NCBI GenBank assembly: GCA_048617235.1
Contig: JBMCHT010000001.1
Location: 54,043-118,042 of the forward strand
DNA length: 64,000 bases
Direction: 5' to 3'
DNA from: Patescibacteria group bacterium
GTDB lineage: Bacteria; Patescibacteriota; Minisyncoccia; Phycocordibacterales; XYD1-FULL-46-19
The notes below the pieces were generated by a model that did no database searches, was not told the origin of the DNA, and was given only the letters and a program-made list of their open reading frames with translations. Each line of letters opens with the position of its first letter. Positions within the stretch are counted from its first letter, which is position 1. The position numbers and the translations under genes were made by a program. Positions 1-64,000 of this stretch are shown one piece after another.

Positions 1-650
1 TATGGTTAGCCTCAGCCGGTACTTTTTATGGTCGCTGGTATTACCAAAAAAGAGGCTGGAATAAAGATCTGTCTATTCTTTTCTTGTTTATTGGCTGTTA
101 TTTTTTGACAGTTAATTTACCTTTGTTTATTAGCAATACTCAAGTTAATTGGATTGGTTGGGCTCATATTGCCGGTTTTGGTTTTTTAGCCTTGGCCATG
201 ATTCAAAGCCTACGCTTACCGATGTTTAAAAATATAAAAGTGATTAAAAATAATTTTGAAATTATTATTTGGTCTTTGGGATTTTTAGGTTTAGTTATTA
301 TGGCTATTTTAAGTTATGAAGTTCAACCACCAGTCACCAGTGGTTGGTTAACTCTATGGTCGCCTCATCCGGTAGCCGGTTGGTTAGCCGGGTTATTGGT
401 TTTAAGTTATGGCACCGCCTGGATTTGGCTTTTTAGTAATGCTTGTTTAAAAATTAGGAAAAAAGAAGCTCGAATTAAAATGCAAGCTCTAGGTTTGGCC
501 GGCTTTTCTCTCGGTTTGGCCGGTTGGTTTCATTTTACAGCCATTAATTTTTGGTTGAGTGGTATTTCTTTTGCTTTGAGTGCTTTATCCGGTTTACTGG
601 TTGCTTATTTTATTCTGTTGCCGAAATGGTTAAAGATACTCAAGAAATAA
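1..650 (+). CDS. Polytopic membrane protein, 5'-partial. The reading frame is open from the window edge; ORF track TTG at 84 is probably internal.
   Basis: No in-frame stop between nt 3 and 84. Several hydrophobic helices. No recognisable catalytic motif. Confidence 0.45.
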   Translation, partial: WLASAGTFYGRWYYQKRGWNKDLSILFLFIGCYFLTVNLPLFISNTQVNWIGWAHIAGFGFLALAMIQSLRLPMFKNIKVIKNNFEIIIWSLGFLGLVIMAILSYEVQPPVTSGWLTLWSPHPVAGWLAGLLVLSYGTAWIWLFSNACLKIRKKEARIKMQALGLAGFSLGLAGWFHFTAINFWLSGISFALSALSGLLVAYFILLPKWLKILKK

Positions 651-687
651 ATTGCTCTGTTTTTGTTAGTTTGCTATAGTTAAGGTT

Positions 688-1665
688 ATGGAAAAGCAAA
701 AACCGAGATCTTTATCCGGAGTTAAACCTACTGGGCGACCACATATAGGTAATTACATGGGAGCCATGTTACCATTGGTTCAAGGACAAGGGGATTACCA
801 GACTTTTGTTATGGTAGCGGATTTACACTCCTTAACCGGTATCCATCAAGCTAAAACCCTTAGAAACTATATTAAAGAAATAGCTATAGATTATTTAGCT
901 ATTGGATTGGATCCTCGGAAAACTATAATTTTTCGTCAATCGGATATTCCCGCTCATTCCGAGTTGGCTTGGATTTTTGATTGCATTACTTCCATTGGGT
1001 ATTTACAAAGAGCCCATGCCTATAAAGACGCTTTGGCTAAAAACAAAGAAATTAATGTCGGAGTTTTTAATTATCCAATGTTAATGGCGGCGGATATTTT
1101 ACTTTATGATGTAGATATTGTGCCGGTGGGTCAAGACCAGAAACAACATGTGGAATATGCCCGAGATACGGCTGAGAAGTTTAATCGGCTTTTTGGTCAA
1201 GCTTTTAAATTACCGAAAGCGGTTATTCAAGAAGAAGTTAAATCGATTGTTGGAATTGATGGTCGGAAAATGAGTAAAAGTTATAATAATTATTTGTCTT
1301 TATTTGCCGAAGATGAAGAAATTAGAAAACAAGTGATGAAAATACCGACAGATTCCAAAAGTATAGAAGAACCAAAAGATCCGGATACTTGCCAGGTTTT
1401 TGCTTGGCACAGAGTTTTTTCAACCAAGGATTTAACCGAAATAGAAAAACGTTATCGTCAGGGTGGAATTGGTTATAAAGAAGCCAAAGAAATTCTAATA
1501 GATAACTTGATTGCCTTGATTAACCCCCTGCGAGAGAAAAGAAAAACCATAGCCGAAGATCCCAACTGGGTATTCTCGGTGTTAGAAGAAGGAGCTGAGA
1601 GAGTCAGACCCTTAGCAGATGAAAAAATAAGATTAGTTAAAGATTTAACCGGCTTGAGTTTATAG
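688..1665 (+). CDS. trpS: Tryptophanyl-tRNA synthetase
   Basis: N-terminal 'PTGRPHIGNYMG' HIGH-type motif and KMSKS ('KMSKSYNN'). Class I TrpRS length ~325 aa. Confidence 0.9.
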   Translation: MEKQKPRSLSGVKPTGRPHIGNYMGAMLPLVQGQGDYQTFVMVADLHSLTGIHQAKTLRNYIKEIAIDYLAIGLDPRKTIIFRQSDIPAHSELAWIFDCITSIGYLQRAHAYKDALAKNKEINVGVFNYPMLMAADILLYDVDIVPVGQDQKQHVEYARDTAEKFNRLFGQAFKLPKAVIQEEVKSIVGIDGRKMSKSYNNYLSLFAEDEEIRKQVMKIPTDSKSIEEPKDPDTCQVFAWHRVFSTKDLTEIEKRYRQGGIGYKEAKEILIDNLIALINPLREKRKTIAEDPNWVFSVLEEGAERVRPLADEKIRLVKDLTGLSL

Positions 1666-1677
1666 TTTTTATAATTC

Positions 1678-3465
1678 ATGAGTCATAAAATAACGACCAG
1701 ACACTTAAAAACCAGTTTTAAGGTGATAGGTGATTTTTTTAGAAAATATCGCCGGCAAGTGACCATTTTACTGATTTTAAATTTAATAATTGCCGTTGGT
1801 AATGCCACCGTTCCTTTTATTACCGGTAGATTTTTTGATGCCCTTCTAAATCCGGAGGCTGTTTTCAATATTGGTCAATATTCCATACCCTTGGTTTTGG
1901 GTATTTTAAGTATTTTATTTTTAATTCAATTAATTTTGGCTTTAATTGATTATAATAATGGTTACCGCTCGGCTTTAATTACTTTTTTATCTCGACATGA
2001 TCATCAGTTAAAATCTTATGACAGATTATTAGAACTACCTTTAGCCTTTCATAAAAAACATAAAATTGGCAGCATTCAAGGTAAAATCACAGAAACCGGT
2101 TGGGGAATGCAAACTCTAGTTGGTCGCTTAATTAATCAAACCGGTTTTACTTTGATTTCCGGTTTAATCGCTTTGGTTGTTATTTTTTATATCCATCCTT
2201 TGATGGCCTTATTTACCTTAACCGGTTTACTTATTTTTTTAATTTTCTCTACTCTAAATTTAAAACATACTGCTTTTGCTGAGCATAAATTTTATCAAGC
2301 TTTTGATATTGCTTATGGAGATGTTTATGACTCTTTAGCCAACATTTCCGCTATTAAACAAGCAGTATCCGAGGAGTATGAAAGAAATAAATTAAGGAAA
2401 AATTTTATTAAAAGATTGCAACCTTTGTGGATGACTTCGGAAAATATCTGGCGTAATTTACGATTTCAACAAAGAATAGTCATTATTTCGGTACAATTAG
2501 TGGTTTTTATCTGGTCAATAAAATTAGTAACTGACGGTATTATGTCTATAGGTGATTTAATTGCCTTTAATGCTTACTTAACTATGGTTTTTGGTCCTTT
2601 TGTGGAAATACTGGATATGTCTAAAACCGTTCAAAACGCTTTGATTAATATTGGTAATTTAGAAAAATTACTCAGTTATCCGGCGGAGAAATATCAACCA
2701 ACCAATAAAAAAGAATTGAAAAATATAAATGGAAAAATAAAATTTGATAATGTCTCTTTTAGCTACAAGCGTCGGGAACCGGTATTGGAAGATATTAGTT
2801 TTGAAATTGACCCGGGGCAAGTAGTAGCTTTAGTGGGAGAGTCCGGAGTGGGTAAAAGCACTTTAATTAACCTACTTTCGGCTTACTATTTCCCAACCAA
2901 AGGTAAAGTTTTAATAGATGAAATTAATATTCGTAAATTAGATTTGGGGTTTTTGCGATCTCAAATTGCCATTGTCCCTCAAGAAGTGGTTTTGTTTAAT
3001 GATACTATCAAAAGTAATATTAAATATGGTAATTTTAAAGCTAAAGACAATCAGGTGAAAAAAGCAGCCGAGCAAGCTCATGCCTTGGATTTTATTGAAA
3101 AATTCCCTAAAAAATGGAATCAGTTGGTGGGCGAAAGGGGAGTTAAATTATCTGTCGGTCAAAAACAAAGAATAGCCATTACTCGAGCTATTTTAAAAGA
3201 TCCCCGAATTTTAATTTTAGATGAACCAACCTCGGCTTTAGACGCTCGATCGGAAAAAATTATTCAGAAGTCTTTAAATGAATTAATGAAAAACCGAACT
3301 ACTTTTATTATCGCTCATCGTTTAAGTACTGTCAGAAAAGCCGATTTAATTTTAGTTTTAGAAAAAGGTAAAATAGTGGAAAAAGGAAACCACGATCAAT
3401 TAATTCAAAAACAAGATGGGACTTATCGAAAGTTATACGAATTACAAATAGGTTTACACGAATAA
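1678..3465 (+). CDS. ABC exporter, fused permease/ATPase (MsbA/multidrug-like)
   Basis: 6-helix N-terminal TMD. Walker A 'GESGVGKST', ABC signature 'LSVGQKQR', Walker B 'ILILDEPTSALD'. Confidence 0.85.
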   Translation: MSHKITTRHLKTSFKVIGDFFRKYRRQVTILLILNLIIAVGNATVPFITGRFFDALLNPEAVFNIGQYSIPLVLGILSILFLIQLILALIDYNNGYRSALITFLSRHDHQLKSYDRLLELPLAFHKKHKIGSIQGKITETGWGMQTLVGRLINQTGFTLISGLIALVVIFYIHPLMALFTLTGLLIFLIFSTLNLKHTAFAEHKFYQAFDIAYGDVYDSLANISAIKQAVSEEYERNKLRKNFIKRLQPLWMTSENIWRNLRFQQRIVIISVQLVVFIWSIKLVTDGIMSIGDLIAFNAYLTMVFGPFVEILDMSKTVQNALINIGNLEKLLSYPAEKYQPTNKKELKNINGKIKFDNVSFSYKRREPVLEDISFEIDPGQVVALVGESGVGKSTLINLLSAYYFPTKGKVLIDEINIRKLDLGFLRSQIAIVPQEVVLFNDTIKSNIKYGNFKAKDNQVKKAAEQAHALDFIEKFPKKWNQLVGERGVKLSVGQKQRIAITRAILKDPRILILDEPTSALDARSEKIIQKSLNELMKNRTTFIIAHRLSTVRKADLILVLEKGKIVEKGNHDQLIQKQDGTYRKLYELQIGLHE

Positions 3466-3467
3466 CC

Positions 3468-4214
3468 ATGACAGATAATTTTAAAATTAAAGTTAAAGAT
3501 TTTGAAGGTCCTTTGGATTTATTGTTGCAATTAATTGAAAAAAGAAAAATGCACATTAGTGAAATTTCTTTAGCTGAAGTGGCTGAAGATTTTATCTCTT
3601 ATCTGGAAAGAAAAGAAGAATTACCTAAAGAAGAAGTGGTTGATTTTATCTTTATAGCCGCTTGTTTAATGTTAATAAAATCCGCTTCTTTATTACCTAA
3701 TTTAGAAACCATTCCGGCCGAAGAAGAAGATATTCGGGATTTAGAGATTAGATTAAAGTTGTATCAAATTATTAAATCTGTAGCCGGTAATTTAAGAAAA
3801 AGAATTGAAAAATATCCTATATTTTTAAATAAACCTCGAAAAAAAGAACCCGTATTTGCTCCCGGAGTTGATTTAACTATTTACAATCTACATCAAGCAG
3901 CTATCAAAACGCTGAATGATTTACCAGTAGCAGAAAAGAAAAAACCAACAATAGCTGTAGGAAAAACTATTAATCTGGAAGAAGTGGTGGATAATTTAAC
4001 TAATCGCTTACAACAATCTTTAAAATTATCTTTTAAAGAATTTGTCAATTCCGGAAAAACAGAAGACAAGAAACAATACAAGGTTATGGTAGTAGTTTCT
4101 TTTCTGAGCTTATTGGAGTTATTAAAAAGGGGAGTGGCTTCAGCTCAACAAAATGATCTTTTTAGCGATATAGAATTATCTAATCAAGCCACCAATACTC
4201 CTCGTTATATATAA
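3468..4214 (+). CDS. scpA: Segregation and condensation protein A
   Basis: N-terminus 'FEGPLDLLLQLIEKRKMHISEISLAEV' typical of ScpA. Adjacent to scpB. Confidence 0.85.
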   Translation: MTDNFKIKVKDFEGPLDLLLQLIEKRKMHISEISLAEVAEDFISYLERKEELPKEEVVDFIFIAACLMLIKSASLLPNLETIPAEEEDIRDLEIRLKLYQIIKSVAGNLRKRIEKYPIFLNKPRKKEPVFAPGVDLTIYNLHQAAIKTLNDLPVAEKKKPTIAVGKTINLEEVVDNLTNRLQQSLKLSFKEFVNSGKTEDKKQYKVMVVVSFLSLLELLKRGVASAQQNDLFSDIELSNQATNTPRYI

Positions 4215-4332
4215 AAAGAACCCCGGCAATATCTAACTACGACACTGCCGGGGAGTAGGTGGTTTCCGGAGAGCGCCGGATAAGAAAAAGGCGCTCAACC
4301 CGGAAACCGAGGGAAGGAAGGTCATTTAATCT
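4215..4332 (-). ncRNA. Candidate ~118-nt small RNA (unclassified), transcribed convergently into the scpA 3' end
   Basis: Minus-strand consensus promoter TTGACA(4362-4367)-N17-TATAAT(4339-4344). GC-rich nested hairpins (GGTTTCCGG...CCGGAAACC). Intrinsic terminator CCCCGGCA-N17-TGCCGGGG plus U-run ending ~4215. 5' region carries CCUUCCUUCCCUC. Confidence 0.45.
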
Positions 4333-4361
4333 GTCGTTATTATATATTTTATCAAATAATA

Positions 4362-4367
4362 TGTCAA
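4362..4367 (-). promoter_or_regulatory. -35 box (TTGACA) of the candidate sRNA promoter; -10 TATAAT at 4339-4344
   Basis: Exact sigma70 consensus hexamers with 17-nt spacer, read on the minus strand. Confidence 0.5.
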
Positions 4368-4410
4368 TACCCATTTGCTAAAAAGATGAAAAAAAGTTAA
4401 TCTTATAGGT

Positions 4411-4983
4411 ATGAATTTAGGTCAAAAAATAGAAGCTTTGTTATTTTATAAGGCGGAACCACTTAAAAAAAATAAAATAATTGAATGGCTTCAAACAGAT
4501 TTTCAATCTCTAACAGAGGCTGTTTCAGAGCTAAAAGTACTTTTAAACAATCGGGGGTTGATTTTAATAGAAACAGATGACAGTTTGGCTTTGGGTACCA
4601 GGCCGGAATTAGCGGAACTATTAGCTGAAATAGATAAAAAAGAATTAGAGTCCAATTTGGGGCCTGCCGGTTTAGAAGTTTTGGCTATAGTTTTATACCA
4701 AGGACCGATTACCAGAGCCGGAATAGATTATATTCGAGGAGTTAATTCTAGCTCGACCTTGCGTCAACTAACTATGAGAGGCTTATTGGAGAAAAATAAA
4801 AATATTAATGGAGATAATAAAACTTTGGTTTATAAACCAACTATTGATTTATTAACTAAACTGGGAATTAGTAATTTGAATGATTTGCCGGATTACCAAA
4901 CCATTAAAACTAAGATGAATTCTTTTAAACAAGATGAAGGTGAAGATGAAACAAAAAACCAAACTTATGAAAAAGAAAATTAA
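4411..4983 (+). CDS. scpB: Segregation and condensation protein B
   Basis: 'LEVLAIVLYQGPITRAGIDYIRGV' winged-helix ScpB signature. Follows scpA. Confidence 0.85.
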   Translation: MNLGQKIEALLFYKAEPLKKNKIIEWLQTDFQSLTEAVSELKVLLNNRGLILIETDDSLALGTRPELAELLAEIDKKELESNLGPAGLEVLAIVLYQGPITRAGIDYIRGVNSSSTLRQLTMRGLLEKNKNINGDNKTLVYKPTIDLLTKLGISNLNDLPDYQTIKTKMNSFKQDEGEDETKNQTYEKEN

Positions 4984-5899
4984 TTTTAATATTGTTAATA
5001 AAATTATATTAGTGATTGCCACTTTAGGACTGTTTTCACTTATTATTATCGGCTTACCTTGGCAAGAAGCCAATAATTCCTTACAACTGGCGGCAATTGA
5101 AGCCGGATCTCCAAACCAAGAACAACCGGTTGATTATTGGACAGAATTAGAATTATCAGCTGAAGCTGCCGCTGTTTATAATATAACTACCGAAGAATTC
5201 ATTTTTGAAAAAAAATTAAATAAACATCTGCCAATCGCTTCAGTAACCAAATTAATGACCATAATTACGGCAGTTGATTATTTAAATTATGAAGACAAAA
5301 TAACTATCGAATCATCTGAGGCCGGAATAATAAGCAGCGCCGGTTTACAAACAGGAGATACTTGGAGATTTGAAGATTTGGCTCGTTTTACTTTAATTAC
5401 TTCCAGTAATGGGGGAGCGACAGCTATTGCTCGAGCAGCCGGTCAAAAAGCCGGAGATGAAAATTTTATCAGTTTGATGAATAAAAAAGCTAAAGATCTT
5501 GGTTTAAATAATACTTTTTTTGTTAATTCAACAGGTTTGGATGTAGGTGGTCAACACAGCGGTTCTTATAGTACCGCTCGAGAAATAACTTTATTAATGG
5601 TTAAACTGTGGCAACAAGAATCAGATTTACTAACTTCAACCGGTTTAACTTCAACTTCTTTTACAACTACAAGCGGCCGTCGCTACCCAGCCACCAACAC
5701 TAATAAGAAAATGGATATTATGCCCGGTTTAGTGGCTTCCAAAACCGGATATACCGGTAACGCCGGAGGTAATTTAACTACAGTGGTAGATATTGGTCCG
5801 GGAAATTATTATGTCATTACAGTTTTAGGATCTACTCGAGAACAAAGAACCGAGGATATCAGTAAAATGATCTTTACTCTTATTAAATCTTTAAAATAA
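4934..5899 (+). CDS. dacA: D-alanyl-D-alanine carboxypeptidase (serine peptidase S11, PBP5-like). Start may be ATG 4946.
   Basis: SxxK 'SVTKLM', SxN 'SSNGGA', KTG 'KTGYTG' motifs. N-terminal TM/signal. Confidence 0.8.
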   Translation: MKVKMKQKTKLMKKKINFNIVNKIILVIATLGLFSLIIIGLPWQEANNSLQLAAIEAGSPNQEQPVDYWTELELSAEAAAVYNITTEEFIFEKKLNKHLPIASVTKLMTIITAVDYLNYEDKITIESSEAGIISSAGLQTGDTWRFEDLARFTLITSSNGGATAIARAAGQKAGDENFISLMNKKAKDLGLNNTFFVNSTGLDVGGQHSGSYSTAREITLLMVKLWQQESDLLTSTGLTSTSFTTTSGRRYPATNTNKKMDIMPGLVASKTGYTGNAGGNLTTVVDIGPGNYYVITVLGSTREQRTEDISKMIFTLIKSLK

Positions 5900-5906
5900 T
5901 ATAATT

Positions 5907-6974
5907 ATGACCGGTATATATCTAGATATTTTCAAAGTCTTTGTACCAACTTTAACCGCTTTTGTGGTGGGAATTTCTTTAACCCCTGTTTTAACTCATT
6001 ATTTATATAAACATAAATTATGGAAGAAAAAAGCCGGTAAAATCTCTCCCGACGGACAAGCCACTCCGGTTTTTGATCGTTTACATAAAGATAAAGAAGT
6101 GGGCACGCCACGCATGGGGGGGGTGGTTATTTGGAGCAGTGTTTTAATTACAATCACTTTTTTTTGGCTTATATCTATTCTAATACCTGAATCCGATTTT
6201 TGGATTAAACTTAATTTTTTAAGCCGAAATCAGACATGGTTACCTTTATTTACTTTAATAGTAGCTTCTCTTTTAGGTTTGGCTGATGATTGGCTACAAG
6301 TATCTAGCACCAACAAAACCAATGAAGGTTTACCTTTTAATTATCGTTTATTGGTAGTCGGTTTTCTTGGATTAGTTGGAGGTTGGTGGTTTTTTGCCAA
6401 ATTAGGAATGACAGAAATCAGTTTACCTTTTTTTGAAAATAACCTTTATTTAGGCTGGTTAATAATACCGTTATTTATAATAATAATGTTAGCTTTGTTT
6501 TCCAGTGGAGTAATAGATGGATTAGACGGATTATCCGGTGGAATAATGTCTATAATCTTTTTCACTTATGCCGCTTTGGCTTTTTTTCAAACTCAAGTTA
6601 ATTTGGCTACCTTCTGTGCCGTGGTTGGTGGAGCTATTTTAGCCTTCTTATGGTTTAATATTCCGCCGGCTAGGTTTTATATGTCTGAAACGGGCATCTT
6701 GGGTTTAACCACCGCCTTAACAGTTGTAGTCTTCTTAACTGATTCTGTTTTATTATTACCAATCATTGCTTTACCATTGGTTGTCACTTCCGGTTCAGTG
6801 GTTATCCAAATGTTATCTAAAAAAATGCGACACGGTAAAAAAATCTTTAAGATAGCTCCTCTTCATCATCATTTTGAAGCTATTGGTTGGCCAGCCTATA
6901 AAGTGGTAATGCGTTATTGGCTGATAGGGATAATAGCCGCCATTATTGGTTTAATTTTAGCCTTAATCAGTTAG
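5907..6974 (+). CDS. mraY: Phospho-N-acetylmuramoyl-pentapeptide transferase
   Basis: Polytopic membrane protein. 'LADDWLQ' Asp pair, 'APLHHHFE' His motif. dcw context. Confidence 0.9.
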   Translation: MTGIYLDIFKVFVPTLTAFVVGISLTPVLTHYLYKHKLWKKKAGKISPDGQATPVFDRLHKDKEVGTPRMGGVVIWSSVLITITFFWLISILIPESDFWIKLNFLSRNQTWLPLFTLIVASLLGLADDWLQVSSTNKTNEGLPFNYRLLVVGFLGLVGGWWFFAKLGMTEISLPFFENNLYLGWLIIPLFIIIMLALFSSGVIDGLDGLSGGIMSIIFFTYAALAFFQTQVNLATFCAVVGGAILAFLWFNIPPARFYMSETGILGLTTALTVVVFLTDSVLLLPIIALPLVVTSGSVVIQMLSKKMRHGKKIFKIAPLHHHFEAIGWPAYKVVMRYWLIGIIAAIIGLILALIS

Positions 6975-6977
6975 AAT

Positions 6978-8084
6978 ATGTCTGCCCTCCCAAAACCTCA
7001 AAAAGCCAATCGTTTTTTATTGACTCTGGTTTTAATTATGACCGGAATTGGCTTTTTAATGTTTACCTCGGCAGCCATGGGAACATTAAGCCATAATATA
7101 CACATTTTTAATTTATTGGTGTCCAAACAATTCATTATTTTAATTTTTGGCCTTTGTTTAATGGTAGTTACCAGTCACATTCCTTATCCCAAGTGGCGCC
7201 AATGGGCTTTGTATTTTTTTGGTTTTGGACTTTTAGCTACTTTAGCTGTTTGGGTTCCGAGTCTGGGTTCTACACTCGGGGGGGCTAATCGTTGGCTTAA
7301 TATAGCCGGTTTTTCTTTTCAACCGGCCGAAATTTTAAAAATAGCTTATGTTATATACCTAGCCGGCTGGTTAGCTTCTGTTAAAGATAATATAGAAGAA
7401 ATTAAAGCCAGTATTATTCCGGCTGTTATTATTACAGCTTTAACTATTGGGGTCTTGGCTCTGCAACCGGATTACGGCACCATTTTAGTTATTACCGTAA
7501 GTGGAGGAGCTATTTTACTGGCTTCAAGAGCTCGCTATTTTCATTTATTTGTTTTAGGATTTATTGGTTTGCTTATAATTACAACCATGGCTTGGCAAAG
7601 TACTTATATTCAATACAGAATCCAAACCTTTTTAAACCCGGGAGAAAATTTACAGACTACCGGTTATCAAATAGATCAATCCATAATTGCCATCGGCTCC
7701 GGTGGTCTAACCGGTAGAGGTTTTGGTCAAAGTTTGCAAAAATTTGAATTTTTACCCCAACCAATAGCCGATTCAATTTTTGCAGTTGTAGCTGAAGAGT
7801 TTGGTTTTATTGGTAGTTTTATTTTAATTTTTCTCTATGCCATGTTAGCTTGTATTGGAATTAAAATAGCTTCCAAAGCCAAAGACGATTTTGGTAGACT
7901 ACTGGCTATTGGAATTGTTATACTGATCGTATCCCAATCTTTTATTAACATCGGGGCTATGATTGGACTCTTGCCCTTATCCGGTTTACCGCTTATTTTT
8001 GTCAGTCACGGGGGCACAGCTCTATTGTTATCTTTAATGTCTATTGGTATCTTACTTAATATTTCTAAATATCAAAAGAAATAA
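6978..8084 (+). CDS. ftsW: SEDS-family peptidoglycan glycosyltransferase FtsW/RodA
   Basis: 10-TM SEDS topology, 'FQPAEILKIAYVIYLA' motif. Between mraY and murG. Confidence 0.85.
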   Translation: MSALPKPQKANRFLLTLVLIMTGIGFLMFTSAAMGTLSHNIHIFNLLVSKQFIILIFGLCLMVVTSHIPYPKWRQWALYFFGFGLLATLAVWVPSLGSTLGGANRWLNIAGFSFQPAEILKIAYVIYLAGWLASVKDNIEEIKASIIPAVIITALTIGVLALQPDYGTILVITVSGGAILLASRARYFHLFVLGFIGLLIITTMAWQSTYIQYRIQTFLNPGENLQTTGYQIDQSIIAIGSGGLTGRGFGQSLQKFEFLPQPIADSIFAVVAEEFGFIGSFILIFLYAMLACIGIKIASKAKDDFGRLLAIGIVILIVSQSFINIGAMIGLLPLSGLPLIFVSHGGTALLLSLMSIGILLNISKYQKK

Positions 8085-8086
8085 AT

Positions 8087-9211
8087 ATGAAAATAATTTT
8101 TACAGGCGGAGGAACCGGAGGTCATTTTTATCCCATTATAGCGGTAGCTCAAGAAGTTCGGGATATTATTTATGATCAGAAATTAATAGAACCTAAACTT
8201 TATTACATCTCAGACAAACCCTATAACTCTAAAGCTTTAAAAGAAAATTATTTGGAATTTATAAAAATACCAACCGGTAAAAAAAGACGCTATCGTTCTA
8301 TTCTTAATATATTGGATATATTCAAAACCGGATTAGGTTTAATCTTGGCTTTATGGAAAATATTTTGGATCTATCCCGACGTTATTTTTTCCAAAGGAGG
8401 TTATGCCAGCTTCCCAACGGTTTGGGCCGGTCGTATTTTAAAAATCCCGGTTATTATTCATGAATCAGACTCCAAACCGGGACTGGTTAATAAATGGGCC
8501 GGGAAATTTGCTACCAGAGTAGCTTTATCCTATCCGGAAGCAAAACAATACTTTAAGCCTGAAATTACAGCAGTCACCGGCAATCCTATCCGTAGAGAAA
8601 TAAAAAGATTGATTAAAAAAGGCTCTCATGAATTTTTAAAATTAAACTCGGATAAACCAACTATATTTGTAGTAGGTGGTTCCCAGGGAGCGCAAACAAT
8701 AAATGAAATAATCATTTCCATTTTGCCTAAATTGTTAGAAAAGTATCAAGTAATTCACCAAACCGGAGTTAATAATTATGAAGAAGTGACCAATCGAACA
8801 TCAGTTATATTATCCGATGAACAAAAAAAGAATTATCGTCCTTATGGTTATTTAAATGATTTAGCTATGAGAATGGCTGCCGGAGCCTCCGATTTAATTA
8901 TTTCTCGAGCCGGTTCAGCCATTTTTGAAATAGCTAATTGGGGTTTACCCAGCATTATTATACCGATTCCGGAGAATATTAGTCATGATCAACGAAGCAA
9001 TGCTTTTATTTACGCTCATCAAGGAGCCTGTTCGGTTATAGAAGAAAATAATTTAACCCCCTCAATTTTAACAGCGGAAATTAATAGAATAATTTTAAAT
9101 AAAGATTTAAGGCAAAAAATGTCCGATCAAGCTAAAAAGTTTTCTCACGAAAATGCAGCTAAAATTATAGCTAACGAAATAATTAATATAACCTTAAAAC
9201 ATGAAAAATAG
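8087..9211 (+). CDS. murG: UDP-GlcNAc:undecaprenyl-PP-MurNAc-pentapeptide GlcNAc transferase
   Basis: 'KIIFTGGGTGGHFYP' GT28 N-terminal motif. dcw context. Confidence 0.9.
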   Translation: MKIIFTGGGTGGHFYPIIAVAQEVRDIIYDQKLIEPKLYYISDKPYNSKALKENYLEFIKIPTGKKRRYRSILNILDIFKTGLGLILALWKIFWIYPDVIFSKGGYASFPTVWAGRILKIPVIIHESDSKPGLVNKWAGKFATRVALSYPEAKQYFKPEITAVTGNPIRREIKRLIKKGSHEFLKLNSDKPTIFVVGGSQGAQTINEIIISILPKLLEKYQVIHQTGVNNYEEVTNRTSVILSDEQKKNYRPYGYLNDLAMRMAAGASDLIISRAGSAIFEIANWGLPSIIIPIPENISHDQRSNAFIYAHQGACSVIEENNLTPSILTAEINRIILNKDLRQKMSDQAKKFSHENAAKIIANEIINITLKHEK

Positions 9212-10535
9212 AGTTAGAATTGCTCCCAGTCCAACCGGTTTTATGCACCTAGGCACAGCCAGAGCGACTTTGTTCAATTATCTTTTTATTAAAAATATAG
9301 GTGGAGAATTTATTCTTCGGATAGATGATACAGATAAAGAACGTTGCCAACCGGAATATGAAGCCAGTATTATTAAGGGATTAAAATGGCTTGGATTAAA
9401 TTATGATGATATTTATTATCAATCTAAAAACAAAGATAAATATAGTCAAGCCATTGTAACTCTGTTGGAAAATAATTCTGCTTATTGGTCTCAAGAAGAA
9501 AACCCCAAACCGGGACAATCTCCGGAAGTTATCAGGTTTAGAAACCCGGGTGGAGAAATTGTTTTTGAAGATCTAATTCACGGCTCAATAAAATTTAAGA
9601 TTGATGATTTGGGAGATTTTATAATAGCTAAAAATTTAGAACAACCTTTGTATCATTTAGCTTCTATTGTTGACGATATTGATTCAGAAATTACTCACAT
9701 TATCAGAGGAGACGATCATATAGCCAACACTCCCAGACAAATTTTGTTATGGCAAGCTCTGACGGATAAATCTACTCCTCAATGGGCTCACATCCCTATG
9801 ATTTTAGCTCCGGATAAAAGTAAACTATCTAAACGCCATGGAGCTGTTTCGCTTTTGGCTTATAAAGAAGAAGGATATCTTCCGGAAGCAATGATAAATT
9901 TTTTAGCTTTATTAGGCTGGACCCCTCAAGCCAAAACTCCTAACAATAAACCAACTGACAAAGAAATATTCGGGTTAGAAGAATTAATTAAACGTTTTCA
10001 TTTATCCGGTATTAGTAAAAACGGAGCTATTTTTAATATTGATAAATTAAATTGGATCAATCAGATTTATCTAAAAAAACAATCAACAAAAGAAATGATC
10101 CAAGAAATACCCAAATATTGGCCGGAAACTGAGAAGTTATCTCTGCAAACCAGGGAAAAATTTTGGAACTTGGTAGTGGAAAGAATACACACCCTCCATC
10201 AATTAGCCCATCCTGACATCCAAGCCGAATGGAATTTTATTTTGAATAGACCAAAACCCGATCCCGAATTGATTAAAAATCCACTTCATTTAAAACCCCT
10301 AGCTGATAGACTATCTGAAATTCCGGCAAATAATTTTACTGCCGAAAATATTAAAGAAAAAATTTGGAATTACGCCACTGAAGAGGGGAGAGGAGAGGTG
10401 TTGTGGCCCATGAGAACCGCTTTAACCGGTTTAAAAAAATCAACCGATCCTTTTTCGGCAGCTGAGTTGTTGGGTTCAACAGAAACTCTACATCGTCTAA
10501 AAATAGCTGAAGAATCTTTCAAAAATAATGAATAA
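9201..10535 (+). CDS. gltX: Glutamyl-tRNA synthetase
   Basis: 'RIAPSPTGFMHLGTARATLFN' (HIGH region) and 'KLSKRHG' (KMSKS). Confidence 0.9.
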   Translation: MKNRVRIAPSPTGFMHLGTARATLFNYLFIKNIGGEFILRIDDTDKERCQPEYEASIIKGLKWLGLNYDDIYYQSKNKDKYSQAIVTLLENNSAYWSQEENPKPGQSPEVIRFRNPGGEIVFEDLIHGSIKFKIDDLGDFIIAKNLEQPLYHLASIVDDIDSEITHIIRGDDHIANTPRQILLWQALTDKSTPQWAHIPMILAPDKSKLSKRHGAVSLLAYKEEGYLPEAMINFLALLGWTPQAKTPNNKPTDKEIFGLEELIKRFHLSGISKNGAIFNIDKLNWINQIYLKKQSTKEMIQEIPKYWPETEKLSLQTREKFWNLVVERIHTLHQLAHPDIQAEWNFILNRPKPDPELIKNPLHLKPLADRLSEIPANNFTAENIKEKIWNYATEEGRGEVLWPMRTALTGLKKSTDPFSAAELLGSTETLHRLKIAEESFKNNE

Positions 10536-11829
10536 AAATATTTTAAAATTATTTTTTGTATTAACAATTACAATTTTAACTATTTCAAACAGTGAAGTTT
10601 TTATTGTTAAAGCAGAATCAGATGTTACCCAATTACGCCAACAAGTCGAAACGGGTAACCAAGAGATTAATCGACTGGAAAAAGAAATCGCCGAATACCA
10701 ACAACAATTAAATCAAATCGGCCAACAAACCAAATCTTTGGAAGGAGAATTAAACCGCTTCCGTTTAACCACTCAAAAATTAAACGCCGATATTGCCCTA
10801 ACAGAACAACAAATAGAAAATACTCGCTTAAATATAACCAATCTATCTAATGATATAGACTCCAGTGCCGAAAAAATAGAAATAAATAAATCCGGCCTAG
10901 CCTCATCTATTAGAGCTATTAATGAATATGATCGAATCAATTTATTAGGAGTTATTCTAAGCCAAGATTCTTTAGCAGATTTTTTACAAGATTTAAACGC
11001 CTTAACGGAAATCAATAATAAAATAAATAACTTATTAGCCGAACTTCGAGAAACTAAAACCAGCCTGGAGACTTCTAAGGTTAAAACCGAAAAAGAACAA
11101 GCTGAACTCTTGGCTTTACAACAAAAATTAGATGAACAAAAGAAGATAGCTCTGGCCAACCAAGAAGAAGCAGCTAAATTGTTGGAGGAAACCAAAAATG
11201 AAGAAGCTTCATATAATAAAATCTTAGCTCAAAGATTAGAGAAAAAAAGATTAATAGAAAGCGAAATAAGACAAGCCGAGGAAGCTATTCGAGTTCAGAT
11301 AGATCCCGCCTCCTTACCATCAACCGCTCCGGGAATCTTGCAATGGCCTCTGGCTAATATTCGAATCACTCAATACTTTGGCAATACTAATTTTGCCACT
11401 CAAAATCCTCAGATATACAAAGGAGCAGGCCATAACGGAATAGATTTAGCAGCCAGTGTTGGTACACCGATAAAATCAGTCTTAGCCGGACAAGTTATCG
11501 GAACAGGGGATACAGATATAACCTGTCGTGGAGCTTCTTATGGTCGCTGGATTCTAATTGAACATCCAAATGGTCTTTCTTCTCTCTACGCCCATTTATC
11601 TTTAATAAAAGTAAAAGAAGGACAATCTGTTTCCACCGGTCAAGAAATTGCTTACGGCGGCAATACCGGTTATACCACAGGCCCTCATCTTCATTTTTCA
11701 GTCTTTGCTTCCGCCGGAGTAGAAGTGGGATCCCTCCAAAGCCAAGTACCGGGTTGCGGTATTTATCGTTTACCCTTGGCTGCCAACAATAGCGTTCTTA
11801 ATCCTTTATCTTATTTGCCTTCTATTTAA
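10528..11829 (+). CDS. M23-family peptidoglycan endopeptidase with N-terminal coiled coil (EnvC-like)
   Basis: Signal/TM, long Q/E-rich coiled coil. C-terminal 'GHNGIDLAASVGTPIKSVLAGQV' and 'HLHFSV' M23 motifs. Confidence 0.8.
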   Translation: MNKNILKLFFVLTITILTISNSEVFIVKAESDVTQLRQQVETGNQEINRLEKEIAEYQQQLNQIGQQTKSLEGELNRFRLTTQKLNADIALTEQQIENTRLNITNLSNDIDSSAEKIEINKSGLASSIRAINEYDRINLLGVILSQDSLADFLQDLNALTEINNKINNLLAELRETKTSLETSKVKTEKEQAELLALQQKLDEQKKIALANQEEAAKLLEETKNEEASYNKILAQRLEKKRLIESEIRQAEEAIRVQIDPASLPSTAPGILQWPLANIRITQYFGNTNFATQNPQIYKGAGHNGIDLAASVGTPIKSVLAGQVIGTGDTDITCRGASYGRWILIEHPNGLSSLYAHLSLIKVKEGQSVSTGQEIAYGGNTGYTTGPHLHFSVFASAGVEVGSLQSQVPGCGIYRLPLAANNSVLNPLSYLPSI

Positions 11830-11865
11830 TTAATTTTATTCAGTTTTTATGTTAAAATAAAAAAA

Positions 11866-12162
11866 ATGAAGAATTCTAGCCAACAATCGGGATTTATTAA
11901 ATTAATTGTTATTATAGTAGTAATAGTTATCATTTTAAGTTGGATAGGTTTTGATTTACGTCAATTAATGGAATCTGAGTTGGTAAAAAATAATTTTCAA
12001 TATTTAAAAGAGGTTTTATTGGTAATCTGGGAGTTTTTAGTCAATATTTGGAATAAATTTTTAGCCGAACCGACTATTTGGATTTGGGATAATATCATTA
12101 TTGATCTCTTTTGGCACAATATTAAACCAATACCAGAAATGCTAAATAACAATAATTCTTAA
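11866..12162 (+). CDS. Small membrane protein, hypothetical
   Basis: Single hydrophobic helix 'FIKLIVIIVVIVIILSWIGF'. No known domain. Confidence 0.35.
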   Translation: MKNSSQQSGFIKLIVIIVVIVIILSWIGFDLRQLMESELVKNNFQYLKEVLLVIWEFLVNIWNKFLAEPTIWIWDNIIIDLFWHNIKPIPEMLNNNNS

Positions 12163-12459
12163 AATATACAAAATATGGCTTAAAATAAGCATATTTTAGC
12201 TTAGGTTTATCCACAAGAAGACCCTTTACTGTTGACTTTTTAAATTCTCTGTGCTAACATAGACGACGTAGAGCAGAGTAGTCATACCTGCTCTTTTTAA
12301 GTGGAGTAATACATCAGCGCTTTAAAAATTGTTTAACATAATAATTTTTAATCAAGCGTTACGACGCGTATTATAAAAACTTTACAAATAGGCTTAGTTA
12401 GCCTTATAGCTTTTACCGGAATTAATCCGGCAGCTGTCGATGAGAATAAACAATTCAAT

Positions 12460-12879
12460 TTGGTAGCTGTTGAGACTGAACCGGTAGAAAGCCTTGAAGA
12501 TGATCAGTCTTTGAATTCCGATTCAAAGCCGACCGCAGAGTCGGACGCTGAACAACTTCAAGAATTAATCGTTGAATACAGTTTAAAGAATAATATAGAT
12601 CCTAACTTACCACTGGCTATCGCTTTTTGTGAAAGCTCTTACAGGCATTGGCAAGATGAGGATCAAAATAAAGTCCTTAGAGGTCAAACCAATTCCAATG
12701 ATGTTGGTTTATTCCAAATAAATGAACATTATCATTTAGATAAAAGTCGCGAATTAGGCTACGATATATATACCTTAGAAGGTAATATAGAATATGCTAT
12801 GTGGCTTTTAAAAACAGACGGGGATAACGCTTGGCATTGGAGTCAGAAGTGTTGGAGCCCGAAGCTAGCTCAAAAGTAA
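12460..12879 (+). CDS. Lytic transglycosylase (SLT/lysozyme-like domain) protein. True start probably upstream (~12371) with a non-canonical initiator.
   Basis: 'AIAFCESS' (catalytic Glu-Ser) and 'GLFQINEHYH' resemble SLT 'ES...GLMQI'. The open in-frame upstream stretch encodes a signal-peptide-like 'IIKTLQIGLVSLIAFTGINPAAV'. Confidence 0.6.
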   Translation: MVAVETEPVESLEDDQSLNSDSKPTAESDAEQLQELIVEYSLKNNIDPNLPLAIAFCESSYRHWQDEDQNKVLRGQTNSNDVGLFQINEHYHLDKSRELGYDIYTLEGNIEYAMWLLKTDGDNAWHWSQKCWSPKLAQK

Positions 12880-13186
12880 AATGAATTAGAAACAAGAACC
12901 ACTCAGATTAGATTAGACCTGAGTGGTTTTTGTTTGTTTTAATTTATTTGAATGGTTCGCAAAAGATATATTGTGCGAACCACTATTATCTTTATTCTAG
13001 CTATAAAAAACAACCCCCCTATGCATTTTTTAATTAAAATCTAATTTATCAATCAATTAAATTAAAAACTTTTAATAAAATAAAAAACATATTACACCTC
13101 TCCCCATTTAATCTCTTCCTTTCTTTAATATCTTTAATAAACTAATTTTATTGATTTAAATAAAAAATCTATCCACTCCACTCCCC

Positions 13187-13215
13187 TTGCCTAAAATCCA
13201 AATATTAGTCATAAT
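13187..13215 (+). promoter_or_regulatory. Sigma70-like promoter TTGCCT-N17-CATAAT
   Basis: Hexamers at 13187-13192 and 13210-13215 with 17-nt spacer. Drives the GC-rich element that follows. Confidence 0.4.
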
Positions 13216-13216
13216 A

Positions 13217-13500
13217 AAAATGGACTGTGCACCACAACTAAAAGGGAGGGAGGTGATTCTTATCGGCACCCAAACCACCACAAAGATGCCCGTTTTCAAA
13301 ATCTCGGAACACCGAGATGAAAACGGCTTCTTCAGCGTCAAACCGGTAAAGGCAACCCCGGTCGCCCCTACCAAAAACGGCAAAAAAGAGGAACCCGTCA
13401 AGCGGGATCCTCGCAACTAGCCTCACCCCCGGAGAAGCATATGATTATAGTCTCATACGGTGCACCCGAGACAAATCATGTCCTTCTCCGGGGCTTTTTT
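13217..13500 (+). other. GC-rich promoter-to-terminator unit, either a structured RNA or a small-protein mRNA (44-66 aa; ATG 13220, GTG 13253 or ATG 13286, stop 13420). Unclassified.
   Basis: ~55% GC in a ~35% GC background. 'AAAGGGAGGGAGG' purine tract. Long-range pairing GTGCACC/GGTGCAC. Terminal hairpin CCCCGGAGAAG...CTTCTCCGGGG plus T6 at 13427-13500. Confidence 0.35.
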
Positions 13501-13909
13501 ATTGTTGTAAACCGGGACAATTAAGAGCCGGGGTATACCCGGCCGCTTGAGCCTCGGCTTCAGATTGAAACCAAACCAAATTAGGTTCACTAATTTGTTT
13601 GGCTCCGGCACACCAAGGTAAATGGTAACGTTTCCCATTTCTAGAGGCAACCACTACACCGGCGGCTATCGAACCGGTTGGCAAATCAGGATGTTTAGTA
13701 AACATCTCCAAAGGTAGAGTTTCATAAGGGGGTAGAGGCCATTCTTCTACGGTTATAGGTGGTCGATTATCTATCAAATTCTGAATCCGCCCCAGACCAA
13801 AACCGATTACTCCGGTCAAAAAAACTATTAAAATAATAGCTAAATCCTTTTCATATTTAAACCAAGACTGCCTCTTGATTTTTTTCAGCCATTGAGTTAT
13901 ATTTATCAT
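13499..13909 (-). CDS. Membrane-anchored protein with C-terminal Ada-like zinc-binding (YHxxxC...C) domain
   Basis: N-terminal TM 'AIILIVFLTGVIGFGL'. C-terminus 'GKRYHLPWCAGAKQI...VWFQSEAEAQAAGYTPALNCPG' matches the Ada metal-binding-like fold pattern. Confidence 0.5.
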   Translation of the reverse strand: MINITQWLKKIKRQSWFKYEKDLAIILIVFLTGVIGFGLGRIQNLIDNRPPITVEEWPLPPYETLPLEMFTKHPDLPTGSIAAGVVVASRNGKRYHLPWCAGAKQISEPNLVWFQSEAEAQAAGYTPALNCPGLQQ

Positions 13910-13948
13910 TGTCTATCTGAATTAATTTAACTTATATTAACATAATTT

Positions 13949-14230
13949 ATGTCAACTAAAAAAGCCGGTGGATCGGCTAAAAACTTAAGAGATTCAAATC
14001 CTAAATATTTAGGTACTAAACTCTATGATGGCCAAGAAGCTAAGGCCGGATCTGTTATAGTCCGTCAACGAGGAACTAAAATTTTACCGGGAGAAAATGT
14101 CGGCCTGGGTAAAGATCATACAATTTTTTCTAAAATAACCGGTAAAGTGGTTTATAATACTGTTCGTAAAACCAAATTTAACGGTCAAACTAAAAGATAC
14201 AAGAAAGTCAGTGTAAAATCTGAAAAATAA
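13949..14230 (+). CDS. rpmA: 50S ribosomal protein L27
   Basis: '[54 protein letters not shown]' close to the L27 consensus. Confidence 0.9.
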
Positions 14231-14232
14231 AA

Positions 14233-14262
14233 AAACAACCGCTTCGGCGGTTGTTTTTCTAA
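14233..14262. terminator. Bidirectional intrinsic terminator between rpmA (+) and rplI (-)
   Basis: AAAAAACAACCGC-ttcg-GCGGTTGTTTTTC: perfect 9-bp stem, GNRA-like loop, A-run and T-run flanks. Confidence 0.65.
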
Positions 14263-14276
14263 ATAATAGTATTTTT

Positions 14277-14741
14277 TTATAAAGCTTCTATAGTTACTTT
14301 TATTTCAGGTTTATCTTTTTGATCCCCCATCACAACTGGTATTTTCACCTCCCCCACTTCCTTTATAGGTCGTTCTAAATCTATCCAATCCGGTTCCAAG
14401 TGAATATCAAATTGTTCCGCCAAAGCATTAGCTATATCCTCTTCTTTTAAGCCGGCAAACAAATGACCGGCTTCACTGGCAGCCACCTTTATAATTACAT
14501 TGACTTGATCTAATTTTTCTTTCAAATTTTCAACTGCAGCTAATTTTTTCTGTTTTTCTTCTATTAAAGACTGTCTTTGTTTTTCCGCCTCGGTTATTGT
14601 TCGATCATCCGCCAGTTGAGCCAAGTTCTTAGGTAATAACCAATTACGAACAAAACCCGGAGCTAATTTTTTAACTTCAAATTTACGCCCAACCTTAGGC
14701 ACATCTTTATTTAAAATAACGGTAGTTTTATGTCTGGACAT
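14277..14741 (-). CDS. rplI: 50S ribosomal protein L9
   Basis: N-terminal 'TVILNKDVPKVGRKFEVKKLAPGFVRNWLLPKNLA' L9 N-domain. Length 154 aa. Confidence 0.9.
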   Translation of the reverse strand: MSRHKTTVILNKDVPKVGRKFEVKKLAPGFVRNWLLPKNLAQLADDRTITEAEKQRQSLIEEKQKKLAAVENLKEKLDQVNVIIKVAASEAGHLFAGLKEEDIANALAEQFDIHLEPDWIDLERPIKEVGEVKIPVVMGDQKDKPEIKVTIEAL

Positions 14742-14795
14742 GATATATTAAAATTTTATTTACCCTTAGAGTTTAACTCAAATTGACTTATTTGT

Positions 14796-15953
14796 CTAGT
14801 TTCCCTTAAAATACTTTTTTCCTTTTAATTTAGCAGGTAATAAATCTTCAGTGGTATAAAGCTCATAATCCCGACCATAACCCATTTTTTTTAACAAAGC
14901 CGTAGTGGCATTCAAAATTATTTTAGGTGGACGTAAAGCTCCAAACCGGCGGCAATCAGCGGCCGCTTGATCATAGGCCTCCACCACTCGTCTATCTTTT
15001 TTAGCTTTGGCTAAATAAATAGCAGTTTGAGTTAGATTTATTTTAATTTCCGGATATCCAATAACCTCGCTTGCTTTAAAAGCGGTGCCGGCCACCAAAA
15101 AAGCAGCCGTTTGAGATAAACCAATATCTTCACTGGCAAAAATTAGCATTCTTCTGGCTATATATTTGGGATCCTCCCCTGCTTCCAACATTCGAGCCAG
15201 ATAATAGACTGCGGCATCCGGCTGACTGGCTCTTAAAGACTTAATAAAAGCACTAGATAAATTATAGTGTTCATCCCCGGCTTTATCATAAGATAAAGAC
15301 ACGGCAGTGGTATTTTCTAACCAATTATCTATTATAGATTTGTTTATCTCTCCCCCAGCGGCTAAAAAATTAAGTTCTTCTAACCAATTAATAAATCTTC
15401 GAGCATCACCGGTGGCCATTTCCGCCAGATAATTTAAAGCTTCCGGTTTAATTTTAATTTCGGCTTTTTGAGCTATTTTAAATAAATGTTCCTTTTCCAG
15501 AGGTTTAAGAAGCCAGACCGACAATCTGGATAATAAAGGTGGTATAATTTCAAAACTGGGATTTTCAGTAGTAGCTCCAATTAAAACTATTTGCCCGGAT
15601 TCCACATACGGTAATAAAAAATCTTGCTGGCTTTTACTGAAACGGTGGATTTCGTCTAAAAATAAAATATTGTTATTCTGATTGATTATTTTTTTGATAT
15701 CCGCTTTTCCGGACGAAACGGCAGATAATTCGGTTACCGGTTTGTTTAAACCACGAGCATATAATCTAGCTATAGAGGTTTTACCCGAACCCGGAGGCCC
15801 CCATAAAATAAAAGAAGTTAATCGACCTGATTCCACTAAACGCCTAATAGCCCCTTCCGACCCCAATAAATGATCTTGACCTATCACTTCATTTAAATCT
15901 ATCGGCCTTATTTTTTCAGCTAAAGGTTTAAAATCCATAAAGTAAATAATCAA
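14796..15953 (-). CDS. rarA: Replication-associated recombination protein A (AAA+ ATPase)
   Basis: Walker A 'GPPGSGKTS', Walker B 'LFLDEIHRF'. C-terminal MgsA-specific domain. Confidence 0.9.
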   Translation of the reverse strand: MIIYFMDFKPLAEKIRPIDLNEVIGQDHLLGSEGAIRRLVESGRLTSFILWGPPGSGKTSIARLYARGLNKPVTELSAVSSGKADIKKIINQNNNILFLDEIHRFSKSQQDFLLPYVESGQIVLIGATTENPSFEIIPPLLSRLSVWLLKPLEKEHLFKIAQKAEIKIKPEALNYLAEMATGDARRFINWLEELNFLAAGGEINKSIIDNWLENTTAVSLSYDKAGDEHYNLSSAFIKSLRASQPDAAVYYLARMLEAGEDPKYIARRMLIFASEDIGLSQTAAFLVAGTAFKASEVIGYPEIKINLTQTAIYLAKAKKDRRVVEAYDQAAADCRRFGALRPPKIILNATTALLKKMGYGRDYELYTTEDLLPAKLKGKKYFKGN

Positions 15954-16551
15954 TTAAGGGCGTAACAAAAACCTCCACTAAAGCAGCTCCTAAAACCCAT
16001 AAAGGTATTATTTTATAACCCCACCGATAAGCCTGTAGTAAATTCTGCTTAATAATTTCTTTTTCTTTTTTACCAAAAGACCAAAGTAAAACTATATGAC
16101 CTAAGTGAAAGCCCCAAGCAGCAGCCATAAAAAAGACCGTTAATTCTATAATTCCATGTGGCAATAATAAAATCAAAGTCCTCCCCCACCCCAAAGCAGC
16201 CAAACTTTCAAAACCAATCATGCCTAAAAGTAAACCATTAACCGTAACAAAAATAGCCGGTCCCAAACCAAAAAGTAATCCGGAGATTATTACTAACCAA
16301 ATTTTAATCAGATTATTTAAAAAAATAATAATAAAAATTGTCCAAGGGCTTAAATTTTTTAACCAAGCCATTGAGTTAAAAAACTCTCCAATCTCTTCAG
16401 AAACTGTTTCTTGATTCAAACTATAAATCAACCACCCCATAATAACTGAAAGAAAAAACAATATTGCAGTATAAATAAAAAACCACCAAACTGTTTTTGA
16501 TATTAAATGGCCACCTAAAAATTTACTCAACCGACTTTTAAAAAATTGCAT
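15928..16551 (-). CDS. SpoIIM/DUF95-like polytopic membrane protein
   Basis: 5-6 TM helices. 'GIIELTVFFMAAAWGFHLG' resembles the stage II sporulation protein M family. Confidence 0.45.
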   Translation of the reverse strand: MQFFKSRLSKFLGGHLISKTVWWFFIYTAILFFLSVIMGWLIYSLNQETVSEEIGEFFNSMAWLKNLSPWTIFIIIFLNNLIKIWLVIISGLLFGLGPAIFVTVNGLLLGMIGFESLAALGWGRTLILLLPHGIIELTVFFMAAAWGFHLGHIVLLWSFGKKEKEIIKQNLLQAYRWGYKIIPLWVLGAALVEVFVTPLIDYLLYGF

Positions 16552-16573
16552 TAACTAAAATTTTTCAGTTGTA

Positions 16574-17818
16574 TTAAAATTCATTCTGTAAATAATCTAT
16601 TGCTTTATCTAACACTGGATCTTTTTCAGCTTCAATGTCTTCTTGAGTTATCTCTACCTCTATATCCGGCGTCAGACCTTCTTTAGATAATATTTTTCCT
16701 TCCGGTGTCTTCCAATGAGCAATAGTCACCTTTAAAGCACTACCTCCGGATATAGGTAACAACTCTTGAACCGAACCTTTGGCAAAAGTTGGCTGGCCAA
16801 TCAAAGTAGCTATACCATGTTCAGCCAAAGCTCCGGCTAAAATCTCTGAAGCCGAGGCACTGCCTCTATCAATCAAAATCACCAGCGGTAAATCTGCTGA
16901 GAAAGTATTATATCCTCGACTACGATATTTTCTAATTGAACTTTCCTCTCCCCTGGTTTCTTGAACCACCACCTCTCCGGCCGGCAAAAACCAACTGGCA
17001 GTATCTATAGCCGCTTCCATATAACCTCCGGGATTACCTCGTAAGTCTATTATTAATTTGTCTGCATTAGACAAAACAAACTCTTGTAAAGCCTGACGGA
17101 ATATTTCAGGAGAAGAAGCGGAAAAATTATAAAATTTAATCAAAAATATTCCACCCTCCAATTCTTCTGTTTCTATAATCGGAATAGATATAATATCTCT
17201 TTCTATATCAAAATTTAACAAATCCGACTCCCCTTCCCTGGCTATTGTCAATTGAACAACAGTCCCTTTTTTTCCTCTGATTAATTTTACCCCCGAATCT
17301 ACAGACATATCTTCTGTAGATTCTCCATCTATTTCAATTATTTTATCTCCGGCTTGCAAACCGGCCTCTTGAGCCGGAGTATCAGATAAAGGAGAAATTA
17401 CTGTTAAGATACCATCCCGAATACCTACCTCCATTCCTACGCCGCCGAAATTACCGGAAATGTCTTCTTCAAAATGCTTTTTATCTGAAGGTGGCAAAAA
17501 AACCGAATAGGGATCACCTGTAGATCTAACCATACCTTGAATAGCCCCCCACAATCTTTCTTGTAAACGTTCTTTTTCTGTTTGATCTTTATCACCGTTT
17601 AAAACAGCCAAATTATCGTCCAAAGCCAGCCATACTTCCCAAAAAGGAGCCATGTCTACTTCCACCACTCTCCCGGCATTTAAATCAGTCCAATTGGCTA
17701 TTGCTTTAGATATCGGCTGATTCTCATAACCGGCATAAACTCCGGCCGAAAAAGCTACTAGCAAACTTAAAGCCATAATTACGGCTATAGATATTTTTCC
17801 TAAAAATGAATATTTCAT
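16574..17818 (-). CDS. ctpA: Carboxyl-terminal processing protease (peptidase S41) with PDZ domain
   Basis: PDZ 'GLQAGDKIIEIDGEST'. S41 motif 'LVILIDRGSASASEILAGAL'. N-terminal signal anchor. Confidence 0.85.
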   Translation of the reverse strand: MKYSFLGKISIAVIMALSLLVAFSAGVYAGYENQPISKAIANWTDLNAGRVVEVDMAPFWEVWLALDDNLAVLNGDKDQTEKERLQERLWGAIQGMVRSTGDPYSVFLPPSDKKHFEEDISGNFGGVGMEVGIRDGILTVISPLSDTPAQEAGLQAGDKIIEIDGESTEDMSVDSGVKLIRGKKGTVVQLTIAREGESDLLNFDIERDIISIPIIETEELEGGIFLIKFYNFSASSPEIFRQALQEFVLSNADKLIIDLRGNPGGYMEAAIDTASWFLPAGEVVVQETRGEESSIRKYRSRGYNTFSADLPLVILIDRGSASASEILAGALAEHGIATLIGQPTFAKGSVQELLPISGGSALKVTIAHWKTPEGKILSKEGLTPDIEVEITQEDIEAEKDPVLDKAIDYLQNEF

Positions 17819-17898
17819 AAGCCTATTATCACAAATTATAGTTTGTCGGTCAATCTAAAAAAAGTTATAATAGCCAATATTGGCTTAAATTAAAATAT

Positions 17899-18831
17899 AT
17901 GATAAAACAACTTCGTTATAAAAATATTACCTGGATTGATGCTACCGCCCCTTCTGTTGAAGAAATAGAAAAGCTAGCTGATCAATACAAAATTCACCCT
18001 TTCATTACCGGTGACTTAAAAACCCCCAGTCCCCGCTCTAAAATTAATTTATATAAAGAGACCATCCATTTGGTTTGCCATTTTCCGGCTATAGACTTTT
18101 TTTATAATCGAGAACCAAATAATAAACCAAGTAGTGATCATTCCTTAACCGAGATGGTTTTTATTATCAGTCAAGATTTTGTTATTTCTCTTCACCAAGA
18201 GCCCAGTCCTCCACTGGAAGAATTATCAAAAATATTTGAATCCGGCTTTAATGATTTGGGAGAAAATCCGAACGGTAGCCATCTATTATATTACCTTCTT
18301 CGACATTTGTATTTATCCCTAGGAAACGGCTTGGATTTGTTGGGCAATGAATTAAAAAAAACCAGTCATCAAGTTTTTGCCGGTCGCGAAAAAGAAATGG
18401 TTTTAGCCTTAGCTAATCTTAATCAACACTTAATGAACTTCCGCTGGGCTTTAAAAAATCATGAGGAATTATTACATTCTTTGAATTCAACCGGTTCCCA
18501 ACTTTTTGGAGAAGACTTTCATTATTATGGACAAAATCTAATCAGTGAATATAATCGAGTGTGGTACATGTTGGAAAATTATCGTGAAACTTTTCAAGAT
18601 GTTCAAAATACCAACAATTCCTTATTATCTATTAAAAATAACGAAACGGTAAAAATCTTAACCGTTTTAGCTTTTATTTTCTTACCTATCAGTTTAGTGG
18701 CTAACTTTTTTAGTTTTACCGTATCGACTCCACTGGAAAAATCCCCTTACGGTTTGGTTATAATTTTAATTATAGCCATTATTACCTTAATAACTACTTT
18801 ATCTATTGCTAAATATAAAAAATGGCTCTAA
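17899..18831 (+). CDS. CorA-like divalent cation transporter (divergent; GMN motif replaced)
   Basis: CorA-type cytoplasmic N-domain, two C-terminal TM helices. 'VANFFSF' where CorA has 'YGMNF'. Confidence 0.6.
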   Translation: MIKQLRYKNITWIDATAPSVEEIEKLADQYKIHPFITGDLKTPSPRSKINLYKETIHLVCHFPAIDFFYNREPNNKPSSDHSLTEMVFIISQDFVISLHQEPSPPLEELSKIFESGFNDLGENPNGSHLLYYLLRHLYLSLGNGLDLLGNELKKTSHQVFAGREKEMVLALANLNQHLMNFRWALKNHEELLHSLNSTGSQLFGEDFHYYGQNLISEYNRVWYMLENYRETFQDVQNTNNSLLSIKNNETVKILTVLAFIFLPISLVANFFSFTVSTPLEKSPYGLVIILIIAIITLITTLSIAKYKKWL

Positions 18832-20201
18832 CACTTTACCATTCTATTGATAAAGAAAAAAAACCTTTGGAGAATAAAAAGGGGGTTATAAAAATATATT
18901 CTTGTGGCCCAACTGTTTATGATTCTCCTCATATTGGTAATCTCCGCTCAATGATTTCCACCGATTTATTAAACCGAGCCTTAAATTTTTTAAATTATAA
19001 AACTGAAACCGTTATAAATATAACCGATATCGACGATAAAACCATAAAAGGCAGTCAAGAAAAAAAACAATCCTTAAAAGAATTCACTCAAATTTACACT
19101 GATAAATTCTTCTCAGATTTAGCCAAACTTAATATTAAATTACCTGAACATACACCCAAAGCCACGGATTTTATACCTCAAATGATAGAAATGATAGAAA
19201 CTTTGATCGAAAAAGATTTTGCCTATAAAACAACAGATGGTATTTATTTTTCTATAGATAAATTCCCTGACTATGGTCATTTAATCGGGGTTCAAAAAAA
19301 AGATCAAGATAAAAATATTTCACGCTTAAAAATAGACAATTACGACAAAGAAAAAATAGCAGATTTCGCTCTTTGGAAATTTTATACCCCCAAAGACGGT
19401 CAGGTTAAATGGGAAGCTCCTTTCGGTGCCGGCCGACCGGGTTGGCACATAGAATGTTCAGCCATGGCTATTAATATTCTAGGGCCGACTATAGACATTC
19501 ATACCGGTGGTTCGGATTTAATGTTTCCTCACCACAGCAATGAGATTGCCCAATCGGAAAGTTACACCGGTCAAACTTTTGTTCGCCACTGGCTTCACTT
19601 TGGCATGATAAAAATAAATAATGAAAAAATGTCCAAATCTTTAAATAATTTTTTGGTTTTAGATGACTTACTCAAAGACAATATCCCTCCTTTGGCTTTT
19701 CGTTATTTAACCTTGGGAACTCATTACCGTTCATTATTAAATTTTACCGATCAAGCCATAAAAAATGCCCATCAAGCCTTAAACAATTTAGCTAAAAACC
19801 TTTTTGATCTAAAACAACAGACAAGCACCACGGGCACCGTTAATGAAGAAGCAGCAGAAGCATTTAAACAAACTTTAGAAAATGATCTTAATTTGCCACA
19901 GGCTTTATCTGTTGTTTGGCAAACCTTAAATAATAATTCAATTCAAGCAAGTGATCGTTTAATTACTATTTATTATTTCGATAAAGTTTTGGGTCTTAAT
20001 TTGGAAGCAATTATAAATAAAGCCAATCAACCCCCATCTGAGATAACCAAATTACATCTAGACAGATTAACCGCCCGCCAACAAAAAGACTGGCCTCTGG
20101 CAGATAAACTCAGAGCTGAAATTGAAGAAGCCAATTGGACTATTAGGGATATTTCTTCGAATAACAGCTATTTACTCCCTATAGACTTTTACCAACAGTA
20201 A
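18822..20201 (+). CDS. cysS: Cysteinyl-tRNA synthetase
   Basis: 'IYSCGPTVYDSPHIGNLRS' HIGH region, 'KMSKSLNN' KMSKS. Confidence 0.9.
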   Translation: MALTLYHSIDKEKKPLENKKGVIKIYSCGPTVYDSPHIGNLRSMISTDLLNRALNFLNYKTETVINITDIDDKTIKGSQEKKQSLKEFTQIYTDKFFSDLAKLNIKLPEHTPKATDFIPQMIEMIETLIEKDFAYKTTDGIYFSIDKFPDYGHLIGVQKKDQDKNISRLKIDNYDKEKIADFALWKFYTPKDGQVKWEAPFGAGRPGWHIECSAMAINILGPTIDIHTGGSDLMFPHHSNEIAQSESYTGQTFVRHWLHFGMIKINNEKMSKSLNNFLVLDDLLKDNIPPLAFRYLTLGTHYRSLLNFTDQAIKNAHQALNNLAKNLFDLKQQTSTTGTVNEEAAEAFKQTLENDLNLPQALSVVWQTLNNNSIQASDRLITIYYFDKVLGLNLEAIINKANQPPSEITKLHLDRLTARQQKDWPLADKLRAEIEEANWTIRDISSNNSYLLPIDFYQQ

Positions 20202-20277
20202 AATATCCACAAATTAACCACCAAATTATCTATTTTAAAAGAATTTTACTTCTGTTTTTTTATGCTAGAATAAACTC

Positions 20278-21636
20278 ATGAATAAGACAGAAAACCTGAT
20301 TAAAAAAAAATTTAAGACCCCACCTCAAGATTTAGAAGCCGAAAAAGCTCTTTTAGGAGCTATTATGCTTAAACCGGCCACCTTAAATGATATCTTAGAT
20401 GTCATTGAACCGGATTATTTTTATGCCGGCAAACACCGTCACATATATGAAACCATCGCTTCTTTATTTGATAAAGGAGAACCGGTTGACGCTGTTTCTT
20501 TATCTGCTTCTTTAAAAGATAAGGGTTTATTGGAATCCATTGGCGGAGCCTCTTATTTGGCTCAATTAACAGGCGGAGTCCCCTCAACCGCCAATTTAAA
20601 GTATTATGCCGAAATAGTCAGAAAAAAATCCGCTTTAAGAAAATTAATAGAATCGGCCGAAAAAATATCTGACTTGGCTTTTGATGAAAAAGAAGAAATA
20701 GACACCGTTTTTGATAAAGCTGAACAATTAATATTCAATCTTAATAATTTTTCCAAACAAACCTATATTAACCTCAAAGATACTTTAACCGATGCTTGGG
20801 AAAGATTTGATCGCCTACACAAATCTGACGAAACCCTTAGAGGGGTTTCTTCCGGTTTCCAAGATTTAGACAATCTTTTAGCCGGTTTTCAAAAATCAGA
20901 TTTAATAATCTTAGCAGCCAGACCCTCAATGGGTAAAACCGCTTTCGCTTTAGATATAGCCCGTCAAGCAGCCGGTCAACATCAAGTACCGGTTGGACTT
21001 TTTTCTTTGGAAATGAGTAAAGAACAATTAGTTGACCGAATTATTGCCGCCGAATCTAGAGTTAATTCTTGGAAATTAAGAACCGGCAATATTTCCGATG
21101 AAGACGACTTTGCCAAAATTAGAGATGCTTTGGATGTTTTATCTAAATCCCCTATTTTTATTAACGATGAACCCGGTAATAACATAACCAAAATTAAAGC
21201 CATTTCCAGAAGATTAAAATCTGAACATAAACTTGGTTTAATTATTGTAGACTATCTTCAATTGATGATCCCTCGTCGCGAAACAGATTCTATGGTTCAA
21301 CAGGTAACTGAAATCTCTCGCTCTCTTAAAGGCCTGGCTCGAGAATTGGATGTACCGGTTTTAGCTCTATCACAATTGTCTCGAGCGGTTGAAAGCCGTG
21401 GCGGTAAACCCCGCCTATCTGATCTTAGAGACTCCGGCTCCATTGAACAAGATGCCGATGTAGTTATGTTTATTCACCGAGAAGATAAATACAATGAAAA
21501 CTCCGAACAAAAAAATATAGCCGAGATTCTGGTAGAAAAACATCGTAATGGCCCTACCGGTAAAATTGATCTTTATTTTGATGAAAAACGAGCTAGCTTT
21601 TTAAGTGTAGAAAAAAACGATTTCGGTTCTTTTTAA
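20278..21636 (+). CDS. dnaB: Replicative DNA helicase
   Basis: 'PPQDLEAEKALLGAIM' N-terminus. Walker A 'ARPSMGKTAFAL'. RecA-like C-domain. Confidence 0.9.
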   Translation: MNKTENLIKKKFKTPPQDLEAEKALLGAIMLKPATLNDILDVIEPDYFYAGKHRHIYETIASLFDKGEPVDAVSLSASLKDKGLLESIGGASYLAQLTGGVPSTANLKYYAEIVRKKSALRKLIESAEKISDLAFDEKEEIDTVFDKAEQLIFNLNNFSKQTYINLKDTLTDAWERFDRLHKSDETLRGVSSGFQDLDNLLAGFQKSDLIILAARPSMGKTAFALDIARQAAGQHQVPVGLFSLEMSKEQLVDRIIAAESRVNSWKLRTGNISDEDDFAKIRDALDVLSKSPIFINDEPGNNITKIKAISRRLKSEHKLGLIIVDYLQLMIPRRETDSMVQQVTEISRSLKGLARELDVPVLALSQLSRAVESRGGKPRLSDLRDSGSIEQDADVVMFIHREDKYNENSEQKNIAEILVEKHRNGPTGKIDLYFDEKRASFLSVEKNDFGSF

Positions 21637-21641
21637 ATATT

Positions 21642-22274
21642 ATGATTCCAGATCCCATCAACAAACTAACAGAACTTTTCAGTAATTGGCCGGGTATTGG
21701 TCCTCGTCAAGCTAAAAGATTTGTCATTCATCTACTCAGAAAACCACAAACGGAAATCTCCGAATTAACCACTTTAATATCCGAATTAAAAAAACAATCT
21801 GAGCAATGTCTGGCTTGTCGACGGTGGTTTATTAAAAATGAAAGTGAAAACAAAACTTGTTCTATTTGCTTAGATAATAATCGCAATCAAAAGATATTAA
21901 TGATTGTAGAAAAAGATCAAGATATAGATAATATTTTACAAGCAGATATTTACAATGGTCTATTTTTTGTTTTGGGAGGATTATTACCGGTAGCCAATCA
22001 ACGTAAAAATAATTTTGTTACCAACCGTCTTCAGGAACTGAAATTAAAACTCAACCAAAACCCGGTCACTGAAATTATTATTGCCCTAAGTTTAAATCCG
22101 GACAGTGAACATACCGCCCGAGCCATAAAAGACATAATAGCTAATTTACCTTCAAACAAAAAACCGACCCTCTCTTTTCCGGGTCGGGGTTTATCTACCG
22201 GTTTAGAATTAGAATATTCTGATCCGGAGACTTTGCGTTATGCTATTTCAAGAAGAGAACCGGACAAAAATTAA
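21642..22274 (+). CDS. recR: Recombination protein RecR
   Basis: '[18 protein letters not shown]' HhH. C4 zinc finger 'CLACRRW...CSIC'. Toprim. Confidence 0.9.
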
Positions 22275-22582
22275 ACTTTAATAGATTCTATCAGCACCTT
22301 ACTATAAGGTTGTCGATGACCGTATTTACGACGATAACGACTTTTACTTTTAAACTTAATTACTGTAATTTTTTTGTTTTTTCCATGTTCTGCCACCCGA
22401 GCGGTTACCTGAGCTCCGGAAATATGCGGTTGGCCTATTTTCACCTCTTTACCATCATTAACCAAAAAAACTCGGTCAAAAACCACCTTTTCTCCTTCAC
22501 CGGCCACCAAAGATTCCAGTTTTAACTCATCACCTTCGGCCACCTTATATTGTTTTCCACCTGTTTCTATAATTGCATACAT
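22271..22582 (-). CDS. rplU: 50S ribosomal protein L21
   Basis: '[23 protein letters not shown]' canonical L21 start. Confidence 0.9.
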
Positions 22583-22623
22583 ACGGGACTATTTTTGCAT
22601 ATTCTAAAGATAAAATCAAGTTT

Positions 22624-23682
22624 TTAATCCTCCACCTGCGGTTTATCTAATTTCTGCGGTTCTATCCCAATCGCCTCTTCACTAATTTTCATTACATCTT
22701 TATCTACCTTTTTAAGCTCCTTATAGGCCGTATTATAGTGATTAACCGTGGTTCCTAAAGAACTACCCAATTTAGCCATAAATTGATCATAAGCGGCCAA
22801 ATGGCGCCCCAAATCCCCCACCCTTTGTCTGATCTCCTTGGCTCCCTCTTCTATCTTAAAAGCTCTAAAACCGTACAAAACGGACTGTAAATAGGCAGCA
22901 AAAGTGGTAGGAGAGACTATAATCACATTTTTATCTTTATAGGCATAATCTAATAAACTTCGAGTATTAGATTTAATAGCCCCCACTTCATTAACCATTA
23001 AATCGTAATAAATACCTTCGGCCGGAATAAACATAAAAGCAAAAGGTAAAGTCCCCTCTTCCGGTTTAATATATTTAGAGGTTTCATCTATTCTTTTCTT
23101 TAAATCATTTTTAAAGTCTTTATCCAAACTCTCACGCCGAGTTGGATCATCTTCATTAACTACCCGATTATAATTATCTAAAGAAAACTTAGCATCAATC
23201 GGAATTATCCCTTCTTTGGTAAAAATAGCCGCATCCACTGTCTCCCCATCTTTAAAATTATATTGCATCCTGTATTGAGTGGGAGCCAAAACATTACCAA
23301 GAATTAATTCCAAACCAGCCTCACCTAAATTACCTCTCTGTTTTTGATGCTTTAAAACTTTTTCCAAATTCTGTAAAGCCTCGGCTACTGTAAAAACTTG
23401 ACGACTGGATTCTTCTACTTTGGCCACTTTTTCAGTAATATCTGTAATTAACTTTTGAGATTGACCGAATTGTTGACGAATAACATCTTGAACATCTTTA
23501 CTTTGATTACCCAATTTATCGTCAACGGTTTTAACTAAATTATCCAGTTGATTCTGTAATAACAAAAAAGACTCATTATTATCTTCAGCCGAGGTTTGTT
23601 TTTTAGATATAACCAACCAAACAACTCCGGCTAAACCGGCACCTAAAACCAAACCTAATATTATATAAATTAAAATTTCCAT
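22624..23682 (-). CDS. rmuC: DNA recombination protein RmuC
   Basis: N-terminal TM, long coiled coil. C-terminal 'FAFMFIPAEGIYYDLM' RmuC nuclease-like core. Confidence 0.75.
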   Translation of the reverse strand: MEILIYIILGLVLGAGLAGVVWLVISKKQTSAEDNNESFLLLQNQLDNLVKTVDDKLGNQSKDVQDVIRQQFGQSQKLITDITEKVAKVEESSRQVFTVAEALQNLEKVLKHQKQRGNLGEAGLELILGNVLAPTQYRMQYNFKDGETVDAAIFTKEGIIPIDAKFSLDNYNRVVNEDDPTRRESLDKDFKNDLKKRIDETSKYIKPEEGTLPFAFMFIPAEGIYYDLMVNEVGAIKSNTRSLLDYAYKDKNVIIVSPTTFAAYLQSVLYGFRAFKIEEGAKEIRQRVGDLGRHLAAYDQFMAKLGSSLGTTVNHYNTAYKELKKVDKDVMKISEEAIGIEPQKLDKPQVED

Positions 23683-23744
23683 ATTGTTATAATAACAACA
23701 AACCCCCGATTTTCCAACCGGAGGTTTGTAAATTATTGATATGT

Positions 23745-24284
23745 TTAATCAATAAATTCAAAAGTGGATATAGCTTGATCCCTATCGCTTTTAATCTGAA
23801 TATTTTCTACCTCAGGAGTATAATTATAAGATAATGTAATATATTTGGATCCTATTTTAGTAATAAAATCCGGTTTTCCATCTTGATAAAGTGGGGATTT
23901 TTTAACATCATCTAAATTATCCCAAACTTCTATAGCTGTTCTATAAGCTTGAGCTCCTGAAGGAGAATCTTCTATAAAAAGCACTACAGAGTTTGGCCAA
24001 CCATATTGATCATAAACTTCTTTATAATTAGGAGGGTATTTGATTTCAAAATCATACTCCTCATTTGTATATTCTTTCCAATCTGACAAGATTTCATCTT
24101 CCTCCACTATCATCTCTTCCTGATCTGTTTCTACTTCTTCTAAAGGTTCCTCATTAGCTTTTGGCCAAAAAAACAAACCAATCATCAAAGCTAATAAAAT
24201 AAACAAAACACCAATAACCATCAATAAGATTGATTTATTTTTATTTTTTAAATTAGCACCTTTTTCTGAATTTAATTGATCCAT
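23745..24284 (-). CDS. Hypothetical membrane-anchored/secreted protein
   Basis: N-terminal TM 'ILLMVIGVLFILLALMIGLFFW', acidic ectodomain. No known domain. Confidence 0.4.
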   Translation of the reverse strand: MDQLNSEKGANLKNKNKSILLMVIGVLFILLALMIGLFFWPKANEEPLEEVETDQEEMIVEEDEILSDWKEYTNEEYDFEIKYPPNYKEVYDQYGWPNSVVLFIEDSPSGAQAYRTAIEVWDNLDDVKKSPLYQDGKPDFITKIGSKYITLSYNYTPEVENIQIKSDRDQAISTFEFID

Positions 24285-24432
24285 AATATTGAATTAAAGT
24301 TTTAATAATAATTTAAATTATAACATTTTTAATTTATATTCCTATGTTTTGAATAGAAAATATAAAAATAACACCCCGAGAAAGTTTCGTCTCCCGAGGT
24401 GCTCATCCTCTCCCCCACACCCCTCATATCTC

Positions 24433-24597
24433 TTAATTTTTGTTAAGAGACATAAGGGTACACGTTAATGAAACTCCCGCCATCACCCCCGCCCGCCAGA
24501 AATTGGGCGAGTCTAGGGCAGTGGCATCGAATATGGCTAGCATCAAGCTGATGCCAGCCATAAACGCCCAGCCGGTTTTTGTGAATTTAATACCCAT
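24433..24597 (-). CDS. Small (54 aa) hydrophobic protein encoded in a GC-rich islet. Alternatively a structured RNA.
   Basis: Strong RBS 'GGAATGGAGGAAAAG' 5 nt before ATG (24597). Product MGIKFTKTGWAFMAGISLMLAIFDATALDSPNFWRAGVMAGVSLTCTLMSLNKN. Two downstream hairpins, the second (CACCTCGGGA...TCTCGGGGTG plus TTATTTTT, ~24380-24420) an intrinsic terminator. Confidence 0.4.
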   Translation of the reverse strand: MGIKFTKTGWAFMAGISLMLAIFDATALDSPNFWRAGVMAGVSLTCTLMSLNKN

Positions 24598-24711
24598 CTT
24601 TTCCTCCATTCCTCTGTCTTATAGAGGGGTTAAAGTTTCAAAATCTACCGATAACTATAGCATATATTATTAAAAAAGTAAAGGTATTTTTAAATCAATT
24701 TTATTAAAAAA

Positions 24712-25121
24712 CTAATTTAATTTAGAAACATCACCGTTTAACAAAACAGGATTAAACCCAATTATTTCATCATGCAAAGTTCCTTGTGGAATATCATTAT
24801 ATAAATATATCTTTTTATTAAAACGAAACGCGTCATACATTTCAAGGAATGTTGCTCCGCCAATATAATTTTCAATATTTTCTTTTTAAAATTTAACACA
24901 AGTACAGCATCATTATTTTGTATTATATTTGTACTGTGTTTAATCATTTCACCTTTCCACTTTGCATGACTTTCCATACCTAAATCTCTATATTGATCTT
25001 CCGTCTCGGGATTATCGTAGCAATTAGGCATCGTACACTTATGTCCTAAAGACTTCAACTTTGTTTCAATTTCGGGAATATAATTATAAAACTTTTTACT
25101 GCAAATAATTAATATTTTCAT
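24712..25121 (-). pseudogene. Nucleoside 2-deoxyribosyltransferase-like gene disrupted by a frameshift in an A/T homopolymer run (~24885-24895)
   Basis: N-part 'MKILIICSKKFYNY...NNDAVLVLNFKK'. It continues in the -1/+1 frame as 'NIENYIGGATFLEMYDAFRFNKKIYLYNDIPQ...' with the NDT-like 'GxATxxEhG' motif. The ORF-track C-terminus is low-complexity junk. Confidence 0.5.
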
Positions 25122-25188
25122 ATGGATATTGTATCATATATTTTACAAAGTATTTAAAGTAAGCAGTATTGAAATTATATTTTTTATC

Positions 25189-25515
25189 TTAACTTCTTTT
25201 TTCCTCATCTGTTAAATTCTCCCTTAAAGAATCAATTCTTTGTTCTATTAAATCAAAAGTATTATCTGATCCACCATACATAAAATCTTCTACCGGATCT
25301 GACATCGCCAGAGCCAAATCATAAAGCATATTCAGTAATTGATTATTACTTAATCCTAGATTATCTTGTTCATTTTTAGATTTAGCTGAATAAAAAGCGT
25401 TATAAATTGAAGCGGAATTGACACCCTTTTTAAGGTTTTTCTCCATAATTTTAAGAACAATTTTTTCATTGTCTTCTGGAGTTCTCTTTTTTTCAAAGTT
25501 AAAAAATTTCATCAT
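25189..25515 (-). CDS. Hypothetical protein, possibly leaderless mRNA
   Basis: Extended -10 'TGGTATAAT' ends 6 nt before the ATG. No SD. No known domain. Confidence 0.4.
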   Translation of the reverse strand: MMKFFNFEKKRTPEDNEKIVLKIMEKNLKKGVNSASIYNAFYSAKSKNEQDNLGLSNNQLLNMLYDLALAMSDPVEDFMYGGSDNTFDLIEQRIDSLRENLTDEEKRS

Positions 25516-25745
25516 GTATTTATTATACCAAAAATTAAAAACTTTTTCTTGCTAAAAAAACATACTTCCGGCTTCACAAAGTGACCGCAGGCAAAGCAGT
25601 TTGCCTGCTTTACTTACTTGGTGATGAAATCATGTCCTTTGCTCTAACTTATTTCAAATCGCGAAGTGTACTTCCCCCATTTCATTAGACATCAACCTTC
25701 CTCTATTCTTTTGTAGAAAAATTAAACATATCTCTTTCCCATTCT

Positions 25746-26237
25746 TTATTTGTTTGTGTTTAAGAAAGGCAGGAAAACTTTTATCTCTTTCTTGTACAAA
25801 CTCCAAAATATAAAAATAATAACTATAGCGCCGATCAATGGACCAAAAATAGAAATTAAATTACCAGAATAGCCAAATTCAACTATACCCAACAAAATTG
25901 GGTATATTACCAAAAAGTAAAAAGTAAATAATAGGGCTCTTTTATTCAGTTTTAGAAAGTAGAAGATTGCAATCCCAGAAAGTATCATGAGTATAAAACT
26001 TGTGAGCGAATCAAAAGGAATAATTGTTGACATAACCTTAGATATTTCATCCGTAGTCATTATTGAGTACATATTAATATCCCCAATTACCCATTTTAGG
26101 TTGGTCCAAAATACAAAAACAAAAATTGCAAAGAAAAAATAACCTGCAATTCCAAAAGCCTGCTTGAAACGCACAAAATAGGAAAGCTCGGCAGAGTTTC
26201 CAGATTGTGATGAATTTTTTACTGTGTCATCAATCAT
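25746..26237 (-). CDS. Hypothetical 4-TM membrane protein
   Basis: Hydrophobic helices throughout. Immediately downstream of the XRE-like pseudogene. Confidence 0.4.
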   Translation of the reverse strand: MIDDTVKNSSQSGNSAELSYFVRFKQAFGIAGYFFFAIFVFVFWTNLKWVIGDINMYSIMTTDEISKVMSTIIPFDSLTSFILMILSGIAIFYFLKLNKRALLFTFYFLVIYPILLGIVEFGYSGNLISIFGPLIGAIVIIFIFWSLYKKEIKVFLPFLNTNK

Positions 26238-26241
26238 ATTT

Positions 26242-26470
26242 TATTTAAAAAAGTAATTCACGTCCTTCTCGTACATCTTTGCAAACTTCTGTAACTCGAC
26301 AACATCGACACGCTGTTGTCCTGATTCCACGTTCGAGATATACGACTGTGGACGCTTTAGTTTCTTAGCGACCTAAACTTGCGTCAATCCTGCCTCTTGT
26401 CGAGCTTTTCGCAGTTTTTCAACGAAATAGGCATATTCCTTTCTATGGATTGACTTCTTTATATACTACT
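26242..26470 (-). pseudogene. XRE-family HTH transcriptional regulator with in-frame TAG and no canonical start
   Basis: Minus-strand translation '[65 protein letters not shown]'. Typical Cro/C1 HTH interrupted by TAG. ~45% GC. Confidence 0.5.
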
Positions 26471-26642
26471 ATTTTCTATCGGCAAAGACAATATCCAAAT
26501 TTCCGATATTCTGTCCTCACTGCGAAGGAAATTTCTGAATGTGACCCTTCTCGTGCTGCGACCGTAGTCGGTTAAGGTTTGTAATGTTATTTTCAATAAA
26601 ATCTAGGAATTGGTTTAAGCCTTCTCGAGCAAAACAAATTAT

Positions 26643-26885
26643 TTATTCTTCAATAAGACTAAATCTGTCTACAATCTCACCACCAATTTCTTTTGTACCA
26701 CAAAAATCACTCTTTGCCCTGACCCATATTTGATTGTTTCCAAATTCTGGTGAATCGTATTGAGCTTGATAAACAATAACTTCTTCTGTTGTTTCAGAAT
26801 CACGAGCTATTTCTAAAATAATATATTCTTTACCTTTAAAATGTTTATATCTTTGTCCTTTTTTAATTTCTTTCATAAAATTCAT
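26643..26885 (-). CDS. DUF1653 family protein
   Basis: 'YKHFKGKEYIILEIARDSETTEEVIVYQAQY...QIWVR' matches the DUF1653 pattern. Confidence 0.65.
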   Translation of the reverse strand: MNFMKEIKKGQRYKHFKGKEYIILEIARDSETTEEVIVYQAQYDSPEFGNNQIWVRAKSDFCGTKEIGGEIVDRFSLIEE

Positions 26886-26927
26886 TATATCAAATATACC
26901 TTCTCGAGTGCTCGAACAGCGCTCTAA

Positions 26928-27002
26928 TTGGTGACCCTACGGGGAATTGAACCCCGGTTTCCACCGTGAGAGGGTGGCGTCCTAGCCGCTAGACGATAGG
27001 GC
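26928..27002 (-). tRNA. tRNA-Glu (anticodon CUC), CCA encoded
   Basis: Cloverleaf: acceptor GGCCCTA/TAGGGTC, D-arm GTCT-AGCGGCTA-GGAC, anticodon stem CCACC/GGTGG with loop CTCTCAC, T-arm CGGGG-TTCAATT-CCCCG, then ACCA. Confidence 0.85.
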
Positions 27003-27051
27003 CATATATTCTGGCCAAAATAATAACACAAGAGTTTAAAAATATAAAGAT

Positions 27052-28425
27052 TTATTTTTCTTTTTCCAAATCTTTGGTTTCTTTTAATTCCAATTTTAAT
27101 CCAAGAGCAACCGGCTTTTCTTGCCAATAACCGTCTTGGCGACACAAAAGATCCTTGCTTTTATCCGGCTCTTTCATTAATTCCAAAACGGCTTTTTCCA
27201 TTCTTATAGCCTGAGAAGCTTTAAATAACACAACATCTCCCGGTTCTAATAAATCTTGTAATTCTCTGGCTGCTTTTTCGCTAGATTCAAACACTTTTAC
27301 TTCTTCCGGATTCATACCGGCATCAATAGCGGCTTCCGCTAAAAATCTGGCTCGTAAACCAACCGCAAATAATTTATCGCAAATACCGACGGCTTGTTTT
27401 CCGGCCTCTCGGTGAGAATTAACTGTTTCTGTTCCTAATTCCAACATATCTCCCAAAACCGCTATTTTCCGACCGTTTATCTCCAATTTATTTAATAAAT
27501 TTAAAGCACTGCTTAAAGCCTCCGGAGAAGAATTGTAAGTATCATCTATTAATAAAGTATTTTTTATACCCCAAATTAATCTCATTCTTCCCGGTGGTGA
27601 TTCATAAGCTGAAAAACTTTCGGTCATTTCCACTAAATTAAAACCGGAACCGAAACCGGCCGCTAAAGCCGCCAAAGCCGATTGCACGGCTCCTGAACCC
27701 AAAACCCCCATAATTCTAACCGGTACGGTTGAGCCCCCCATCTTAACACTAAAACCGGTTCCTACCGGCCACCGAAGATTATTATCTTCTTGGTAAATAA
27801 CATGAACTTCATGAGCCGCCACATCCGCCTTTTCACTTAAACCAAAACTTTTTGCTTGGCCGGAGAATAAAGCGACGGCTCCTTTGGCATCTTGATTGTC
27901 CTCATTATAAACCAGTAAACCGTCAGGTTTGAGAGTCTTGACCAATGAATGTTTTTCGGCCACCAAATGATCTCGGGAATTAAAAAATTCTATATGAGGA
28001 GGAATTTCGGGAATGGGATTAATAATAACAATTTCTGCAGATAACCACTCAGCCAATTGAGAAATATCTCTCGGCCTGTCTGCTCCTACTTCCAAAACCA
28101 GCCATTCCGGATAAGTTTTAGACCAAATTATTTTTTTAAATCCTTTTACTAAATTTTTTATCCAACCCCAATAACTATCCCAGGCAGTATCCAAATCTAA
28201 AACCGCCAAAGGTAAACCGATATCGCTGTTATAGCTTTTTTGGCTTTTACCGGTTTGAAAAAAAGAATTAAAAAGCGTATAAACCGCTTCTTTAGTGGAG
28301 GTTTTACCAATACTGCCGGTGATTAAAATCAATCTTGGTTTATACCTCCACAAAACCAAACGAGCCTCCCAAGTAAATAGGATTTTAACAAATTTTTTAA
28401 TTATATTTTTAAATGTATCTTTCAT
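27052..28425 (-). CDS. murF: Mur ligase family (UDP-MurNAc-tripeptide--D-Ala-D-Ala ligase MurF-like)
   Basis: 'LILITGSIGKTSTKEAV' Mur ligase P-loop. Position after ftsI in the dcw cluster. 457 aa. Confidence 0.7.
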   Translation of the reverse strand: MKDTFKNIIKKFVKILFTWEARLVLWRYKPRLILITGSIGKTSTKEAVYTLFNSFFQTGKSQKSYNSDIGLPLAVLDLDTAWDSYWGWIKNLVKGFKKIIWSKTYPEWLVLEVGADRPRDISQLAEWLSAEIVIINPIPEIPPHIEFFNSRDHLVAEKHSLVKTLKPDGLLVYNEDNQDAKGAVALFSGQAKSFGLSEKADVAAHEVHVIYQEDNNLRWPVGTGFSVKMGGSTVPVRIMGVLGSGAVQSALAALAAGFGSGFNLVEMTESFSAYESPPGRMRLIWGIKNTLLIDDTYNSSPEALSSALNLLNKLEINGRKIAVLGDMLELGTETVNSHREAGKQAVGICDKLFAVGLRARFLAEAAIDAGMNPEEVKVFESSEKAARELQDLLEPGDVVLFKASQAIRMEKAVLELMKEPDKSKDLLCRQDGYWQEKPVALGLKLELKETKDLEKEK

Positions 28426-28428
28426 ATA

Positions 28429-30168
28429 TTATTGATTATTAACCAAACCACGATCCGGTGGCACTTCATAATAACTTAAAAGAAAATCCGCCAAAGAAAC
28501 AAACGGTTCAACTAATGTATCCGAGGCAAATCTAACTCCTTCTCCTTGGGGTTCTATTAAGTACATAAAAACTAAAAATTGCGGTTCATAAGCCGGATAA
28601 TAACCAAAAAATGAGTGTAAATTTCTACTCTCTTCATAACCGCGACCGGTGGTCTGAGCTATTTGAGCCGTACCGGTTTTGGTAGCTATGCTGTAATTAG
28701 TCATTTTATATTTACCTCCCAATAAAGCCGAATCGAAAGCATTGACTAAAATTTGAGTTATCTCTTCAGTGGCCTTATCTGACAATACTCGGATTGGACT
28801 TGGTCTGTCAAGTAACTCTTCTCGACCATCCCGGTAATTTATTTTTTCTATAATATAAGGAGTAATTAAAAAACCGCCATTAGCTAAAGTGGCAAAAGCT
28901 CTGGTTAAAGCCAAAGGAGTAACAGCAATTCCTTGCCCGAAAGAAACCGTAGCATACTCAACTTGACGCGGACTCTGGAGATTAGAAACCAAGCTTTTAA
29001 CTTCATTTGGTAATTCAATCCCGGTGGTTTCTCCTAAACCGAAATTATACATATACTCCCGAAAAACTTCCCGACCCAATTGTTGCATTATAAAAACAAC
29101 TCCGGTATTTAAAGAATCATCTATTATTTTTTGCATATCTACCGTCCCTCGGCTTTTTTTATCGTAATTATGAATTCTAAAACCATCTAAGACAATTGAA
29201 CCCGCATCGTAATAAGTGGTCTCCGGTGAAACTACTCCGGCATCAAAACCGGCTACCATGGTTAAAGGTTTAAAAACCGAACCCATTTCAAAAACCCTTT
29301 CCACTAAAGGATTAGATAAAACCGCCAGATCTGATTGACTTTCTCCAGGATTAAAATCCGGCCAAGCCATCATACCCAAAATTTTACCATCACGAGGATC
29401 CATAATAACAGCACCGGCATTTTTAGCCTGAAATTTTTCAACTGTTTCTCGCATTTCTTTTTCCAGTCGTCTTTGAACCGTCGGCTCTATGGTTAAAACT
29501 AAATCTCCTTGATTATCAGATGGCTTTTCTTTGTCTTTTTGCCAACCAAAAAATATTTCAGCAAAAAAACTGGAAAAAGTACCACTTTGTTCATGGGTTA
29601 AAATATGATTAAAAGCTTTTTCCAATCCATAACGACCTTCCAGATTATAACCGTCATAACCAATTAAACCTAAAACATGACTAGCGGTTCGACCAGCCGG
29701 ATAATGTCTTTTTTTGTCGGCTCTAACACTAACCCCTCTTATATTTAAATTTTTAACTGCTTCTGCTTCCTCTTCCGTTAAATCTTGAGCTATTAACTGA
29801 TAAGCAGTTTCCTTGCGCCCGGCTCGGTCATTAAAAAATTCTTCATCTATATCCAAAACATTATCTAATAAATCATAAACCATAGCCGGTTGTTTAATTA
29901 AACGAGGATCTATAATAATGGAAAAATTTTGTTGCAAAATAGCAGCTGGCAATAAATCACCCTCTAAAGTGGTAAAAAAAATAGACCCCCGATTAAAATG
30001 AGGTCTGATTGTTCCTTGAAATTGATTATTAGCTCGAGTTCGTAAAGTTTCCCCTCTAACTATTTGCAAATCAAATAATCTGTAAGTAAAAAAAGAAGCC
30101 AAAAACAAAACTCCAATCAATATCAAATAAAGACGCAGGCGATTGTCATTAAACTTTATTTTAAACAT
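28429..30168 (-). CDS. ftsI: Class B penicillin-binding protein / division transpeptidase
   Basis: N-terminal TM, dimerisation domain. 'GSVFKP' (SxxK) and 'KTGTAQ' (KTG). Follows ftsL. Confidence 0.85.
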   Translation of the reverse strand: MFKIKFNDNRLRLYLILIGVLFLASFFTYRLFDLQIVRGETLRTRANNQFQGTIRPHFNRGSIFFTTLEGDLLPAAILQQNFSIIIDPRLIKQPAMVYDLLDNVLDIDEEFFNDRAGRKETAYQLIAQDLTEEEAEAVKNLNIRGVSVRADKKRHYPAGRTASHVLGLIGYDGYNLEGRYGLEKAFNHILTHEQSGTFSSFFAEIFFGWQKDKEKPSDNQGDLVLTIEPTVQRRLEKEMRETVEKFQAKNAGAVIMDPRDGKILGMMAWPDFNPGESQSDLAVLSNPLVERVFEMGSVFKPLTMVAGFDAGVVSPETTYYDAGSIVLDGFRIHNYDKKSRGTVDMQKIIDDSLNTGVVFIMQQLGREVFREYMYNFGLGETTGIELPNEVKSLVSNLQSPRQVEYATVSFGQGIAVTPLALTRAFATLANGGFLITPYIIEKINYRDGREELLDRPSPIRVLSDKATEEITQILVNAFDSALLGGKYKMTNYSIATKTGTAQIAQTTGRGYEESRNLHSFFGYYPAYEPQFLVFMYLIEPQGEGVRFASDTLVEPFVSLADFLLSYYEVPPDRGLVNNQ

Positions 30169-30179
30169 TTGTTTTGATT

Positions 30180-30503
30180 TTAATCAGTTGTCAAGCTGAC
30201 TACGGCTATTGGAGAAGTTTGTCTCTCGGCAAATATTATTCTATCTTTAGCATTTTCAAAACCCAAAGACTTAGCTAAATCCATATCTATCTGCTCGGAT
30301 AGATTTATAAATCTTTCAGTTAATACCGACACCTCTGTTTCCAATCTGGCAATGTCTAATTGACCTTGATCTCGATCTACTACATAAGCTATAGACTGAT
30401 TCAATAAAAACAAATATAAACCCAAAAATACGAGCAAAACAAAAACCACCGACCAAAAAAGTCTTTTCTGCCATTTTAAAATTTTAGAAGCAATAGTGGT
30501 CAT
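30180..30503 (-). CDS. ftsL: FtsL-like bitopic cell-division protein
   Basis: 107 aa, single TM then coiled-coil. Located between rsmH and ftsI. Confidence 0.5.
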   Translation of the reverse strand: MTTIASKILKWQKRLFWSVVFVLLVFLGLYLFLLNQSIAYVVDRDQGQLDIARLETEVSVLTERFINLSEQIDMDLAKSLGFENAKDRIIFAERQTSPIAVVSLTTD

Positions 30504-30535
30504 AATATTTTATTTATTTTCAAAATTATATTTAC

Positions 30536-31432
30536 TTATATTTTCTCTATAATTCTCAATTGAGCACTTCTGGCTCTGGGATTTTTTAAAATTTCAGCTC
30601 TGGTGGCTTTAATAGCGTTTTTAGTTATAATCCGACCTTCTTGTTTTAATTTAAAATCCTTAAAAACATCTTTGGTAACTTTAGCTTCCAAACCATGAAA
30701 AGAAATTACCGCCAAGCGTCCACCTTTATCTAAATGTTTCCAAATACCGATCATCCCTTCTTTTAAAGCTTCTAACTCTTCGTTAACTGCTATTCTTAGA
30801 GCTTGAAAAACCTTGGTGGCAAAATGCAGTCTTCTAGATTGTCCGGTTACCGGCTCCAAAACTTCCAATAAATCTCCAACTGTCAATAATGGTTTATTTT
30901 TCCGAGCCTTGACTATAACTTTGGCATAAAGCCTGGCTTTTTTTTCTTCACCGTAATAAAAGAAAATATCAGCCAACTCTTGTTCGGAATAACTATTCAA
31001 AATATCCGCCGCTGTCATTTTGGATTCCGGCTCCCCTGTCCCCAAGCTCATAATTAAAGGATCAGTCGGAACTTGAAAAGATAAACCGCGACCGGCAGTC
31101 AATTGATCGGAACTAAAACCTAAATCTAAAAGAGCACCGTTTAATTTATCTATTCCCAAATTTTTTAAAATAATATCAGCTCGACGAAAATTATCCTTAA
31201 CCGAAGTCACCTTAATAGCATATCTATGAGACAAATCTTCAATATTGTTCAAAGCTTGCTCATCCATATCAAAACCAATCATATGACCACCGGGAGTAAT
31301 AGCTTGAGCCAATAAATCGGCATGACCTCCTCCACCAATTGTTCCATCTAAAACTGTTTGCCCCGATTTCAAATCCAAACCGGCTACAACCTCATCCGGC
31401 AATACCGCTTGATGATTAGAGTTTACCGACAT
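30536..31432 (-). CDS. rsmH: 16S rRNA (cytosine1402-N4)-methyltransferase
   Basis: 'VLDGTIGGGGHADLL' SAM-binding motif. mraZ-rsmH order. Confidence 0.9.
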   Translation of the reverse strand: MSVNSNHQAVLPDEVVAGLDLKSGQTVLDGTIGGGGHADLLAQAITPGGHMIGFDMDEQALNNIEDLSHRYAIKVTSVKDNFRRADIILKNLGIDKLNGALLDLGFSSDQLTAGRGLSFQVPTDPLIMSLGTGEPESKMTAADILNSYSEQELADIFFYYGEEKKARLYAKVIVKARKNKPLLTVGDLLEVLEPVTGQSRRLHFATKVFQALRIAVNEELEALKEGMIGIWKHLDKGGRLAVISFHGLEAKVTKDVFKDFKLKQEGRIITKNAIKATRAEILKNPRARSAQLRIIEKI

Positions 31433-31850
31433 GTCCCAATTGTTCTGCTAAAACATCAGCTTGCTTGCGAGTATCGGCACTATGACTGTCCCAACGATCT
31501 TCATCCCAAATTTCTACCCTGGTATATACTCCGGCCACTACAACTTTTTGTTTTATTCCGGAAAAATTTTTTAAAAAATCCGGCAATAAAACTCGACCGG
31601 CCTTATCTATTTCCGCTTCTACCGCTCCGGATAACATAAAACGACTGATCCGACGATTATCGGCTTGACCGATAGATAAACCGGCTAAATGAGCCGCTAC
31701 CACTTCCCATTCTTTTTGAGGATAGACAAATAAACAATTGTCAAAGCCGTGAGTAATTATCACCTTTCGACCTAATTCTTTACGAAATTTAGCCGGCAAA
31801 GCCAGACGTTTTTTCGCATCTAAGGTATGATGATATTCTCCTATTAACAT
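31416..31850 (-). CDS. mraZ: Transcriptional regulator MraZ
   Basis: 'MLIGEYHHTLDAKKRLALPAKFRKEL' with duplicated DXXXR/SpoVT-AbrB-like halves. Confidence 0.9.
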   Translation of the reverse strand: MLIGEYHHTLDAKKRLALPAKFRKELGRKVIITHGFDNCLFVYPQKEWEVVAAHLAGLSIGQADNRRISRFMLSGAVEAEIDKAGRVLLPDFLKNFSGIKQKVVVAGVYTRVEIWDEDRWDSHSADTRKQADVLAEQLGHVGKL

Positions 31851-31860
31851 ATTAATAATT

Positions 31861-31925
31861 TATATAATTACCCACTTCGACCCACCTAATGACATTATAT
31901 ACCACCTGAGCCCACTTAACCAAAT
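31861..31925 (-). promoter_or_regulatory. mraZ promoter region with MraZ-type direct repeats (GTGGG x4, 10-bp phased) flanking a TATAAT
   Basis: Minus strand 'aaGTGGGctcagGTGGtatataatgtcattagGTGGGtcgaaGTGGGtaat'. E. coli MraZ binds GTGGG repeats upstream of mraZ. Confidence 0.5.
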
Positions 31926-31996
31926 AATCCACTGTGGATAAACAAAAAACCGGCTAATTTTAAGCCGATTTAATTTAAATTTTAAAATTATATTAT

Positions 31997-33451
31997 TTAT
32001 TCCGGACGAACTAAAGGAAAAAGAGTGGCTTCTCTTAAAGTTTTATCAGCCAAAAAAGCAAACAATCTTTCACCAACTCCAAAACCAAAAGTTGGAGGCA
32101 TACCATGTTCTAACATTTGAACATAATCCCAATCCGGCATCATAGCTTCTTCATCTCCGGCTTGTAACAATTTAGCTTGTTCTTCAAATCTACGAGCTTG
32201 TTCTTGAGGATCATTTAATTCGGCATGAGCCCGCCCCAACTCACTACCGGCTAAGATTACTTGAAAAGTTTTGGTTAAACGTGAATCATCTTCAGATAAA
32301 CTGGATAAAGGAGCCACTATTTTAGGATGATTTACTAAAAAAGCCGGACCGCTTATTTGTTTACGACAATATTTCCATAAAGAATCTGTCATTCTTTCTC
32401 GATTATCACCCTCATATTCAACTTGTAATTCTTTTAATTTAGCCCGGAGATCATTTTCAGTAACTTCTAAAACATTAATTCCAGTCATAGATAGAATAGT
32501 ACTAACATAATCTAATTCTTCCCAATCATCGGCTAAATCAAATTTATAACCTCTGGTTTCAAAAGATGTCCTCCCAAACACTGTTTGAGCGATGGTGCGA
32601 TATAATTCTTTTATCATTTCTTGTCCAACGGTAAAATTCAAATAGGCGGCATAAAATTCCATATTAGTAAACTCTTGTAGATGATCGGGACTACTACCTT
32701 CATTCCTGTAAACCTTACCAATTTCATAAGTTCGAGGATAACCGGCGGCTATTAATCTTTTTTGCCATAATTCCCCTACTGAGATTCTTAAATATAGATC
32801 TATATCAAAATCATTATGATAAGTTTTAAAAGGACGAGCTTCGGCTCCTCCGGTGGTTAATTCTAAAGTTGGAGTTTCAACTGCCATAAACCCTTTTTCT
32901 TCTAAAAATAATCTAATTGTTTTCCAGAATAGACTTTTTTTAATAAATAAATCCTTTAACTCCGGATTGGTTAGTATATCTAAATAGCGTTTACGTAATC
33001 TTGTTTCCTCATCTTTGAGACCGCTCCATTTATTCGGTAAAGGTTGTAAACTTTTAACCAAAATATTCCAGGCTTTAGCTTCTAAACTTGATTGTCCTGT
33101 CTTGGTTAAAAAAGCATAACCGGTAACTTCGATCACATCTCCAATATCTATCGCTTGCTCAAATAAATCAAATTGCTTATCTGTTAGATTATCTTTCTTT
33201 AAAATTACCTGACCTTTAGCCGAACCATCATCAATATCTACAAATAACAGACCACCCTGACCTCTTTTGGCCATAATTCGTCCAACTAAAACCACTTCTT
33301 CATTACCATCCAATCTTTTTTTAAAATTAGTTAAAAAACTCTGCCAAGTTTCAGTTAGCCGACAATTATTTGCATACGGTCTATAACCGGCCGCCTGTAA
33401 TATCTCTAATTTTTTAAGACGATCTTTTTTTATTTCTTCTAAAGAAGCCAT
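31997..33451 (-). CDS. lysS: Lysyl-tRNA synthetase (class II)
   Basis: N-terminal OB anticodon-binding domain. Class II motifs, e.g. 'FRNEGSSPDHLQEFTNMEFY', 'ELGRAHAELNDP'. Confidence 0.9.
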   Translation of the reverse strand: MASLEEIKKDRLKKLEILQAAGYRPYANNCRLTETWQSFLTNFKKRLDGNEEVVLVGRIMAKRGQGGLLFVDIDDGSAKGQVILKKDNLTDKQFDLFEQAIDIGDVIEVTGYAFLTKTGQSSLEAKAWNILVKSLQPLPNKWSGLKDEETRLRKRYLDILTNPELKDLFIKKSLFWKTIRLFLEEKGFMAVETPTLELTTGGAEARPFKTYHNDFDIDLYLRISVGELWQKRLIAAGYPRTYEIGKVYRNEGSSPDHLQEFTNMEFYAAYLNFTVGQEMIKELYRTIAQTVFGRTSFETRGYKFDLADDWEELDYVSTILSMTGINVLEVTENDLRAKLKELQVEYEGDNRERMTDSLWKYCRKQISGPAFLVNHPKIVAPLSSLSEDDSRLTKTFQVILAGSELGRAHAELNDPQEQARRFEEQAKLLQAGDEEAMMPDWDYVQMLEHGMPPTFGFGVGERLFAFLADKTLREATLFPLVRPE

Positions 33452-33456
33452 TTAAC

Positions 33457-33918
33457 TTATTTTATCTCCTTGATTTTATATTCAATTTCTCCATTAGGAG
33501 TTCTTACTTTTACTGTATCACCTTTTTTAAAACCCAGCAAAGCACTACCCAAAGGAGATTCATGAGAAATCTTTCCGGTTTTCATATCGGTTTCGGCCGA
33601 ACCGACAATATTATACTCCACTTCTTTATCACTATTTGTTTTTTTAACCACTACAGTTGAACCTACTTCTACAATATCTCCATGTTTATCTGAGATTATA
33701 GTGGCATTTTTTAACATCTCTTTAATTTGAGAAATACGAGCTTCCAGATCCGCTTGTTTTTCTCTGGCTTCATGGTATTCAGCATTTTCAGATAAATCTC
33801 CCAAAGAAGTGGCAAACTCTAACTCAGAAGCAACCTCTCGCCTTTTAACTGTAGTTAACAATTTTAGTTCTTCCTCTAATTCTTTATATTTTTCAGCACT
33901 TAAATAAATCTCAGTCAT
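33457..33918 (-). CDS. greA: Transcription elongation factor GreA
   Basis: N-terminal coiled coil with acidic tip. C-terminal FKBP-like 'SPLGSALLGFKKGDTVKV'. Confidence 0.9.
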   Translation of the reverse strand: MTEIYLSAEKYKELEEELKLLTTVKRREVASELEFATSLGDLSENAEYHEAREKQADLEARISQIKEMLKNATIISDKHGDIVEVGSTVVVKKTNSDKEVEYNIVGSAETDMKTGKISHESPLGSALLGFKKGDTVKVRTPNGEIEYKIKEIK

Positions 33919-33983
33919 AAAATATTGTTTTAAAATGAATAATCAGGATAGCATTATAAAGGAAACCGTTTTAAAAGTCTACT

Positions 33984-35705
33984 TTATTTTAAAAAATATT
34001 CCGGCCTATTTTCTTCTATCCAATCAAATAAACGGCGACTGGCCGTGCCGGCTCCAACATTACCCTCTCGAGACCCTCGCTCCATCACTAAAGCAAAAGC
34101 ATAAACCGGATTATCCATTGGCCAAAAGCCAATCATCCAAGAATTGACAAATTTTTTACCGGCATCTATTTCAGCCGTTCCGGTTTTAACCGCCATCTGC
34201 ACTCCGGGGATATTCAAGCTACGGGCTGTACCTTCTGTGGTAGTCATGCGCATACCTTCTCTAACTACCTGCAAATTTGATTCATTTAAATCCAGATCAA
34301 CATACTTTGGTTCTTGATTCATCACTAAAGCAGGAGTAAGTAATCGACCGGAGGCAATAGCGGCCGACAACCTGGCCATTTGTATCGGGGTGACCAAAAA
34401 ACCAAACTGACCAATAGCCGTATGATAAGTATCTCCTAAGCGCCAAGCATCTCCATCAAAACGAGAGGCTTTCCATTCCGGATTAGGAATTATTCCTTTA
34501 GACTCATTAGGTAGAGGAATACCGGTTTTTTGACCTAAACCAAATAAATGGCCGTAATCATAAATACGACTTATACCCAAACCCGGCTGATCACCATAAC
34601 CACCACCTATATAATAAAAATAAATATTAGAAGATACTGCCAAAGCTTGCCTTAAATTTGTCGAACCATGATTTTCCCAATCCATAAAAATACTGGGTTG
34701 ATCGGGAAAATAAGGATTAGCTACTTCTAATCTGTCGCTACTGACTATTGCTTTATCCGGCCTAATAATTCCTTCCTCCAAAGCGGCCACCGCTATATAG
34801 GGTTTAACAATAGAACCGGGAGTATAAACTCCGGATAAAGCCCTGTTCAAAAAAGGTTGTCGCGAATCATTAAAATATTCCTGTAAAACAGACAATGGAT
34901 CTCTATTTGTTACCACTTGAGAAGAGAATTCGGGATAACTTACCAATGAAATTAGTTCCCCACTATTAACATCCATCATTACAAAAGCGCCACCGGTAAA
35001 ATTATGATCATCCGCTATATCGGCTAGAATCTCATAAGCTTTTTCTTGTAAACTGGCGTCTATGGTTAATTCCAATTTATTACCAGATTGAGATAGACGC
35101 AAAACGTGATCAGATAAAATTTGCCCTCGAGCATCGGTTTCCTCTATTTTTACTCCGCGTTGACCGGCTAAAACATCATTAAAAGTTAATTCTACTCCGG
35201 TCTGACCGATCCATTCTTCTGGATGCCAACGACCGGTAGATAGTTGTTCATCATTAGGCAAACCTACAAATCCCACCACGTGAGCCAAGCCCTGCGAATC
35301 CGAATATAAACGTTTTCCATCTTGGTTCCAAGCCAACAATTCTCCGTATCTATCGGTAATATAACCTCTCTCAGGAAAAATAACTTGATGACTTAATTTG
35401 TTAATCTCGGATCTCTTTGCCAAATCCCCACCTTTAACCACCTGCACAAAAACCACCTGTAAAAATAAAAGGAATAAAACCGCTAAAGAAAAAAATCCTA
35501 AAACCAAAATATGTTTTTTTTCAATCGGTTGAACCAAACGCCCTTCCAGCTGCTGATTATTTACACTGGGCAAATTGCGACTATCCAACATTATTTCATC
35601 AGGAAAAATTTCTCCTTTAGATTTTTTTTTTGAAAAACGTCTTTTATTAAAAAACATAAAATTCGCCATAATTAATAATCGGACCAAAACCAAATCGGTC
35701 GCCAC
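33984..35705 (-). CDS. mrdA: Class B penicillin-binding protein (elongasome PBP2)
   Basis: 'GSIVKP' SxxK, 'KTGTAE' KTG. Immediately downstream of mreBCD. Confidence 0.8.
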   Translation of the reverse strand: MATDLVLVRLLIMANFMFFNKRRFSKKKSKGEIFPDEIMLDSRNLPSVNNQQLEGRLVQPIEKKHILVLGFFSLAVLFLLFLQVVFVQVVKGGDLAKRSEINKLSHQVIFPERGYITDRYGELLAWNQDGKRLYSDSQGLAHVVGFVGLPNDEQLSTGRWHPEEWIGQTGVELTFNDVLAGQRGVKIEETDARGQILSDHVLRLSQSGNKLELTIDASLQEKAYEILADIADDHNFTGGAFVMMDVNSGELISLVSYPEFSSQVVTNRDPLSVLQEYFNDSRQPFLNRALSGVYTPGSIVKPYIAVAALEEGIIRPDKAIVSSDRLEVANPYFPDQPSIFMDWENHGSTNLRQALAVSSNIYFYYIGGGYGDQPGLGISRIYDYGHLFGLGQKTGIPLPNESKGIIPNPEWKASRFDGDAWRLGDTYHTAIGQFGFLVTPIQMARLSAAIASGRLLTPALVMNQEPKYVDLDLNESNLQVVREGMRMTTTEGTARSLNIPGVQMAVKTGTAEIDAGKKFVNSWMIGFWPMDNPVYAFALVMERGSREGNVGAGTASRRLFDWIEENRPEYFLK

Positions 35706-35941
35706 AGGTCAGCCAATAAAACTAAAGCTATAGTGGTTAACAATAACCAAACAGCCATTAAAAAATACTCGGACCATAAAGGCCAAAAAACCAAAGTAAT
35801 AAATAAAACCCACAAAGGCCATTCGTAAAAATAAGGGAAAAGCCAAGAGCCAATTAAACCTAAAATCCAAACCGGCCACCAAACACCAAATAAACACACC
35901 CCAAGCATTAACAATAACCAATGATAGCGTTTAATTGCCAT
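35672..35941 (-). CDS. mreD: Rod shape-determining protein MreD-like small polytopic membrane protein
   Basis: 89 aa, Trp-rich hydrophobic. Position after mreC. Confidence 0.45.
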   Translation of the reverse strand: MAIKRYHWLLLMLGVCLFGVWWPVWILGLIGSWLFPYFYEWPLWVLFITLVFWPLWSEYFLMAVWLLLTTIALVLLADLWRPIWFWSDY

Positions 35942-36755
35942 ATATTTCTACCCAAGTTATCTTATCCAAACTCAAAGGTAAGCCAACATAAACATTCAAT
36001 AAAGAACTGCTAGTTTCCTCTTCGGTGGCAGTTACTACTCCTATTAAATCTCGACTACCGGCCAACCAAACCGGATCTCCAATTTCAATTGGTGAATCAA
36101 GCGGAATGGTTCCAATCCAAGAACCACTACCTTGACCGTTTAAAACAAGAGGAAAAGACTCCCAGCCAACAATCACAGGGACTTCAACGCCAACCGAAGA
36201 ATAAAGTTTGACCATCAAATTTTCCCCTGATTGTTTTATTATCTGACCTAAAATTAAAGTACCATCTATTTTTACCAAATCCCCTTCCTGAATAGAAGTT
36301 TTATCCTCTTGTTTTACATCTATCATTAAAATATCAAAACCCATAAAAGTTGGCCCAGCCAATACCCGACCTACAGCTTTAGGTAAGAATTCCTCTTCCT
36401 CTCTTTCAAAAACTCGACGTAATTCTTTTAACTCAACCAAATTATCCAACCACTTAACTCTTTCTATTTCCAATTTATTTACCTTTTCAACCAATTCTTG
36501 ATTAGTCTCTATTAATTTTTTTTTAGTAGAAAACCAACCACCGGATTGCTCTTCCAATTCAGCTATATTCCTATCACCCCACCACCAGAATTTAGCCAAA
36601 AACCAAGAACCACCACTTAGATAATTAGCTCCAAAAAACAAAATAAACAACAATACAACCAAACCCAAACCAAACCAATAAATAGATTTTCTTTTTTTAT
36701 CTCTGTTTTTAAAAACAGTTTTTTTATCGAGGAGGTAGTTCATCTTCATTATCAA
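35931..36755 (-). CDS. mreC: Rod shape-determining protein MreC
   Basis: N-terminal TM, coiled coil 'LVEKVNKLEIERVKWLDNLVELKEL'. C-terminal beta-rich domain. Confidence 0.75.
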   Translation of the reverse strand: MIMKMNYLLDKKTVFKNRDKKRKSIYWFGLGLVVLLFILFFGANYLSGGSWFLAKFWWWGDRNIAELEEQSGGWFSTKKKLIETNQELVEKVNKLEIERVKWLDNLVELKELRRVFEREEEEFLPKAVGRVLAGPTFMGFDILMIDVKQEDKTSIQEGDLVKIDGTLILGQIIKQSGENLMVKLYSSVGVEVPVIVGWESFPLVLNGQGSGSWIGTIPLDSPIEIGDPVWLAGSRDLIGVVTATEEETSSSLLNVYVGLPLSLDKITWVEIYGN

Positions 36756-37809
36756 TTAAAAATTCTTGATAATTTGGCAAATCATCTAAAATAATACCCG
36801 TTCCTTTTACTACGGCCAAATGAGGTTCTTCAGCCAAAGACACTGAGATAGATAATTCTCGAGTTAAAAGCTCAGGTAAACCAATAATCAATGACCCACC
36901 CCCGACTAAAATTATACCTCTTTGCATTATATCAGCTACCACTTCCGGAGGGGTGATTTCCAAAACTTCTTTAATAGAATCCAATAATTGAACCACTGAA
37001 CCGGAAATAGCCTCCCTTATATCGGAGTCAGTAATAACTACCTCGCGTGGCAAACCAGTTACCAAATCTCGCCCTCTAACTGTAAATTCTACTGGCTCAT
37101 CCGGTTTAATGACCGTACCAATAGAGGTTTTTATATCTTCGGCTGTTTTTTCCCCAATTAAAATTTTAAATTCATCTCTAATATAAGAAATAATATCATT
37201 ATTAAAATGAAGTCCGGCGATATTAATATTTTTAGATTGAACTACTCCTCCAAGAGAGATAACGGCAATATCGGTAGTTCCACCACCCATATCCACTATC
37301 ATATTACCTACCGGATCATTAATCGGTAAACCTATACCTAAAGCGGCAGCCATGGTTTCTTCCACTAAATAAACTTCTCTAACTCCGGCATTTCTAACCG
37401 CATCCCTAATTGCCCTCCTTTCGACATTAGTAATCCCCGAAGGCACACCAACTACCAATCTGGTTCTAAAAATCTTTTTTCCGGCAGATAATAAACTTTT
37501 TCTTAAAAAATAAGCCAACATCTCTTCAGCTACTTCAAAATTTGAAATAACACTATTCTCTAAAGGCCTAATAGCATTAATATGACTCGGGGTTCGACCA
37601 ATCATTAATTCAGCATCTTTACCCACCGCCACTATGCGATCGGTTTTTTGATTCACCGCCACAATAGAAGGTTCTACCATCATTAAACCTTGATTGGGAG
37701 AATATATCTGGGTACTAATAGTCCCCAAATCCATTCCCAGATCCTCAGTAAAAGTATTGAAAAAATTTTTAAACATAATTAAAGCAGTAAAAAGGAAATC
37801 CTTTTTCAC
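36724..37809 (-). CDS. mreB: Actin-like rod shape-determining protein MreB
   Basis: 'DLGTISTQIY', 'VDMGGGTTDIAVISLGG', 'VLVGGGSL' actin-fold phosphate/adenosine motifs. Confidence 0.9.
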   Translation of the reverse strand: MKKDFLFTALIMFKNFFNTFTEDLGMDLGTISTQIYSPNQGLMMVEPSIVAVNQKTDRIVAVGKDAELMIGRTPSHINAIRPLENSVISNFEVAEEMLAYFLRKSLLSAGKKIFRTRLVVGVPSGITNVERRAIRDAVRNAGVREVYLVEETMAAALGIGLPINDPVGNMIVDMGGGTTDIAVISLGGVVQSKNINIAGLHFNNDIISYIRDEFKILIGEKTAEDIKTSIGTVIKPDEPVEFTVRGRDLVTGLPREVVITDSDIREAISGSVVQLLDSIKEVLEITPPEVVADIMQRGIILVGGGSLIIGLPELLTRELSISVSLAEEPHLAVVKGTGIILDDLPNYQEFLIDNEDELPPR

Positions 37810-37864
37810 AAATCAAGCATAAACTAAAAACCGACAACGGTCAAAATTTAAAAATAATTATTAT

Positions 37865-38980
37865 TTATCTAAATAGTAGAATAAATAACTCGTCAACTGT
37901 CAAATAAACCATTAAAGCTATTAATAAAACAAAACCAACCAAATTAAACCAAGAGATTACCGCCTGATTAAATTCTTTTTTTCTGATTGCTTCCAAAGCT
38001 AAAATAAATAATCTCCCTCCATCTAAAGCCGGAAAGGGAATAAAATTAATTATAGCTAAATTTATAGAAATCAAAACTATTAAACTGGCTACATAAATAA
38101 ATCCCATACTGGAAGTCTCTCCCACTAAACCAGCCAACCCAACCGGTCCGATTAATTGGTCAAATGGTGATTGACCGACAAAAATTCCGCTTAAAATTTC
38201 AAATAAGGATTGTAAAATTAAAATAGTTAAACTAAAAATCATTTTCAAACCAACTACCGGCGCTTGCCACCAAACAGTTTTAACCAAACCAATTTGATTT
38301 AATTCCACTCCCAAGGCTCTTTTGCCATTTGGTCGAAAACCCGTCGTTGGTTCCAATACTATCGACTGCTTCTCTCCTGTAGTTGATAATACTTCCAAAC
38401 CGATTTCTTTCGCTTCCATTTGCTCTATCAATAAAGACAACTCTTCCGCTTGTTGAATGTCTTCTTTTTTATTATTCAAAATAACTGCTTCTATTTCTTG
38501 GCCGGCCATTAACCCTGCTTTATCTGCTGGGGAATCTGAAACAACTTGTTGAATAACCACCGGACCTGTTTCTAAAATTTCAAAGTTTTCAGATAAACCG
38601 GCCAGACTCATAGGCCATCCAATAATCAAACCAATAGATAAAACAATCCAAGCAAAAAGTAAATTAAAAACTACTCCGGCCGCCAATACTGCCGCTTGAA
38701 TTCTTTTAGATTTATCCGGTAAACGACGACCTTTTGTTTCATCAGTCAGACCAGAACCCTCTATTTCATCTTCACCGGCCATTTTTACAAATCCTCCAAA
38801 AGGAATCATGTTTATAGAATAGATTGTTTCTCCTATTTTTTTAGAATATAACTTGGGCGGAAAACCCAAACCAAATTCTTCCACTTTAATTCCAAAAAAT
38901 TTAGCCACACTAAAATGACCCAATTCATGAACAAATATCAATAAGGTTAAAATAATTAAAAAAAATAAAATGGAAATCAT
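37865..38980 (-). CDS. rseP: Site-2 protease RseP (M50 zinc metalloprotease with PDZ)
   Basis: 'HELGHF' HExxH in the first TM region, central PDZ. 'LDGG' near the C-terminus. Confidence 0.85.
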   Translation of the reverse strand: MISILFFLIILTLLIFVHELGHFSVAKFFGIKVEEFGLGFPPKLYSKKIGETIYSINMIPFGGFVKMAGEDEIEGSGLTDETKGRRLPDKSKRIQAAVLAAGVVFNLLFAWIVLSIGLIIGWPMSLAGLSENFEILETGPVVIQQVVSDSPADKAGLMAGQEIEAVILNNKKEDIQQAEELSLLIEQMEAKEIGLEVLSTTGEKQSIVLEPTTGFRPNGKRALGVELNQIGLVKTVWWQAPVVGLKMIFSLTILILQSLFEILSGIFVGQSPFDQLIGPVGLAGLVGETSSMGFIYVASLIVLISINLAIINFIPFPALDGGRLFILALEAIRKKEFNQAVISWFNLVGFVLLIALMVYLTVDELFILLFR

Positions 38981-38993
38981 CAGCTTGGTTTAA

Positions 38994-39584
38994 TCAAAGA
39001 CTTATTTCTTTTCTTTTTCTTTCAGTTAAAACTTCCAAATTGGATTCCAATTCAGACATAACTTTTTGCAAATCTTCCTTTAATTTAAATTTTTCATCTT
39101 CAGTCAATTCACCAGTTTTAGCTTGGTCTTGAATTTCATTCCAAAGTTTTTCCCTTTCTTTTCTTAAAGAAATTTTAACTTCTTCCAACTTATCGCCAAT
39201 CATCTTAATTAACATATCTCTACGTTCAGTAGTTAAATCCGGGAAAATAACCCATAAACAACCGGGAGACGGAGAAGTAGATACTCCCAAGTTAGCGGAA
39301 GCAATGGCTTTTTCCACCTCCTTAACTTGAGACGGATCCCAGGGAGAAACATTTAAAGTTTTAGGATCTTCAATCGAAATTGAAGCTAAATGGCGCAAAG
39401 GAGAACGAGTTCCTAAAACTTCTACCTCCACACTATCTAATAAGGCAGGAGTAGCACGACCGGTACGAACCGATTTTAAAGAATCAGCTAACCAGTCCTC
39501 CAGTTCTTGACCCTTTTCTTTTAATTTTTTAATATAATCACCTATCATTATTATCATCATAAAAAATAATAAATCTTTTAGCAA
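38994..39584 (-). CDS. frr: Ribosome recycling factor
   Basis: 'LKSVRTGRATPALLDSVEVEVLGTRSPLRHLASISIEDPKTL' collinear with the RRF consensus. Confidence 0.85.
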   Translation of the reverse strand: MLKDLLFFMMIIMIGDYIKKLKEKGQELEDWLADSLKSVRTGRATPALLDSVEVEVLGTRSPLRHLASISIEDPKTLNVSPWDPSQVKEVEKAIASANLGVSTSPSPGCLWVIFPDLTTERRDMLIKMIGDKLEEVKISLRKEREKLWNEIQDQAKTGELTEDEKFKLKEDLQKVMSELESNLEVLTERKRKEISL

Positions 39585-39599
39585 GTTTTAAATATTAAT

Positions 39600-40298
39600 T
39601 TAAACCTCAAACAACAATAACCAAATTGGTTCTAAAAGTAAACGACGATTAATCCAAACCCCGTTTCTTGATTGTCGGCCGGCAATCACTAACAATTCTT
39701 CAATTTTTTTACCGATCGTTAAGTTAATTTTTTTATGTTTAAGTAAGTCTTTAAAATATTGCTCAGCTGTTTGTAAAAAATCATTCTCCCAACCCGGCGA
39801 TCCATTTTTAAGTAATTGCTTGAATATTTTTTCTCGACCAACTCCGTCTTGGTTCCAAAAATCAATCCAAAAGTCATCATTTTTTAATAAACCTTGATTA
39901 TCTGATACAAAATTAAGTACTCGGCAACGAGACTTTACTGTTTCCAACCAGCGATCTGATTTATCCGCCAATAAAATAAAACAATTATTAGCCGGAGATT
40001 CTTCTAAAATTTTTAATAAGGAATTTTGGACAAATAAATTAAGATAACGGCCATCCAAAACTATCAATCTAAGACATCCTAATGGCTGACGATAAACTCC
40101 GGCTATTAAAAGTTTAAAATCTTCAACTGATATCGCTTCATCCACCTGATAATAATCAGTAGGATGTAAATTACCATCAGTTATTAAAGAATTTTTAATA
40201 TCTCCTATTTGTTCATAAATATCTGTAAGCGAACCAACAACTAAAACAGATTGAACTTGTAATTGTAAAGAATCTGAAAATAAAAATTCTTTGAGCAT
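39600..40298 (-). CDS. holB: DNA polymerase III delta'-like clamp-loader subunit (degenerate, no Walker A)
   Basis: 'SLLKILEESPANNCFILLADKSDRWLETVKSRC' matches the delta'/tau sensor-1/SRC region. N-terminus lacks a P-loop. Confidence 0.45.
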   Translation of the reverse strand: MLKEFLFSDSLQLQVQSVLVVGSLTDIYEQIGDIKNSLITDGNLHPTDYYQVDEAISVEDFKLLIAGVYRQPLGCLRLIVLDGRYLNLFVQNSLLKILEESPANNCFILLADKSDRWLETVKSRCRVLNFVSDNQGLLKNDDFWIDFWNQDGVGREKIFKQLLKNGSPGWENDFLQTAEQYFKDLLKHKKINLTIGKKIEELLVIAGRQSRNGVWINRRLLLEPIWLLLFEV

Positions 40299-40299
40299 A

Positions 40300-41316
40300 C
40301 TACCCTCTTTTGGTTATTATACTTTTTTTATAAGTATCCAAATGTTCCAAAGCCACCCCTGTACCATTGGCAACACAAAATAAAGGTTCATCAGCTAAAT
40401 TGGCTTTAACTCCGGTTCGCCTATAAACCAAATCGGTTATATGCCTCAATTGCGAAGAACCACCGGTCATAATAATCCCTTGATCTATTATATCGGAAGC
40501 CAACTCCGGCGGAGTTTCCTGAAAGACACTTTTTATAGCTTTTATAATTTCTCTCAACTCTCCTTCTATAGCTCTAACTATTTCATTAGTTTTAATATCA
40601 GCCCCTCTAGGTAAACCAGTCATAAAATCTCGCCCTTTTATATGGTAAACTGTTTCCTCTTCTACCGGCACAGCTGAACCTATAGCCATTTTAAGATCTT
40701 CTATAGTTTTATCTCCTACCGATAAATTTAAAGTTTTTTTAATATAATCAGCAATAGCTTGATCAATTTTGTTGCCGGCGTGTTTAACTGAAGTCGAAGA
40801 AACAATACCCCCTAAAGAGATAACTGCTACATCTATCGTCCCTCCACCAATATCCACCACCATATGTCCTTTAGGTTCATAAATGGGAATTCCGGCTCCA
40901 ATGGCTGCTAAAATCGGTTCTTTAACTACATAAGCATTTCGAGCCCCGGCTTTCATAGCTGCTTCTATCACCGCTCGCCTTTCAGTTGAAGTTACTCCGG
41001 CCGGTACCGAAATTAAAACATCCGGTCTAATTAAATTAAACCGACCTAAAACTTTACTTATATAATATTTCAACATAGCTTCGGTTACCAAGTAATCGGC
41101 AATCACCCCGTCTTTCATTGGTCTAAAAGCGGTAATATTATCGGGAGTTTTACCTACCATATCTTTGGCCTCCAAACCAACAGCTACCACTTTATTATCT
41201 ATTCCGGAAACAGCTACCACTGACGGTTCATTTAAAACTATCCCCTTACCGGGTGCAAAAACCAAGGTATTAGCCGTACCTAAATCTATTCCCAATTTTT
41301 TAGTTAAAAAAGCCAT
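40300..41316 (-). CDS. mreB: Second actin-like MreB/Mbl paralog
   Basis: 'GIDLGTANTLVF', 'VDIGGGTIDVAVISLGG', 'IIMTGGSS' actin-fold motifs. Not next to mreCD. Confidence 0.85.
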   Translation of the reverse strand: MAFLTKKLGIDLGTANTLVFAPGKGIVLNEPSVVAVSGIDNKVVAVGLEAKDMVGKTPDNITAFRPMKDGVIADYLVTEAMLKYYISKVLGRFNLIRPDVLISVPAGVTSTERRAVIEAAMKAGARNAYVVKEPILAAIGAGIPIYEPKGHMVVDIGGGTIDVAVISLGGIVSSTSVKHAGNKIDQAIADYIKKTLNLSVGDKTIEDLKMAIGSAVPVEEETVYHIKGRDFMTGLPRGADIKTNEIVRAIEGELREIIKAIKSVFQETPPELASDIIDQGIIMTGGSSQLRHITDLVYRRTGVKANLADEPLFCVANGTGVALEHLDTYKKSIITKRG

Positions 41317-41483
41317 AATTTAATTTAGCAAAACACAAAAAAAATACGAAATCAATTACTGAAATCGACTGTCAATATTATGACGTTAATTTTCCTTAAA
41401 TGCAAACAAGAAACAAAACATTAAAAACTTTAGTTTTAAGGTAACTATTTCTCCAAATAACTTTTATTTTATCCATCTAATAA

Positions 41484-43739
41484 TTAAATTTTTATAGCTT
41501 TTTGTTTTAAAACGCCTTTAGTTAAATTCATTTCGGCTGAAGTATGTATTTTTTTATAAGAACCATCCGCTTGTTTAGCTTCTATTGTCATATAATAACG
41601 TCCGGGTTGTAATAAAACATAAAAGCGTCCAAAGGCATCAGTTACCATCTTTTTTACTTCTTGATCTAAATCGACCATATAAAAACGAATAATAGCAAAT
41701 GACAAAGGTTGTCCATTATAGGAAACCACGGTTGCCAGATGAATCTTTTTCCAAATTTGTTGAAATATAAAAATTAAAATGTAAGCCACTAGTAAAGAAA
41801 GATTGAGCCATGAAAAACCGGTAGTAACCGACCAGACTGTTGCCAATAAACCGGCCCAATAAATAAAACCGGTAAATCGTCTTAACCACAACTCTCTGCG
41901 TGTATATACTTGAAAATATTTAGCCTGACTCTTGGTATATTCATTCCAATCAAAACCAACCGGATCCAATGGAATATTTTTATTAATCACATTTTGACCA
42001 CCAGCCTCCAATTCTTCGCCGAAATAAAGATTATCATATAATTCATCTTCTTGACGACCGGCCAAAATATTTGAAGGAAAACGATAATGAGTTTTACCGG
42101 CTTCCAAATAATATTGACCGGGTGGTAATAAAAAACCATAACGACCATCAATATCCGTAATAGCTGAAGTTTGTTTCTCTTTATTTATTGTAGAATAAAC
42201 ATTTATATAAGCGGGATCTATCGGGCGCTTGGTTACGGCATCATAGACCACTCCCCAAGGACGACTTTTTCTACGATAACCTAACCAACCAATTAAAGCT
42301 GCCAACCATCTTAAAAGTAAAAGATAGATATCAGTAAACGACCATAAACTCAAAGACGCTCCGGCCACTTGAAGAACACCGGCTGTTAAACCAACTCCGC
42401 TTAAAGCCGGGGCTGCCATTTTCTCTACAGTTTGTGAAACTGTAGCCGTTGCCGGCCAGGCCGTTATAGTAATTTCTCCTTCTAAACGACCTAATATTTT
42501 TTGATCTTCAGTTAAAAAAGAAACCGCTGCCGGCACCTGGCCGGTTTGCCTAAAAGCCGGTAAAATTCCGGAATAAACTCCTTCAGATTCTTTTAATAAT
42601 ATAGCTATTGTTTGGCCACTATTCGGATCTGAGGTAGAAAAAACCAAAGTCTCTACAAAAGAATCGACTTTATCGGCAGAAATTCTAACCTCAGTATACC
42701 AATCCGGTTTTAAATTATAATGACCGGTAGCTTTAATTAATCTACGACCATCTTCTTGAATCAAAGCAAAATCAGACCACACCGGTAAAGAAAAATCTAA
42801 ATCAATTTCTCCCGTTTGTTCAAAATATTCAAACGGATCAAAAAAATCTTCAACAATATCATCGTCTACCGGATAAAAAGGATCATCGGAATCATCAGGA
42901 TCATCGGAATCATCAGGATCATCGGGATCATCAGGATCATCGGGATCATCAGGATCATCGGGATCATCGGGATCATCGGGATCATCGGGATCATCGTCTT
43001 CATATTCACAAGAACCGTCGTCGGTTATTGCCAAAGGGTCATAATTAATAGCTTCAGGATCAGTACAACCTGTGTCGGGATCATCGTCTTCATATTCACA
43101 AGAACCGTCGTCGGTATTGGCCTCCGGATTATAATTAATCGCTTCCGGATCGGTACAGCCAAGTATTGAATCATAAACTCCCGGCACCGCCACAAAAGCT
43201 ACTACTCCGGAAGAAATAACTTCATCTGTCGCCACCGCGAAAGCGGTATAATAATATAATTCACCATTTTCCACCTCAGTATCTATAGCTACCTCTCCCG
43301 AACCTTCATAAATTAATTGCCCTTGATCTATATCTGTTGGAATATAATCAACCAGACGACGAATAATTATATAATCTAATCTATCCCCTGTTGGATTTTG
43401 CCAATCTAAATTAACTCGCATTTGTTCTTGATTATAAGAAGCTACAAAACCATCAGGATTAGGCATCGACCCCAATTCATATTCACAAGATCCATCATCA
43501 GCAGTAGCTTCAGAATCATAGTTAACCGCTTCCGGATCAGTACAACCCCAAACTGTCCCTCCACCACCGCCGCCACCACCGCCACCACCAGTATCTTCTT
43601 CATTTATAGTAACCGAAACATCTAAGGCCAAAGCCGGATAACTTATTATTAAAAAGACAGGCAAAACAGCTAAAATCGCAAAAAATAAACGATGATTGAA
43701 TTTTCTTTTTAAAGCTGAAAAAAACATTTTATAAAGCAA
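41484..43739 (-). CDS. Giant repeat-rich cell-surface protein with carboxypeptidase-regulatory-like domains and internal TM helices
   Basis: N-terminal signal anchor. G11 run. Three 'GCTDPEAxNY...DDGSCEYE' Cys modules. (DPD)n tract. Internal TM helices. 'DIDGRYGFLLPPGQYYLEAGKTHYRF' and 'GRFYVLLQPGRYYMTIEA' CarbopepD_reg-like beta-sandwich motifs. Confidence 0.6.
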   Translation of the reverse strand: MLYKMFFSALKRKFNHRLFFAILAVLPVFLIISYPALALDVSVTINEEDTGGGGGGGGGGGTVWGCTDPEAVNYDSEATADDGSCEYELGSMPNPDGFVASYNQEQMRVNLDWQNPTGDRLDYIIIRRLVDYIPTDIDQGQLIYEGSGEVAIDTEVENGELYYYTAFAVATDEVISSGVVAFVAVPGVYDSILGCTDPEAINYNPEANTDDGSCEYEDDDPDTGCTDPEAINYDPLAITDDGSCEYEDDDPDDPDDPDDPDDPDDPDDPDDPDDPDDSDDPDDSDDPFYPVDDDIVEDFFDPFEYFEQTGEIDLDFSLPVWSDFALIQEDGRRLIKATGHYNLKPDWYTEVRISADKVDSFVETLVFSTSDPNSGQTIAILLKESEGVYSGILPAFRQTGQVPAAVSFLTEDQKILGRLEGEITITAWPATATVSQTVEKMAAPALSGVGLTAGVLQVAGASLSLWSFTDIYLLLLRWLAALIGWLGYRRKSRPWGVVYDAVTKRPIDPAYINVYSTINKEKQTSAITDIDGRYGFLLPPGQYYLEAGKTHYRFPSNILAGRQEDELYDNLYFGEELEAGGQNVINKNIPLDPVGFDWNEYTKSQAKYFQVYTRRELWLRRFTGFIYWAGLLATVWSVTTGFSWLNLSLLVAYILIFIFQQIWKKIHLATVVSYNGQPLSFAIIRFYMVDLDQEVKKMVTDAFGRFYVLLQPGRYYMTIEAKQADGSYKKIHTSAEMNLTKGVLKQKAIKI
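42878..42996. repeat. Tandem 9-bp repeat (GATCATCRG)x~13 within the surface-protein gene, encoding (D-P-D)n on the minus strand
   Basis: Directly visible: ggatcatcggaatcatcaggatcatcgg... repeated in phase. Confidence 0.85.
42987..43170. repeat. ~92-bp tandem duplication (two near-identical units; third diverged copy ~43465-43560) encoding the Cys-module repeats
   Basis: 'gatcatcgtcttcatattcacaagaaccgtcgtcggt...' occurs at 42987 and 43079 with few mismatches. Confidence 0.75.
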
Positions 43740-44478
43740 CTAAGGTCACGGTTAAGTTAGCTGTATAACTCCCATCCGGCAAACCGGAATCAGAAGCGGT
43801 TTCTGCTTTAAATCCTAAAACGATTTCACTACCATCAGGATGATTATCGGAATCAGCTTCCGCCACTGTTTGAACAACACCTAAGCCATCCCAACAATAA
43901 TCAAGAGAAGTAGAACCGGAAACACCACAATTATCACCATCATCTTGCCAGTTCAAAGTCGCATCATCTCCGGAAACCGTAAAGCCAAAAAGTCCGCCAC
44001 TGGTTGGAGAATCCCAAGAGTAATCAGGCACCCCTGTATTAGGAGTATAATCATCAAAACTATTACTGCCGGAACTTAAAGCCGGGTTACTATCTGCCTC
44101 AACCGTTAATTGGTAACCACTAGGGTTATTAGTAACTACTGTCCAAATTCCTTGACCGGTAGCCGAACCTCCATCAAAATCAATATTGGGAGTTAAATTT
44201 ATTTCTTCAGAACCGGATAAAGCCAAAATACTTTCATCTGTTAACATAGCCTGAAAACCACCCTCTAAATCATAAGAACCACTACTTAAATCTCCCGTCC
44301 CCATCTCGCCGACGGTATCTGTTACCTTAAAAGAACCAGATTCAGATAATTGACCGCCAACATTAACACTATCTGATTGGATTCTGTAATTACCACTTTC
44401 AGCTACAAAAGCTCCAGCTCCACCGGCTAGTAAAAAAACAATAATTACCCATTTCAATTTTAAAATTTTAATGAACAT
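43729..44478 (-). CDS. Secreted Gly/Ser/Asp-rich protein (possible WxL-like C-terminus)
   Basis: Signal peptide 'WVIIVFLLAGGAGAFVA'. Low-complexity G/S/D-rich. C-terminal 'GSYTANLTVTLVAL'. Start overlaps the upstream gene's stop. Confidence 0.4.
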   Translation of the reverse strand: MFIKILKLKWVIIVFLLAGGAGAFVAESGNYRIQSDSVNVGGQLSESGSFKVTDTVGEMGTGDLSSGSYDLEGGFQAMLTDESILALSGSEEINLTPNIDFDGGSATGQGIWTVVTNNPSGYQLTVEADSNPALSSGSNSFDDYTPNTGVPDYSWDSPTSGGLFGFTVSGDDATLNWQDDGDNCGVSGSTSLDYCWDGLGVVQTVAEADSDNHPDGSEIVLGFKAETASDSGLPDGSYTANLTVTLVAL

Positions 44479-45375
44479 TTATTTTTGTCTAATATAAAAT
44501 ACAAATTTAATAAATAAAACTAATAACAAAAATCCTGATAACCAAATCACCCAACTTGGAATAACAACAAATCTTAAAAATTTTTTATCTATTACATTAT
44601 TATAACCACGATTAAGGCTAACTCCAACTTTATACCAACCTCCAGACAAAGCCGGGATATCAAAATCTCTAAACCGAGTAGTCTCCGGTAAAACAAACCA
44701 AGGATCTATAATTTGCCGATGCACAATTTTACCTCTCAAATTTTTAATCTCAATCACTCCATAAGGATTAAGGTAAGTATCTCCTTTATTTTCAAATTCC
44801 AAACTTAGTCTCTCTGCTTGGCCACCAACAACTAAACGATTACCAGAATATCTGATCCCTTTTAACTCACCCTCGGCCTGTCCTTCAAACTCCGCCGTAG
44901 ATACAAAAACCAAAACACCTATTCTGTTTTTAATACTGGTCATAGCCGACCCTGCCTTATTTTGGAGGTTAAAATCCGCTAAAATCGCTCCATGAAAACT
45001 TTCAGTCATTAAAAATTGTTGGTGATTAAAAGTAACAGATATTGTTTTCATTTCTCCGGGCAAAATCTCAAAATTTCTTTCAGATAAAATTAACCATTCA
45101 AAATTTTCTTCATCTTTAAATATAATTCCCTTTTTCGCTTGTGCTTCTACTGTAGTCGTGTTTAAATTCACAGTCACGGGATATTTAAAACCATTAAGAA
45201 AAGTTAAGGTTTTTGTTTTGGTAATTTGTCCGGCCTCAAACCTGATTTCCATTTTTCCGGGAGTAACAGTTAAAAAAGCTTCCGTTACCAAGGGTGAGAA
45301 AAATAAAATTATCACCAGTAAACCAAAAACTGTTTTTTTCCCAATCATTAAATTTTTTATATTAATTACTGACAT
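44479..45375 (-). CDS. Membrane-anchored beta-sandwich surface protein (DUF916/DUF3324-like architecture; chaperone/anchor candidate)
   Basis: N-terminal signal, beta-rich body. C-terminal TM 'WVIWLSGFLLLVLFIKFVFY' plus basic tail. First gene of the three-gene operon. Confidence 0.4.
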   Translation of the reverse strand: MSVINIKNLMIGKKTVFGLLVIILFFSPLVTEAFLTVTPGKMEIRFEAGQITKTKTLTFLNGFKYPVTVNLNTTTVEAQAKKGIIFKDEENFEWLILSERNFEILPGEMKTISVTFNHQQFLMTESFHGAILADFNLQNKAGSAMTSIKNRIGVLVFVSTAEFEGQAEGELKGIRYSGNRLVVGGQAERLSLEFENKGDTYLNPYGVIEIKNLRGKIVHRQIIDPWFVLPETTRFRDFDIPALSGGWYKVGVSLNRGYNNVIDKKFLRFVVIPSWVIWLSGFLLLVLFIKFVFYIRQK

Positions 45376-45416
45376 TATCTGTTAATCAAATATCTGTTAT
45401 TATCTAATTATACAAG

Positions 45417-47348
45417 ATGAAAACTAAAATTCCAACAAAAAAAGACTCTATTCAAATAATTGAAGTTTGGTTACTCGACGACCGCCGGCCTCTGGAAAAT
45501 TTAACTTATTTTTATCGCCGACCTTTAACTGCCGGTACAATTGTAGAAGTATCAATCGGCCGTCAAAAAAAACAAGCCGTAATCATTTCCTCTAATGATA
45601 TCTCCAAACAAAAAACTTCTCTTAAAAAAGCGAGTTTTCAATTAAAAAAAATTGAAAAAATAATTCAAGAAAATTTTTTACCACCAGAATTAATAAAAAC
45701 CGTAACAAAAATCGCACAATATTATGGTTGTGGCGGATCTGTTATTTTGAATCAGATTATCCCAACAAATATCTGGAAAAACTTAAAAACAATTACCGGT
45801 CCGACCACTAGAATTCCTCAACCTAATATTAAAACCAAACCAAACCTTAAACTAAAACCAATAGCTATTCAAGAAATAGATGAAGAAAGAATGACTGTTT
45901 ACAAAAATTTAACCAGAGAACAATTTGCTCAAAAAAAATCCACAATAATATTATTACCAACCACTCAATTAGTTGAAGAAACGGCCGGTAAAATACAAAA
46001 AGGTCTGGAAGATTATACTTTCATCATTCATGGTAATCTAAATTCAAAAACTCTCCATCAGAGATGGCAAAAGGCTGAAAACTGTCGTAAACCAGTTTTA
46101 TTAATAACCACCCCCTGGCATCTAGGCTTAAATCGTTCAGATTGGGGTATGATTATTGTTGAGCAAGAAAACAATGACAGTTATCAAACTCTCAGAAAAC
46201 CATTCGTAGATGGTCGCCTGTTGGCTCAAACCCTGGCAGAAATTATGTCTCTTAAAATAATTTATGGAGATATTTTGCTAACAACGGATAAAATTTATCA
46301 AATTGGTAAAAATTTAATAGATCCTCTTAGACCGATCAAGTATCGTTTTTTGACTGAAGCTAAAACCGAATTAGTAAAACTCAAAGAGAAAAACTTAAAA
46401 AATCCTGAAGAAAGATTTTCAATTTTAAGTCCTTCAGCTTTATCAATTTTAACCCAAGGAGCCGGTCGAGATCGTTCCTTGATTTTAGTTGGCCGTAAAG
46501 GTTGGAGTCCTTTGGTGGTTTGTGAAGATTGCGGACAATTACTTTTATGTTCTGATTGTCAAAAACCGGAGCTTTTTACTAGACCTTTCGGTTCCGACAA
46601 ACCGGGTGAGCTTGTTTGCCGACATTGCCAAAAAAAACATCCAGCTGATTCTTTTTGCCCTCATTGTCGCAGTTGGCGCTTAAAACCTTTAGGCATCGGT
46701 GCCGAACAAGTAAAAAACGAATATGATAAATATTTTCCCGGTAATCACTCCCTATTTATGACCGGCGACAATCACACCCCTCTTCAAGCCAAGAAAAAAA
46801 TAGAAACCTTTTTAGATTCGCCCGGCAGAGCTTTAATTGGTACAGAATTTATTCTTAATTATCTAAATGAACCAGTTGAAAATATTATAATCGCCACCTT
46901 AGACGCTGTCTTATCTGTACCAAATTATAAAATTAATGAAAAAATCTTTAAATTAATAATCAAAACCAGATCCCTAACTACAAAAAATATTATAATACAA
47001 ACCAGATTACCCCACTCTGAAATATTAAATCAAGCTTTAAATGGCAATGCTTTGGATTTTTATAGAGATGAATTAGCCGACAGACAAGCTCTCAACTATC
47101 CACCTTTTAGTAAACTCTTAAAAATAGTTTGCTCTGATACCGTAGATAAAAAACGTTTATTAAGCGTCAAAACTGAAAAAATACCTTGGCCTAATTATAC
47201 TTATACCGGTTTAAGTAAATCGGGTAAGCCCATTTTAACCTTATTAATTAAATTACCGCCGAATATTAAACCATTTGAGTGGCAAAAAATAATAGCTCCC
47301 CTACCTTTGGATTGTGAGATTTTAGTTGACCCCAACACCATTGTATAA
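45417..47348 (+). CDS. priA: Primosomal protein N' (PriA)-like, with intact Cys4 zinc-binding region but degenerate helicase motifs
   Basis: N-terminal 3'-DNA-binding-like region. 'CEDCGQLLLCSDC...CRHCQ...CPHCRS' zinc ribbons. No GxGKT Walker A; 'VEQEN' in place of DEEH. Confidence 0.65.
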   Translation: MKTKIPTKKDSIQIIEVWLLDDRRPLENLTYFYRRPLTAGTIVEVSIGRQKKQAVIISSNDISKQKTSLKKASFQLKKIEKIIQENFLPPELIKTVTKIAQYYGCGGSVILNQIIPTNIWKNLKTITGPTTRIPQPNIKTKPNLKLKPIAIQEIDEERMTVYKNLTREQFAQKKSTIILLPTTQLVEETAGKIQKGLEDYTFIIHGNLNSKTLHQRWQKAENCRKPVLLITTPWHLGLNRSDWGMIIVEQENNDSYQTLRKPFVDGRLLAQTLAEIMSLKIIYGDILLTTDKIYQIGKNLIDPLRPIKYRFLTEAKTELVKLKEKNLKNPEERFSILSPSALSILTQGAGRDRSLILVGRKGWSPLVVCEDCGQLLLCSDCQKPELFTRPFGSDKPGELVCRHCQKKHPADSFCPHCRSWRLKPLGIGAEQVKNEYDKYFPGNHSLFMTGDNHTPLQAKKKIETFLDSPGRALIGTEFILNYLNEPVENIIIATLDAVLSVPNYKINEKIFKLIIKTRSLTTKNIIIQTRLPHSEILNQALNGNALDFYRDELADRQALNYPPFSKLLKIVCSDTVDKKRLLSVKTEKIPWPNYTYTGLSKSGKPILTLLIKLPPNIKPFEWQKIIAPLPLDCEILVDPNTIV

Positions 47349-47360
47349 TATTTTAATAAT

Positions 47361-47867
47361 ATGACTGAAAAAAATAATATCGTTCAAAAAGATCATCCGG
47401 CGCTGAGACAAGTATCCGAAGAAATAGCTTTGGATAAAATCCACAGTCCGGAAATAAAAGATCTGATTAAAAAAATGGAAACCACTCTAAAATCAGAAAC
47501 CGACGGAGTAGCTCTGGCTGCTCCTCAAATTGGAGTTAATAAAAGATTATTTATAGTTTCCGGTAAAATTTTTACTCCTCCAGACTCTGATACTGAACCA
47601 CCAATTAAAATTTTTATTAACCCGGAAATTAAAAAAATGTCTAAGAAAAAAATTCGCCTGGAAGAAGGTTGTTTATCTGTCCGTCCTCTATACGGCCATA
47701 TTTTACGATCAGAAAAAATAAGTATTATTGCTTATGATCAGGAAGGAAAAAAGAAATCTTGGAACGCTTCCGGTTTATTGGCTCAAATTTTTCAACATGA
47801 GATAGATCATTTAAACGGTGTTTTATTTATTGATCAAGCCAGTGATTTTTATGAAATCACCGAATAA
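47361..47867 (+). CDS. def: Peptide deformylase
   Basis: 'GVALAAPQIGV', 'EGCLSV', 'HEIDHLNG' motifs 1-3. Confidence 0.9.
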   Translation: MTEKNNIVQKDHPALRQVSEEIALDKIHSPEIKDLIKKMETTLKSETDGVALAAPQIGVNKRLFIVSGKIFTPPDSDTEPPIKIFINPEIKKMSKKKIRLEEGCLSVRPLYGHILRSEKISIIAYDQEGKKKSWNASGLLAQIFQHEIDHLNGVLFIDQASDFYEITE

Positions 47868-48717
47868 TAAAACCCCTCATTTTATATTTGCCGGTACCGA
47901 TGATTTCGCCGTCACGGTCTTGGATACTCTTAGAAAAAGAAATTTAAAACCGGATTTAATAATAACAGCTCCCGACAAACCGGCCGGTCGTAAATTACAA
48001 TTAACTCCATCTCCGGTTAAAACATGGTCAACTGAATATAAATTACCACTATTACAACCTGCCTCTTTAAAAGACTGGCTCCCCTCCGGTTCCCAACCGG
48101 ATTTTTTACTTACTGCCTCTTATGGTTTATTTTTACCTAAAAAATTACTTCAATATCCCAAAAAAGGTTGTCTAAATATCCACCCTTCTTTATTACCTCT
48201 TTATCGAGGACCGGCGCCGGTAGTTGCAGCTATTCTATCTGATAATAAATACACCGGGGTTTCTATTATGTTGATGGATCAAAAAATGGATCATGGCCCG
48301 ATTTTAGCTCAAGCTCAAACTGAAATTAATCACAAATGGTTACTTCCTCTAAGTCAAGAATTAGCGGAAATCGGGGCTAATTTATTGGCAGATTTGTTAC
48401 CTCAATGGTTAACTGATGAAATTAAACCCACCCCTCAAAATCACGCTTTGGCTACTTTTAGTCAGAAAATTTCCAAACAAGACGGTTTAATAAATTTGGC
48501 TGATGATCCAATATTAAATTTTAAAAAAATTAGAGCTTATACTCCTTGGCCCGGTGCCTATTTTTTCACCAAAAAAGATAATTTAAAAATTACCATCAAA
48601 CAAGCTCATCTGAATGAAAATAATCTTTTAGTAATAGATAAAATAGTCCCGGCCGGCAAACAAGAAATGGCTTGGGCAGATTGGATCAGAAATAGACCGG
48701 AATTTACTCCCCTCTAA
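47851..48717 (+). CDS. fmt: Methionyl-tRNA formyltransferase (start at ATG 47851; ORF-track upstream extension unlikely)
   Basis: 'FIFAGTDDFAV', 'NIHPSLLPLYRGPAP' formyltransferase motifs. C-terminal Fmt domain. def-fmt pair. Confidence 0.9.
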   Translation: MKSPNNKTPHFIFAGTDDFAVTVLDTLRKRNLKPDLIITAPDKPAGRKLQLTPSPVKTWSTEYKLPLLQPASLKDWLPSGSQPDFLLTASYGLFLPKKLLQYPKKGCLNIHPSLLPLYRGPAPVVAAILSDNKYTGVSIMLMDQKMDHGPILAQAQTEINHKWLLPLSQELAEIGANLLADLLPQWLTDEIKPTPQNHALATFSQKISKQDGLINLADDPILNFKKIRAYTPWPGAYFFTKKDNLKITIKQAHLNENNLLVIDKIVPAGKQEMAWADWIRNRPEFTPL

Positions 48718-49081
48718 ATTTTTGCCACATATTTTTTAAACGCCGACCGCCTTTTTTCAATAAATCTTTATGTTTGGATTTTTTAGATTTTATTTGTTTA
48801 GCCATCTCATCTTTAACCTTATCAATAGCCGCATACAAATCCTCGGCTGTCGCTTCAGCACGAAATAAATTCATTCCCGGAATCTCTAAATTTATTTCAG
48901 CTCGATAAACTTCACCACTTCGATGATGCTCGGTTGTTTTACCTATTTCCACATCCGCTTGTACTCCTGATTGATCTTTACTAATAAACTTTTTCAAATA
49001 ATCAAGTTTGGTTTGCAGATATTCCTCAATCGCTTCAGTTAATTCTATATTGGTAGTTTTAATATTTATATTCATAAGCAT
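48704..49081 (-). CDS. hpf: Ribosome hibernation promoting factor (HPF/RaiA, short form)
   Basis: 'MNINIKTTNIELTEAIEEYLQTKLDYLKKF' canonical HPF beta-alpha-beta-beta-beta-alpha start. Confidence 0.8.
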   Translation of the reverse strand: MLMNINIKTTNIELTEAIEEYLQTKLDYLKKFISKDQSGVQADVEIGKTTEHHRSGEVYRAEINLEIPGMNLFRAEATAEDLYAAIDKVKDEMAKQIKSKKSKHKDLLKKGGRRLKNMWQKFRGE

Positions 49082-49154
49082 TAGATATTAAATTGTTTAA
49101 TAAACCCAACCATCATCATTATAACATAATCAACCACCCAATTTAACCTTAAAA

Positions 49155-49385
49155 TTAAATAATTTTTAACAGTTTATTAGGGAGTCGTTGACCGGATATA
49201 ATAACCACTTTTTTCCCTTTAAAATATTTCGATACCACCTCAAGTAATCTGTGATTAGCTAATCCTTTTTCCGGTTTTATTTTAAGACATATTTCTAAGC
49301 GACCATCGGCTAAAACCCGAATAACCTCTTTTTTACAATCAGTTTTAACTTTTACTCGAATATAACCATTTTCATCCATAATCAT
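49155..49385 (-). CDS. DUF167/YggU family protein
   Basis: 'IRVKVKTDCKKEVI...LEICLKIKPEKGLANHRLLEVVSKYF' fits the UPF0235 pattern. Confidence 0.6.
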   Translation of the reverse strand: MIMDENGYIRVKVKTDCKKEVIRVLADGRLEICLKIKPEKGLANHRLLEVVSKYFKGKKVVIISGQRLPNKLLKII

Positions 49386-49411
49386 ATTATTTTATGTTAT
49401 AATAATACATC

Positions 49412-50392
49412 ATGACAGACAATTTTTATAATAATTTTATAGCTGAATTAAAAAGTTGGTCTCAACAATTAAAATGGCAACCAGACATTGAATTACCTAC
49501 CCTAGCCGAAAATCTTCCTATTGTTGTTGCCGGTATGGGCGGTTCCGGTTTACCCGGTCGCATCCTTAAAACTTATAGCCAAAAACAAATAATTAATCAT
49601 CATAATTATGGTTTACCTCAAAATATAACCAAGGCTACTTTAGTCGCTATTTCCTATTCCGGCAATACCACAGAAACTATAGATGCTCTAAAAACCGCTC
49701 TCAAAGCCAATTGGCCGGTTGTAGTTATAACCGGTGGTGGCCAATTAAAACAATTAGCTATCGATTATAATCTTCCACTGATAGAAATTCCCCCGATAGT
49801 TTCTCAACCTCGACTGGCTTTACCAATAGTAACCAAAATCTTGGCTCATATCTTATTAGAAACAAATATTATTCAAGAAATAGAAAAGACCGCTAATCAG
49901 TTAGCTTTTGATTCTTTAACAAGCATTGCTCAAGCTATGGCTCAAAATACCCAAAATAATTGGCCGGTTATTTTAACCACCGCTGAATACGCTACCTTAG
50001 CCTATATTTGGAAAATTTCCATTAATGAAAATGCCAAAAGACCGGCTTTAATTTCCATTATTCCGGAAATGAATCACAATGAAATTGAAGGTCTCTTAAA
50101 TAACAAGCAAGAGATTTCTCTAATCGCCCTCACCGCTTCCCAGAAAAACAATCATCCAAATCAAAAAAGATTAAATTTAACTTTAGAAATAGCCAAAGAT
50201 TTAAATCAAGTAACTTTTGTTTATGATTTACTTAACGAACAAATTAATAATTTTTGGAATGGAACACTTTTAGGTAATCTTTATTCTCTGGAATTAGCTA
50301 AAATCAATGGAACTGATCCCTTAACTGTTCCCGTAATAGAAAAGTTCAAACAAAAGTTATCCTCTACAGATGACTTTACAAAAAAGATTTAA
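49412..50392 (+). CDS. SIS-domain bifunctional phosphoglucose/phosphomannose isomerase (archaeal-type)
   Basis: 'VVAGMGGSGLPGRIL' and 'AISYSGNTTET' SIS motifs. Two-SIS architecture, ~326 aa. Confidence 0.65.
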   Translation: MTDNFYNNFIAELKSWSQQLKWQPDIELPTLAENLPIVVAGMGGSGLPGRILKTYSQKQIINHHNYGLPQNITKATLVAISYSGNTTETIDALKTALKANWPVVVITGGGQLKQLAIDYNLPLIEIPPIVSQPRLALPIVTKILAHILLETNIIQEIEKTANQLAFDSLTSIAQAMAQNTQNNWPVILTTAEYATLAYIWKISINENAKRPALISIIPEMNHNEIEGLLNNKQEISLIALTASQKNNHPNQKRLNLTLEIAKDLNQVTFVYDLLNEQINNFWNGTLLGNLYSLELAKINGTDPLTVPVIEKFKQKLSSTDDFTKKI

Positions 50393-50473
50393 GTTATACC
50401 ATTATAAATGGAGAGAAAGTTATAGGAAGACTTTCTCAAGAAGGAAAGAAAAAGGAAGGAAGGAAGGGAAAAT

Positions 50474-50815
50474 ATGTCCGTAGTAGCCTCACACCCGCCG
50501 GCCGTTGAGCCGGCAAACGATCAAGTGGTACTGGAAGTCTCGGACTTCGCCTCGGGAAACCAGGTTGCCCGAAACCTCAAACTGGGCAACCGGTACGGGC
50601 GTCCGATGACTCAAGACGAGGTTCTGGAACAGAGCCTCGACCTCCTACAGGAGGGCGTCGCCATCCTCTGCCCGGGCCCCGGGCAGAAAAACTGCATCAT
50701 GATCTATACCGACGGTCGCGGCAACATTGTGGCCACGATCATTGAAGAGACGACCAGTTTCCCGGCCGGGGACTTCAAGGTCGCCTACATGGTGGCCGTC
50801 CCCAATAATTTCTAA
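50474..50815 (+). CDS. High-GC (~60%) small protein of unknown function. Likely foreign origin or an unusual constraint.
   Basis: 113-codon ORF after a 60-nt polypurine leader ending 'AAGGAAGGAAGGAAGGGAAAAT-ATG'. GC3-rich codon usage unlike neighbours. Followed by a terminator hairpin. Confidence 0.5.
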   Translation: MSVVASHPPAVEPANDQVVLEVSDFASGNQVARNLKLGNRYGRPMTQDEVLEQSLDLLQEGVAILCPGPGQKNCIMIYTDGRGNIVATIIEETTSFPAGDFKVAYMVAVPNNF

Positions 50816-50833
50816 CCCCCCTTCCCACAACCA

Positions 50834-50867
50834 CCCCGCGCCAAACTTGGTGCGGGGTTCTCTTATA
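50834..50867. terminator. Intrinsic terminator shared by the high-GC ORF (+) and uppP (-)
   Basis: CCCCGCGCC-aaacttg-GGTGCGGGG (9 bp with one G.U), followed by TTCTCTT. Confidence 0.5.
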
Positions 50868-51654
50868 CTAAACCTATCAATAATAACCAAATAAAAACAC
50901 CACCGAAAATAATACGGTAAAAACCAAAAGCAGTAAAACTAAATTGAGACAAAAAAGCCAGTAAACCTTTAATCGCTAAAATACCAATTAGAAAAGATAA
51001 AACAAAACCAAACAACAATAATTCTTTTTCTCCGCCTGAAAAATAAATTCCTTGTTTGAAAAGATCATAACCACTGGCAGCCAACATAGTCGGTACCGCT
51101 AACAAAAAAGAAAATTCTATAATGGTTTTACGAGATAAACCCAAATACAAACCACCTAAAATAGTGGCCGCTGATCGTGATACTCCCGGAATAAAAGCCA
51201 CCGTTTGGCAAAAACCTAAAAAAAGAGCCTGTTTAAAAGAAATTTTATCTAATTCTTCTATTAAATTGAAATCAGCTCGTTTATACCACCATTCAAAAGC
51301 AATTAAAACTATTCCACCTATAATTATTGCCCCACTAGCTAACCATAAATTAGTTAAAATATTACGCAAAACAGAATAAAATAAAAAACCAACCAAACCG
51401 GTAGGGATAAAAGCGATTATTACTTTCAATAAAATTTTAGGTTTAACCAATAAAGAATTAAAATATAAAACAATTACCGATAAAATAGTTCCTAGTTGGA
51501 TAACTATATCAAAACTGGTTTTAAAAACCGATTCTTCTATTTGTAATAAAGCCCCAATTAAAATCAAATGAGCGGTGGAAGAGATCGGCAAAAATTCTGT
51601 TATACCCTCAACTAAACTTAAAACCAAAGTAGACAACCAACTCATATTAATCAA
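50863..51654 (-). CDS. uppP: Undecaprenyl-diphosphatase
   Basis: 'EGITEFLPISSTAHLIL' BacA signature, 8-TM protein. 'PGVSRSAATI' second motif. Confidence 0.85.
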   Translation of the reverse strand: MINMSWLSTLVLSLVEGITEFLPISSTAHLILIGALLQIEESVFKTSFDIVIQLGTILSVIVLYFNSLLVKPKILLKVIIAFIPTGLVGFLFYSVLRNILTNLWLASGAIIIGGIVLIAFEWWYKRADFNLIEELDKISFKQALFLGFCQTVAFIPGVSRSAATILGGLYLGLSRKTIIEFSFLLAVPTMLAASGYDLFKQGIYFSGGEKELLLFGFVLSFLIGILAIKGLLAFLSQFSFTAFGFYRIIFGGVFIWLLLIGLV

Positions 51655-52849
51655 AAATCAATTTAATAATTTTGTCATCTCCTTCTCTTATTTGACCACG
51701 ACCATCTCGATTAGAAGTAGAAACATATAAATAACCATCCGGCCCCACGGTAATCGCCCGCAACCGACCAAACTCTCCTTCCAATAATTTAAGATTATCA
51801 ACCACTCGATCTTCTTCATCTAACCATAAAATATATAAAGCCTGACCTCGAAGACCGGTATAAATTAAAGCTTTACCTTTTTCATTATCTAATTGAGGAT
51901 AAAATACTATTCCGGCCGGAGCCCAAGTCTCGGTCTGGCTACACCAAACAGGATTTGTTAATCTTTTATCTTCAGACAAGCATCGAGTTACCATTGGCCA
52001 ACCATAATTACCACCACTTATTATTTTATTAATTTCATCATGAGCCTGAGAGCCATGTTCGGTAATAAACAAAGAACCGGTTTCCGGCTGCCAAGCTAAA
52101 CCTTGAGGATTGCGGTGGCCAGCCGAATAGACCGGTAAACCAGTCCAAGGATTATCTTCGGGAATAGAACCGTCTGCTTTTATTTTTAAAATTTTACCGG
52201 CGGTTGCTTGAATATCTTGAGCTAGATTTGGCTGGCCGGCATCACCGGTTGTAAGCCACAAAAAACCATCCGGTCCAAAAGCTAAACGGCCACCATTATG
52301 AGTTAAACCACCAGCAATATTATTAATTATTATTTTTTCTTTTTCTAATCTGTTTTCTGTCTGATCAAACTCAAAAGCCGATACTCGATTATATATCTGT
52401 CCATCATGTCTGTAAGTAAAATATAAATACAATAAATTGTCTTCAATAAAATTCGGAGATAAAGCCATTCCTAATAATCCCCCTTCTCCTATTGCTTCTA
52501 TTTGAGGCAATCCCTCAATCGATGTAATTGAACCATCAGTAGAAATCAATTTTAAAGACCCTCTCCTCTCGGTCACCAACATTTCTCCATTAGGTAAAAA
52601 TTTTATTTCCCAAGGTATTTCCAGATTTTCAGCTACTATCTCTATTTGAGGAGTTATGGATTCTAAATCAGGCGAATTTTCCTCATTGTTTTCTTCTTCA
52701 GGTAGTAATTCCGTAATTTGATCTTCTTCACTTTCCACCTCATCTTCCAACATAGTCGGAGCATATATCATAGACCATAAACCAAAAAGAAGCCAAATTA
52801 GACCGGCTATTAAAAATATTAAAAACCACCATAAAACTTTTCTGTTCAT
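51647..52849 (-). CDS. PQQ-dependent soluble sugar (aldose/sorbosone) dehydrogenase-like beta-propeller, membrane-anchored
   Basis: 'GLLGMALSPNF', 'GGRLAFGPDGFLWLTTGD', 'HGSQAHDEINKI..GGNYGWP' match the GSDH/YliI family. Confidence 0.75.
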   Translation of the reverse strand: MNRKVLWWFLIFLIAGLIWLLFGLWSMIYAPTMLEDEVESEEDQITELLPEEENNEENSPDLESITPQIEIVAENLEIPWEIKFLPNGEMLVTERRGSLKLISTDGSITSIEGLPQIEAIGEGGLLGMALSPNFIEDNLLYLYFTYRHDGQIYNRVSAFEFDQTENRLEKEKIIINNIAGGLTHNGGRLAFGPDGFLWLTTGDAGQPNLAQDIQATAGKILKIKADGSIPEDNPWTGLPVYSAGHRNPQGLAWQPETGSLFITEHGSQAHDEINKIISGGNYGWPMVTRCLSEDKRLTNPVWCSQTETWAPAGIVFYPQLDNEKGKALIYTGLRGQALYILWLDEEDRVVDNLKLLEGEFGRLRAITVGPDGYLYVSTSNRDGRGQIREGDDKIIKLIFD

Positions 52850-52898
52850 AAAGATATTGTAACTAATATAACCCTTAGGTTCAAATTAATAAATTTAT

Positions 52899-53387
52899 TT
52901 AAAAAAACCAAATTAAACCAAAAATCAAAAAAGTTTGAAAAACAGGTTTAGCCAAAAAAATATTTTCAGTTTTAATTAAAAAATGACAAAAATGATGAAA
53001 TCTGACAAAAATCTTCAAGAAACGATTAGGCCATAATGAATAAATAAAAAACAACCAATCAGGCACCACCGCTAAGACAGCTCCGATCATAATTAACCAC
53101 AAAGAATTGTGGCCGGAAGCTACAAAAAACCAAACTAAAATTAAACCGACAGAAAAATCAATTGCCATTTTTAAACAATCATAAAAAAACCATTTATCAA
53201 ATTTAAATTTTAAACCAACCTCTTCGGATTCTTGATTAACTTGAAGAGATTTTAATTTATAATCCCAATGAGGAATAGCATCTAACACAAAATGGCTAGC
53301 TAGAGCTCCGGCTATCGCCAATGGTGGCCAAGGTGATAAAACTGCAGCCGTTACTCCCCCGGCTACTGCATGAGAAGTCCAAATCAT
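52899..53387 (-). CDS. YdjM/DUF457-like membrane-bound metal-dependent hydrolase
   Basis: 'HAVAGGVTAAVL...ASHFVLDAIPHWDY' His/Asp pattern in a 4-TM protein. Confidence 0.5.
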   Translation of the reverse strand: MIWTSHAVAGGVTAAVLSPWPPLAIAGALASHFVLDAIPHWDYKLKSLQVNQESEEVGLKFKFDKWFFYDCLKMAIDFSVGLILVWFFVASGHNSLWLIMIGAVLAVVPDWLFFIYSLWPNRFLKIFVRFHHFCHFLIKTENIFLAKPVFQTFLIFGLIWFF

Positions 53388-54322
53388 AAACGACCGGCCG
53401 CACAGGCATTATAACGATTAAGAGTTTGATTATAAGAAGCTACGGTAGCAGCCGCAGCTCTAAATCTGTTTTCATATAGATCAATTAACTCCCTAGTTTG
53501 GTCAAAATCTTGTTTATTTTTAGATTCTTCTATTTGATTACTTAAATCATTCAAAATAGACTTATGATCATCTAAAATTGTCAAAATAGAATGATCCGGT
53601 GCCGGACAATCTCTTTTTTTAATACCATAGATAATTATTACTATATACTTATCACCATAAGGACTAATAGCTATCCCTGCTTCTTTATAACCTGAACCGG
53701 CTCCGGAATGAGATCGAGCCGCTTTATCCAATAATTCAGCCAAAAAAGCCGAAGATACAGGATCAGTTATGGCTATTTGTTCAGCTAAACCGGCATAATC
53801 ATAGCCGGTTAAATTTATAGCCTCTTTTATTTGATTTTCATTAAATAATAATGGTTTCCCTTCTATAATAGCTTGAACTCGCCGAGTAGCTACAAAATTT
53901 AAATTATCATTTAAACTTAAACTAAATAATCCCCTTGCTTGTCGTTTTTGATTTAAATAAGTAAAAACCAAACTTACTTCTGGTTTTACATCTTCGTTTA
54001 TTTCTTTTTCCTCATCAGTTAGCAAATCATTTTTTTCTACCTCAACCTCTGGGGCGGAATAATTCACAGAAGGAACTGAAGATATAATTTTATCTGAAGG
54101 TGATCCTAATTGCGGTAAATTAGCCGGAGACCAATTATTAATATCTGTTATTGATTGTCTATCTATAATCGGAGTGGGATTTATAATTTCTTCCTCTTCA
54201 ACTATAATTTCTTCAACATCATTACTTCTTTCCACCCCCAAAAACCAGACCGTTAACCAACCGCTAACCAAAACTATAGCCATAATCAATAAAACTTTAA
54301 TTAAAATGGAAAATTCTTTCAT
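53384..54322 (-). CDS. Secreted/membrane-anchored hypothetical protein (possible CAP/SCP-like C-domain)
   Basis: N-terminal TM, acidic linker. C-terminal region with weak CAP-like pattern. Low confidence. Confidence 0.35.
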   Translation of the reverse strand: MKEFSILIKVLLIMAIVLVSGWLTVWFLGVERSNDVEEIIVEEEEIINPTPIIDRQSITDINNWSPANLPQLGSPSDKIISSVPSVNYSAPEVEVEKNDLLTDEEKEINEDVKPEVSLVFTYLNQKRQARGLFSLSLNDNLNFVATRRVQAIIEGKPLLFNENQIKEAINLTGYDYAGLAEQIAITDPVSSAFLAELLDKAARSHSGAGSGYKEAGIAISPYGDKYIVIIIYGIKKRDCPAPDHSILTILDDHKSILNDLSNQIEESKNKQDFDQTRELIDLYENRFRAAAATVASYNQTLNRYNACAAGRL

Positions 54323-55035
54323 AAAAATTTATTAGAAATAACAGTTCCTTTAAATTCCAAATTATTTAAATAATTATCTAATCGTTCTAAATGTTGACCA
54401 TTAATAATAATCACTTCCATATTTTCAGCTTGAGCCAATCTGGAAGCTTCCGGATCAAAAGGAGTAGATAATCCCGGATTCCAATCTTTGGGTATTAATT
54501 GTAAAAAATTAACCCAAGATATTTTGTCGTAAAATTCAGCTTCAATATTTTTTTGAGGATCTTCCTCATAAACATAATCTATATTAGATAAATTGATTAT
54601 TCTATCTGACCCTAAAGTTTTAGCTAAAGACACAGCACAATAATCAGTACTACGACCCGGTCGCCAACCGGCAGCCACCAATAAAGATTCCTCAAAAACA
54701 GGAAGAGCGGTTGGATTTTTAACCATCACCGGATGAGCTTCTTGATAAAAAATAGAGCGTAAAAGATGTCCATTCAAACGAGTCCCATGAATACCCAACC
54801 AATCCAAATCCTCAACCGATAAATCGGTTACCGCTTGACCGGCTTTTTGGTAACGCCTGGCAGTTTGACCACCACCGGTTATAAGCACAAATCGTCGACC
54901 TTTACTTATTTGTTCCAATAAAATATTTTTAAAAATTTTAAGAAAAGAAATATCAATATTATCAGGTACTATCAAAGACCCTCCGACTGATATAATAATT
55001 GGTTTTTCTTTTTTCATCATTAAAGAGTTTAGCAA
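54319..55035 (-). CDS. pyrH: Archaeal-type UMP kinase (amino-acid-kinase fold)
   Basis: 'IISVGGSL', 'ITGGGQTARRY', 'LGIHGTRLNGHLL', 'AGWRPGRSTDYCAVSLA...IDYVYEEDP' collinear with archaeal PyrH. Confidence 0.7.
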   Translation of the reverse strand: MLNSLMMKKEKPIIISVGGSLIVPDNIDISFLKIFKNILLEQISKGRRFVLITGGGQTARRYQKAGQAVTDLSVEDLDWLGIHGTRLNGHLLRSIFYQEAHPVMVKNPTALPVFEESLLVAAGWRPGRSTDYCAVSLAKTLGSDRIINLSNIDYVYEEDPQKNIEAEFYDKISWVNFLQLIPKDWNPGLSTPFDPEASRLAQAENMEVIIINGQHLERLDNYLNNLEFKGTVISNKFL

Positions 55036-55069
55036 TAAAACTAAGATTAGCCAACATAAATTAAATATC

Positions 55070-55097
55070 TTGACTTTAACAATATTATATTTATACT
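55070..55097 (+). promoter_or_regulatory. Sigma70-like promoter TTGACT-N16-TATACT
   Basis: Hexamers at 55070-55075 and 55092-55097, immediately upstream of the structured RNA. Confidence 0.4.
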
Positions 55098-55103
55098 ACA
55101 TTA

Positions 55104-55322
55104 TAGATGGGAGAAGGTGGCCGATCTAAGGCAAAAACCAACACACAATTCAGTAAAAAAACGCCTTGGTATTAACCACCTTCTCCCCTTCCTTCTGCCT
55201 TTTAAAGATAAAGCGGGGTCGAGACGACCCAAATCCCACAAACAGCTGTGAGGCCTGTTTGATGAAAGATTAGCCGTTCTCGGCTCCGCCCCCAACCCCC
55301 GAATAACTCGGGGGTTTATTTA
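55104..55322 (+). ncRNA. Candidate ~215-nt structured RNA (unclassified), promoter-to-terminator unit with no downstream same-strand gene
   Basis: 12-bp perfect closing helix GGGAGAAGGTGG(55109-55120)/CCACCTTCTCCC(55176-55187). Hairpins GGGTCG-aga-CGACCC and CAAACAG-N9-CTGTTTG. Terminator CCCCCGA-ataac-TCGGGGG plus TTTATTT. Confidence 0.45.
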
Positions 55323-55326
55323 TAAA

Positions 55327-55752
55327 TTATTCTTCAGTTAGTTGAGTTACCGTTCCCACCTGATCAGCCGGAGTTAGACCTAATTCAAATACCACCCACT
55401 GCCAGGCTGAAAGATTATTTAATAAATTTTCCCGAAAATTATTAAAATTTATATTTTGACTTTCTCCTTCCACTAAAATAGTTATTTGAGGATCTTTAAC
55501 TAAAATTAAATCTTTAATACCTGCAAGATCTTCATTATTACCAACCCCTCCTTCTAAATAATCCACCGGATCAACCACTAAATGCCATTCACTTTCAGAT
55601 TCATAAATATCTCGAATAAAAACAGTCTCGTAATCAACAATAGCTTGATTAACTTGATTACCATTCTGCCACCACAGCCAACCAGTTACAGCTAAAATTA
55701 ACAATAAACCACCAACTATATATTTTATTTTAAAATTTTCTCTTTGTCTCAT
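55327..55752 (-). CDS. Hypothetical membrane-anchored protein
   Basis: N-terminal TM 'YIVGGLLLILAVTGWLWW'. No known domain. Confidence 0.4.
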   Translation of the reverse strand: MRQRENFKIKYIVGGLLLILAVTGWLWWQNGNQVNQAIVDYETVFIRDIYESESEWHLVVDPVDYLEGGVGNNEDLAGIKDLILVKDPQITILVEGESQNINFNNFRENLLNNLSAWQWVVFELGLTPADQVGTVTQLTEE

Positions 55753-55836
55753 AATCTTTATTTTAACATTTTATATTTTTTTAACCAATTAAAAAACCCG
55801 GGGCTATCTCTTTTGCGAAATTACCCCGGGTGTGTT

Positions 55837-56265
55837 TTAGCGAGTCAAAATTTTGTCCACGCAGGGAACAAGGTGAGGCAATTGAAGACAGATTGTATTC
55901 CGCAACTCAAATACCTCACCGGGGGTAGAAGTGTGTTTAAAAGCGCCTTGCAAGCAAAGCTTAATCATCACCTCGGCCAATCCCTGTAGTGACTGACTCT
56001 CAAAAATAAGACTATCAATCAGCTTAATAATCTTTATCAAGTCAGCCGGTTCTTTGGCCTGAAGTCGAGCTTGGCACAAGGCCCTTAAAGCCAAGAGGCC
56101 GTCAATCCGACTGAAGGCCCGGCCAACCTCCAACCACTGCCAACACGCCAGATCCTCAATCAAAAGACCTTGAAAAAAGCGCTGGGCTTTCTCCCTAGTT
56201 TTCGATTGAGAATTTTGATTGACATACTGATTAAAAAGCTTCAGCATCTGATTCAAATCAGCCAT
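55837..56265 (-). CDS. Hypothetical alpha-helical protein (142 aa), second gene of a GC-richer two-gene operon. Start at ATG 56265, not the longer ORF-track call.
   Basis: Strong RBS 'AGAGGAGGA' 6 nt upstream. Start 1 nt after the zinc-ribbon gene's stop. Downstream hairpin plus T6 terminator (~55795-55830). Confidence 0.5.
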   Translation of the reverse strand: MADLNQMLKLFNQYVNQNSQSKTREKAQRFFQGLLIEDLACWQWLEVGRAFSRIDGLLALRALCQARLQAKEPADLIKIIKLIDSLIFESQSLQGLAEVMIKLCLQGAFKHTSTPGEVFELRNTICLQLPHLVPCVDKILTR

Positions 56266-56266
56266 C

Positions 56267-56443
56267 TTAAGTCCTCCTCTTTTTGCCCTCCAAACATTTC
56301 GGACACAAGTACCGACGCTGTCCCCGCTTATCCTTTTTGACAACCAAAGCAAAGGCCTGAACCCTGTTCGACCAGCGACCGGATTGGCCACAAATATCAC
56401 AAACCTGATTGTCCGGCAAAGAATAATAGACAGATACCTTCAT
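56267..56443 (-). CDS. Small zinc-ribbon protein (58 aa, CxxC-N27-CxxC)
   Basis: 'MKVSVYYSLPDNQVCDICGQSGRW...RYLCPKCLEG'. RBS 'AGGAAGAAG' 7 nt before ATG 56443. The ORF-track TTG extension is unlikely. Confidence 0.5.
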   Translation of the reverse strand: MKVSVYYSLPDNQVCDICGQSGRWSNRVQAFALVVKKDKRGQRRYLCPKCLEGKKRRT

Positions 56444-56552
56444 TTTCTTCTTCCTTCTGTTAAAGACCCGAGTTTCTATTACAGCAAACAAGAAAAGTTA
56501 TTAAAAAGCAAGCCCTTGCCTCTTTGGGTAATATCGGGCAAAATATTAAGAT

Positions 56553-57806
56553 ATGAAACAAAACTGGTTTGAAAAATTTTATCAGCGTCATTTTGAAGAT
56601 TGGAGTAATATATCCGGATCCGAATTATTGAATTTTATTTTACCTAAAGCCGAAACTATCATTACTGAAAAAGAATTAACAGAAAAATTAAACTCCGGCA
56701 AAAAATTAAAAATTAAATTCGGCATTGATCCCACTGGAGCTCAAATACATTTAGGTCATGTAGTACCCATTATGCTTTTGCGCCAATTTTTAAGAGCCGG
56801 ACATGATATAGATTTTATTATAGGAGATTTTACCGCTCGTATCGGAGATCCGGCCGGTCGTACTACTGAAAGAGTACCTTTAACCTCAAATCAAATAGAT
56901 GACAATCAAAAAAATTACGAACAACAAATAGCTCGTTTTATAGATTTGGATAAAATCAGAGTCCATCGTAATTCTTCTTGGCTAACGCAAGTTTCTTTGG
57001 AAGATTTAATCAGTATTTTACAAACTGTTAGTGCTAAAGAGGCTCTCCAAAGAGATGACTTTCGTCAACGCCTGAAAAAAAATGAAGGTTTATCTTTAGC
57101 TGAGATAATTTATGGTGTTTTAATGGGTTTAGACTCTCTGGAGCTTAAAAACGATATCGAGGTCGGTGGAATTGATCAATTACTTAATTTTCAACAATGT
57201 CGAGAAGTAATGGCCGCTACCGGCCTAGAAAAAGAAACAGTCATTACCACTCCTTTAATAGAAGGTTTAGCCGGGGATGGTCAAAAAATGAGTAAAAGTT
57301 TAGATAATCATATCCCCTTAGAAGCCCCGGCAGATGAAAAATTCGGCTTAATTATGTCTGCCCCCGATAATTTAATTACTCAATATACTCGAAGCTGGGC
57401 AGATATTAATCAAGAAGAATTAACGGATTGGAATAATTTCATTTTAAGTGATCCCCTGGAAGCCAAAAAGCAATTAGCTAGTTATTTAGTAGCCATAGAA
57501 GCTAAAAATCCTGAGGCCGGCGTAACCGCTAGAGAAAATTTTGAAAGAAAATTCAGTCAAAAAGTTTTAAAAGAAGAAGATTACATTACCATTAAAACCG
57601 GAGACGGTACGACTATCTTCTCAGCTTTAGCCAATAGTGATCAATTTTCCAGCAACAACCAACTTCGACGACTTTTCCAAGAAACTGCTATTCGTCTTAT
57701 AACCGAAAATAATGAAGAAGAAATTTTAGAACCGGATTTTGTTATAACTAAAAATATTAATCTGCGAGCCGGTAAAACTCTTTTCTTGAAAATAAAAATT
57801 GATTAA
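56553..57806 (+). CDS. tyrS: Tyrosyl-tRNA synthetase
   Basis: 'GIDPTGAQIHLGHVVPI' HIGH region, 'IGDFTARIGDPAGRTTER', 'KMSKSLDN'. ~417 aa. Confidence 0.85.
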   Translation: MKQNWFEKFYQRHFEDWSNISGSELLNFILPKAETIITEKELTEKLNSGKKLKIKFGIDPTGAQIHLGHVVPIMLLRQFLRAGHDIDFIIGDFTARIGDPAGRTTERVPLTSNQIDDNQKNYEQQIARFIDLDKIRVHRNSSWLTQVSLEDLISILQTVSAKEALQRDDFRQRLKKNEGLSLAEIIYGVLMGLDSLELKNDIEVGGIDQLLNFQQCREVMAATGLEKETVITTPLIEGLAGDGQKMSKSLDNHIPLEAPADEKFGLIMSAPDNLITQYTRSWADINQEELTDWNNFILSDPLEAKKQLASYLVAIEAKNPEAGVTARENFERKFSQKVLKEEDYITIKTGDGTTIFSALANSDQFSSNNQLRRLFQETAIRLITENNEEEILEPDFVITKNINLRAGKTLFLKIKID

Positions 57807-58696
57807 CTAAAATCTTGGTTAAATTCTTGATACCACCGATGGATTTTATCACCATAACGTTCATCTTTTAGAGATAAATACAATAAAGATTTAAGCCAAT
57901 CTTCTTTAGTGCCACACTCCAACCACCGCCCTTCAAATTCCAAACCATAAATCGGTAAATTATTAGTCACCGCCCGACTTAAACCATCAGCTAAATTTAA
58001 TTCACCATTTACCCCTTTATCTATATTGCTTAAAATGGAAATTACATCAGGCATTAAAATATATTTTCCTACTACCGCTAAATCTGAGGGCTCCGTACCA
58101 ATTTTTGGTTTTTCAACAAATGATTTTATTTTATGAATCTTAGATTCAACCACCTCAGTAGCCACTACTCCGTAGGCAGAAAGTTTTGATCGAGGCACTC
58201 GCGACAAAGCTAAAATTGTCTCTTGGTATTTATCAAAAGATTCTAAAAGTTGAGCCAAGCAAGGTTTATCAGCCTCTACCACATCATCGGCAAATAAACA
58301 GGCTATTGGTTCTTTATTGGATAATAATTTTTCGTCAAAGACTCTCAATAAAGCATCGCCATTACCGACCGGCTTATCTTGAACAAGCCAATCAATTTTA
58401 AAAAACTTATACAAATCATCTATTTTATCCAGCTCGGATAAAAGATCTTTTTTTCCTCTTTCAGTTAAAACATTAACCAAAGAAGATCGAGGAGACAAAT
58501 AATCTAAAACTAGTTGATTATCTGATCCCCCCACAAAAACTATATGTTTGATACCGGCCAATTTAATCTCTTCTAAAATATAATGAATAATGGGCAAATC
58601 CCCCAAAGGCCACATCTCTTTCGGTATAGTTTTAGATAAAGGTAAAAACCGGCTACCTAATCCCCCTAATAAAACTACCGCGGTTTCTATTTTCAT
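57803..58696 (-). CDS. galU: UTP--glucose-1-phosphate uridylyltransferase (sugar nucleotidyltransferase)
   Basis: 'VVLLGGLGSRFLPLSKTIPKEMWPL' nucleotidyltransferase G-rich loop. ~297 aa. Confidence 0.75.
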   Translation of the reverse strand: MKIETAVVLLGGLGSRFLPLSKTIPKEMWPLGDLPIIHYILEEIKLAGIKHIVFVGGSDNQLVLDYLSPRSSLVNVLTERGKKDLLSELDKIDDLYKFFKIDWLVQDKPVGNGDALLRVFDEKLLSNKEPIACLFADDVVEADKPCLAQLLESFDKYQETILALSRVPRSKLSAYGVVATEVVESKIHKIKSFVEKPKIGTEPSDLAVVGKYILMPDVISILSNIDKGVNGELNLADGLSRAVTNNLPIYGLEFEGRWLECGTKEDWLKSLLYLSLKDERYGDKIHRWYQEFNQDFS

Positions 58697-58768
58697 TAAT
58701 TATAATATTAGCATATTTAAAATTAAAAGACTTTTTCAAAAATAATTAATCTGCTATAGTAATTAGAT

Positions 58769-60508
58769 ATGGAATCCCAAAACAATGATTTAGAAACCAA
58801 ACGCCATTCTCTGGCTCATTTGTTGGCAGCAGCGGTAATTAAATTATACCCGGAAGCCAAGCCCACTTTAGGCCCGGCTATAGAATACGGTTTTTATTAT
58901 GATTTCGACATTCCTCAAACCATTACCGAAAAAGATTTACAAATTATAGAAACGGAAATGAAAAAGATATTAAAAACTTGGTCCGGTTTTACTAAAAAAA
59001 CCGTTTCTGCCGAAGAAGCTAAATCTTTATATCAAGATAATCCTTATAAACTGGAATTAATTCAAGAAATAATTAATAAACAAGAACCGATTACGCTTTA
59101 TATTTCCGGAGAGGGAGATAATCAATTTACTGATTTATGTCAAGGTGGTCATACAAACAATATAAAGGAAATTCCCTTAAATAGTTTTAAATTGGACAGA
59201 ATAGCCGGTGCTTATTGGCGTGGGAATGAAAAAAACAAAATGCTTACCAGGATTTATGGATTAGCTTTTAATGACAAAAAAGAATTAGAAGAATTTTTAA
59301 AACAAAAAGAAGAAGCCAAAAAAAGAGATCACCGTAAATTAGGTCAGGAATTGGATTTATTTACTTTTTCAGATTTAGTCGGAGCCGGCTTACCTTTATT
59401 CACTCCCAAAGGTACAGCCATTCGCCAAGCTCTCCAAGATAAATTGTTATTAATTAGCAAGCGCTATGGTATGCAACCGGTTACCATTCCCCATATTGCC
59501 AAAAAAGCTCTTTATGAAACTTCCGGGCATGCCGATAAATTCAGTGATGAATTAATAAAAGTAGTCAGTCATTATGATGAATTTGTAATGAAACCGGTTA
59601 ATTGTCCTCATCACACTCAAATTTACACTTCTCGTCCTCGTAGTTATCGTGATTTGCCTTTGCGTTATATGGAATCCACTATGCAATACCGAGATGAAAA
59701 ACCGGGAGAAATCGGTGGTTTAACTCGTGTTCGTTCTATTACTTGTGACGACGGTCATATTTTTTGCATGGTTAATCAAATCCAAAACGAAGTTAAACAA
59801 ATAGCTCAAATTATTAAAGAATTTTATACTGAATTAGGTATGTATGGTAATCACTGGGTTTCTTTATCTGTTCGTGATCCCCGCAAACCGGAAGATTATA
59901 TAGGTGAAGAACCGGACTGGATTCAAGCCGAACAAATGCTCCAAAATGTTTCCGATGAACTTAAACTGGATGCTAAAATTATGGAAGGCGAAGCCGCTAT
60001 CTATGGCCCTAAATTAGATTACATGTTTAAAGATTCACTAGGTAGAGAAAGACAATTGGCTACTATTCAAGTGGATTTTGCTATGCCTAAACGTTTTAAA
60101 CTTGAATATGTAGCCGAGGACGGCTCTTTGCAAACTCCGGTTATGATCCATCGGGCTATTCTTGGTTCTTATGAAAGATTTTTAGCCATTTTAATAGAAC
60201 ATTTTGCCGGCGCTTTTCCTGTCTGGCTATCTCCGGTGCAAACCAAAATTATTCCCATTAGTCAAGATCAAGAAAAATTTGCCACTGAAATTTACAATCA
60301 ATTAAAAAACAAAGATATTCGAGTGGAAATAGATTTAAGTAAAGATACTTTAGGCAAAAAAATAAGACGAGCTAAACAAGAAAAAATTCCCTATTTAGCA
60401 GTTATTGGAGACAAAGAAGTCTCTAGCAATAAGATAAATATAGATAGCCGTGATCAGGGTCAGTTGGGAACAATCACTTTAGATGAATTTTTAAAATTAC
60501 TCGTATAG
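58769..60508 (+). CDS. thrS: Threonyl-tRNA synthetase lacking the N-terminal TGS domain
   Basis: Starts at the editing-domain 'RHSLAHLLAAAV' motif. 'RDHRKLGQELDLF' and class II catalytic core. C-terminal anticodon-binding domain. Confidence 0.9.
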   Translation: MESQNNDLETKRHSLAHLLAAAVIKLYPEAKPTLGPAIEYGFYYDFDIPQTITEKDLQIIETEMKKILKTWSGFTKKTVSAEEAKSLYQDNPYKLELIQEIINKQEPITLYISGEGDNQFTDLCQGGHTNNIKEIPLNSFKLDRIAGAYWRGNEKNKMLTRIYGLAFNDKKELEEFLKQKEEAKKRDHRKLGQELDLFTFSDLVGAGLPLFTPKGTAIRQALQDKLLLISKRYGMQPVTIPHIAKKALYETSGHADKFSDELIKVVSHYDEFVMKPVNCPHHTQIYTSRPRSYRDLPLRYMESTMQYRDEKPGEIGGLTRVRSITCDDGHIFCMVNQIQNEVKQIAQIIKEFYTELGMYGNHWVSLSVRDPRKPEDYIGEEPDWIQAEQMLQNVSDELKLDAKIMEGEAAIYGPKLDYMFKDSLGRERQLATIQVDFAMPKRFKLEYVAEDGSLQTPVMIHRAILGSYERFLAILIEHFAGAFPVWLSPVQTKIIPISQDQEKFATEIYNQLKNKDIRVEIDLSKDTLGKKIRRAKQEKIPYLAVIGDKEVSSNKINIDSRDQGQLGTITLDEFLKLLV

Positions 60509-61396
60509 ATGAATTAAATACTCATCTATATCCCTTTGATTCCAATCATAAAAATTATCTCCCTCCCGGTGTAAATCTTTAGCCAAACGTACCCCCACAA
60601 AACGCCAATGCCAAGGTTCAAAAAGATAATAATCATTATCTTCCGAATAAGATAAAACAAAACCAAAACGATGAGCATTATCCAAAAGCCAGTCATAGGC
60701 TTCGGTTTTAGCAAAATCTGTAAAATTTAAACCTAATTCTTCTGTAGTTAAATCAACTGCCGTCCCTAATTGATGTTCAGAATAACCCTGATCAGCCGAA
60801 AACTCATTGGCGGTACCCACCCCATATCTTATTTTATAATTTTCCTTTAATTTAAATTGTTCTTGGAAAGAACGATAACCGGAAATAAGGCGTAAATCTA
60901 TATCATCTCTAGCGGCCGCTCGAATCATATCTGACAAATAAGGCCAAACTTTTTCTTGAATCAATACATTTTTATTTTCAACCGCAACATATCTATCATC
61001 TATTTCTATTAAATCAGCCGGAGCATAATGTTCATTCAAAAAATAAACTCGGGAATATTTTTTTAATAATTCCGGATCAGTTTGACTTAATTTTTCCAAA
61101 TCTCCCACTGAACCGGTTACTCCTTCCACTTGATCGGACAACATATCCAAACGACTACTTTCTTGATTTAGAGAATTTCTAAGATTACTTATATCTTGAG
61201 TTAACATTTCTATCTCATTTTCTGCTTCATTTAAACTCTTTGAAGTTTTGGTTTGCTCTTCGTTTAAATTATCAAATTGGGTTTTTAAAATATCCAATGA
61301 ATACCAATTATAACCACCAATTCCAATTTGTAACAAAAATAAACCAATTAAACCAATTAGAATTAAATTTATTTTACTAAAATCTATTTTATACAT
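60497..61396 (-). CDS. Membrane-anchored D-Ala-D-Ala carboxypeptidase-like zinc peptidase (M15B/VanY family)
   Basis: N-terminal TM plus coiled coil. 'SGYRSFQEQ', 'SEHQLGTAVDL', 'EPWHWR' M15 motifs. Confidence 0.75.
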   Translation of the reverse strand: MYKIDFSKINLILIGLIGLFLLQIGIGGYNWYSLDILKTQFDNLNEEQTKTSKSLNEAENEIEMLTQDISNLRNSLNQESSRLDMLSDQVEGVTGSVGDLEKLSQTDPELLKKYSRVYFLNEHYAPADLIEIDDRYVAVENKNVLIQEKVWPYLSDMIRAAARDDIDLRLISGYRSFQEQFKLKENYKIRYGVGTANEFSADQGYSEHQLGTAVDLTTEELGLNFTDFAKTEAYDWLLDNAHRFGFVLSYSEDNDYYLFEPWHWRFVGVRLAKDLHREGDNFYDWNQRDIDEYLIHLYE

Positions 61397-61513
61397 AACT
61401 CGATTATTCTAACACAAATTACTCTATTTTAAAATCAAATCGTCAAATTTGGCAAAAAAACTACAAATAGGTTACAATAATTAACATTAAATCTTGATTA
61501 TTAAAACCATTTT

Positions 61514-62719
61514 ATGTCTATTGATTCTATTGACCTAGCTTATGAAAAAAGTTTAGATTTGTTACACAATTTGAGTTCTGAAAAAGGATTTTTGGCCTCT
61601 ACTGAAGATGTTTCTAATTATAAACGCTTATGGGCTCGGGATAGTGCGGTAGCTATTTTGGCTTCTTTGGTAGCCGGAGATAAAGATCTTGTGTTTACTT
61701 CTCTTCATTCTTTGGAATCTCTCAGACGCCAACAAGACACTACCGGTCGTCTACCCAGTAATATTGCTTTTGATGAAAAAAATCAAGTTAAAAAAGTTAG
61801 TTATGGTCAAACCGTTGGCCGTATAGATGCCACTATTTGGTATATTATTGCCGTTTGCCAATTTGCTATCTATACCGAAGATAAAAAATTTTTTAATCTT
61901 TTTCAAGAATCTCTCAAAAAAGCACTTTTTTATTTAGAATGTTTGGAATTAAACAATAAAGGTTTAATTTACTTTCCTCAAGGAGCCGATTGGGCGGATG
62001 AATATATAGATCATGGTTATATTTTACTTAATCAACTTTTAAGGTTAATAGCTCTAAAAAGTTACTACCATTTAACCCAAAATGAAAAAATAGCCAAAGA
62101 TATAGAAGAATTAACCAATCTGATTTTAATCAATTATTTTCCTGACGAAGAAAACTTGGATAATCCTTATGTTTATAATAAAGTCTTGTTTACCGAAAGC
62201 ATTAAAGAATACGAACCGCCTTTGCCTATCTCCTATTTTACTACCCATAGTGTTCATTATCATGATAGTAATTTTGCCAATGCTTTAGTTCTTCTAACCC
62301 AAATTTGCGAACCGGCAGACACAGCCGCCATCATGGATTGTGTTTTAGAGAAATATCTCAATCAAGGTCAAAAGATAATTCCAGCCTTTGCCCCGGTAAT
62401 AACCGAAGACGATCCTTTATGGCAAAAACTGGTTTTCCATTATCGTTATGAATTTAAAAACAAACCTTACCAATTTCACAATGGTGGTTTATGGCCTTTA
62501 GTTCATGGCTTTTTCTTAGCCGGTACCACCAAAGAAAAAGGCAAGCCTCACCTACAAACTTTTGCCGAAAAACTAGCTAAGGATAATTTTATTTTTCCGG
62601 AATATTATGATGGTCAAACTGAAGAAGCTCAAGGTACTAAATATTTAGGGTTTTCCGCCAGTGCTTATATAATAGCTTACAATTCTCTTATTAAAGATAG
62701 ACGCCCCTTTATTTTATGA
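61514..62719 (+). CDS. Alkaline/neutral invertase-like glycoside hydrolase (GH100, (alpha/alpha)6 barrel)
   Basis: 'LWARDSAVA', 'YQFHNGGLWPLV', 'FPEYYDGQ' collinear with plant/cyanobacterial neutral invertase ('YHNGGSWP', 'WPEYYDG'). Confidence 0.65.
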   Translation: MSIDSIDLAYEKSLDLLHNLSSEKGFLASTEDVSNYKRLWARDSAVAILASLVAGDKDLVFTSLHSLESLRRQQDTTGRLPSNIAFDEKNQVKKVSYGQTVGRIDATIWYIIAVCQFAIYTEDKKFFNLFQESLKKALFYLECLELNNKGLIYFPQGADWADEYIDHGYILLNQLLRLIALKSYYHLTQNEKIAKDIEELTNLILINYFPDEENLDNPYVYNKVLFTESIKEYEPPLPISYFTTHSVHYHDSNFANALVLLTQICEPADTAAIMDCVLEKYLNQGQKIIPAFAPVITEDDPLWQKLVFHYRYEFKNKPYQFHNGGLWPLVHGFFLAGTTKEKGKPHLQTFAEKLAKDNFIFPEYYDGQTEEAQGTKYLGFSASAYIIAYNSLIKDRRPFIL

Positions 62720-63543
62720 TTCTTCTGGCTACAGATCTAGACAGAACCCTATTGCCCAATGGATCAGAACCTGATTCCGGTCACTTACATATTTTATTTA
62801 ATAGCTTAAAATCCAAAAATATTAAATTAGCTTATGTCAGTGGCCGTAATCTTCCTCTATTACAAACAGCTCTAAAAAAATATTCCTTACCTTTGCCGGA
62901 TATTTTTATTGGGGCCGTCGGTACTGAAATTTATCAAAAAAATAAAGACCAACTTATCCCCGATCCTCTATGGCCGGAATATGTTATTAATAATTCACCT
63001 AATTGGGATGATGCTTGGATCAGACAAAATATCAAAGAACCGGAAATAAATCTACAAGAACCGGAAGTTCAAAATCCTTTTAAGGTCAGTTTTTATTGTT
63101 CAACTAATGAACAAATAGATAATTTAATAAAAAAAATAAAATCTAAATTAGAAACTAAACATATTTCCGCCAAAACTGTTTATAGTTTTGACCCTCTGAA
63201 AAAAATCGGTCTCTTGGATATCTTGCCGGCAATTACCAGTAAAGTCGGGGCAATTGAATATATTAGACAACAGTTGCAATTAACCAAAGATCAAGTAATT
63301 TATTGTGGCGACAGTGGTAACGATATCCACCCCCTAACCGCCGGTTATAAATCAATTATGGTTAAAAATGTTGATCAGCAGACCCGACAAGCGGTAACCA
63401 CTCATCATCAAAATAATAAAACCGAGCATCTGTTATACCAATCCCAAGGAGGCGTAGTCGGCAACGGCCACTACGCCTCCGGAATCTTGGAAGGATTAAT
63501 TCATTTCCAAATTATTTCTTCACAAGATATTTTCGAACAATAA
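62716..63543 (+). CDS. HAD-IIB phosphatase (sucrose-phosphate phosphatase-like)
   Basis: 'LLATDLDRTLL' motif I. 'YVSGRNL' and 'GDSGNDI' HAD-IIB motifs. ATGA overlap with the invertase-like gene. Confidence 0.7.
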   Translation: MILLATDLDRTLLPNGSEPDSGHLHILFNSLKSKNIKLAYVSGRNLPLLQTALKKYSLPLPDIFIGAVGTEIYQKNKDQLIPDPLWPEYVINNSPNWDDAWIRQNIKEPEINLQEPEVQNPFKVSFYCSTNEQIDNLIKKIKSKLETKHISAKTVYSFDPLKKIGLLDILPAITSKVGAIEYIRQQLQLTKDQVIYCGDSGNDIHPLTAGYKSIMVKNVDQQTRQAVTTHHQNNKTEHLLYQSQGGVVGNGHYASGILEGLIHFQIISSQDIFEQ

Positions 63544-63545
63544 AT

Positions 63546-63932
63546 TTATTCTGTGGTTTGACCGTCAAAATGTTCCTCGATCTCATCAGCTTTGGTTTTA
63601 TGAACCGTGCCTTCTTTATGCTCCGGCGGAGAATAAACGGAATACAATTTCAAAGGAACCGAGCCGATATTAATCACATTATGGCTCATTCCTTGGGGGA
63701 TGACAATGGCGTCATCATCACTCAATTCATGTTCGACTCCATCTAAAACAGCTTTAGCCTGACCGGCTTCTATTCTAATAAACTGATCTAAGTCATGAAC
63801 CTCCTCCCCTATTTCATCCCCCGGTTCAATAGACATTAAGACCAACTGGCTATTTTTAGCCGTATAAACCACCCGCCGATAATCCGTATTATCTTTGGTA
63901 GCTTTTTCAATGTTATCTATATATCCTTTCAT
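63546..63932 (-). CDS. Cupin-domain protein
   Basis: 'EPGDEIGEEVH...DQFIRIEAGQAKAVLDG' two-His cupin motifs, 128 aa. Confidence 0.65.
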   Translation of the reverse strand: MKGYIDNIEKATKDNTDYRRVVYTAKNSQLVLMSIEPGDEIGEEVHDLDQFIRIEAGQAKAVLDGVEHELSDDDAIVIPQGMSHNVINIGSVPLKLYSVYSPPEHKEGTVHKTKADEIEEHFDGQTTE

Positions 63933-64000
63933 AATTTTTATATAAATTAATTATAATATTCTTCATTTTAAAACCATTCAAATAATTTGGCAATGAATAA

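Follow-up and report, generated by a model that had tools for sequence, protein, structure and literature searches.

A coupled pair of foreign-looking small genes without detectable family, encoding a predicted zinc ribbon and a helical protein, in a Patescibacteria genome

A pair of small genes was found on the minus strand in the intergenic space upstream of the TyrRS gene of an AT-rich Patescibacteria genome, within the 64,000-nt stretch of DNA that was analysed (the window). We give about an even chance to the reading that the pair is a genuine accessory unit of two genes, self-contained and gained by horizontal transfer, combining a nucleic-acid-binding zinc ribbon with a TPR-like partner. 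All the elements described for the pair were confirmed in the sequence, and its open frames look like more than chance. A second assembly, Logan SRR11308339, has the same bases at this locus over 6.4 kb, and the pair is not an assembly artefact.

The first gene, the zinc-ribbon (ZR) ORF (56443..56267; ATG at 56443, TAA at 56269-56267), encodes 58 aa with a CxxC-N27-CxxC pattern. It is followed by a 142-aa, all-helical ORF (56265..55837; ATG at 56265, TAA at 55839-55837), the stop being included in both spans. Between the stop of ZR and the helical ATG there is a single base (56266), and this TAA-G-ATG junction is intact. Immediately 5' of the ZR ATG lies a purine-rich leader with the first Shine-Dalgarno (SD) sequence (SD1, CAGAAGGAAGAAGAAA, 56444..56459, minus strand; anti-SD duplex -6.2 kcal/mol). 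The second, AGGAGG (SD2, 56273..56278, minus strand; anti-SD duplex -11.9 kcal/mol), is placed within the end of the ZR ORF, 7 nt 5' of the helical ATG, and together with the TAA-G-ATG junction it should couple translation of the two genes. A single frameshifted gene was also considered and rejected, since a strong, properly spaced SD2 favours two cistrons.

Directly after the second stop codon there is a predicted intrinsic terminator (55791..55831, minus strand; -23.8 kcal/mol), with an 8-bp G+C stem (ACCCGGGG...CCCCGGGT), an inner 5-bp helix (AUUUC/GAGAU), a 6-nt loop and T6 after the stem. The consensus terminator scanner missed it because it is restricted to loops of 3-8 nt. At the other end, a consensus scan detected no convincing promoter for the pair, and a weak candidate, TTAATA - 17 nt - TAATAG (56476..56504, minus strand), was read by eye. 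The original prediction had described a pair with a 1-nt junction, two SDs and a hairpin plus T6 terminator, and this anatomy stood, with its corrected starts and on the minus strand. Its remark that the ORF track was over-extended was also right, the mechanical calls being 74 aa (TTG start) and 187 aa (GTG start) instead of 58 and 142 aa. The NCBI record annotates the 142-aa start of the helical ORF (MFW5853127.1), and a Logan assembly calls the 187-aa form. The ZR ORF is absent from the NCBI annotation (PGAP) and from every protein collection examined.

The pair differs from its host in composition. Its GC content is 0.45-0.47, versus 0.35 for the host, and its GC3 is 0.50 for the helical ORF and 0.54 for ZR, versus 0.256 +/- 0.029 (maximum 0.31) in 43 long host ORFs, about eight standard deviations above host genes. 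At the first two codon positions the helical ORF has GC values near those of the host, and GC2 of ZR is somewhat above them. The pair had been called GC-richer than its host, and its foreign character proved stronger than the letters alone could show to the original prediction. Host genes here are nearly SD-less, with a mean anti-SD duplex energy of -2.0 +/- 2.7 kcal/mol over the 71 ORFs of the window, among which SD2 ranks strongest and SD1 fifth. The strong purine SDs described for both genes are present, and are themselves abnormal in such a genome; a literature search gave nothing usable on SD use in Patescibacteria. GC3 and SD use are two independent marks of foreign origin, and the pair was probably acquired recently by horizontal transfer. 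No donor, integrase or mobile-element gene, or flanking direct or inverted repeat was found for its insertion, and the window holds no paralogues of the pair and no kinship among its GC-rich ORFs.

For the helical protein (pI 8.7), the AF2 single-sequence model is compact, with eight helices, at low confidence (pLDDT 66). When Foldseek was run on both proteins of the pair, as the original prediction had proposed, TPR and designed repeat proteins surfaced for the helical protein and ribosomal protein bL28 for ZR, in no case significantly; the best match of the helical protein had E = 0.14, with TM <=0.5. Residues 44-73 can be read by eye as one TPR-like motif. Pfam gave no TPR match, the PDB no sequence match, and no internal repeat was detectable by BLAST in this protein or in the pair. 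The model suggests a helical-repeat protein, possibly TPR-like. An ECF sigma/anti-sigma pair was considered and rejected, there being no Pfam match.

A structured, sRNA-like transcript unit (MFE -84.5 kcal/mol, z = -6.8) lies nearby on the plus strand (55107..55322), with a promoter (TTGACT-16-TATACT) and a terminator. It matched no Rfam family, the only nearby match being mir-H20 at chance level (E = 0.35). Its predicted single-stranded linker (55188-55208, CUUCCUUCUG..UUAAAGA) is complementary to the ZR leader (56450-56466) over 10 + 7 nt with a 4-nt bulge, the predicted pairing partners being CUUCCUUCUG/CAGAAGGAAG. In cofold gain with the sRNA, the ZR initiation region was the best of 71 (-16.2 vs -5.4 +/- 3.4), and the pairing exceeded that of shuffled sequences (p<0.0003 and p=0.002). 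However, the linker has some ten further partner sites in the window whose pairing energy lies within 2 kcal/mol of that of the ZR leader. The adjacency of pair and structured RNA, pointed out in the original prediction, may be relevant, since the RNA exposes a complement to the ZR leader. It is possible that the sRNA regulates the pair, and we treat this as an unproven lead.

This RNA bears on a toxin-antitoxin (TA)-like reading, which could take two forms. In a type II module, ZR would act as DNA-binding antitoxin and autorepressor, with the 142-aa protein as its toxin; in a module resembling type I, the sRNA would block the operon SD. The compact bicistronic layout (TAA-G-ATG, 58 + 142 aa) is as expected, with a small first gene and a second gene of ~140 aa coupled at 1 nt, closed by a terminator of its own, foreign in composition, lacking relatives and placed between housekeeping genes. 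So is a neighbouring sRNA that exposes 10+7 nt complementary to leader and SD, the ZR initiation region having the best cofold gain of 71. We nevertheless judge a TA module unlikely. No toxin, antitoxin or defence model was matched in Pfam, NCBIfam or PADLOC, and both proteins are basic (pI 10.0 and 8.7), unlike the usual acidic/basic pairing. On reading the sequence, neither the HEPN Rx4-6H motif nor a Doc/Fic motif was seen, and both toxin types were rejected. Furthermore, TPR-like repeats are not among the known folds of toxins, an operator palindrome is not evident upstream, and the roughly ten rival sites weaken the case for the ZR leader as sRNA target.

Unlikely, in our view, is a broader scheme, in which several foreign mini-cassettes, all SD-dependent and GC3-rich, would include the pair, and the adjacent sRNA would be an anti-SD-like silencer or regulator of these imported genes. 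Other GC3-rich, SD-led ORFs named for it lie at 50474-50815, 24433-24609 and ~13187-13420 of this window. According to this scheme, host genes would be essentially SD-less or leaderless, and the sRNA linker would pair over 10+7 nt with the ZR leader, and also with the regions around the SDs of the helical gene and of a 113-aa ORF. If true, foreign mRNAs led by SDs would be the specific target of a control at the level of translation.

Database searches agreed with the original prediction in that no known family could be recognised for either product, across profile, PDB, phage, plasmid, viral, metagenome, 5.8-billion-protein and HMMER searches. Scans of both proteins against Pfam, NCBIfam, PHROGs and PADLOC gave only sub-threshold zinc-ribbon noise. 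In the search of 5.8 billion proteins, the 142-aa protein retrieved only itself, and the 58-aa protein shared no words with anything. An exhaustive HMMER search (1.84 billion representatives) returned the helical protein itself and P0002, a repetitive protein of 2671 aa that looks eukaryotic and NLR-type; this match was rejected, residues 98-127 being matched in seven repeats with a repeat-inflated score. Nothing significant was found for the pair by tblastn against 50,697 phage records (best E=0.4, for ZR) or against plasmids, and no relative was found in the JGI metagenome scan or in BFVD. A single IMG/VR match, a 10-residue chance CPKCLEGK knuckle in a large, helicase-looking protein, was rejected. 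Rfam placed no RNA family over the pair, with only a chance-level snoR118 match (E=1.4). As judged from sequence comparison, the pair is without detectable family in the collections searched. This orphan status is partly a sampling effect, because the lineage stands so far apart: its nearest TyrRS homologues are 51-53% identical, and sampling has so far reached no genome closely related to this one.

The flanking genes are housekeeping ones and code for TyrRS, an amino-acid-kinase-family protein (likely UMP kinase), a sugar nucleotidyltransferase (NTP transferase) and ThrRS. Co-occurrence and synteny were followed through TyrRS. A scan of GTDB representative genomes yielded one distant locus without synteny, and the contexts of the nearest TyrRS homologues were not syntenic either. 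A defence-island association, also looked for, was not found among these flanks, and PADLOC had no family for either protein or for two neighbouring ORFs.

The original prediction had proposed a phage or defence accessory module or a regulatory factor pair, a role which gained no positive support: PADLOC and PHROGs were negative, tblastn gave nothing significant, the neighbours are housekeeping genes, and neither an integrase nor flanking repeats turned up. In its more specific form, the pair would be a moron derived from a phage, or else an accessory cassette for defence against phages. It does resemble one as an autonomous unit of deviant base composition with its own terminator, if only with a weak candidate promoter, and genes without relatives are common in phages. 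But we give this reading little credence, as neither PHROGs nor PADLOC matched, the 50,697 phage records gave no significant tblastn match (E=0.4 at best, for ZR), the IMG/VR scans and BFVD held no relative, and the nearby ORFs and a few domains checked there were housekeeping or unassigned, with no obvious integrase, capsid, phage or defence gene among the listed ORFs.

The coding signal differs between the two genes. An open frame of 200 codons arises in ~0.3% of Markov simulations. For the helical ORF, GC by codon position is 0.52/0.34/0.50 (chi-square p=0.003), and frame-specific log-odds are highest in the called frame. The ZR ORF alone carries no compositional coding signal (p=0.38); it is supported by its Cys motif, SD and coupling, two CxxC knuckles in 58 random codons having a Poisson probability of ~0.002 by our own rough estimate. 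As no homologue was found, selection on either ORF is without support from conservation.

That missing codon-position signal in ZR, its omission by PGAP, the want of any homologue and the lack of a clear promoter would fit non-functional ORFs, chance or decaying frames in a GC-rich insert, such as what is left of imported DNA, or a structured RNA. The chance of this is small in our estimation. It would leave unexplained the periodicity and unusual length of the helical ORF, two correctly spaced strong SDs in a genome otherwise without them, the intact stop-G-ATG junction, the confinement of all four Cys to two CxxC knuckles and the terminator right after the second stop, and Rfam recognised no RNA at the pair beyond snoR118 at E=1.4.

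ZR is by its sequence a basic C4 zinc ribbon (pI 10.0, net charge +9.5), with metal binding predicted. Its four Cys residues (Cys15/18 and Cys46/49) all fall in the two knuckles, and its AF2 single-sequence model, of low confidence (pLDDT 62), shows a beta-hairpin, with strands 34-37 and 43-46 between the knuckles, and a short helix, as befits the C4 zinc-ribbon class. The best Pfam score was for HEWD (PF20576; residues 9-42, E=0.0043), at 17.2 bits against a gathering threshold of 27 bits, and rubredoxin was among the other weak, sub-threshold matches; a literature search gave nothing usable on the HEWD domain. Its best matches, all weak, are to zinc ribbons that bind nucleic acid, ribosomal ones among them, and ZR may well bind nucleic acid.

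The original prediction would have fallen with clear homology to an ordinary, host-like housekeeping factor; this was looked for, and the sole hint was a sub-threshold resemblance to bL28. The top PDB sequence matches of ZR were mycobacterial bL28 (E=0.12, sub-threshold), which shares the VCDICG first knuckle, the RW-N-Q...C..C-x-x-GK pattern and an identical spacing to the second knuckle. A tblastn of the window with M. smegmatis bL28, a query that was in part reconstructed, retrieved only the ZR ORF (E=0.007, 28% identity), in an alignment that needs one 15-residue gap, between the first knuckle and the RW segment. Foldseek ranked Mtb bL28 second (E=1.0, on the pLDDT 62 model), and a canonical rpmB was not detected within the 64-kb window. 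We consider it very improbable, however, that ZR is a horizontally acquired, loop-deleted paralogue of zinc-binding (C+) bL28, with the helical protein as partner or chaperone in a ribosome-associated pair: all scores, including that Foldseek E-value on a low-confidence model, are sub-threshold, Pfam and NCBIfam, both expected to include bL28, returned no bL28 model at E<=1, the most conserved bL28 segment, a GxxVSHSxxRT-like basic loop, is exactly the missing part, basic C4 ribbons are alike through composition, the rpmB search covered 64 kb of the genome, and foreign GC3 (0.54 vs 0.26) with no homologue in the collections speaks against a core ribosomal gene.

Our preferred reading, an acquired accessory unit, would work as follows. 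A weak candidate promoter would be followed by the SD-led 58-aa gene, the coupled SD-led 142-aa gene and the intrinsic terminator, the whole having been inserted by horizontal transfer, probably recently, into the intergenic space upstream of TyrRS in a largely SD-independent genome. Because the TAA-G-ATG junction should couple their translation, the two proteins would be produced jointly and would most likely function as one complex. The ribbon would sit on DNA or RNA, and the helical-repeat product, TPR-like and presumably a protein-interaction scaffold, on a protein target. By analogy, we infer that they form a small complex of accessory character, regulatory or adaptor in type. The anatomy, the coding signal of the helical ORF, the foreign composition, the SD anomaly and the want of a detectable family are established by the analysis; the association of the two proteins, the binding of nucleic acid and the part in regulation are proposals. 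We do not think that the pair is an enzyme or a core housekeeping factor.

The pair adds one more lineage-specific cassette without relatives, including a small zinc-ribbon protein missed by automatic annotation. Patescibacteria genomes are thought to take up DNA readily yet retain few accessory genes, and the pair probably shows a recent import of foreign small genes into such a reduced, AT-rich genome. In SD-poor genomes, GC3 and SD use together make it easy to screen for foreign genes. If the sRNA does target SD-led leaders, this would be an unusual translation-level control of foreign genes. The importance is modest, and a major open question would be changed only by a demonstrated sRNA link or ribosomal role.

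Among known systems, phage morons are autonomous short units with deviant base composition. Like them and other acquired accessory cassettes, the pair is a short unit of deviant composition with its own translation signals and terminator between unrelated genes; unlike them, it lies outside any prophage, has no phage homologues, no identifiable donor and only a weak promoter. Type II TA operons share the small first gene coupled to a second of ~140 aa and a patchy or foreign distribution. Type I pairs are encoded by neighbours, e.g. tisB/IstR-1, and this locus likewise has a neighbouring small RNA with an exposed segment complementary to leader and SD. In contrast to TA systems, the pair has no toxin, antitoxin or defence profile match, both products are basic, and the second, the putative toxin, looks like a helical repeat and unlike the known toxin folds.

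ZR resembles zinc-binding (C+) actinobacterial bL28 in its VCDICG knuckle, RW-x-N-x-Q, the spacing of the second CxxC, the K/G-rich tail and its small, basic nature, but it lacks the 15-residue segment between first knuckle and RW, has a 13-residue N-terminal extension and is foreign in composition. Small stand-alone zinc ribbons (HEWD PF20576, rubredoxin-like, DUF7573) are likewise generic two-knuckle ribbons of ~60 aa; ZR scores under the HEWD gathering threshold and contains no HEWD motif, and we know of no established function of these ribbons to transfer. LapB/YciM (TPR + rubredoxin/zinc ribbon) also associates a helical-repeat module with a C4 metal-binding module, and LapB stood at ranks 8 and 37 among the non-significant Foldseek matches of the helical protein. 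The pair, however, consists of two separate proteins in the opposite order, without a transmembrane segment or significant similarity, and the LPS pathway regulated by LapB is, to our knowledge, not one expected in Patescibacteria.

The neighbouring RNA, finally, recalls RsaE/RoxS-type sRNAs, which mask SD sequences with C-rich motifs. It differs from them in having no Rfam family match and a hypothetical regulatory role, and it shares with them a pyrimidine-rich stretch, unpaired and flanked by stable hairpins, that is complementary to the purine-rich SD regions of several mRNAs.

The zinc ribbon of 58 aa (MKVSVYYSLPDNQVCDICGQSGRWSNRVQAFALVVKKDKRGQRRYLCPKCLEGKKRRT) is encoded on the minus strand from an ATG at 56443 to a TAA at 56269-56267, and the helical protein of 142 aa, on the same strand, from an ATG at 56265 to a TAA at 55839-55837. 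A single base (56266) separates the stop of the first ORF from the ATG of the second. The cysteines of the ribbon (Cys15/18 and Cys46/49) form a CxxC-N27-CxxC pattern, and the protein is strongly basic (net charge +9.5, pI 10.0). A purine tract (CAGAAGGAAGAAGAAA) lies directly 5' of the ribbon ORF, and an AGGAGG lies 7 nt 5' of the helical ATG, within the 3' end of the ribbon ORF. Downstream of the helical stop, ACCCGGGG and CCCCGGGT pair as the stem of a long hairpin (-23.8 kcal/mol), whose interior holds an AUUUC/GAGAU helix and a loop of 6 nt; six T follow. Thus, the anatomy given in the original prediction, from the two ORFs and their 1-nt coupling to the Shine-Dalgarno (SD) sites and the hairpin with T6, was found in full. 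No promoter of the pair was returned by a consensus scan; reading by eye gave a weak candidate, TTAATA-17-TAATAG at 56504-56476. The locus was identical base for base across 6.4 kb in a second assembly.

Gene calls for the pair differed between sources. The mechanical ORF list lengthened the frames to 74 aa and 187 aa, the over-extension that had been suspected. The helical protein is present in its 142-aa form in NCBI (MFW5853127.1, 'MAG: Patescibacteria group bacterium') and in a 187-aa form in a Logan assembly, where the call extends the helical ORF across the ribbon ORF. The ribbon ORF (56267-56443, minus) is missing both from the NCBI annotation of the MAG and from a 15-billion-protein collection.

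Several lines of evidence give good confidence that the helical gene is real. In first-order Markov simulations with the composition of the region, an open frame of 200 codons was attained in ~0.3% of cases. GC by codon position was 0.52/0.34/0.50 (chi-square p=0.003), and with codon log-odds from host genes the called frame scored clearly best (-0.16 vs -0.5 to -1.0). The ribbon ORF is too short to give a compositional coding signal (p=0.38). It is probably a real gene, as indicated by four of four cysteines in two CxxC knuckles, a well-placed SD and the exact stop-G-ATG junction. No Rfam RNA family was found across the pair.

The pair is foreign in composition and, independently, in its translation signals. 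GC is 35% in the window, and GC3 of 43 long host ORFs was 0.256 ± 0.029 and never exceeded 0.31. GC3 reached 0.54 in the ribbon ORF and 0.50 in the helical ORF, bearing out the claim of a pair GC-richer than its host. The helical ORF had near-host GC1 and GC2, and the ribbon ORF a somewhat higher GC2, a pattern expected for coding sequence evolved under another mutational bias. Anti-SD duplexes of the 71 ORFs in the window, which does not include the 16S 3' end, averaged -2.0 ± 2.7 kcal/mol. Host genes are thus almost SD-less, and many of them have a TATAAT-like box a few bases before the ATG, which together suggest leaderless or SD-independent initiation. Against this background the strong SDs originally noted for the pair are anomalous in themselves: only 5 of the 71 ORFs had duplexes of -6 kcal/mol or lower, with the helical gene the strongest (-11.9) and the ribbon ORF at -6.2.

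Other small GC-rich ORFs occur in the window. The most foreign-looking gene is an acidic 113-aa ORF (NCBI MFW5853120.1; 50474-50815, plus; GC 0.59, GC3 0.75), also among the strong-SD ORFs. Its leader (50432-50473) carries a long purine tract (GGAAGGAAGGAAGGGAAAAT-ATG), a hairpin at ~50836-50858 is followed by a T-run, and Pfam, PADLOC and plasmid tblastn gave no match. A hydrophobic ORF of 54-58 aa that lacks annotation (24433-24609, minus; GC3 0.58, GGAGG SD) resembles a type I toxin or a small membrane protein. Its anti-SD duplex (-5.8) falls just short of the -6 kcal/mol group, it has a terminator at ~24368-24400 (-20 kcal/mol, hairpin and T-run), and the genes on either side are AT-rich. 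A further ORF of 66-77 aa with an uncertain start (~13187-13420, plus; GC 0.52, GC3 0.61) contains an internal GGGAGGGAGG tract and lies just upstream of a bL27-like gene region, with a long hairpin and T-run reaching ~13500. A cupin-domain ORF (63546-63932, minus), with its slightly raised GC3 (0.38) and GC (0.41), falls between the host genes and these GC-rich cassettes.

Neither protein had a significant match in Pfam, NCBIfam, PHROGs, PADLOC, PDB sequences, phage and plasmid tblastn, or IMG/VR and JGI metagenome scans, in line with the original prediction, in which neither product matched a recognised family. A search of 5.8 billion proteins returned only the helical protein itself, and no syntenic locus was recovered elsewhere. 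Exhaustive HMMER against 1.84 billion representatives returned the helical protein itself and one spurious match, a highly repetitive protein of 2671 aa (P0002, not in the window; E=8.6e-11). It was rejected as a homologue because a 30-residue repeat, present in seven copies and weakly matching residues 98-127, inflated its score. AF2 single-sequence models were of modest quality, with eight helices for the helical protein (pLDDT 66) and a beta-hairpin plus short helix for the ribbon (pLDDT 62). For the former, Foldseek matched only generic TPR folds and designed repeats, and for the latter ribosomal zinc ribbons, none with E<=0.001. Sparse sampling explains part of the lack of relatives: among 5.8 billion proteins, the closest homologue of the host TyrRS, encoded divergently from the pair (56553-57806, plus), was 51-53% identical, which indicates a Patescibacteria lineage sampled only once, with no close relative sequenced.

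Further neighbours are a membrane-anchored 141-aa protein of host composition, an amino-acid-kinase-family protein (likely a UMP kinase), a sugar nucleotidyltransferase and ThrRS. No integrase, transposase, phage gene, defence gene or flanking repeat was seen near the pair. On the plus strand, a structured sRNA-like unit (from 55104 or 55107 to 55322) has a strong promoter (TTGACT-16-TATACT) and a terminator, folds at -84.5 kcal/mol (z=-6.8 vs shuffles) and belongs to no Rfam family. In its 5' hairpin an SD-like GGGAGAAGGUGG is paired with CCACCUUCUCCC. It contains a 44-codon GTG ORF (55117-55251) starting with MADL, as does the 142-aa protein, probably by coincidence.

A predicted single-stranded linker of this RNA (CUUCCUUCUG-ccuu-UUAAAGA) is a perfect 10 + 7 nt complement to the ribbon leader including its SD (56450-56466), and within the 64 kb window the 9-mer AGAAGGAAG has no exact copies other than those at these two sites. 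With intramolecular structure counted, the ribbon initiation region was the best of 71 (-16.2 vs -5.4 ± 3.4), followed by the 113-aa ORF and the helical gene. The leader pairing exceeded composition-preserving shuffles (p<0.0003 and p=0.002), a post hoc observation in which CU-rich tracts generally favour SD-like purine tracts, and ~10 other window sites paired within 2 kcal/mol of it. Regulation of the pair by the sRNA seems improbable. If a link of the sRNA to SD-led foreign genes, or a ribosomal role of the pair, were demonstrated, the pair would gain importance.

The pair fits best with an accessory cassette that was gained by horizontal transfer, has no relatives and includes an unannotated small zinc-ribbon protein. 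In the most likely explanation, to which we give an even chance, a genuine, self-contained bicistronic cassette arrived recently from another organism, whose GC we infer from the GC3 of the pair to be roughly 45-50%. Translation of both cistrons would be coupled, the ribbon would bind nucleic acid with the helical-repeat protein as its partner, and the two would probably form a small regulatory or adaptor complex. The data show the anatomy, the coding signal, the foreign character and the lack of a family; the complex, the binding of nucleic acid and the role are inferences. A toxin-antitoxin-like module would fit the architecture, but is unlikely, given the lack of homology, the basic character of the two proteins and a fold unlike that of a known toxin. 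Less likely still is a phage moron or defence accessory. Of the original interpretation, the foreign character and the lack of a known family stand, and the role proposed for the pair, in phages, in defence or in regulation, is not proven, with neither matches nor context favouring the first two. Non-functional ORFs are about as unlikely as a phage moron or defence accessory; the SDs and the codon periodicity speak against them, as do the unbroken junction and the terminator.

We regard it as slightly less probable again that the ribbon of this acquired cassette is a loop-deleted paralogue of ribosomal protein bL28. Its best PDB sequence matches were mycobacterial C+ bL28 proteins (E=0.12), and tblastn of M. 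smegmatis bL28 on the window found the ribbon ORF alone (E=0.007). However, the alignment requires a 15-residue gap, deleting the loop that is the most conserved part of the family, and profile scans gave no bL28 match; membership in bL28 is therefore not supported. The ribbon and mycobacterial C+ bL28 share VCDICG and RW-N-Q...C..C..GK with identical spacing, a likeness that convergence among basic C4 ribbons may explain.

What the first reader, a model, noticed from the sequence alone, without database searches (positions are those of the whole stretch)
57803..63543. GH100 neutral-invertase-like hydrolase coupled to a sucrose-phosphatase-like HAD-IIB enzyme, next to GalU
The 401-aa protein aligns motif-for-motif with alkaline/neutral invertases ('LWARDS', 'YQFHNGGLWP', 'FPEYYDGQ'), a family essentially restricted to cyanobacteria, plants and a few proteobacteria. 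It is translationally coupled (ATGA overlap) to an SPP-like HAD-IIB phosphatase. A UDP-glucose pyrophosphorylase lies one gene upstream. This looks like a sucrose or related compatible-solute (glucosylglycerate/mannosylglycerate-type) synthesis/turnover module. That is unexpected in a reduced CPR-like genome and possibly horizontally acquired.
Basis: partly seen in the sequence, partly recalled or inferred. Interest (0 to 1): 0.6.

Follow-up and report, generated by a model that had tools for sequence, protein, structure and literature searches.

The report
Coupled invertase-like hydrolase and sucrose-phosphatase cassette
Two overlapping genes for a distant relative of neutral invertase and a sucrose-phosphate-phosphatase-like enzyme form a two-gene unit conserved across ultra-small bacteria (CPR) and archaea (DPANN), most likely handling sucrose-6-phosphate and sucrose, while the nearby GalU gene is not part of it.

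Summary
The two genes are real. The hydrolase gene is at 61514-62719 (+, 401 aa) and the phosphatase gene at 62716-63543 (+, 275 aa), joined by an ATGA overlap. All quoted motifs are present.

The hydrolase is a distant GH100 relative. Pfam GH100 scores 61 bits. Its 28 best solved-structure matches are all GH100 invertases, at 18-20% identity. The catalytic Asp and Glu and the "fixer" Asp are invariant. GH63 and GH15 fit far worse.

The phosphatase is an intact S6PP-family HAD-IIB enzyme. Its closest solved structure is Synechocystis sucrose-phosphatase.

The pair recurs, adjacent and on the same strand, in 26 of 26 CPR and DPANN loci examined. Seventeen of these have the same ATGA overlap. 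No third gene is conserved with it. The two gene trees agree, and a fused phosphatase-hydrolase protein exists.

Independent context points to sucrose:
- Bacteroidota orthologues sit between a sucrose-symporter-like transporter and a fructokinase-like PfkB kinase.
- The same phosphatase orthogroup in DPANN follows sucrose-phosphate-synthase-like glycosyltransferases.

GalU is two genes away on the opposite strand and is not conserved there. No synthase gene was found within about 10 kb past the window end.

Best reading: a sucrose-6-phosphate to sucrose to hexoses module. It is a new variant of known enzyme kinds, of moderate interest. The substrate is inferred, not shown.

The parts
61449..61478 (+). 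Sigma-70-like promoter candidate (TTGGCA-18-TACAAT) in the 117-nt divergent intergenic region, about 36 nt upstream of the hydrolase start codon
   Evidence: consensus scan, 10 of 12 matches. This is weak evidence because the region is AT-rich: 25 sites were found against 13 expected. No Rfam RNA element was found in 55000-64000.
61514..62719 (+). Divergent GH100-like (alpha/alpha)6-barrel alpha-glucosidase, 401 aa, with no signal peptide visible by eye. Predicted fixer D43, general acid D162, general base E363.
   Evidence: Pfam GH100 scores 61 bits. The AF2 model has pLDDT 91 and pTM 0.93. The top 28 Foldseek PDB hits are InvA, InvB and AtNIN2 (E 1.6e-15 to 1.3e-12, TM 0.71-0.78). D43, D162, E363 and W327 are invariant in alignment A1.
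62716..62719 (+). ATGA overlap of the hydrolase stop codon and the phosphatase start codon (translational coupling)
   Evidence: One search shows it in the window. The same ATGA overlap occurs in 17 of 26 CPR/DPANN loci. One locus has an 8-nt overlap, seven have gaps of 1-5 nt and one has a 37-nt gap.
62716..63543 (+). S6PP-family HAD-IIB phosphatase, 275 aa, with intact catalytic motifs (D7, D9, S42-G43-R44, K176, D199, D203)
   Evidence: Pfam S6PP scores 174.9 bits. The family profile matches Synechocystis SPP 1s2o at E 5.8e-30; the next match is NtdB at 4.5e-18. NCBIfam HAD-SF-IIB passes its cutoff, but the SPP_plant-cyano equivalog does not (125.6 against 183.65).

Best explanation
The locus is a self-contained two-gene operon. 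It is bounded by a divergent VanY gene upstream and a convergent cupin gene downstream.

It encodes (1) a cytoplasmic, inverting alpha-glucosidase from a short (~400 aa), deeply divergent branch of the GH100 neutral/alkaline-invertase lineage, and (2) a catalytically intact sucrose-phosphate-phosphatase-type HAD-IIB enzyme.

The two act on successive steps of one pathway. The phosphatase removes the phosphate from sucrose-6F-phosphate, or a very similar phosphorylated alpha-glucosyl disaccharide. The hydrolase then splits the free disaccharide into glucose and fructose.

Physiologically this is most likely the terminal part of a small sucrose (compatible-solute) cycle. Its synthase, if the organism has one, is encoded elsewhere. 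In DPANN relatives the same phosphatase is instead coupled to a sucrose-phosphate-synthase-like glycosyltransferase.

Shown here: gene structure, conserved coupling, fold, conserved catalytic residues, and the gene contexts.

Inferred: substrate identity, reaction order and physiological role.
For: Conserved coupling:
- The phosphatase gene immediately follows the hydrolase gene on the same strand in 26 of 26 CPR/DPANN loci. Seventeen have the ATGA overlap.
- No other gene family is shared by more than 4 of the 26 loci within +-8 kb.
- Neighbour-joining trees of the two genes recover the same clades.
- Comparing the longest-contig lengths listed by eye, about 40 of the top 120 phosphatase homologues appear to share a contig with a hydrolase homologue.
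- A natural fusion protein exists: P0261, 667 aa, S6PP domain followed by the GH100-like domain.

Hydrolase identity:
- Pfam GH100 passes its gathering threshold.
- Sequence and profile searches of the PDB find essentially only GH100 invertases.
- For the AF2 model (pLDDT 91), GH100 structures are the top 28 Foldseek hits, about 7 orders of magnitude ahead of GH78 and GH63.
- D162 aligns with InvB D189 (InvA D188) and E363 with InvB E415 (InvA E414). D43 aligns with the clan GH-G fixer Asp and W327 with InvA W376. All four are invariant (residue roles from PMC6995568 and bioRxiv 10.64898/2026.07.01.735942).

Link to sucrose:
- In 53 of the 55 remaining loci (Bacteroidota, plus one Anaerolineales) the orthologue lies between two genes. 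One is an MFS transporter whose only NCBIfam hit is the sucrose/H+ symporter family. The other is a PfkB kinase with a fructokinase hit. LacI and TonB-receptor genes lie upstream.
- A GH100-like-PfkB fusion exists (P0278).
- In Anaerolineales, a sucrose-synthase/SPS-like glycosyltransferase directly precedes the hydrolase gene.
- Members of the same phosphatase orthogroup directly follow SPS-like glycosyltransferases in DPANN contigs L086, L090 and L091. The glycosyltransferase of L086, the one scanned, scores 446 bits on TIGR02472. These phosphatases nest inside the hydrolase-paired clade.

Precedent: operons that mix sucrose synthesis and breakdown genes are known, for example sps-spp-amylosucrase-fructokinase in Synechococcus PCC 7002. 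Ionic inhibition of invertase limits futile cycling (PMC9971976).
Against: - No biochemical data exist for any member of this ~400-aa subfamily.
- Identity to characterised GH100 enzymes is only 18-20%. The Pfam match is strong only over the C-terminal third. InvB Arg430 is not conserved (Thr375 here), and InvA W434 is Phe in the CPR sequences. Specificity at the +1 subsite is therefore open.
- The phosphatase scores below the NCBIfam SPP equivalog cutoff.
- No SPS-like gene was found in the 64-kb window, in the ~10 kb beyond it, or within +-8 kb of any CPR cassette. No Patescibacteria name appeared among the top 120 SPS-like hits.
- The source of sucrose-6-phosphate in CPR cells is therefore unexplained.
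- Co-expressing a phosphatase and a hydrolase for its product looks wasteful without further regulation.
Confidence: 0.6

Rival explanations
1. Same two-step logic, different substrate. The phosphatase dephosphorylates, and the hydrolase then cleaves, another phosphorylated glycoside. Candidates are mannosylfructose-6-phosphate/mannosylfructose, glucosyl- or mannosyl-3-phosphoglycerate, or an uncharacterised alpha-glucoside.
For: - +1-subsite residues known from InvA/InvB are not conserved (R430 to T, W434 to F).
- Both enzymes fall below equivalog-level thresholds.
- The DPANN glycosyltransferase is also below the SPS equivalog cutoff (446 against 576 bits).
- Other clades of the hydrolase family are fused to udk/PRK-type P-loop kinases of unknown specificity, which shows functional diversity in the family.
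- From general knowledge: the mannosylfructose-phosphate synthase and phosphatase of Agrobacterium belong to the SPS and S6PP families.
Against: - All independent context signals are the sucrose type: a sucrose-symporter-like MFS, a fructokinase-like PfkB, and GT-B_Sucrose_synth glycosyltransferases.
- MPGP-type phosphatase models score only 17-23 bits.
- GH63 mannosylglycerate and glucosylglycerate hydrolases are much poorer structural matches (E about 1e-6 against 1e-15).
Confidence: 0.22
2. Scavenging rather than osmolyte turnover. CPR cells that carry the cassette have no synthase. They use the pair to convert an imported or host-derived phosphorylated disaccharide, or sucrose taken up as such, into free hexoses for their truncated central metabolism.
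For: - No SPS-like gene lies in cis in any CPR locus.
- No Patescibacteria-named protein is among the top SPS-like hits.
- The window is otherwise housekeeping, with a phosphoglucose isomerase at 49412-50392.
- Both enzymes appear cytoplasmic.
Against: - No transporter or hexose kinase is conserved next to the cassette.
- Sucrose-6F-phosphate is not a known exchanged metabolite.
- Absence of SPS was tested only near the locus, not genome-wide.
- Ion transporters sit next to the cassette in two genomes (Na/Ca exchanger in L001; Na/Ca exchanger, Na/H exchanger and a P-type ATPase in L084). That hints at osmotic rather than nutritional function.
Confidence: 0.2
3. One reading: a sucrose or compatible-solute synthesis/turnover module that includes GalU (UDP-glucose supply), with a synthase just beyond the window, recently acquired by horizontal transfer.
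For: A GalU-like gene lies about 2.8 kb upstream. UDP-glucose is the SPS donor (established pathway knowledge).
Against: - GalU is on the opposite strand with ThrRS and VanY in between.
- No GalU-like gene lies near the pair in the 25 other CPR/DPANN loci.
- No glycosyltransferase lies in the next ~10 kb.
- There is no compositional anomaly.
- The window protein groups with other CPR sequences in the gene trees.
Confidence: 0.07
4. The hydrolase belongs to another (alpha/alpha)6 family (GH63 mannosylglycerate/glucosylglycerate hydrolase, GH15 glucoamylase, or a glycogen-debranching GDE_C/GH176 type), and the adjacency with the phosphatase is incidental.
For: Weak secondary hits only: GDE_C 16.5 bits (below cutoff), TIGR01535 glucoamylase 23.9 bits over 68 residues (cutoff 741.9), and 7vma at E 0.016.
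Against: - GH100 is the only family that passes a curated cutoff.
- GH100 structures take the top 28 structural hits.
- The adjacency holds in 26 of 26 loci, and a fusion protein exists.
Confidence: 0.03

Closest known systems
GH100 alkaline/neutral invertases (Anabaena InvA/InvB, Arabidopsis CINV1/NIN2; PDB 5GOO-5GOR, 5Z73/74, 6TTJ)
   Same: - Single-domain (alpha/alpha)6 barrel.
- The same catalytic Asp (acid), Glu (base) and fixer Asp, and the HNGGxWP tryptophan.
- Shared motifs RD, GRxDAxxW, NxPxxxHNGGxWP and PEYY.
- Cytoplasmic location.
- Orthologues sit in sucrose-utilisation-like loci.
   Different: - Only 18-20% identity.
- About 60 residues shorter.
- InvB Arg430 and InvA Trp434 are replaced in the CPR sequences.
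- The Pfam match is partial.
- Paired or fused with an SPP-like phosphatase, PfkB kinases or udk/PRK-like kinases.
- No member has been characterised.
Sucrose-6F-phosphate phosphatase (SPP; Synechocystis slr0953, PDB 1S2O; Pfam S6PP)
   Same: - HAD-IIB architecture with all four catalytic motifs.
- Best PDB match (profile E 5.8e-30).
- Shared cap-region motif Q..QNxxKxSY.
- Members of the same orthogroup follow SPS-like glycosyltransferases in DPANN.
   Different: - Below the NCBIfam SPP equivalog cutoff.
- Ser44 of SPP is Asn here.
- Translationally coupled to a hydrolase rather than to a synthase.
- No SPS was found nearby.
Sucrose gene clusters that mix synthesis and breakdown (sps-spp-amylosucrase-fructokinase operon of Synechococcus PCC 7002; spsA-susA-sppA cluster of Microcystis PCC 7806; PMC9971976)
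   Same: A sucrose-forming phosphatase is co-transcribed with a sucrose-cleaving enzyme.
   Different: - Here the cluster is reduced to two genes.
- The cleaving enzyme is GH100-like rather than GH13 amylosucrase or sucrose synthase.
- There is no synthase or kinase in cis.
- The hosts are non-photosynthetic CPR and DPANN.
GH63 mannosylglycerate/glucosylglycerate hydrolases (clan GH-G)
   Same: The same clan-level fold and catalytic arrangement.
   Different: - Much weaker structural match (E about 1e-6, TM 0.55-0.64).
- No Pfam or NCBIfam GH63 hit.
- The partner phosphatase is S6PP-type, not MPGP-type.

Membership tests
GH100 (alkaline/neutral invertase) | Match to the family model above its curated threshold | tested here: met
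   PF12899 scores 61 bits against a cutoff of 23.6, E 1.1e-16. The strong stretch covers only residues 256-388.
GH100 (alkaline/neutral invertase) | Single-domain (alpha/alpha)6 barrel closest to solved GH100 structures | tested here: met
   AF2 model with pLDDT 91. Foldseek ranks 1-28 are all InvA, InvB or AtNIN2, with E 1.6e-15 to 1.3e-12 and TM 0.71-0.78.
GH100 (alkaline/neutral invertase) | Catalytic acid Asp188, base Glu414 (InvA numbering) and the clan GH-G fixer Asp | tested here: met
   D162 aligns with InvB D189, E363 with InvB E415, and D43 with the RD motif. All are invariant in 18 diverse family members.
GH100 (alkaline/neutral invertase) | Arg430 (InvB) next to the catalytic Glu, and Trp434 of the hydrophobic platform | tested here: not met
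   The aligned residues are T375 and F380 in the window protein. Trp is retained only in the Flavobacterium clade.
GH100 (alkaline/neutral invertase) | Specific hydrolysis of the alpha-1,2 bond of sucrose with inversion | not testable with these tools
   Only contextual support: a sucrose-symporter-like MFS and PfkB in Bacteroidota, and SPS/SuS-like glycosyltransferase neighbours.
Sucrose-phosphate phosphatase (SPP, EC 3.1.3.24) | HAD-IIB phosphatase with intact motifs I-IV and an S6PP-type cap | tested here: met
   D7, D9, S42-G43-R44, K176, D199 and D203 are conserved. PF05116 scores 174.9 bits, and TIGR01484 scores 67 against a cutoff of 41.8.
Sucrose-phosphate phosphatase (SPP, EC 3.1.3.24) | Score above the NCBIfam equivalog model SPP_plant-cyano | tested here: not met
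   125.6 bits against a cutoff of 183.65. TIGR01482 SPP-subfamily scores 67.7 against 107.15.
Sucrose-phosphate phosphatase (SPP, EC 3.1.3.24) | Genomic or functional partnership with sucrose-phosphate synthase | tested here: inconclusive
   None was found in the window, in the ~10 kb beyond it, or in the CPR loci. Members of the same orthogroup in DPANN directly follow SPS-like glycosyltransferases. The whole genome was not searchable.
GH63 (mannosylglycerate/glucosylglycerate hydrolase) | Better sequence or structural fit than to GH100 | tested here: not met
   No GH63 model hit. Foldseek gives 4wva at E 1.0e-6 and 5oi1 at 1.3e-6, against 1e-15 for GH100.
GH15 (glucoamylase) | Match to the glucoamylase model | tested here: not met
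   TIGR01535 scores 23.9 bits over residues 28-95 against a cutoff of 741.9.
GalU-linked sucrose synthesis operon | GalU adjacent, co-oriented and conserved with the pair | tested here: not met
   GalU is on the opposite strand, two genes away. It is absent from the other 25 cassette loci.

The most novel reading that the evidence does not exclude
The ~400-aa proteins are a separate, uncharacterised glycoside-hydrolase subfamily (308 clusters at 50% identity). Its CPR/DPANN branch has been exchanged between the two domains together with its phosphatase. In cells that lack any sucrose-phosphate synthase, the pair forms a dedicated salvage route that lets ultra-small symbionts harvest a phosphorylated alpha-glucoside obtained from their hosts. 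The substrate need not be sucrose. The kinase-fused clades would mark further new specificities.
Probability: 0.15. Interest if true: 0.7.

Novelty: new variant of a known kind. Interest (0 to 1): 0.42.

Why it matters
CPR bacteria and DPANN archaea have very few carbohydrate-active enzymes, and how they obtain or buffer sugars is poorly understood. A two-gene unit kept intact, often with the same 4-nt overlap, across both radiations marks a function under steady selection. It gives a concrete, cheaply testable hypothesis: sucrose-6-phosphate and sucrose turnover, possibly osmoprotection.

The finding also flags a large uncharacterised branch of the GH100 lineage whose partners differ by clade: phosphatase, PfkB kinase, or udk-like kinase. 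Current annotations ("GH100 family protein", "glycogen debranching protein", "invertase") are untested guesses. None of the eight literature searches run here found a paper describing this cassette (for example).

Tried and rejected
- GH63, GH15 and GDE_C assignment: rejected on HMM and fold scores.
- GalU as a module member: rejected on position and lack of conservation.
- Synthase just past the window: the identical contig was fetched and ~10 kb downstream carries cupin, Na/Ca exchanger, DAPDH_C, Pyr_excise, RibD_C, NYN, TruB and M3 peptidase genes, plus several ORFs with no Pfam hit, but no glycosyltransferase. tblastn with five SPS-like proteins against the window and all 91 loci hit only L086, L090, L091 and L066.
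- Recent horizontal transfer: no GC anomaly.
- Phage carriage: no relatives in the viral contigs.
- RNA element upstream: none found by Rfam.
- Subsite-level residue comparison: the InvA (PMC5207263) and SPP (PMC1167551) structure papers are not held. Only catalytic residues quoted in secondary sources could be mapped.
- Downstream ORF of the kinase-hydrolase fusion locus L089, tested as a possible phosphatase: no match.
- Identity of the udk/PRK-like kinase domain fused to other clades: unresolved. The best hits are uridine kinase models far below cutoff and PDB 1rz3.
- Phosphorylase idea (loss of the catalytic base, as in GH65): rejected because both the acid and the base are invariant.

Full report
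**What is in the sequence.**
- The last 8 kb of the window carries, in order:
  - TyrRS (56553-57806, +)
  - a GalU-like nucleotidyltransferase (57803-58696, -)
  - ThrRS (58769-60508, +)
  - a VanY-type carboxypeptidase (60497-61396, -)
  - a 401-aa ORF (61514-62719, +)
  - a 275-aa ORF (62716-63543, +)
  - a small cupin gene (63546-63932, -).
- The 401-aa protein contains the quoted motifs LWARDS, YQFHNGGLWP and FPEYYDGQ.
- The junction reads ...ttttATGAttc..., so the second ORF starts 4 nt before the first one ends.
- The pair is flanked by a divergent gene upstream and a convergent gene downstream, so it is a stand-alone two-gene operon.
- A sigma-70-like site lies at 61449-61478, which is weak evidence in AT-rich DNA. 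No Rfam element is present.
- GalU is not "one gene upstream". It lies two genes away on the other strand.

**The hydrolase.**
- Pfam assigns Glyco_hydro_100 at 61 bits (cutoff 23.6). The good alignment covers only the C-terminal third.
- NCBIfam offers only a 24-bit fragment match to glucoamylase.
- Against PDB sequences, only GH100 invertases score, plus marginal hits: E 2e-9 with the single sequence and 2.5e-12 with a family profile.
- An AlphaFold model built from an 18-sequence alignment is confident (pLDDT 91, pTM 0.93).
- Its 28 best Foldseek PDB matches are all Anabaena InvA/InvB or Arabidopsis NIN2 (E 1.6e-15 to 1.3e-12, TM 0.71-0.78, 18-20% identity).
- GH78 rhamnosidases follow at 3e-8 and GH63 mannosylglycerate/glucosylglycerate hydrolases at about 1e-6.
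- From the HMMER alignment to InvB:
  - D162 corresponds to InvB D189 (InvA D188, general acid).
  - E363 corresponds to InvB E415 (InvA E414, general base).
  - D43 lies in the RD motif of the clan GH-G "fixer" aspartate.
  - W327 corresponds to InvA W376.
  - All four are invariant across 18 diverse homologues. Residue roles come from PMC6995568 and bioRxiv 10.64898/2026.07.01.735942.
- In contrast, InvB Arg430 and InvA Trp434 are replaced by T375 and F380.
- The protein is thus a catalytically competent, inverting alpha-glucosidase-type enzyme of the GH100 lineage. It is a remote branch, and its aglycone (+1) subsite cannot be assumed identical to that of invertase.

**The phosphatase.**
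- Pfam S6PP scores 174.9 bits.
- The best NCBIfam hits are SPP_plant-cyano (125.6 bits) and the SPP-like domain of bacterial SPS. Both are below their equivalog cutoffs. The generic HAD-IIB model passes.
- All HAD catalytic motifs are intact and invariant in 15 homologues: D7, D9, S/T42-G43-R44, K176, D199 and D203.
- A family profile matches Synechocystis SPP (1S2O) at 5.8e-30, well ahead of kanosamine-6-phosphate phosphatase NtdB at 4.5e-18.
- The alignment shares a cap-region motif, Q..QNxxKxSY, with SPP.

**The coupling is conserved.**
- A scan of one genome per GTDB species found at least 576 genomes encoding relatives of the hydrolase. The best 80 loci were kept.
- All 25 kept loci from Patescibacteria or DPANN archaea, plus the window's own contig, have the S6PP-type gene immediately downstream on the same strand.
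- Spacing between the two genes:
  - ATGA overlap in 17 of 26 loci
  - 8-nt overlap in one
  - gap of 1-5 nt in seven
  - gap of 37 nt in one.
- Clustering all neighbouring ORFs showed no further family shared by more than 4 of the 26 loci. GalU, VanY, ThrRS and cupin homologues occur only in the window's own genome.
- Neighbour-joining trees of the two proteins recover the same clades, including two separate archaeal groups, so the genes evolve as a unit. These are distance trees without support values and should be read as indicative.
- Comparing the longest-contig lengths listed by eye, about 40 of the top 120 phosphatase homologues appear to lie on the same contig as a hydrolase homologue.
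- An exhaustive profile search found the family in 308 clusters at 50% identity with E<=1e-30. It also revealed a natural fusion, P0261 (667 aa), with an N-terminal S6PP domain and a C-terminal GH100-like domain.

**What the substrate probably is.** Three independent contexts point to sucrose.
- *Bacteroidota.*
  - In 53 of the 55 remaining loci the orthologue (36-39% identity) is flanked upstream by an MFS transporter and downstream by a PfkB kinase.
  - The transporter's only NCBIfam hit is the sucrose/H+ symporter family.
  - The kinase has a fructokinase hit.
  - LacI and TonB-dependent receptor genes lie further upstream.
  - That is the layout of a sucrose-utilisation locus. A GH100-like-PfkB fusion also exists (P0278).
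- *Anaerolineales (L066).* An ABC sugar transporter and a sucrose-synthase/SPS-like glycosyltransferase directly precede the hydrolase gene.
- *DPANN archaea.*
  - Members of the same phosphatase orthogroup (38-41% identical to the window protein) directly follow a 453-463-aa glycosyltransferase with the GT-B_Sucrose_synth domain in L086, L090 and L091.
  - The L086 copy, the one scanned against NCBIfam, has the SPS glycosyltransferase domain TIGR02472 as its best model (446 bits, below the 576 cutoff).
  - L086 also carries phosphoglucomutase and a sugar-1-phosphate nucleotidyltransferase.
  - L091 also carries a mechanosensitive channel, a GH15 enzyme and PfkB.
  - In a tree of the phosphatases, these synthase-paired proteins nest inside the hydrolase-paired CPR/DPANN clade.
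- The phosphatase thus links a sucrose-phosphate-synthase-like enzyme on one side to the invertase-like enzyme on the other. The simplest chemistry is sucrose-6F-phosphate to sucrose to glucose plus fructose.

**What remains unexplained.**
- No SPS-like gene occurs in the 64-kb window, which is otherwise housekeeping: tRNA synthetases, murein synthesis, MreB and a phosphoglucose isomerase.
- None occurs in the ~10 kb beyond the window end or within +-8 kb of any CPR cassette.
- None of the named top SPS-like hits is from Patescibacteria.
It therefore stays open whether CPR cells make sucrose-6-phosphate themselves or obtain a substrate from outside.
- Operons that combine sucrose synthesis and breakdown genes are known in cyanobacteria, and invertase there is inhibited by ions (PMC9971976). 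Co-expression of a phosphatase and the hydrolase of its product is therefore not without precedent.
- Ion transporters sit beside the cassette in the window's genome and in a Campbellbacteria genome. This fits an osmotic role but is only anecdotal.

**Horizontal transfer.**
- Local GC (0.32-0.35) does not differ from the rest of the window.
- The best hits to the window protein are unnamed metagenome proteins at 59-62% identity. The relatives that carry a name or were placed in the trees are CPR proteins at about 50%. Recent acquisition is therefore not indicated.
- The cassette's presence in both CPR bacteria and DPANN archaea, with two archaeal clades, implies older inter-domain transfer of the pair.
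- No viral copies were found.

**Comparison with what is known, and verdict.**
- The hydrolase works like a GH100 invertase in fold and catalytic machinery, and it passes the Pfam threshold. It fails on two secondary active-site residues and is only 18-20% identical to characterised members. It is best described as a divergent subfamily of GH100.
- The phosphatase works like SPP but does not reach equivalog scores.
- The two-gene architecture, hydrolase first and phosphatase translationally coupled, was not found described in the searchable literature.
- NCBI already labels the very same proteins "glycoside hydrolase 100 family protein" and "HAD-IIB family hydrolase".
- The finding is therefore a new variant of known kinds. 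The GalU and synthase elements of the original interpretation are wrong. Interest is moderate.

Noticed in passing
P0258, P0287, P0290 (kinase N-terminal); P0301, P0317, P0321, P0355 (kinase C-terminal); P0323 has the same length class but its domains were not scanned; locus L089 8001-10283: Other clades of the ~400-aa GH100-like family are fused to a udk/phosphoribulokinase-family P-loop kinase of unknown specificity. The best hits are uridine kinase models far below cutoff and PDB 1rz3. A glycosidase-kinase fusion of this type appears undescribed.
   Followed up: partly
P0383 (6485 aa, GH100-like domain at 666-1074) and P0387 (1850 aa, domain at 1009-1398): Giant proteins with an embedded GH100-like domain turned up in the exhaustive profile search. 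Their other domains and source organisms were not examined.
   Followed up: no
L086 2296-8834; L090 8650-10810; L091 578-9274: DPANN archaea (Woesearchaeota and relatives) carry SPS-like glycosyltransferase plus SPP-like phosphatase operons. One has phosphoglucomutase and a sugar-1-P nucleotidyltransferase nearby. Another has a mechanosensitive channel, GH15 and PfkB. This suggests sucrose synthesis as an osmolyte in these archaea.
   Followed up: partly
L066 6-6043 and 9049-10302: An Anaerolineales contig has an ABC sugar transporter, then a sucrose-synthase/SPS-like glycosyltransferase, then the GH100-like hydrolase in one direction. A TreT-type trehalose synthase lies nearby.
   Followed up: partly
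window 63546-63932 (-): A 128-aa cupin with weak similarity to the cupin domain of type II mannose-6-phosphate isomerases lies convergent to the phosphatase gene, with only 2 nt between the stop codons. It is not conserved next to the cassette elsewhere.
   Followed up: partly
window 57803-57806 and 60497-60508: Convergent gene pairs overlap at their 3' ends: TyrRS/GalU by 4 nt and ThrRS/VanY by 12 nt. This reflects very tight gene packing.
   Followed up: no
window 41484-45375 (-): Three consecutive ORFs (751, 249 and 298 aa) have no Pfam match at E<=1e-6. They lie between an MreB paralogue and a PriA-like gene.
   Followed up: no
window 36724-37809 (-) and 40300-41316 (-): Two MreB/Mbl paralogues lie within 5 kb of each other in a small CPR-type genome.
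   Followed up: no
L001 12455-13459; L084 5028-6023, 10026-11243 and 14047-15999: Ion transporters (Na/Ca exchanger, Na/H exchanger, P-type ATPase) lie beside the cassette in the window's own genome and in a Campbellbacteria genome. This is a possible hint of an osmotic-stress context, seen in too few loci to count as conserved.
   Followed up: partly
L082 (272-kb contig) 8001-10018: The cassette also occurs on a contig rich in two-component sensors, a PHA-granule regulator and LiaF-like genes. That gene content does not look like a typical reduced CPR genome, so the pair may extend beyond CPR and DPANN.
   Followed up: no
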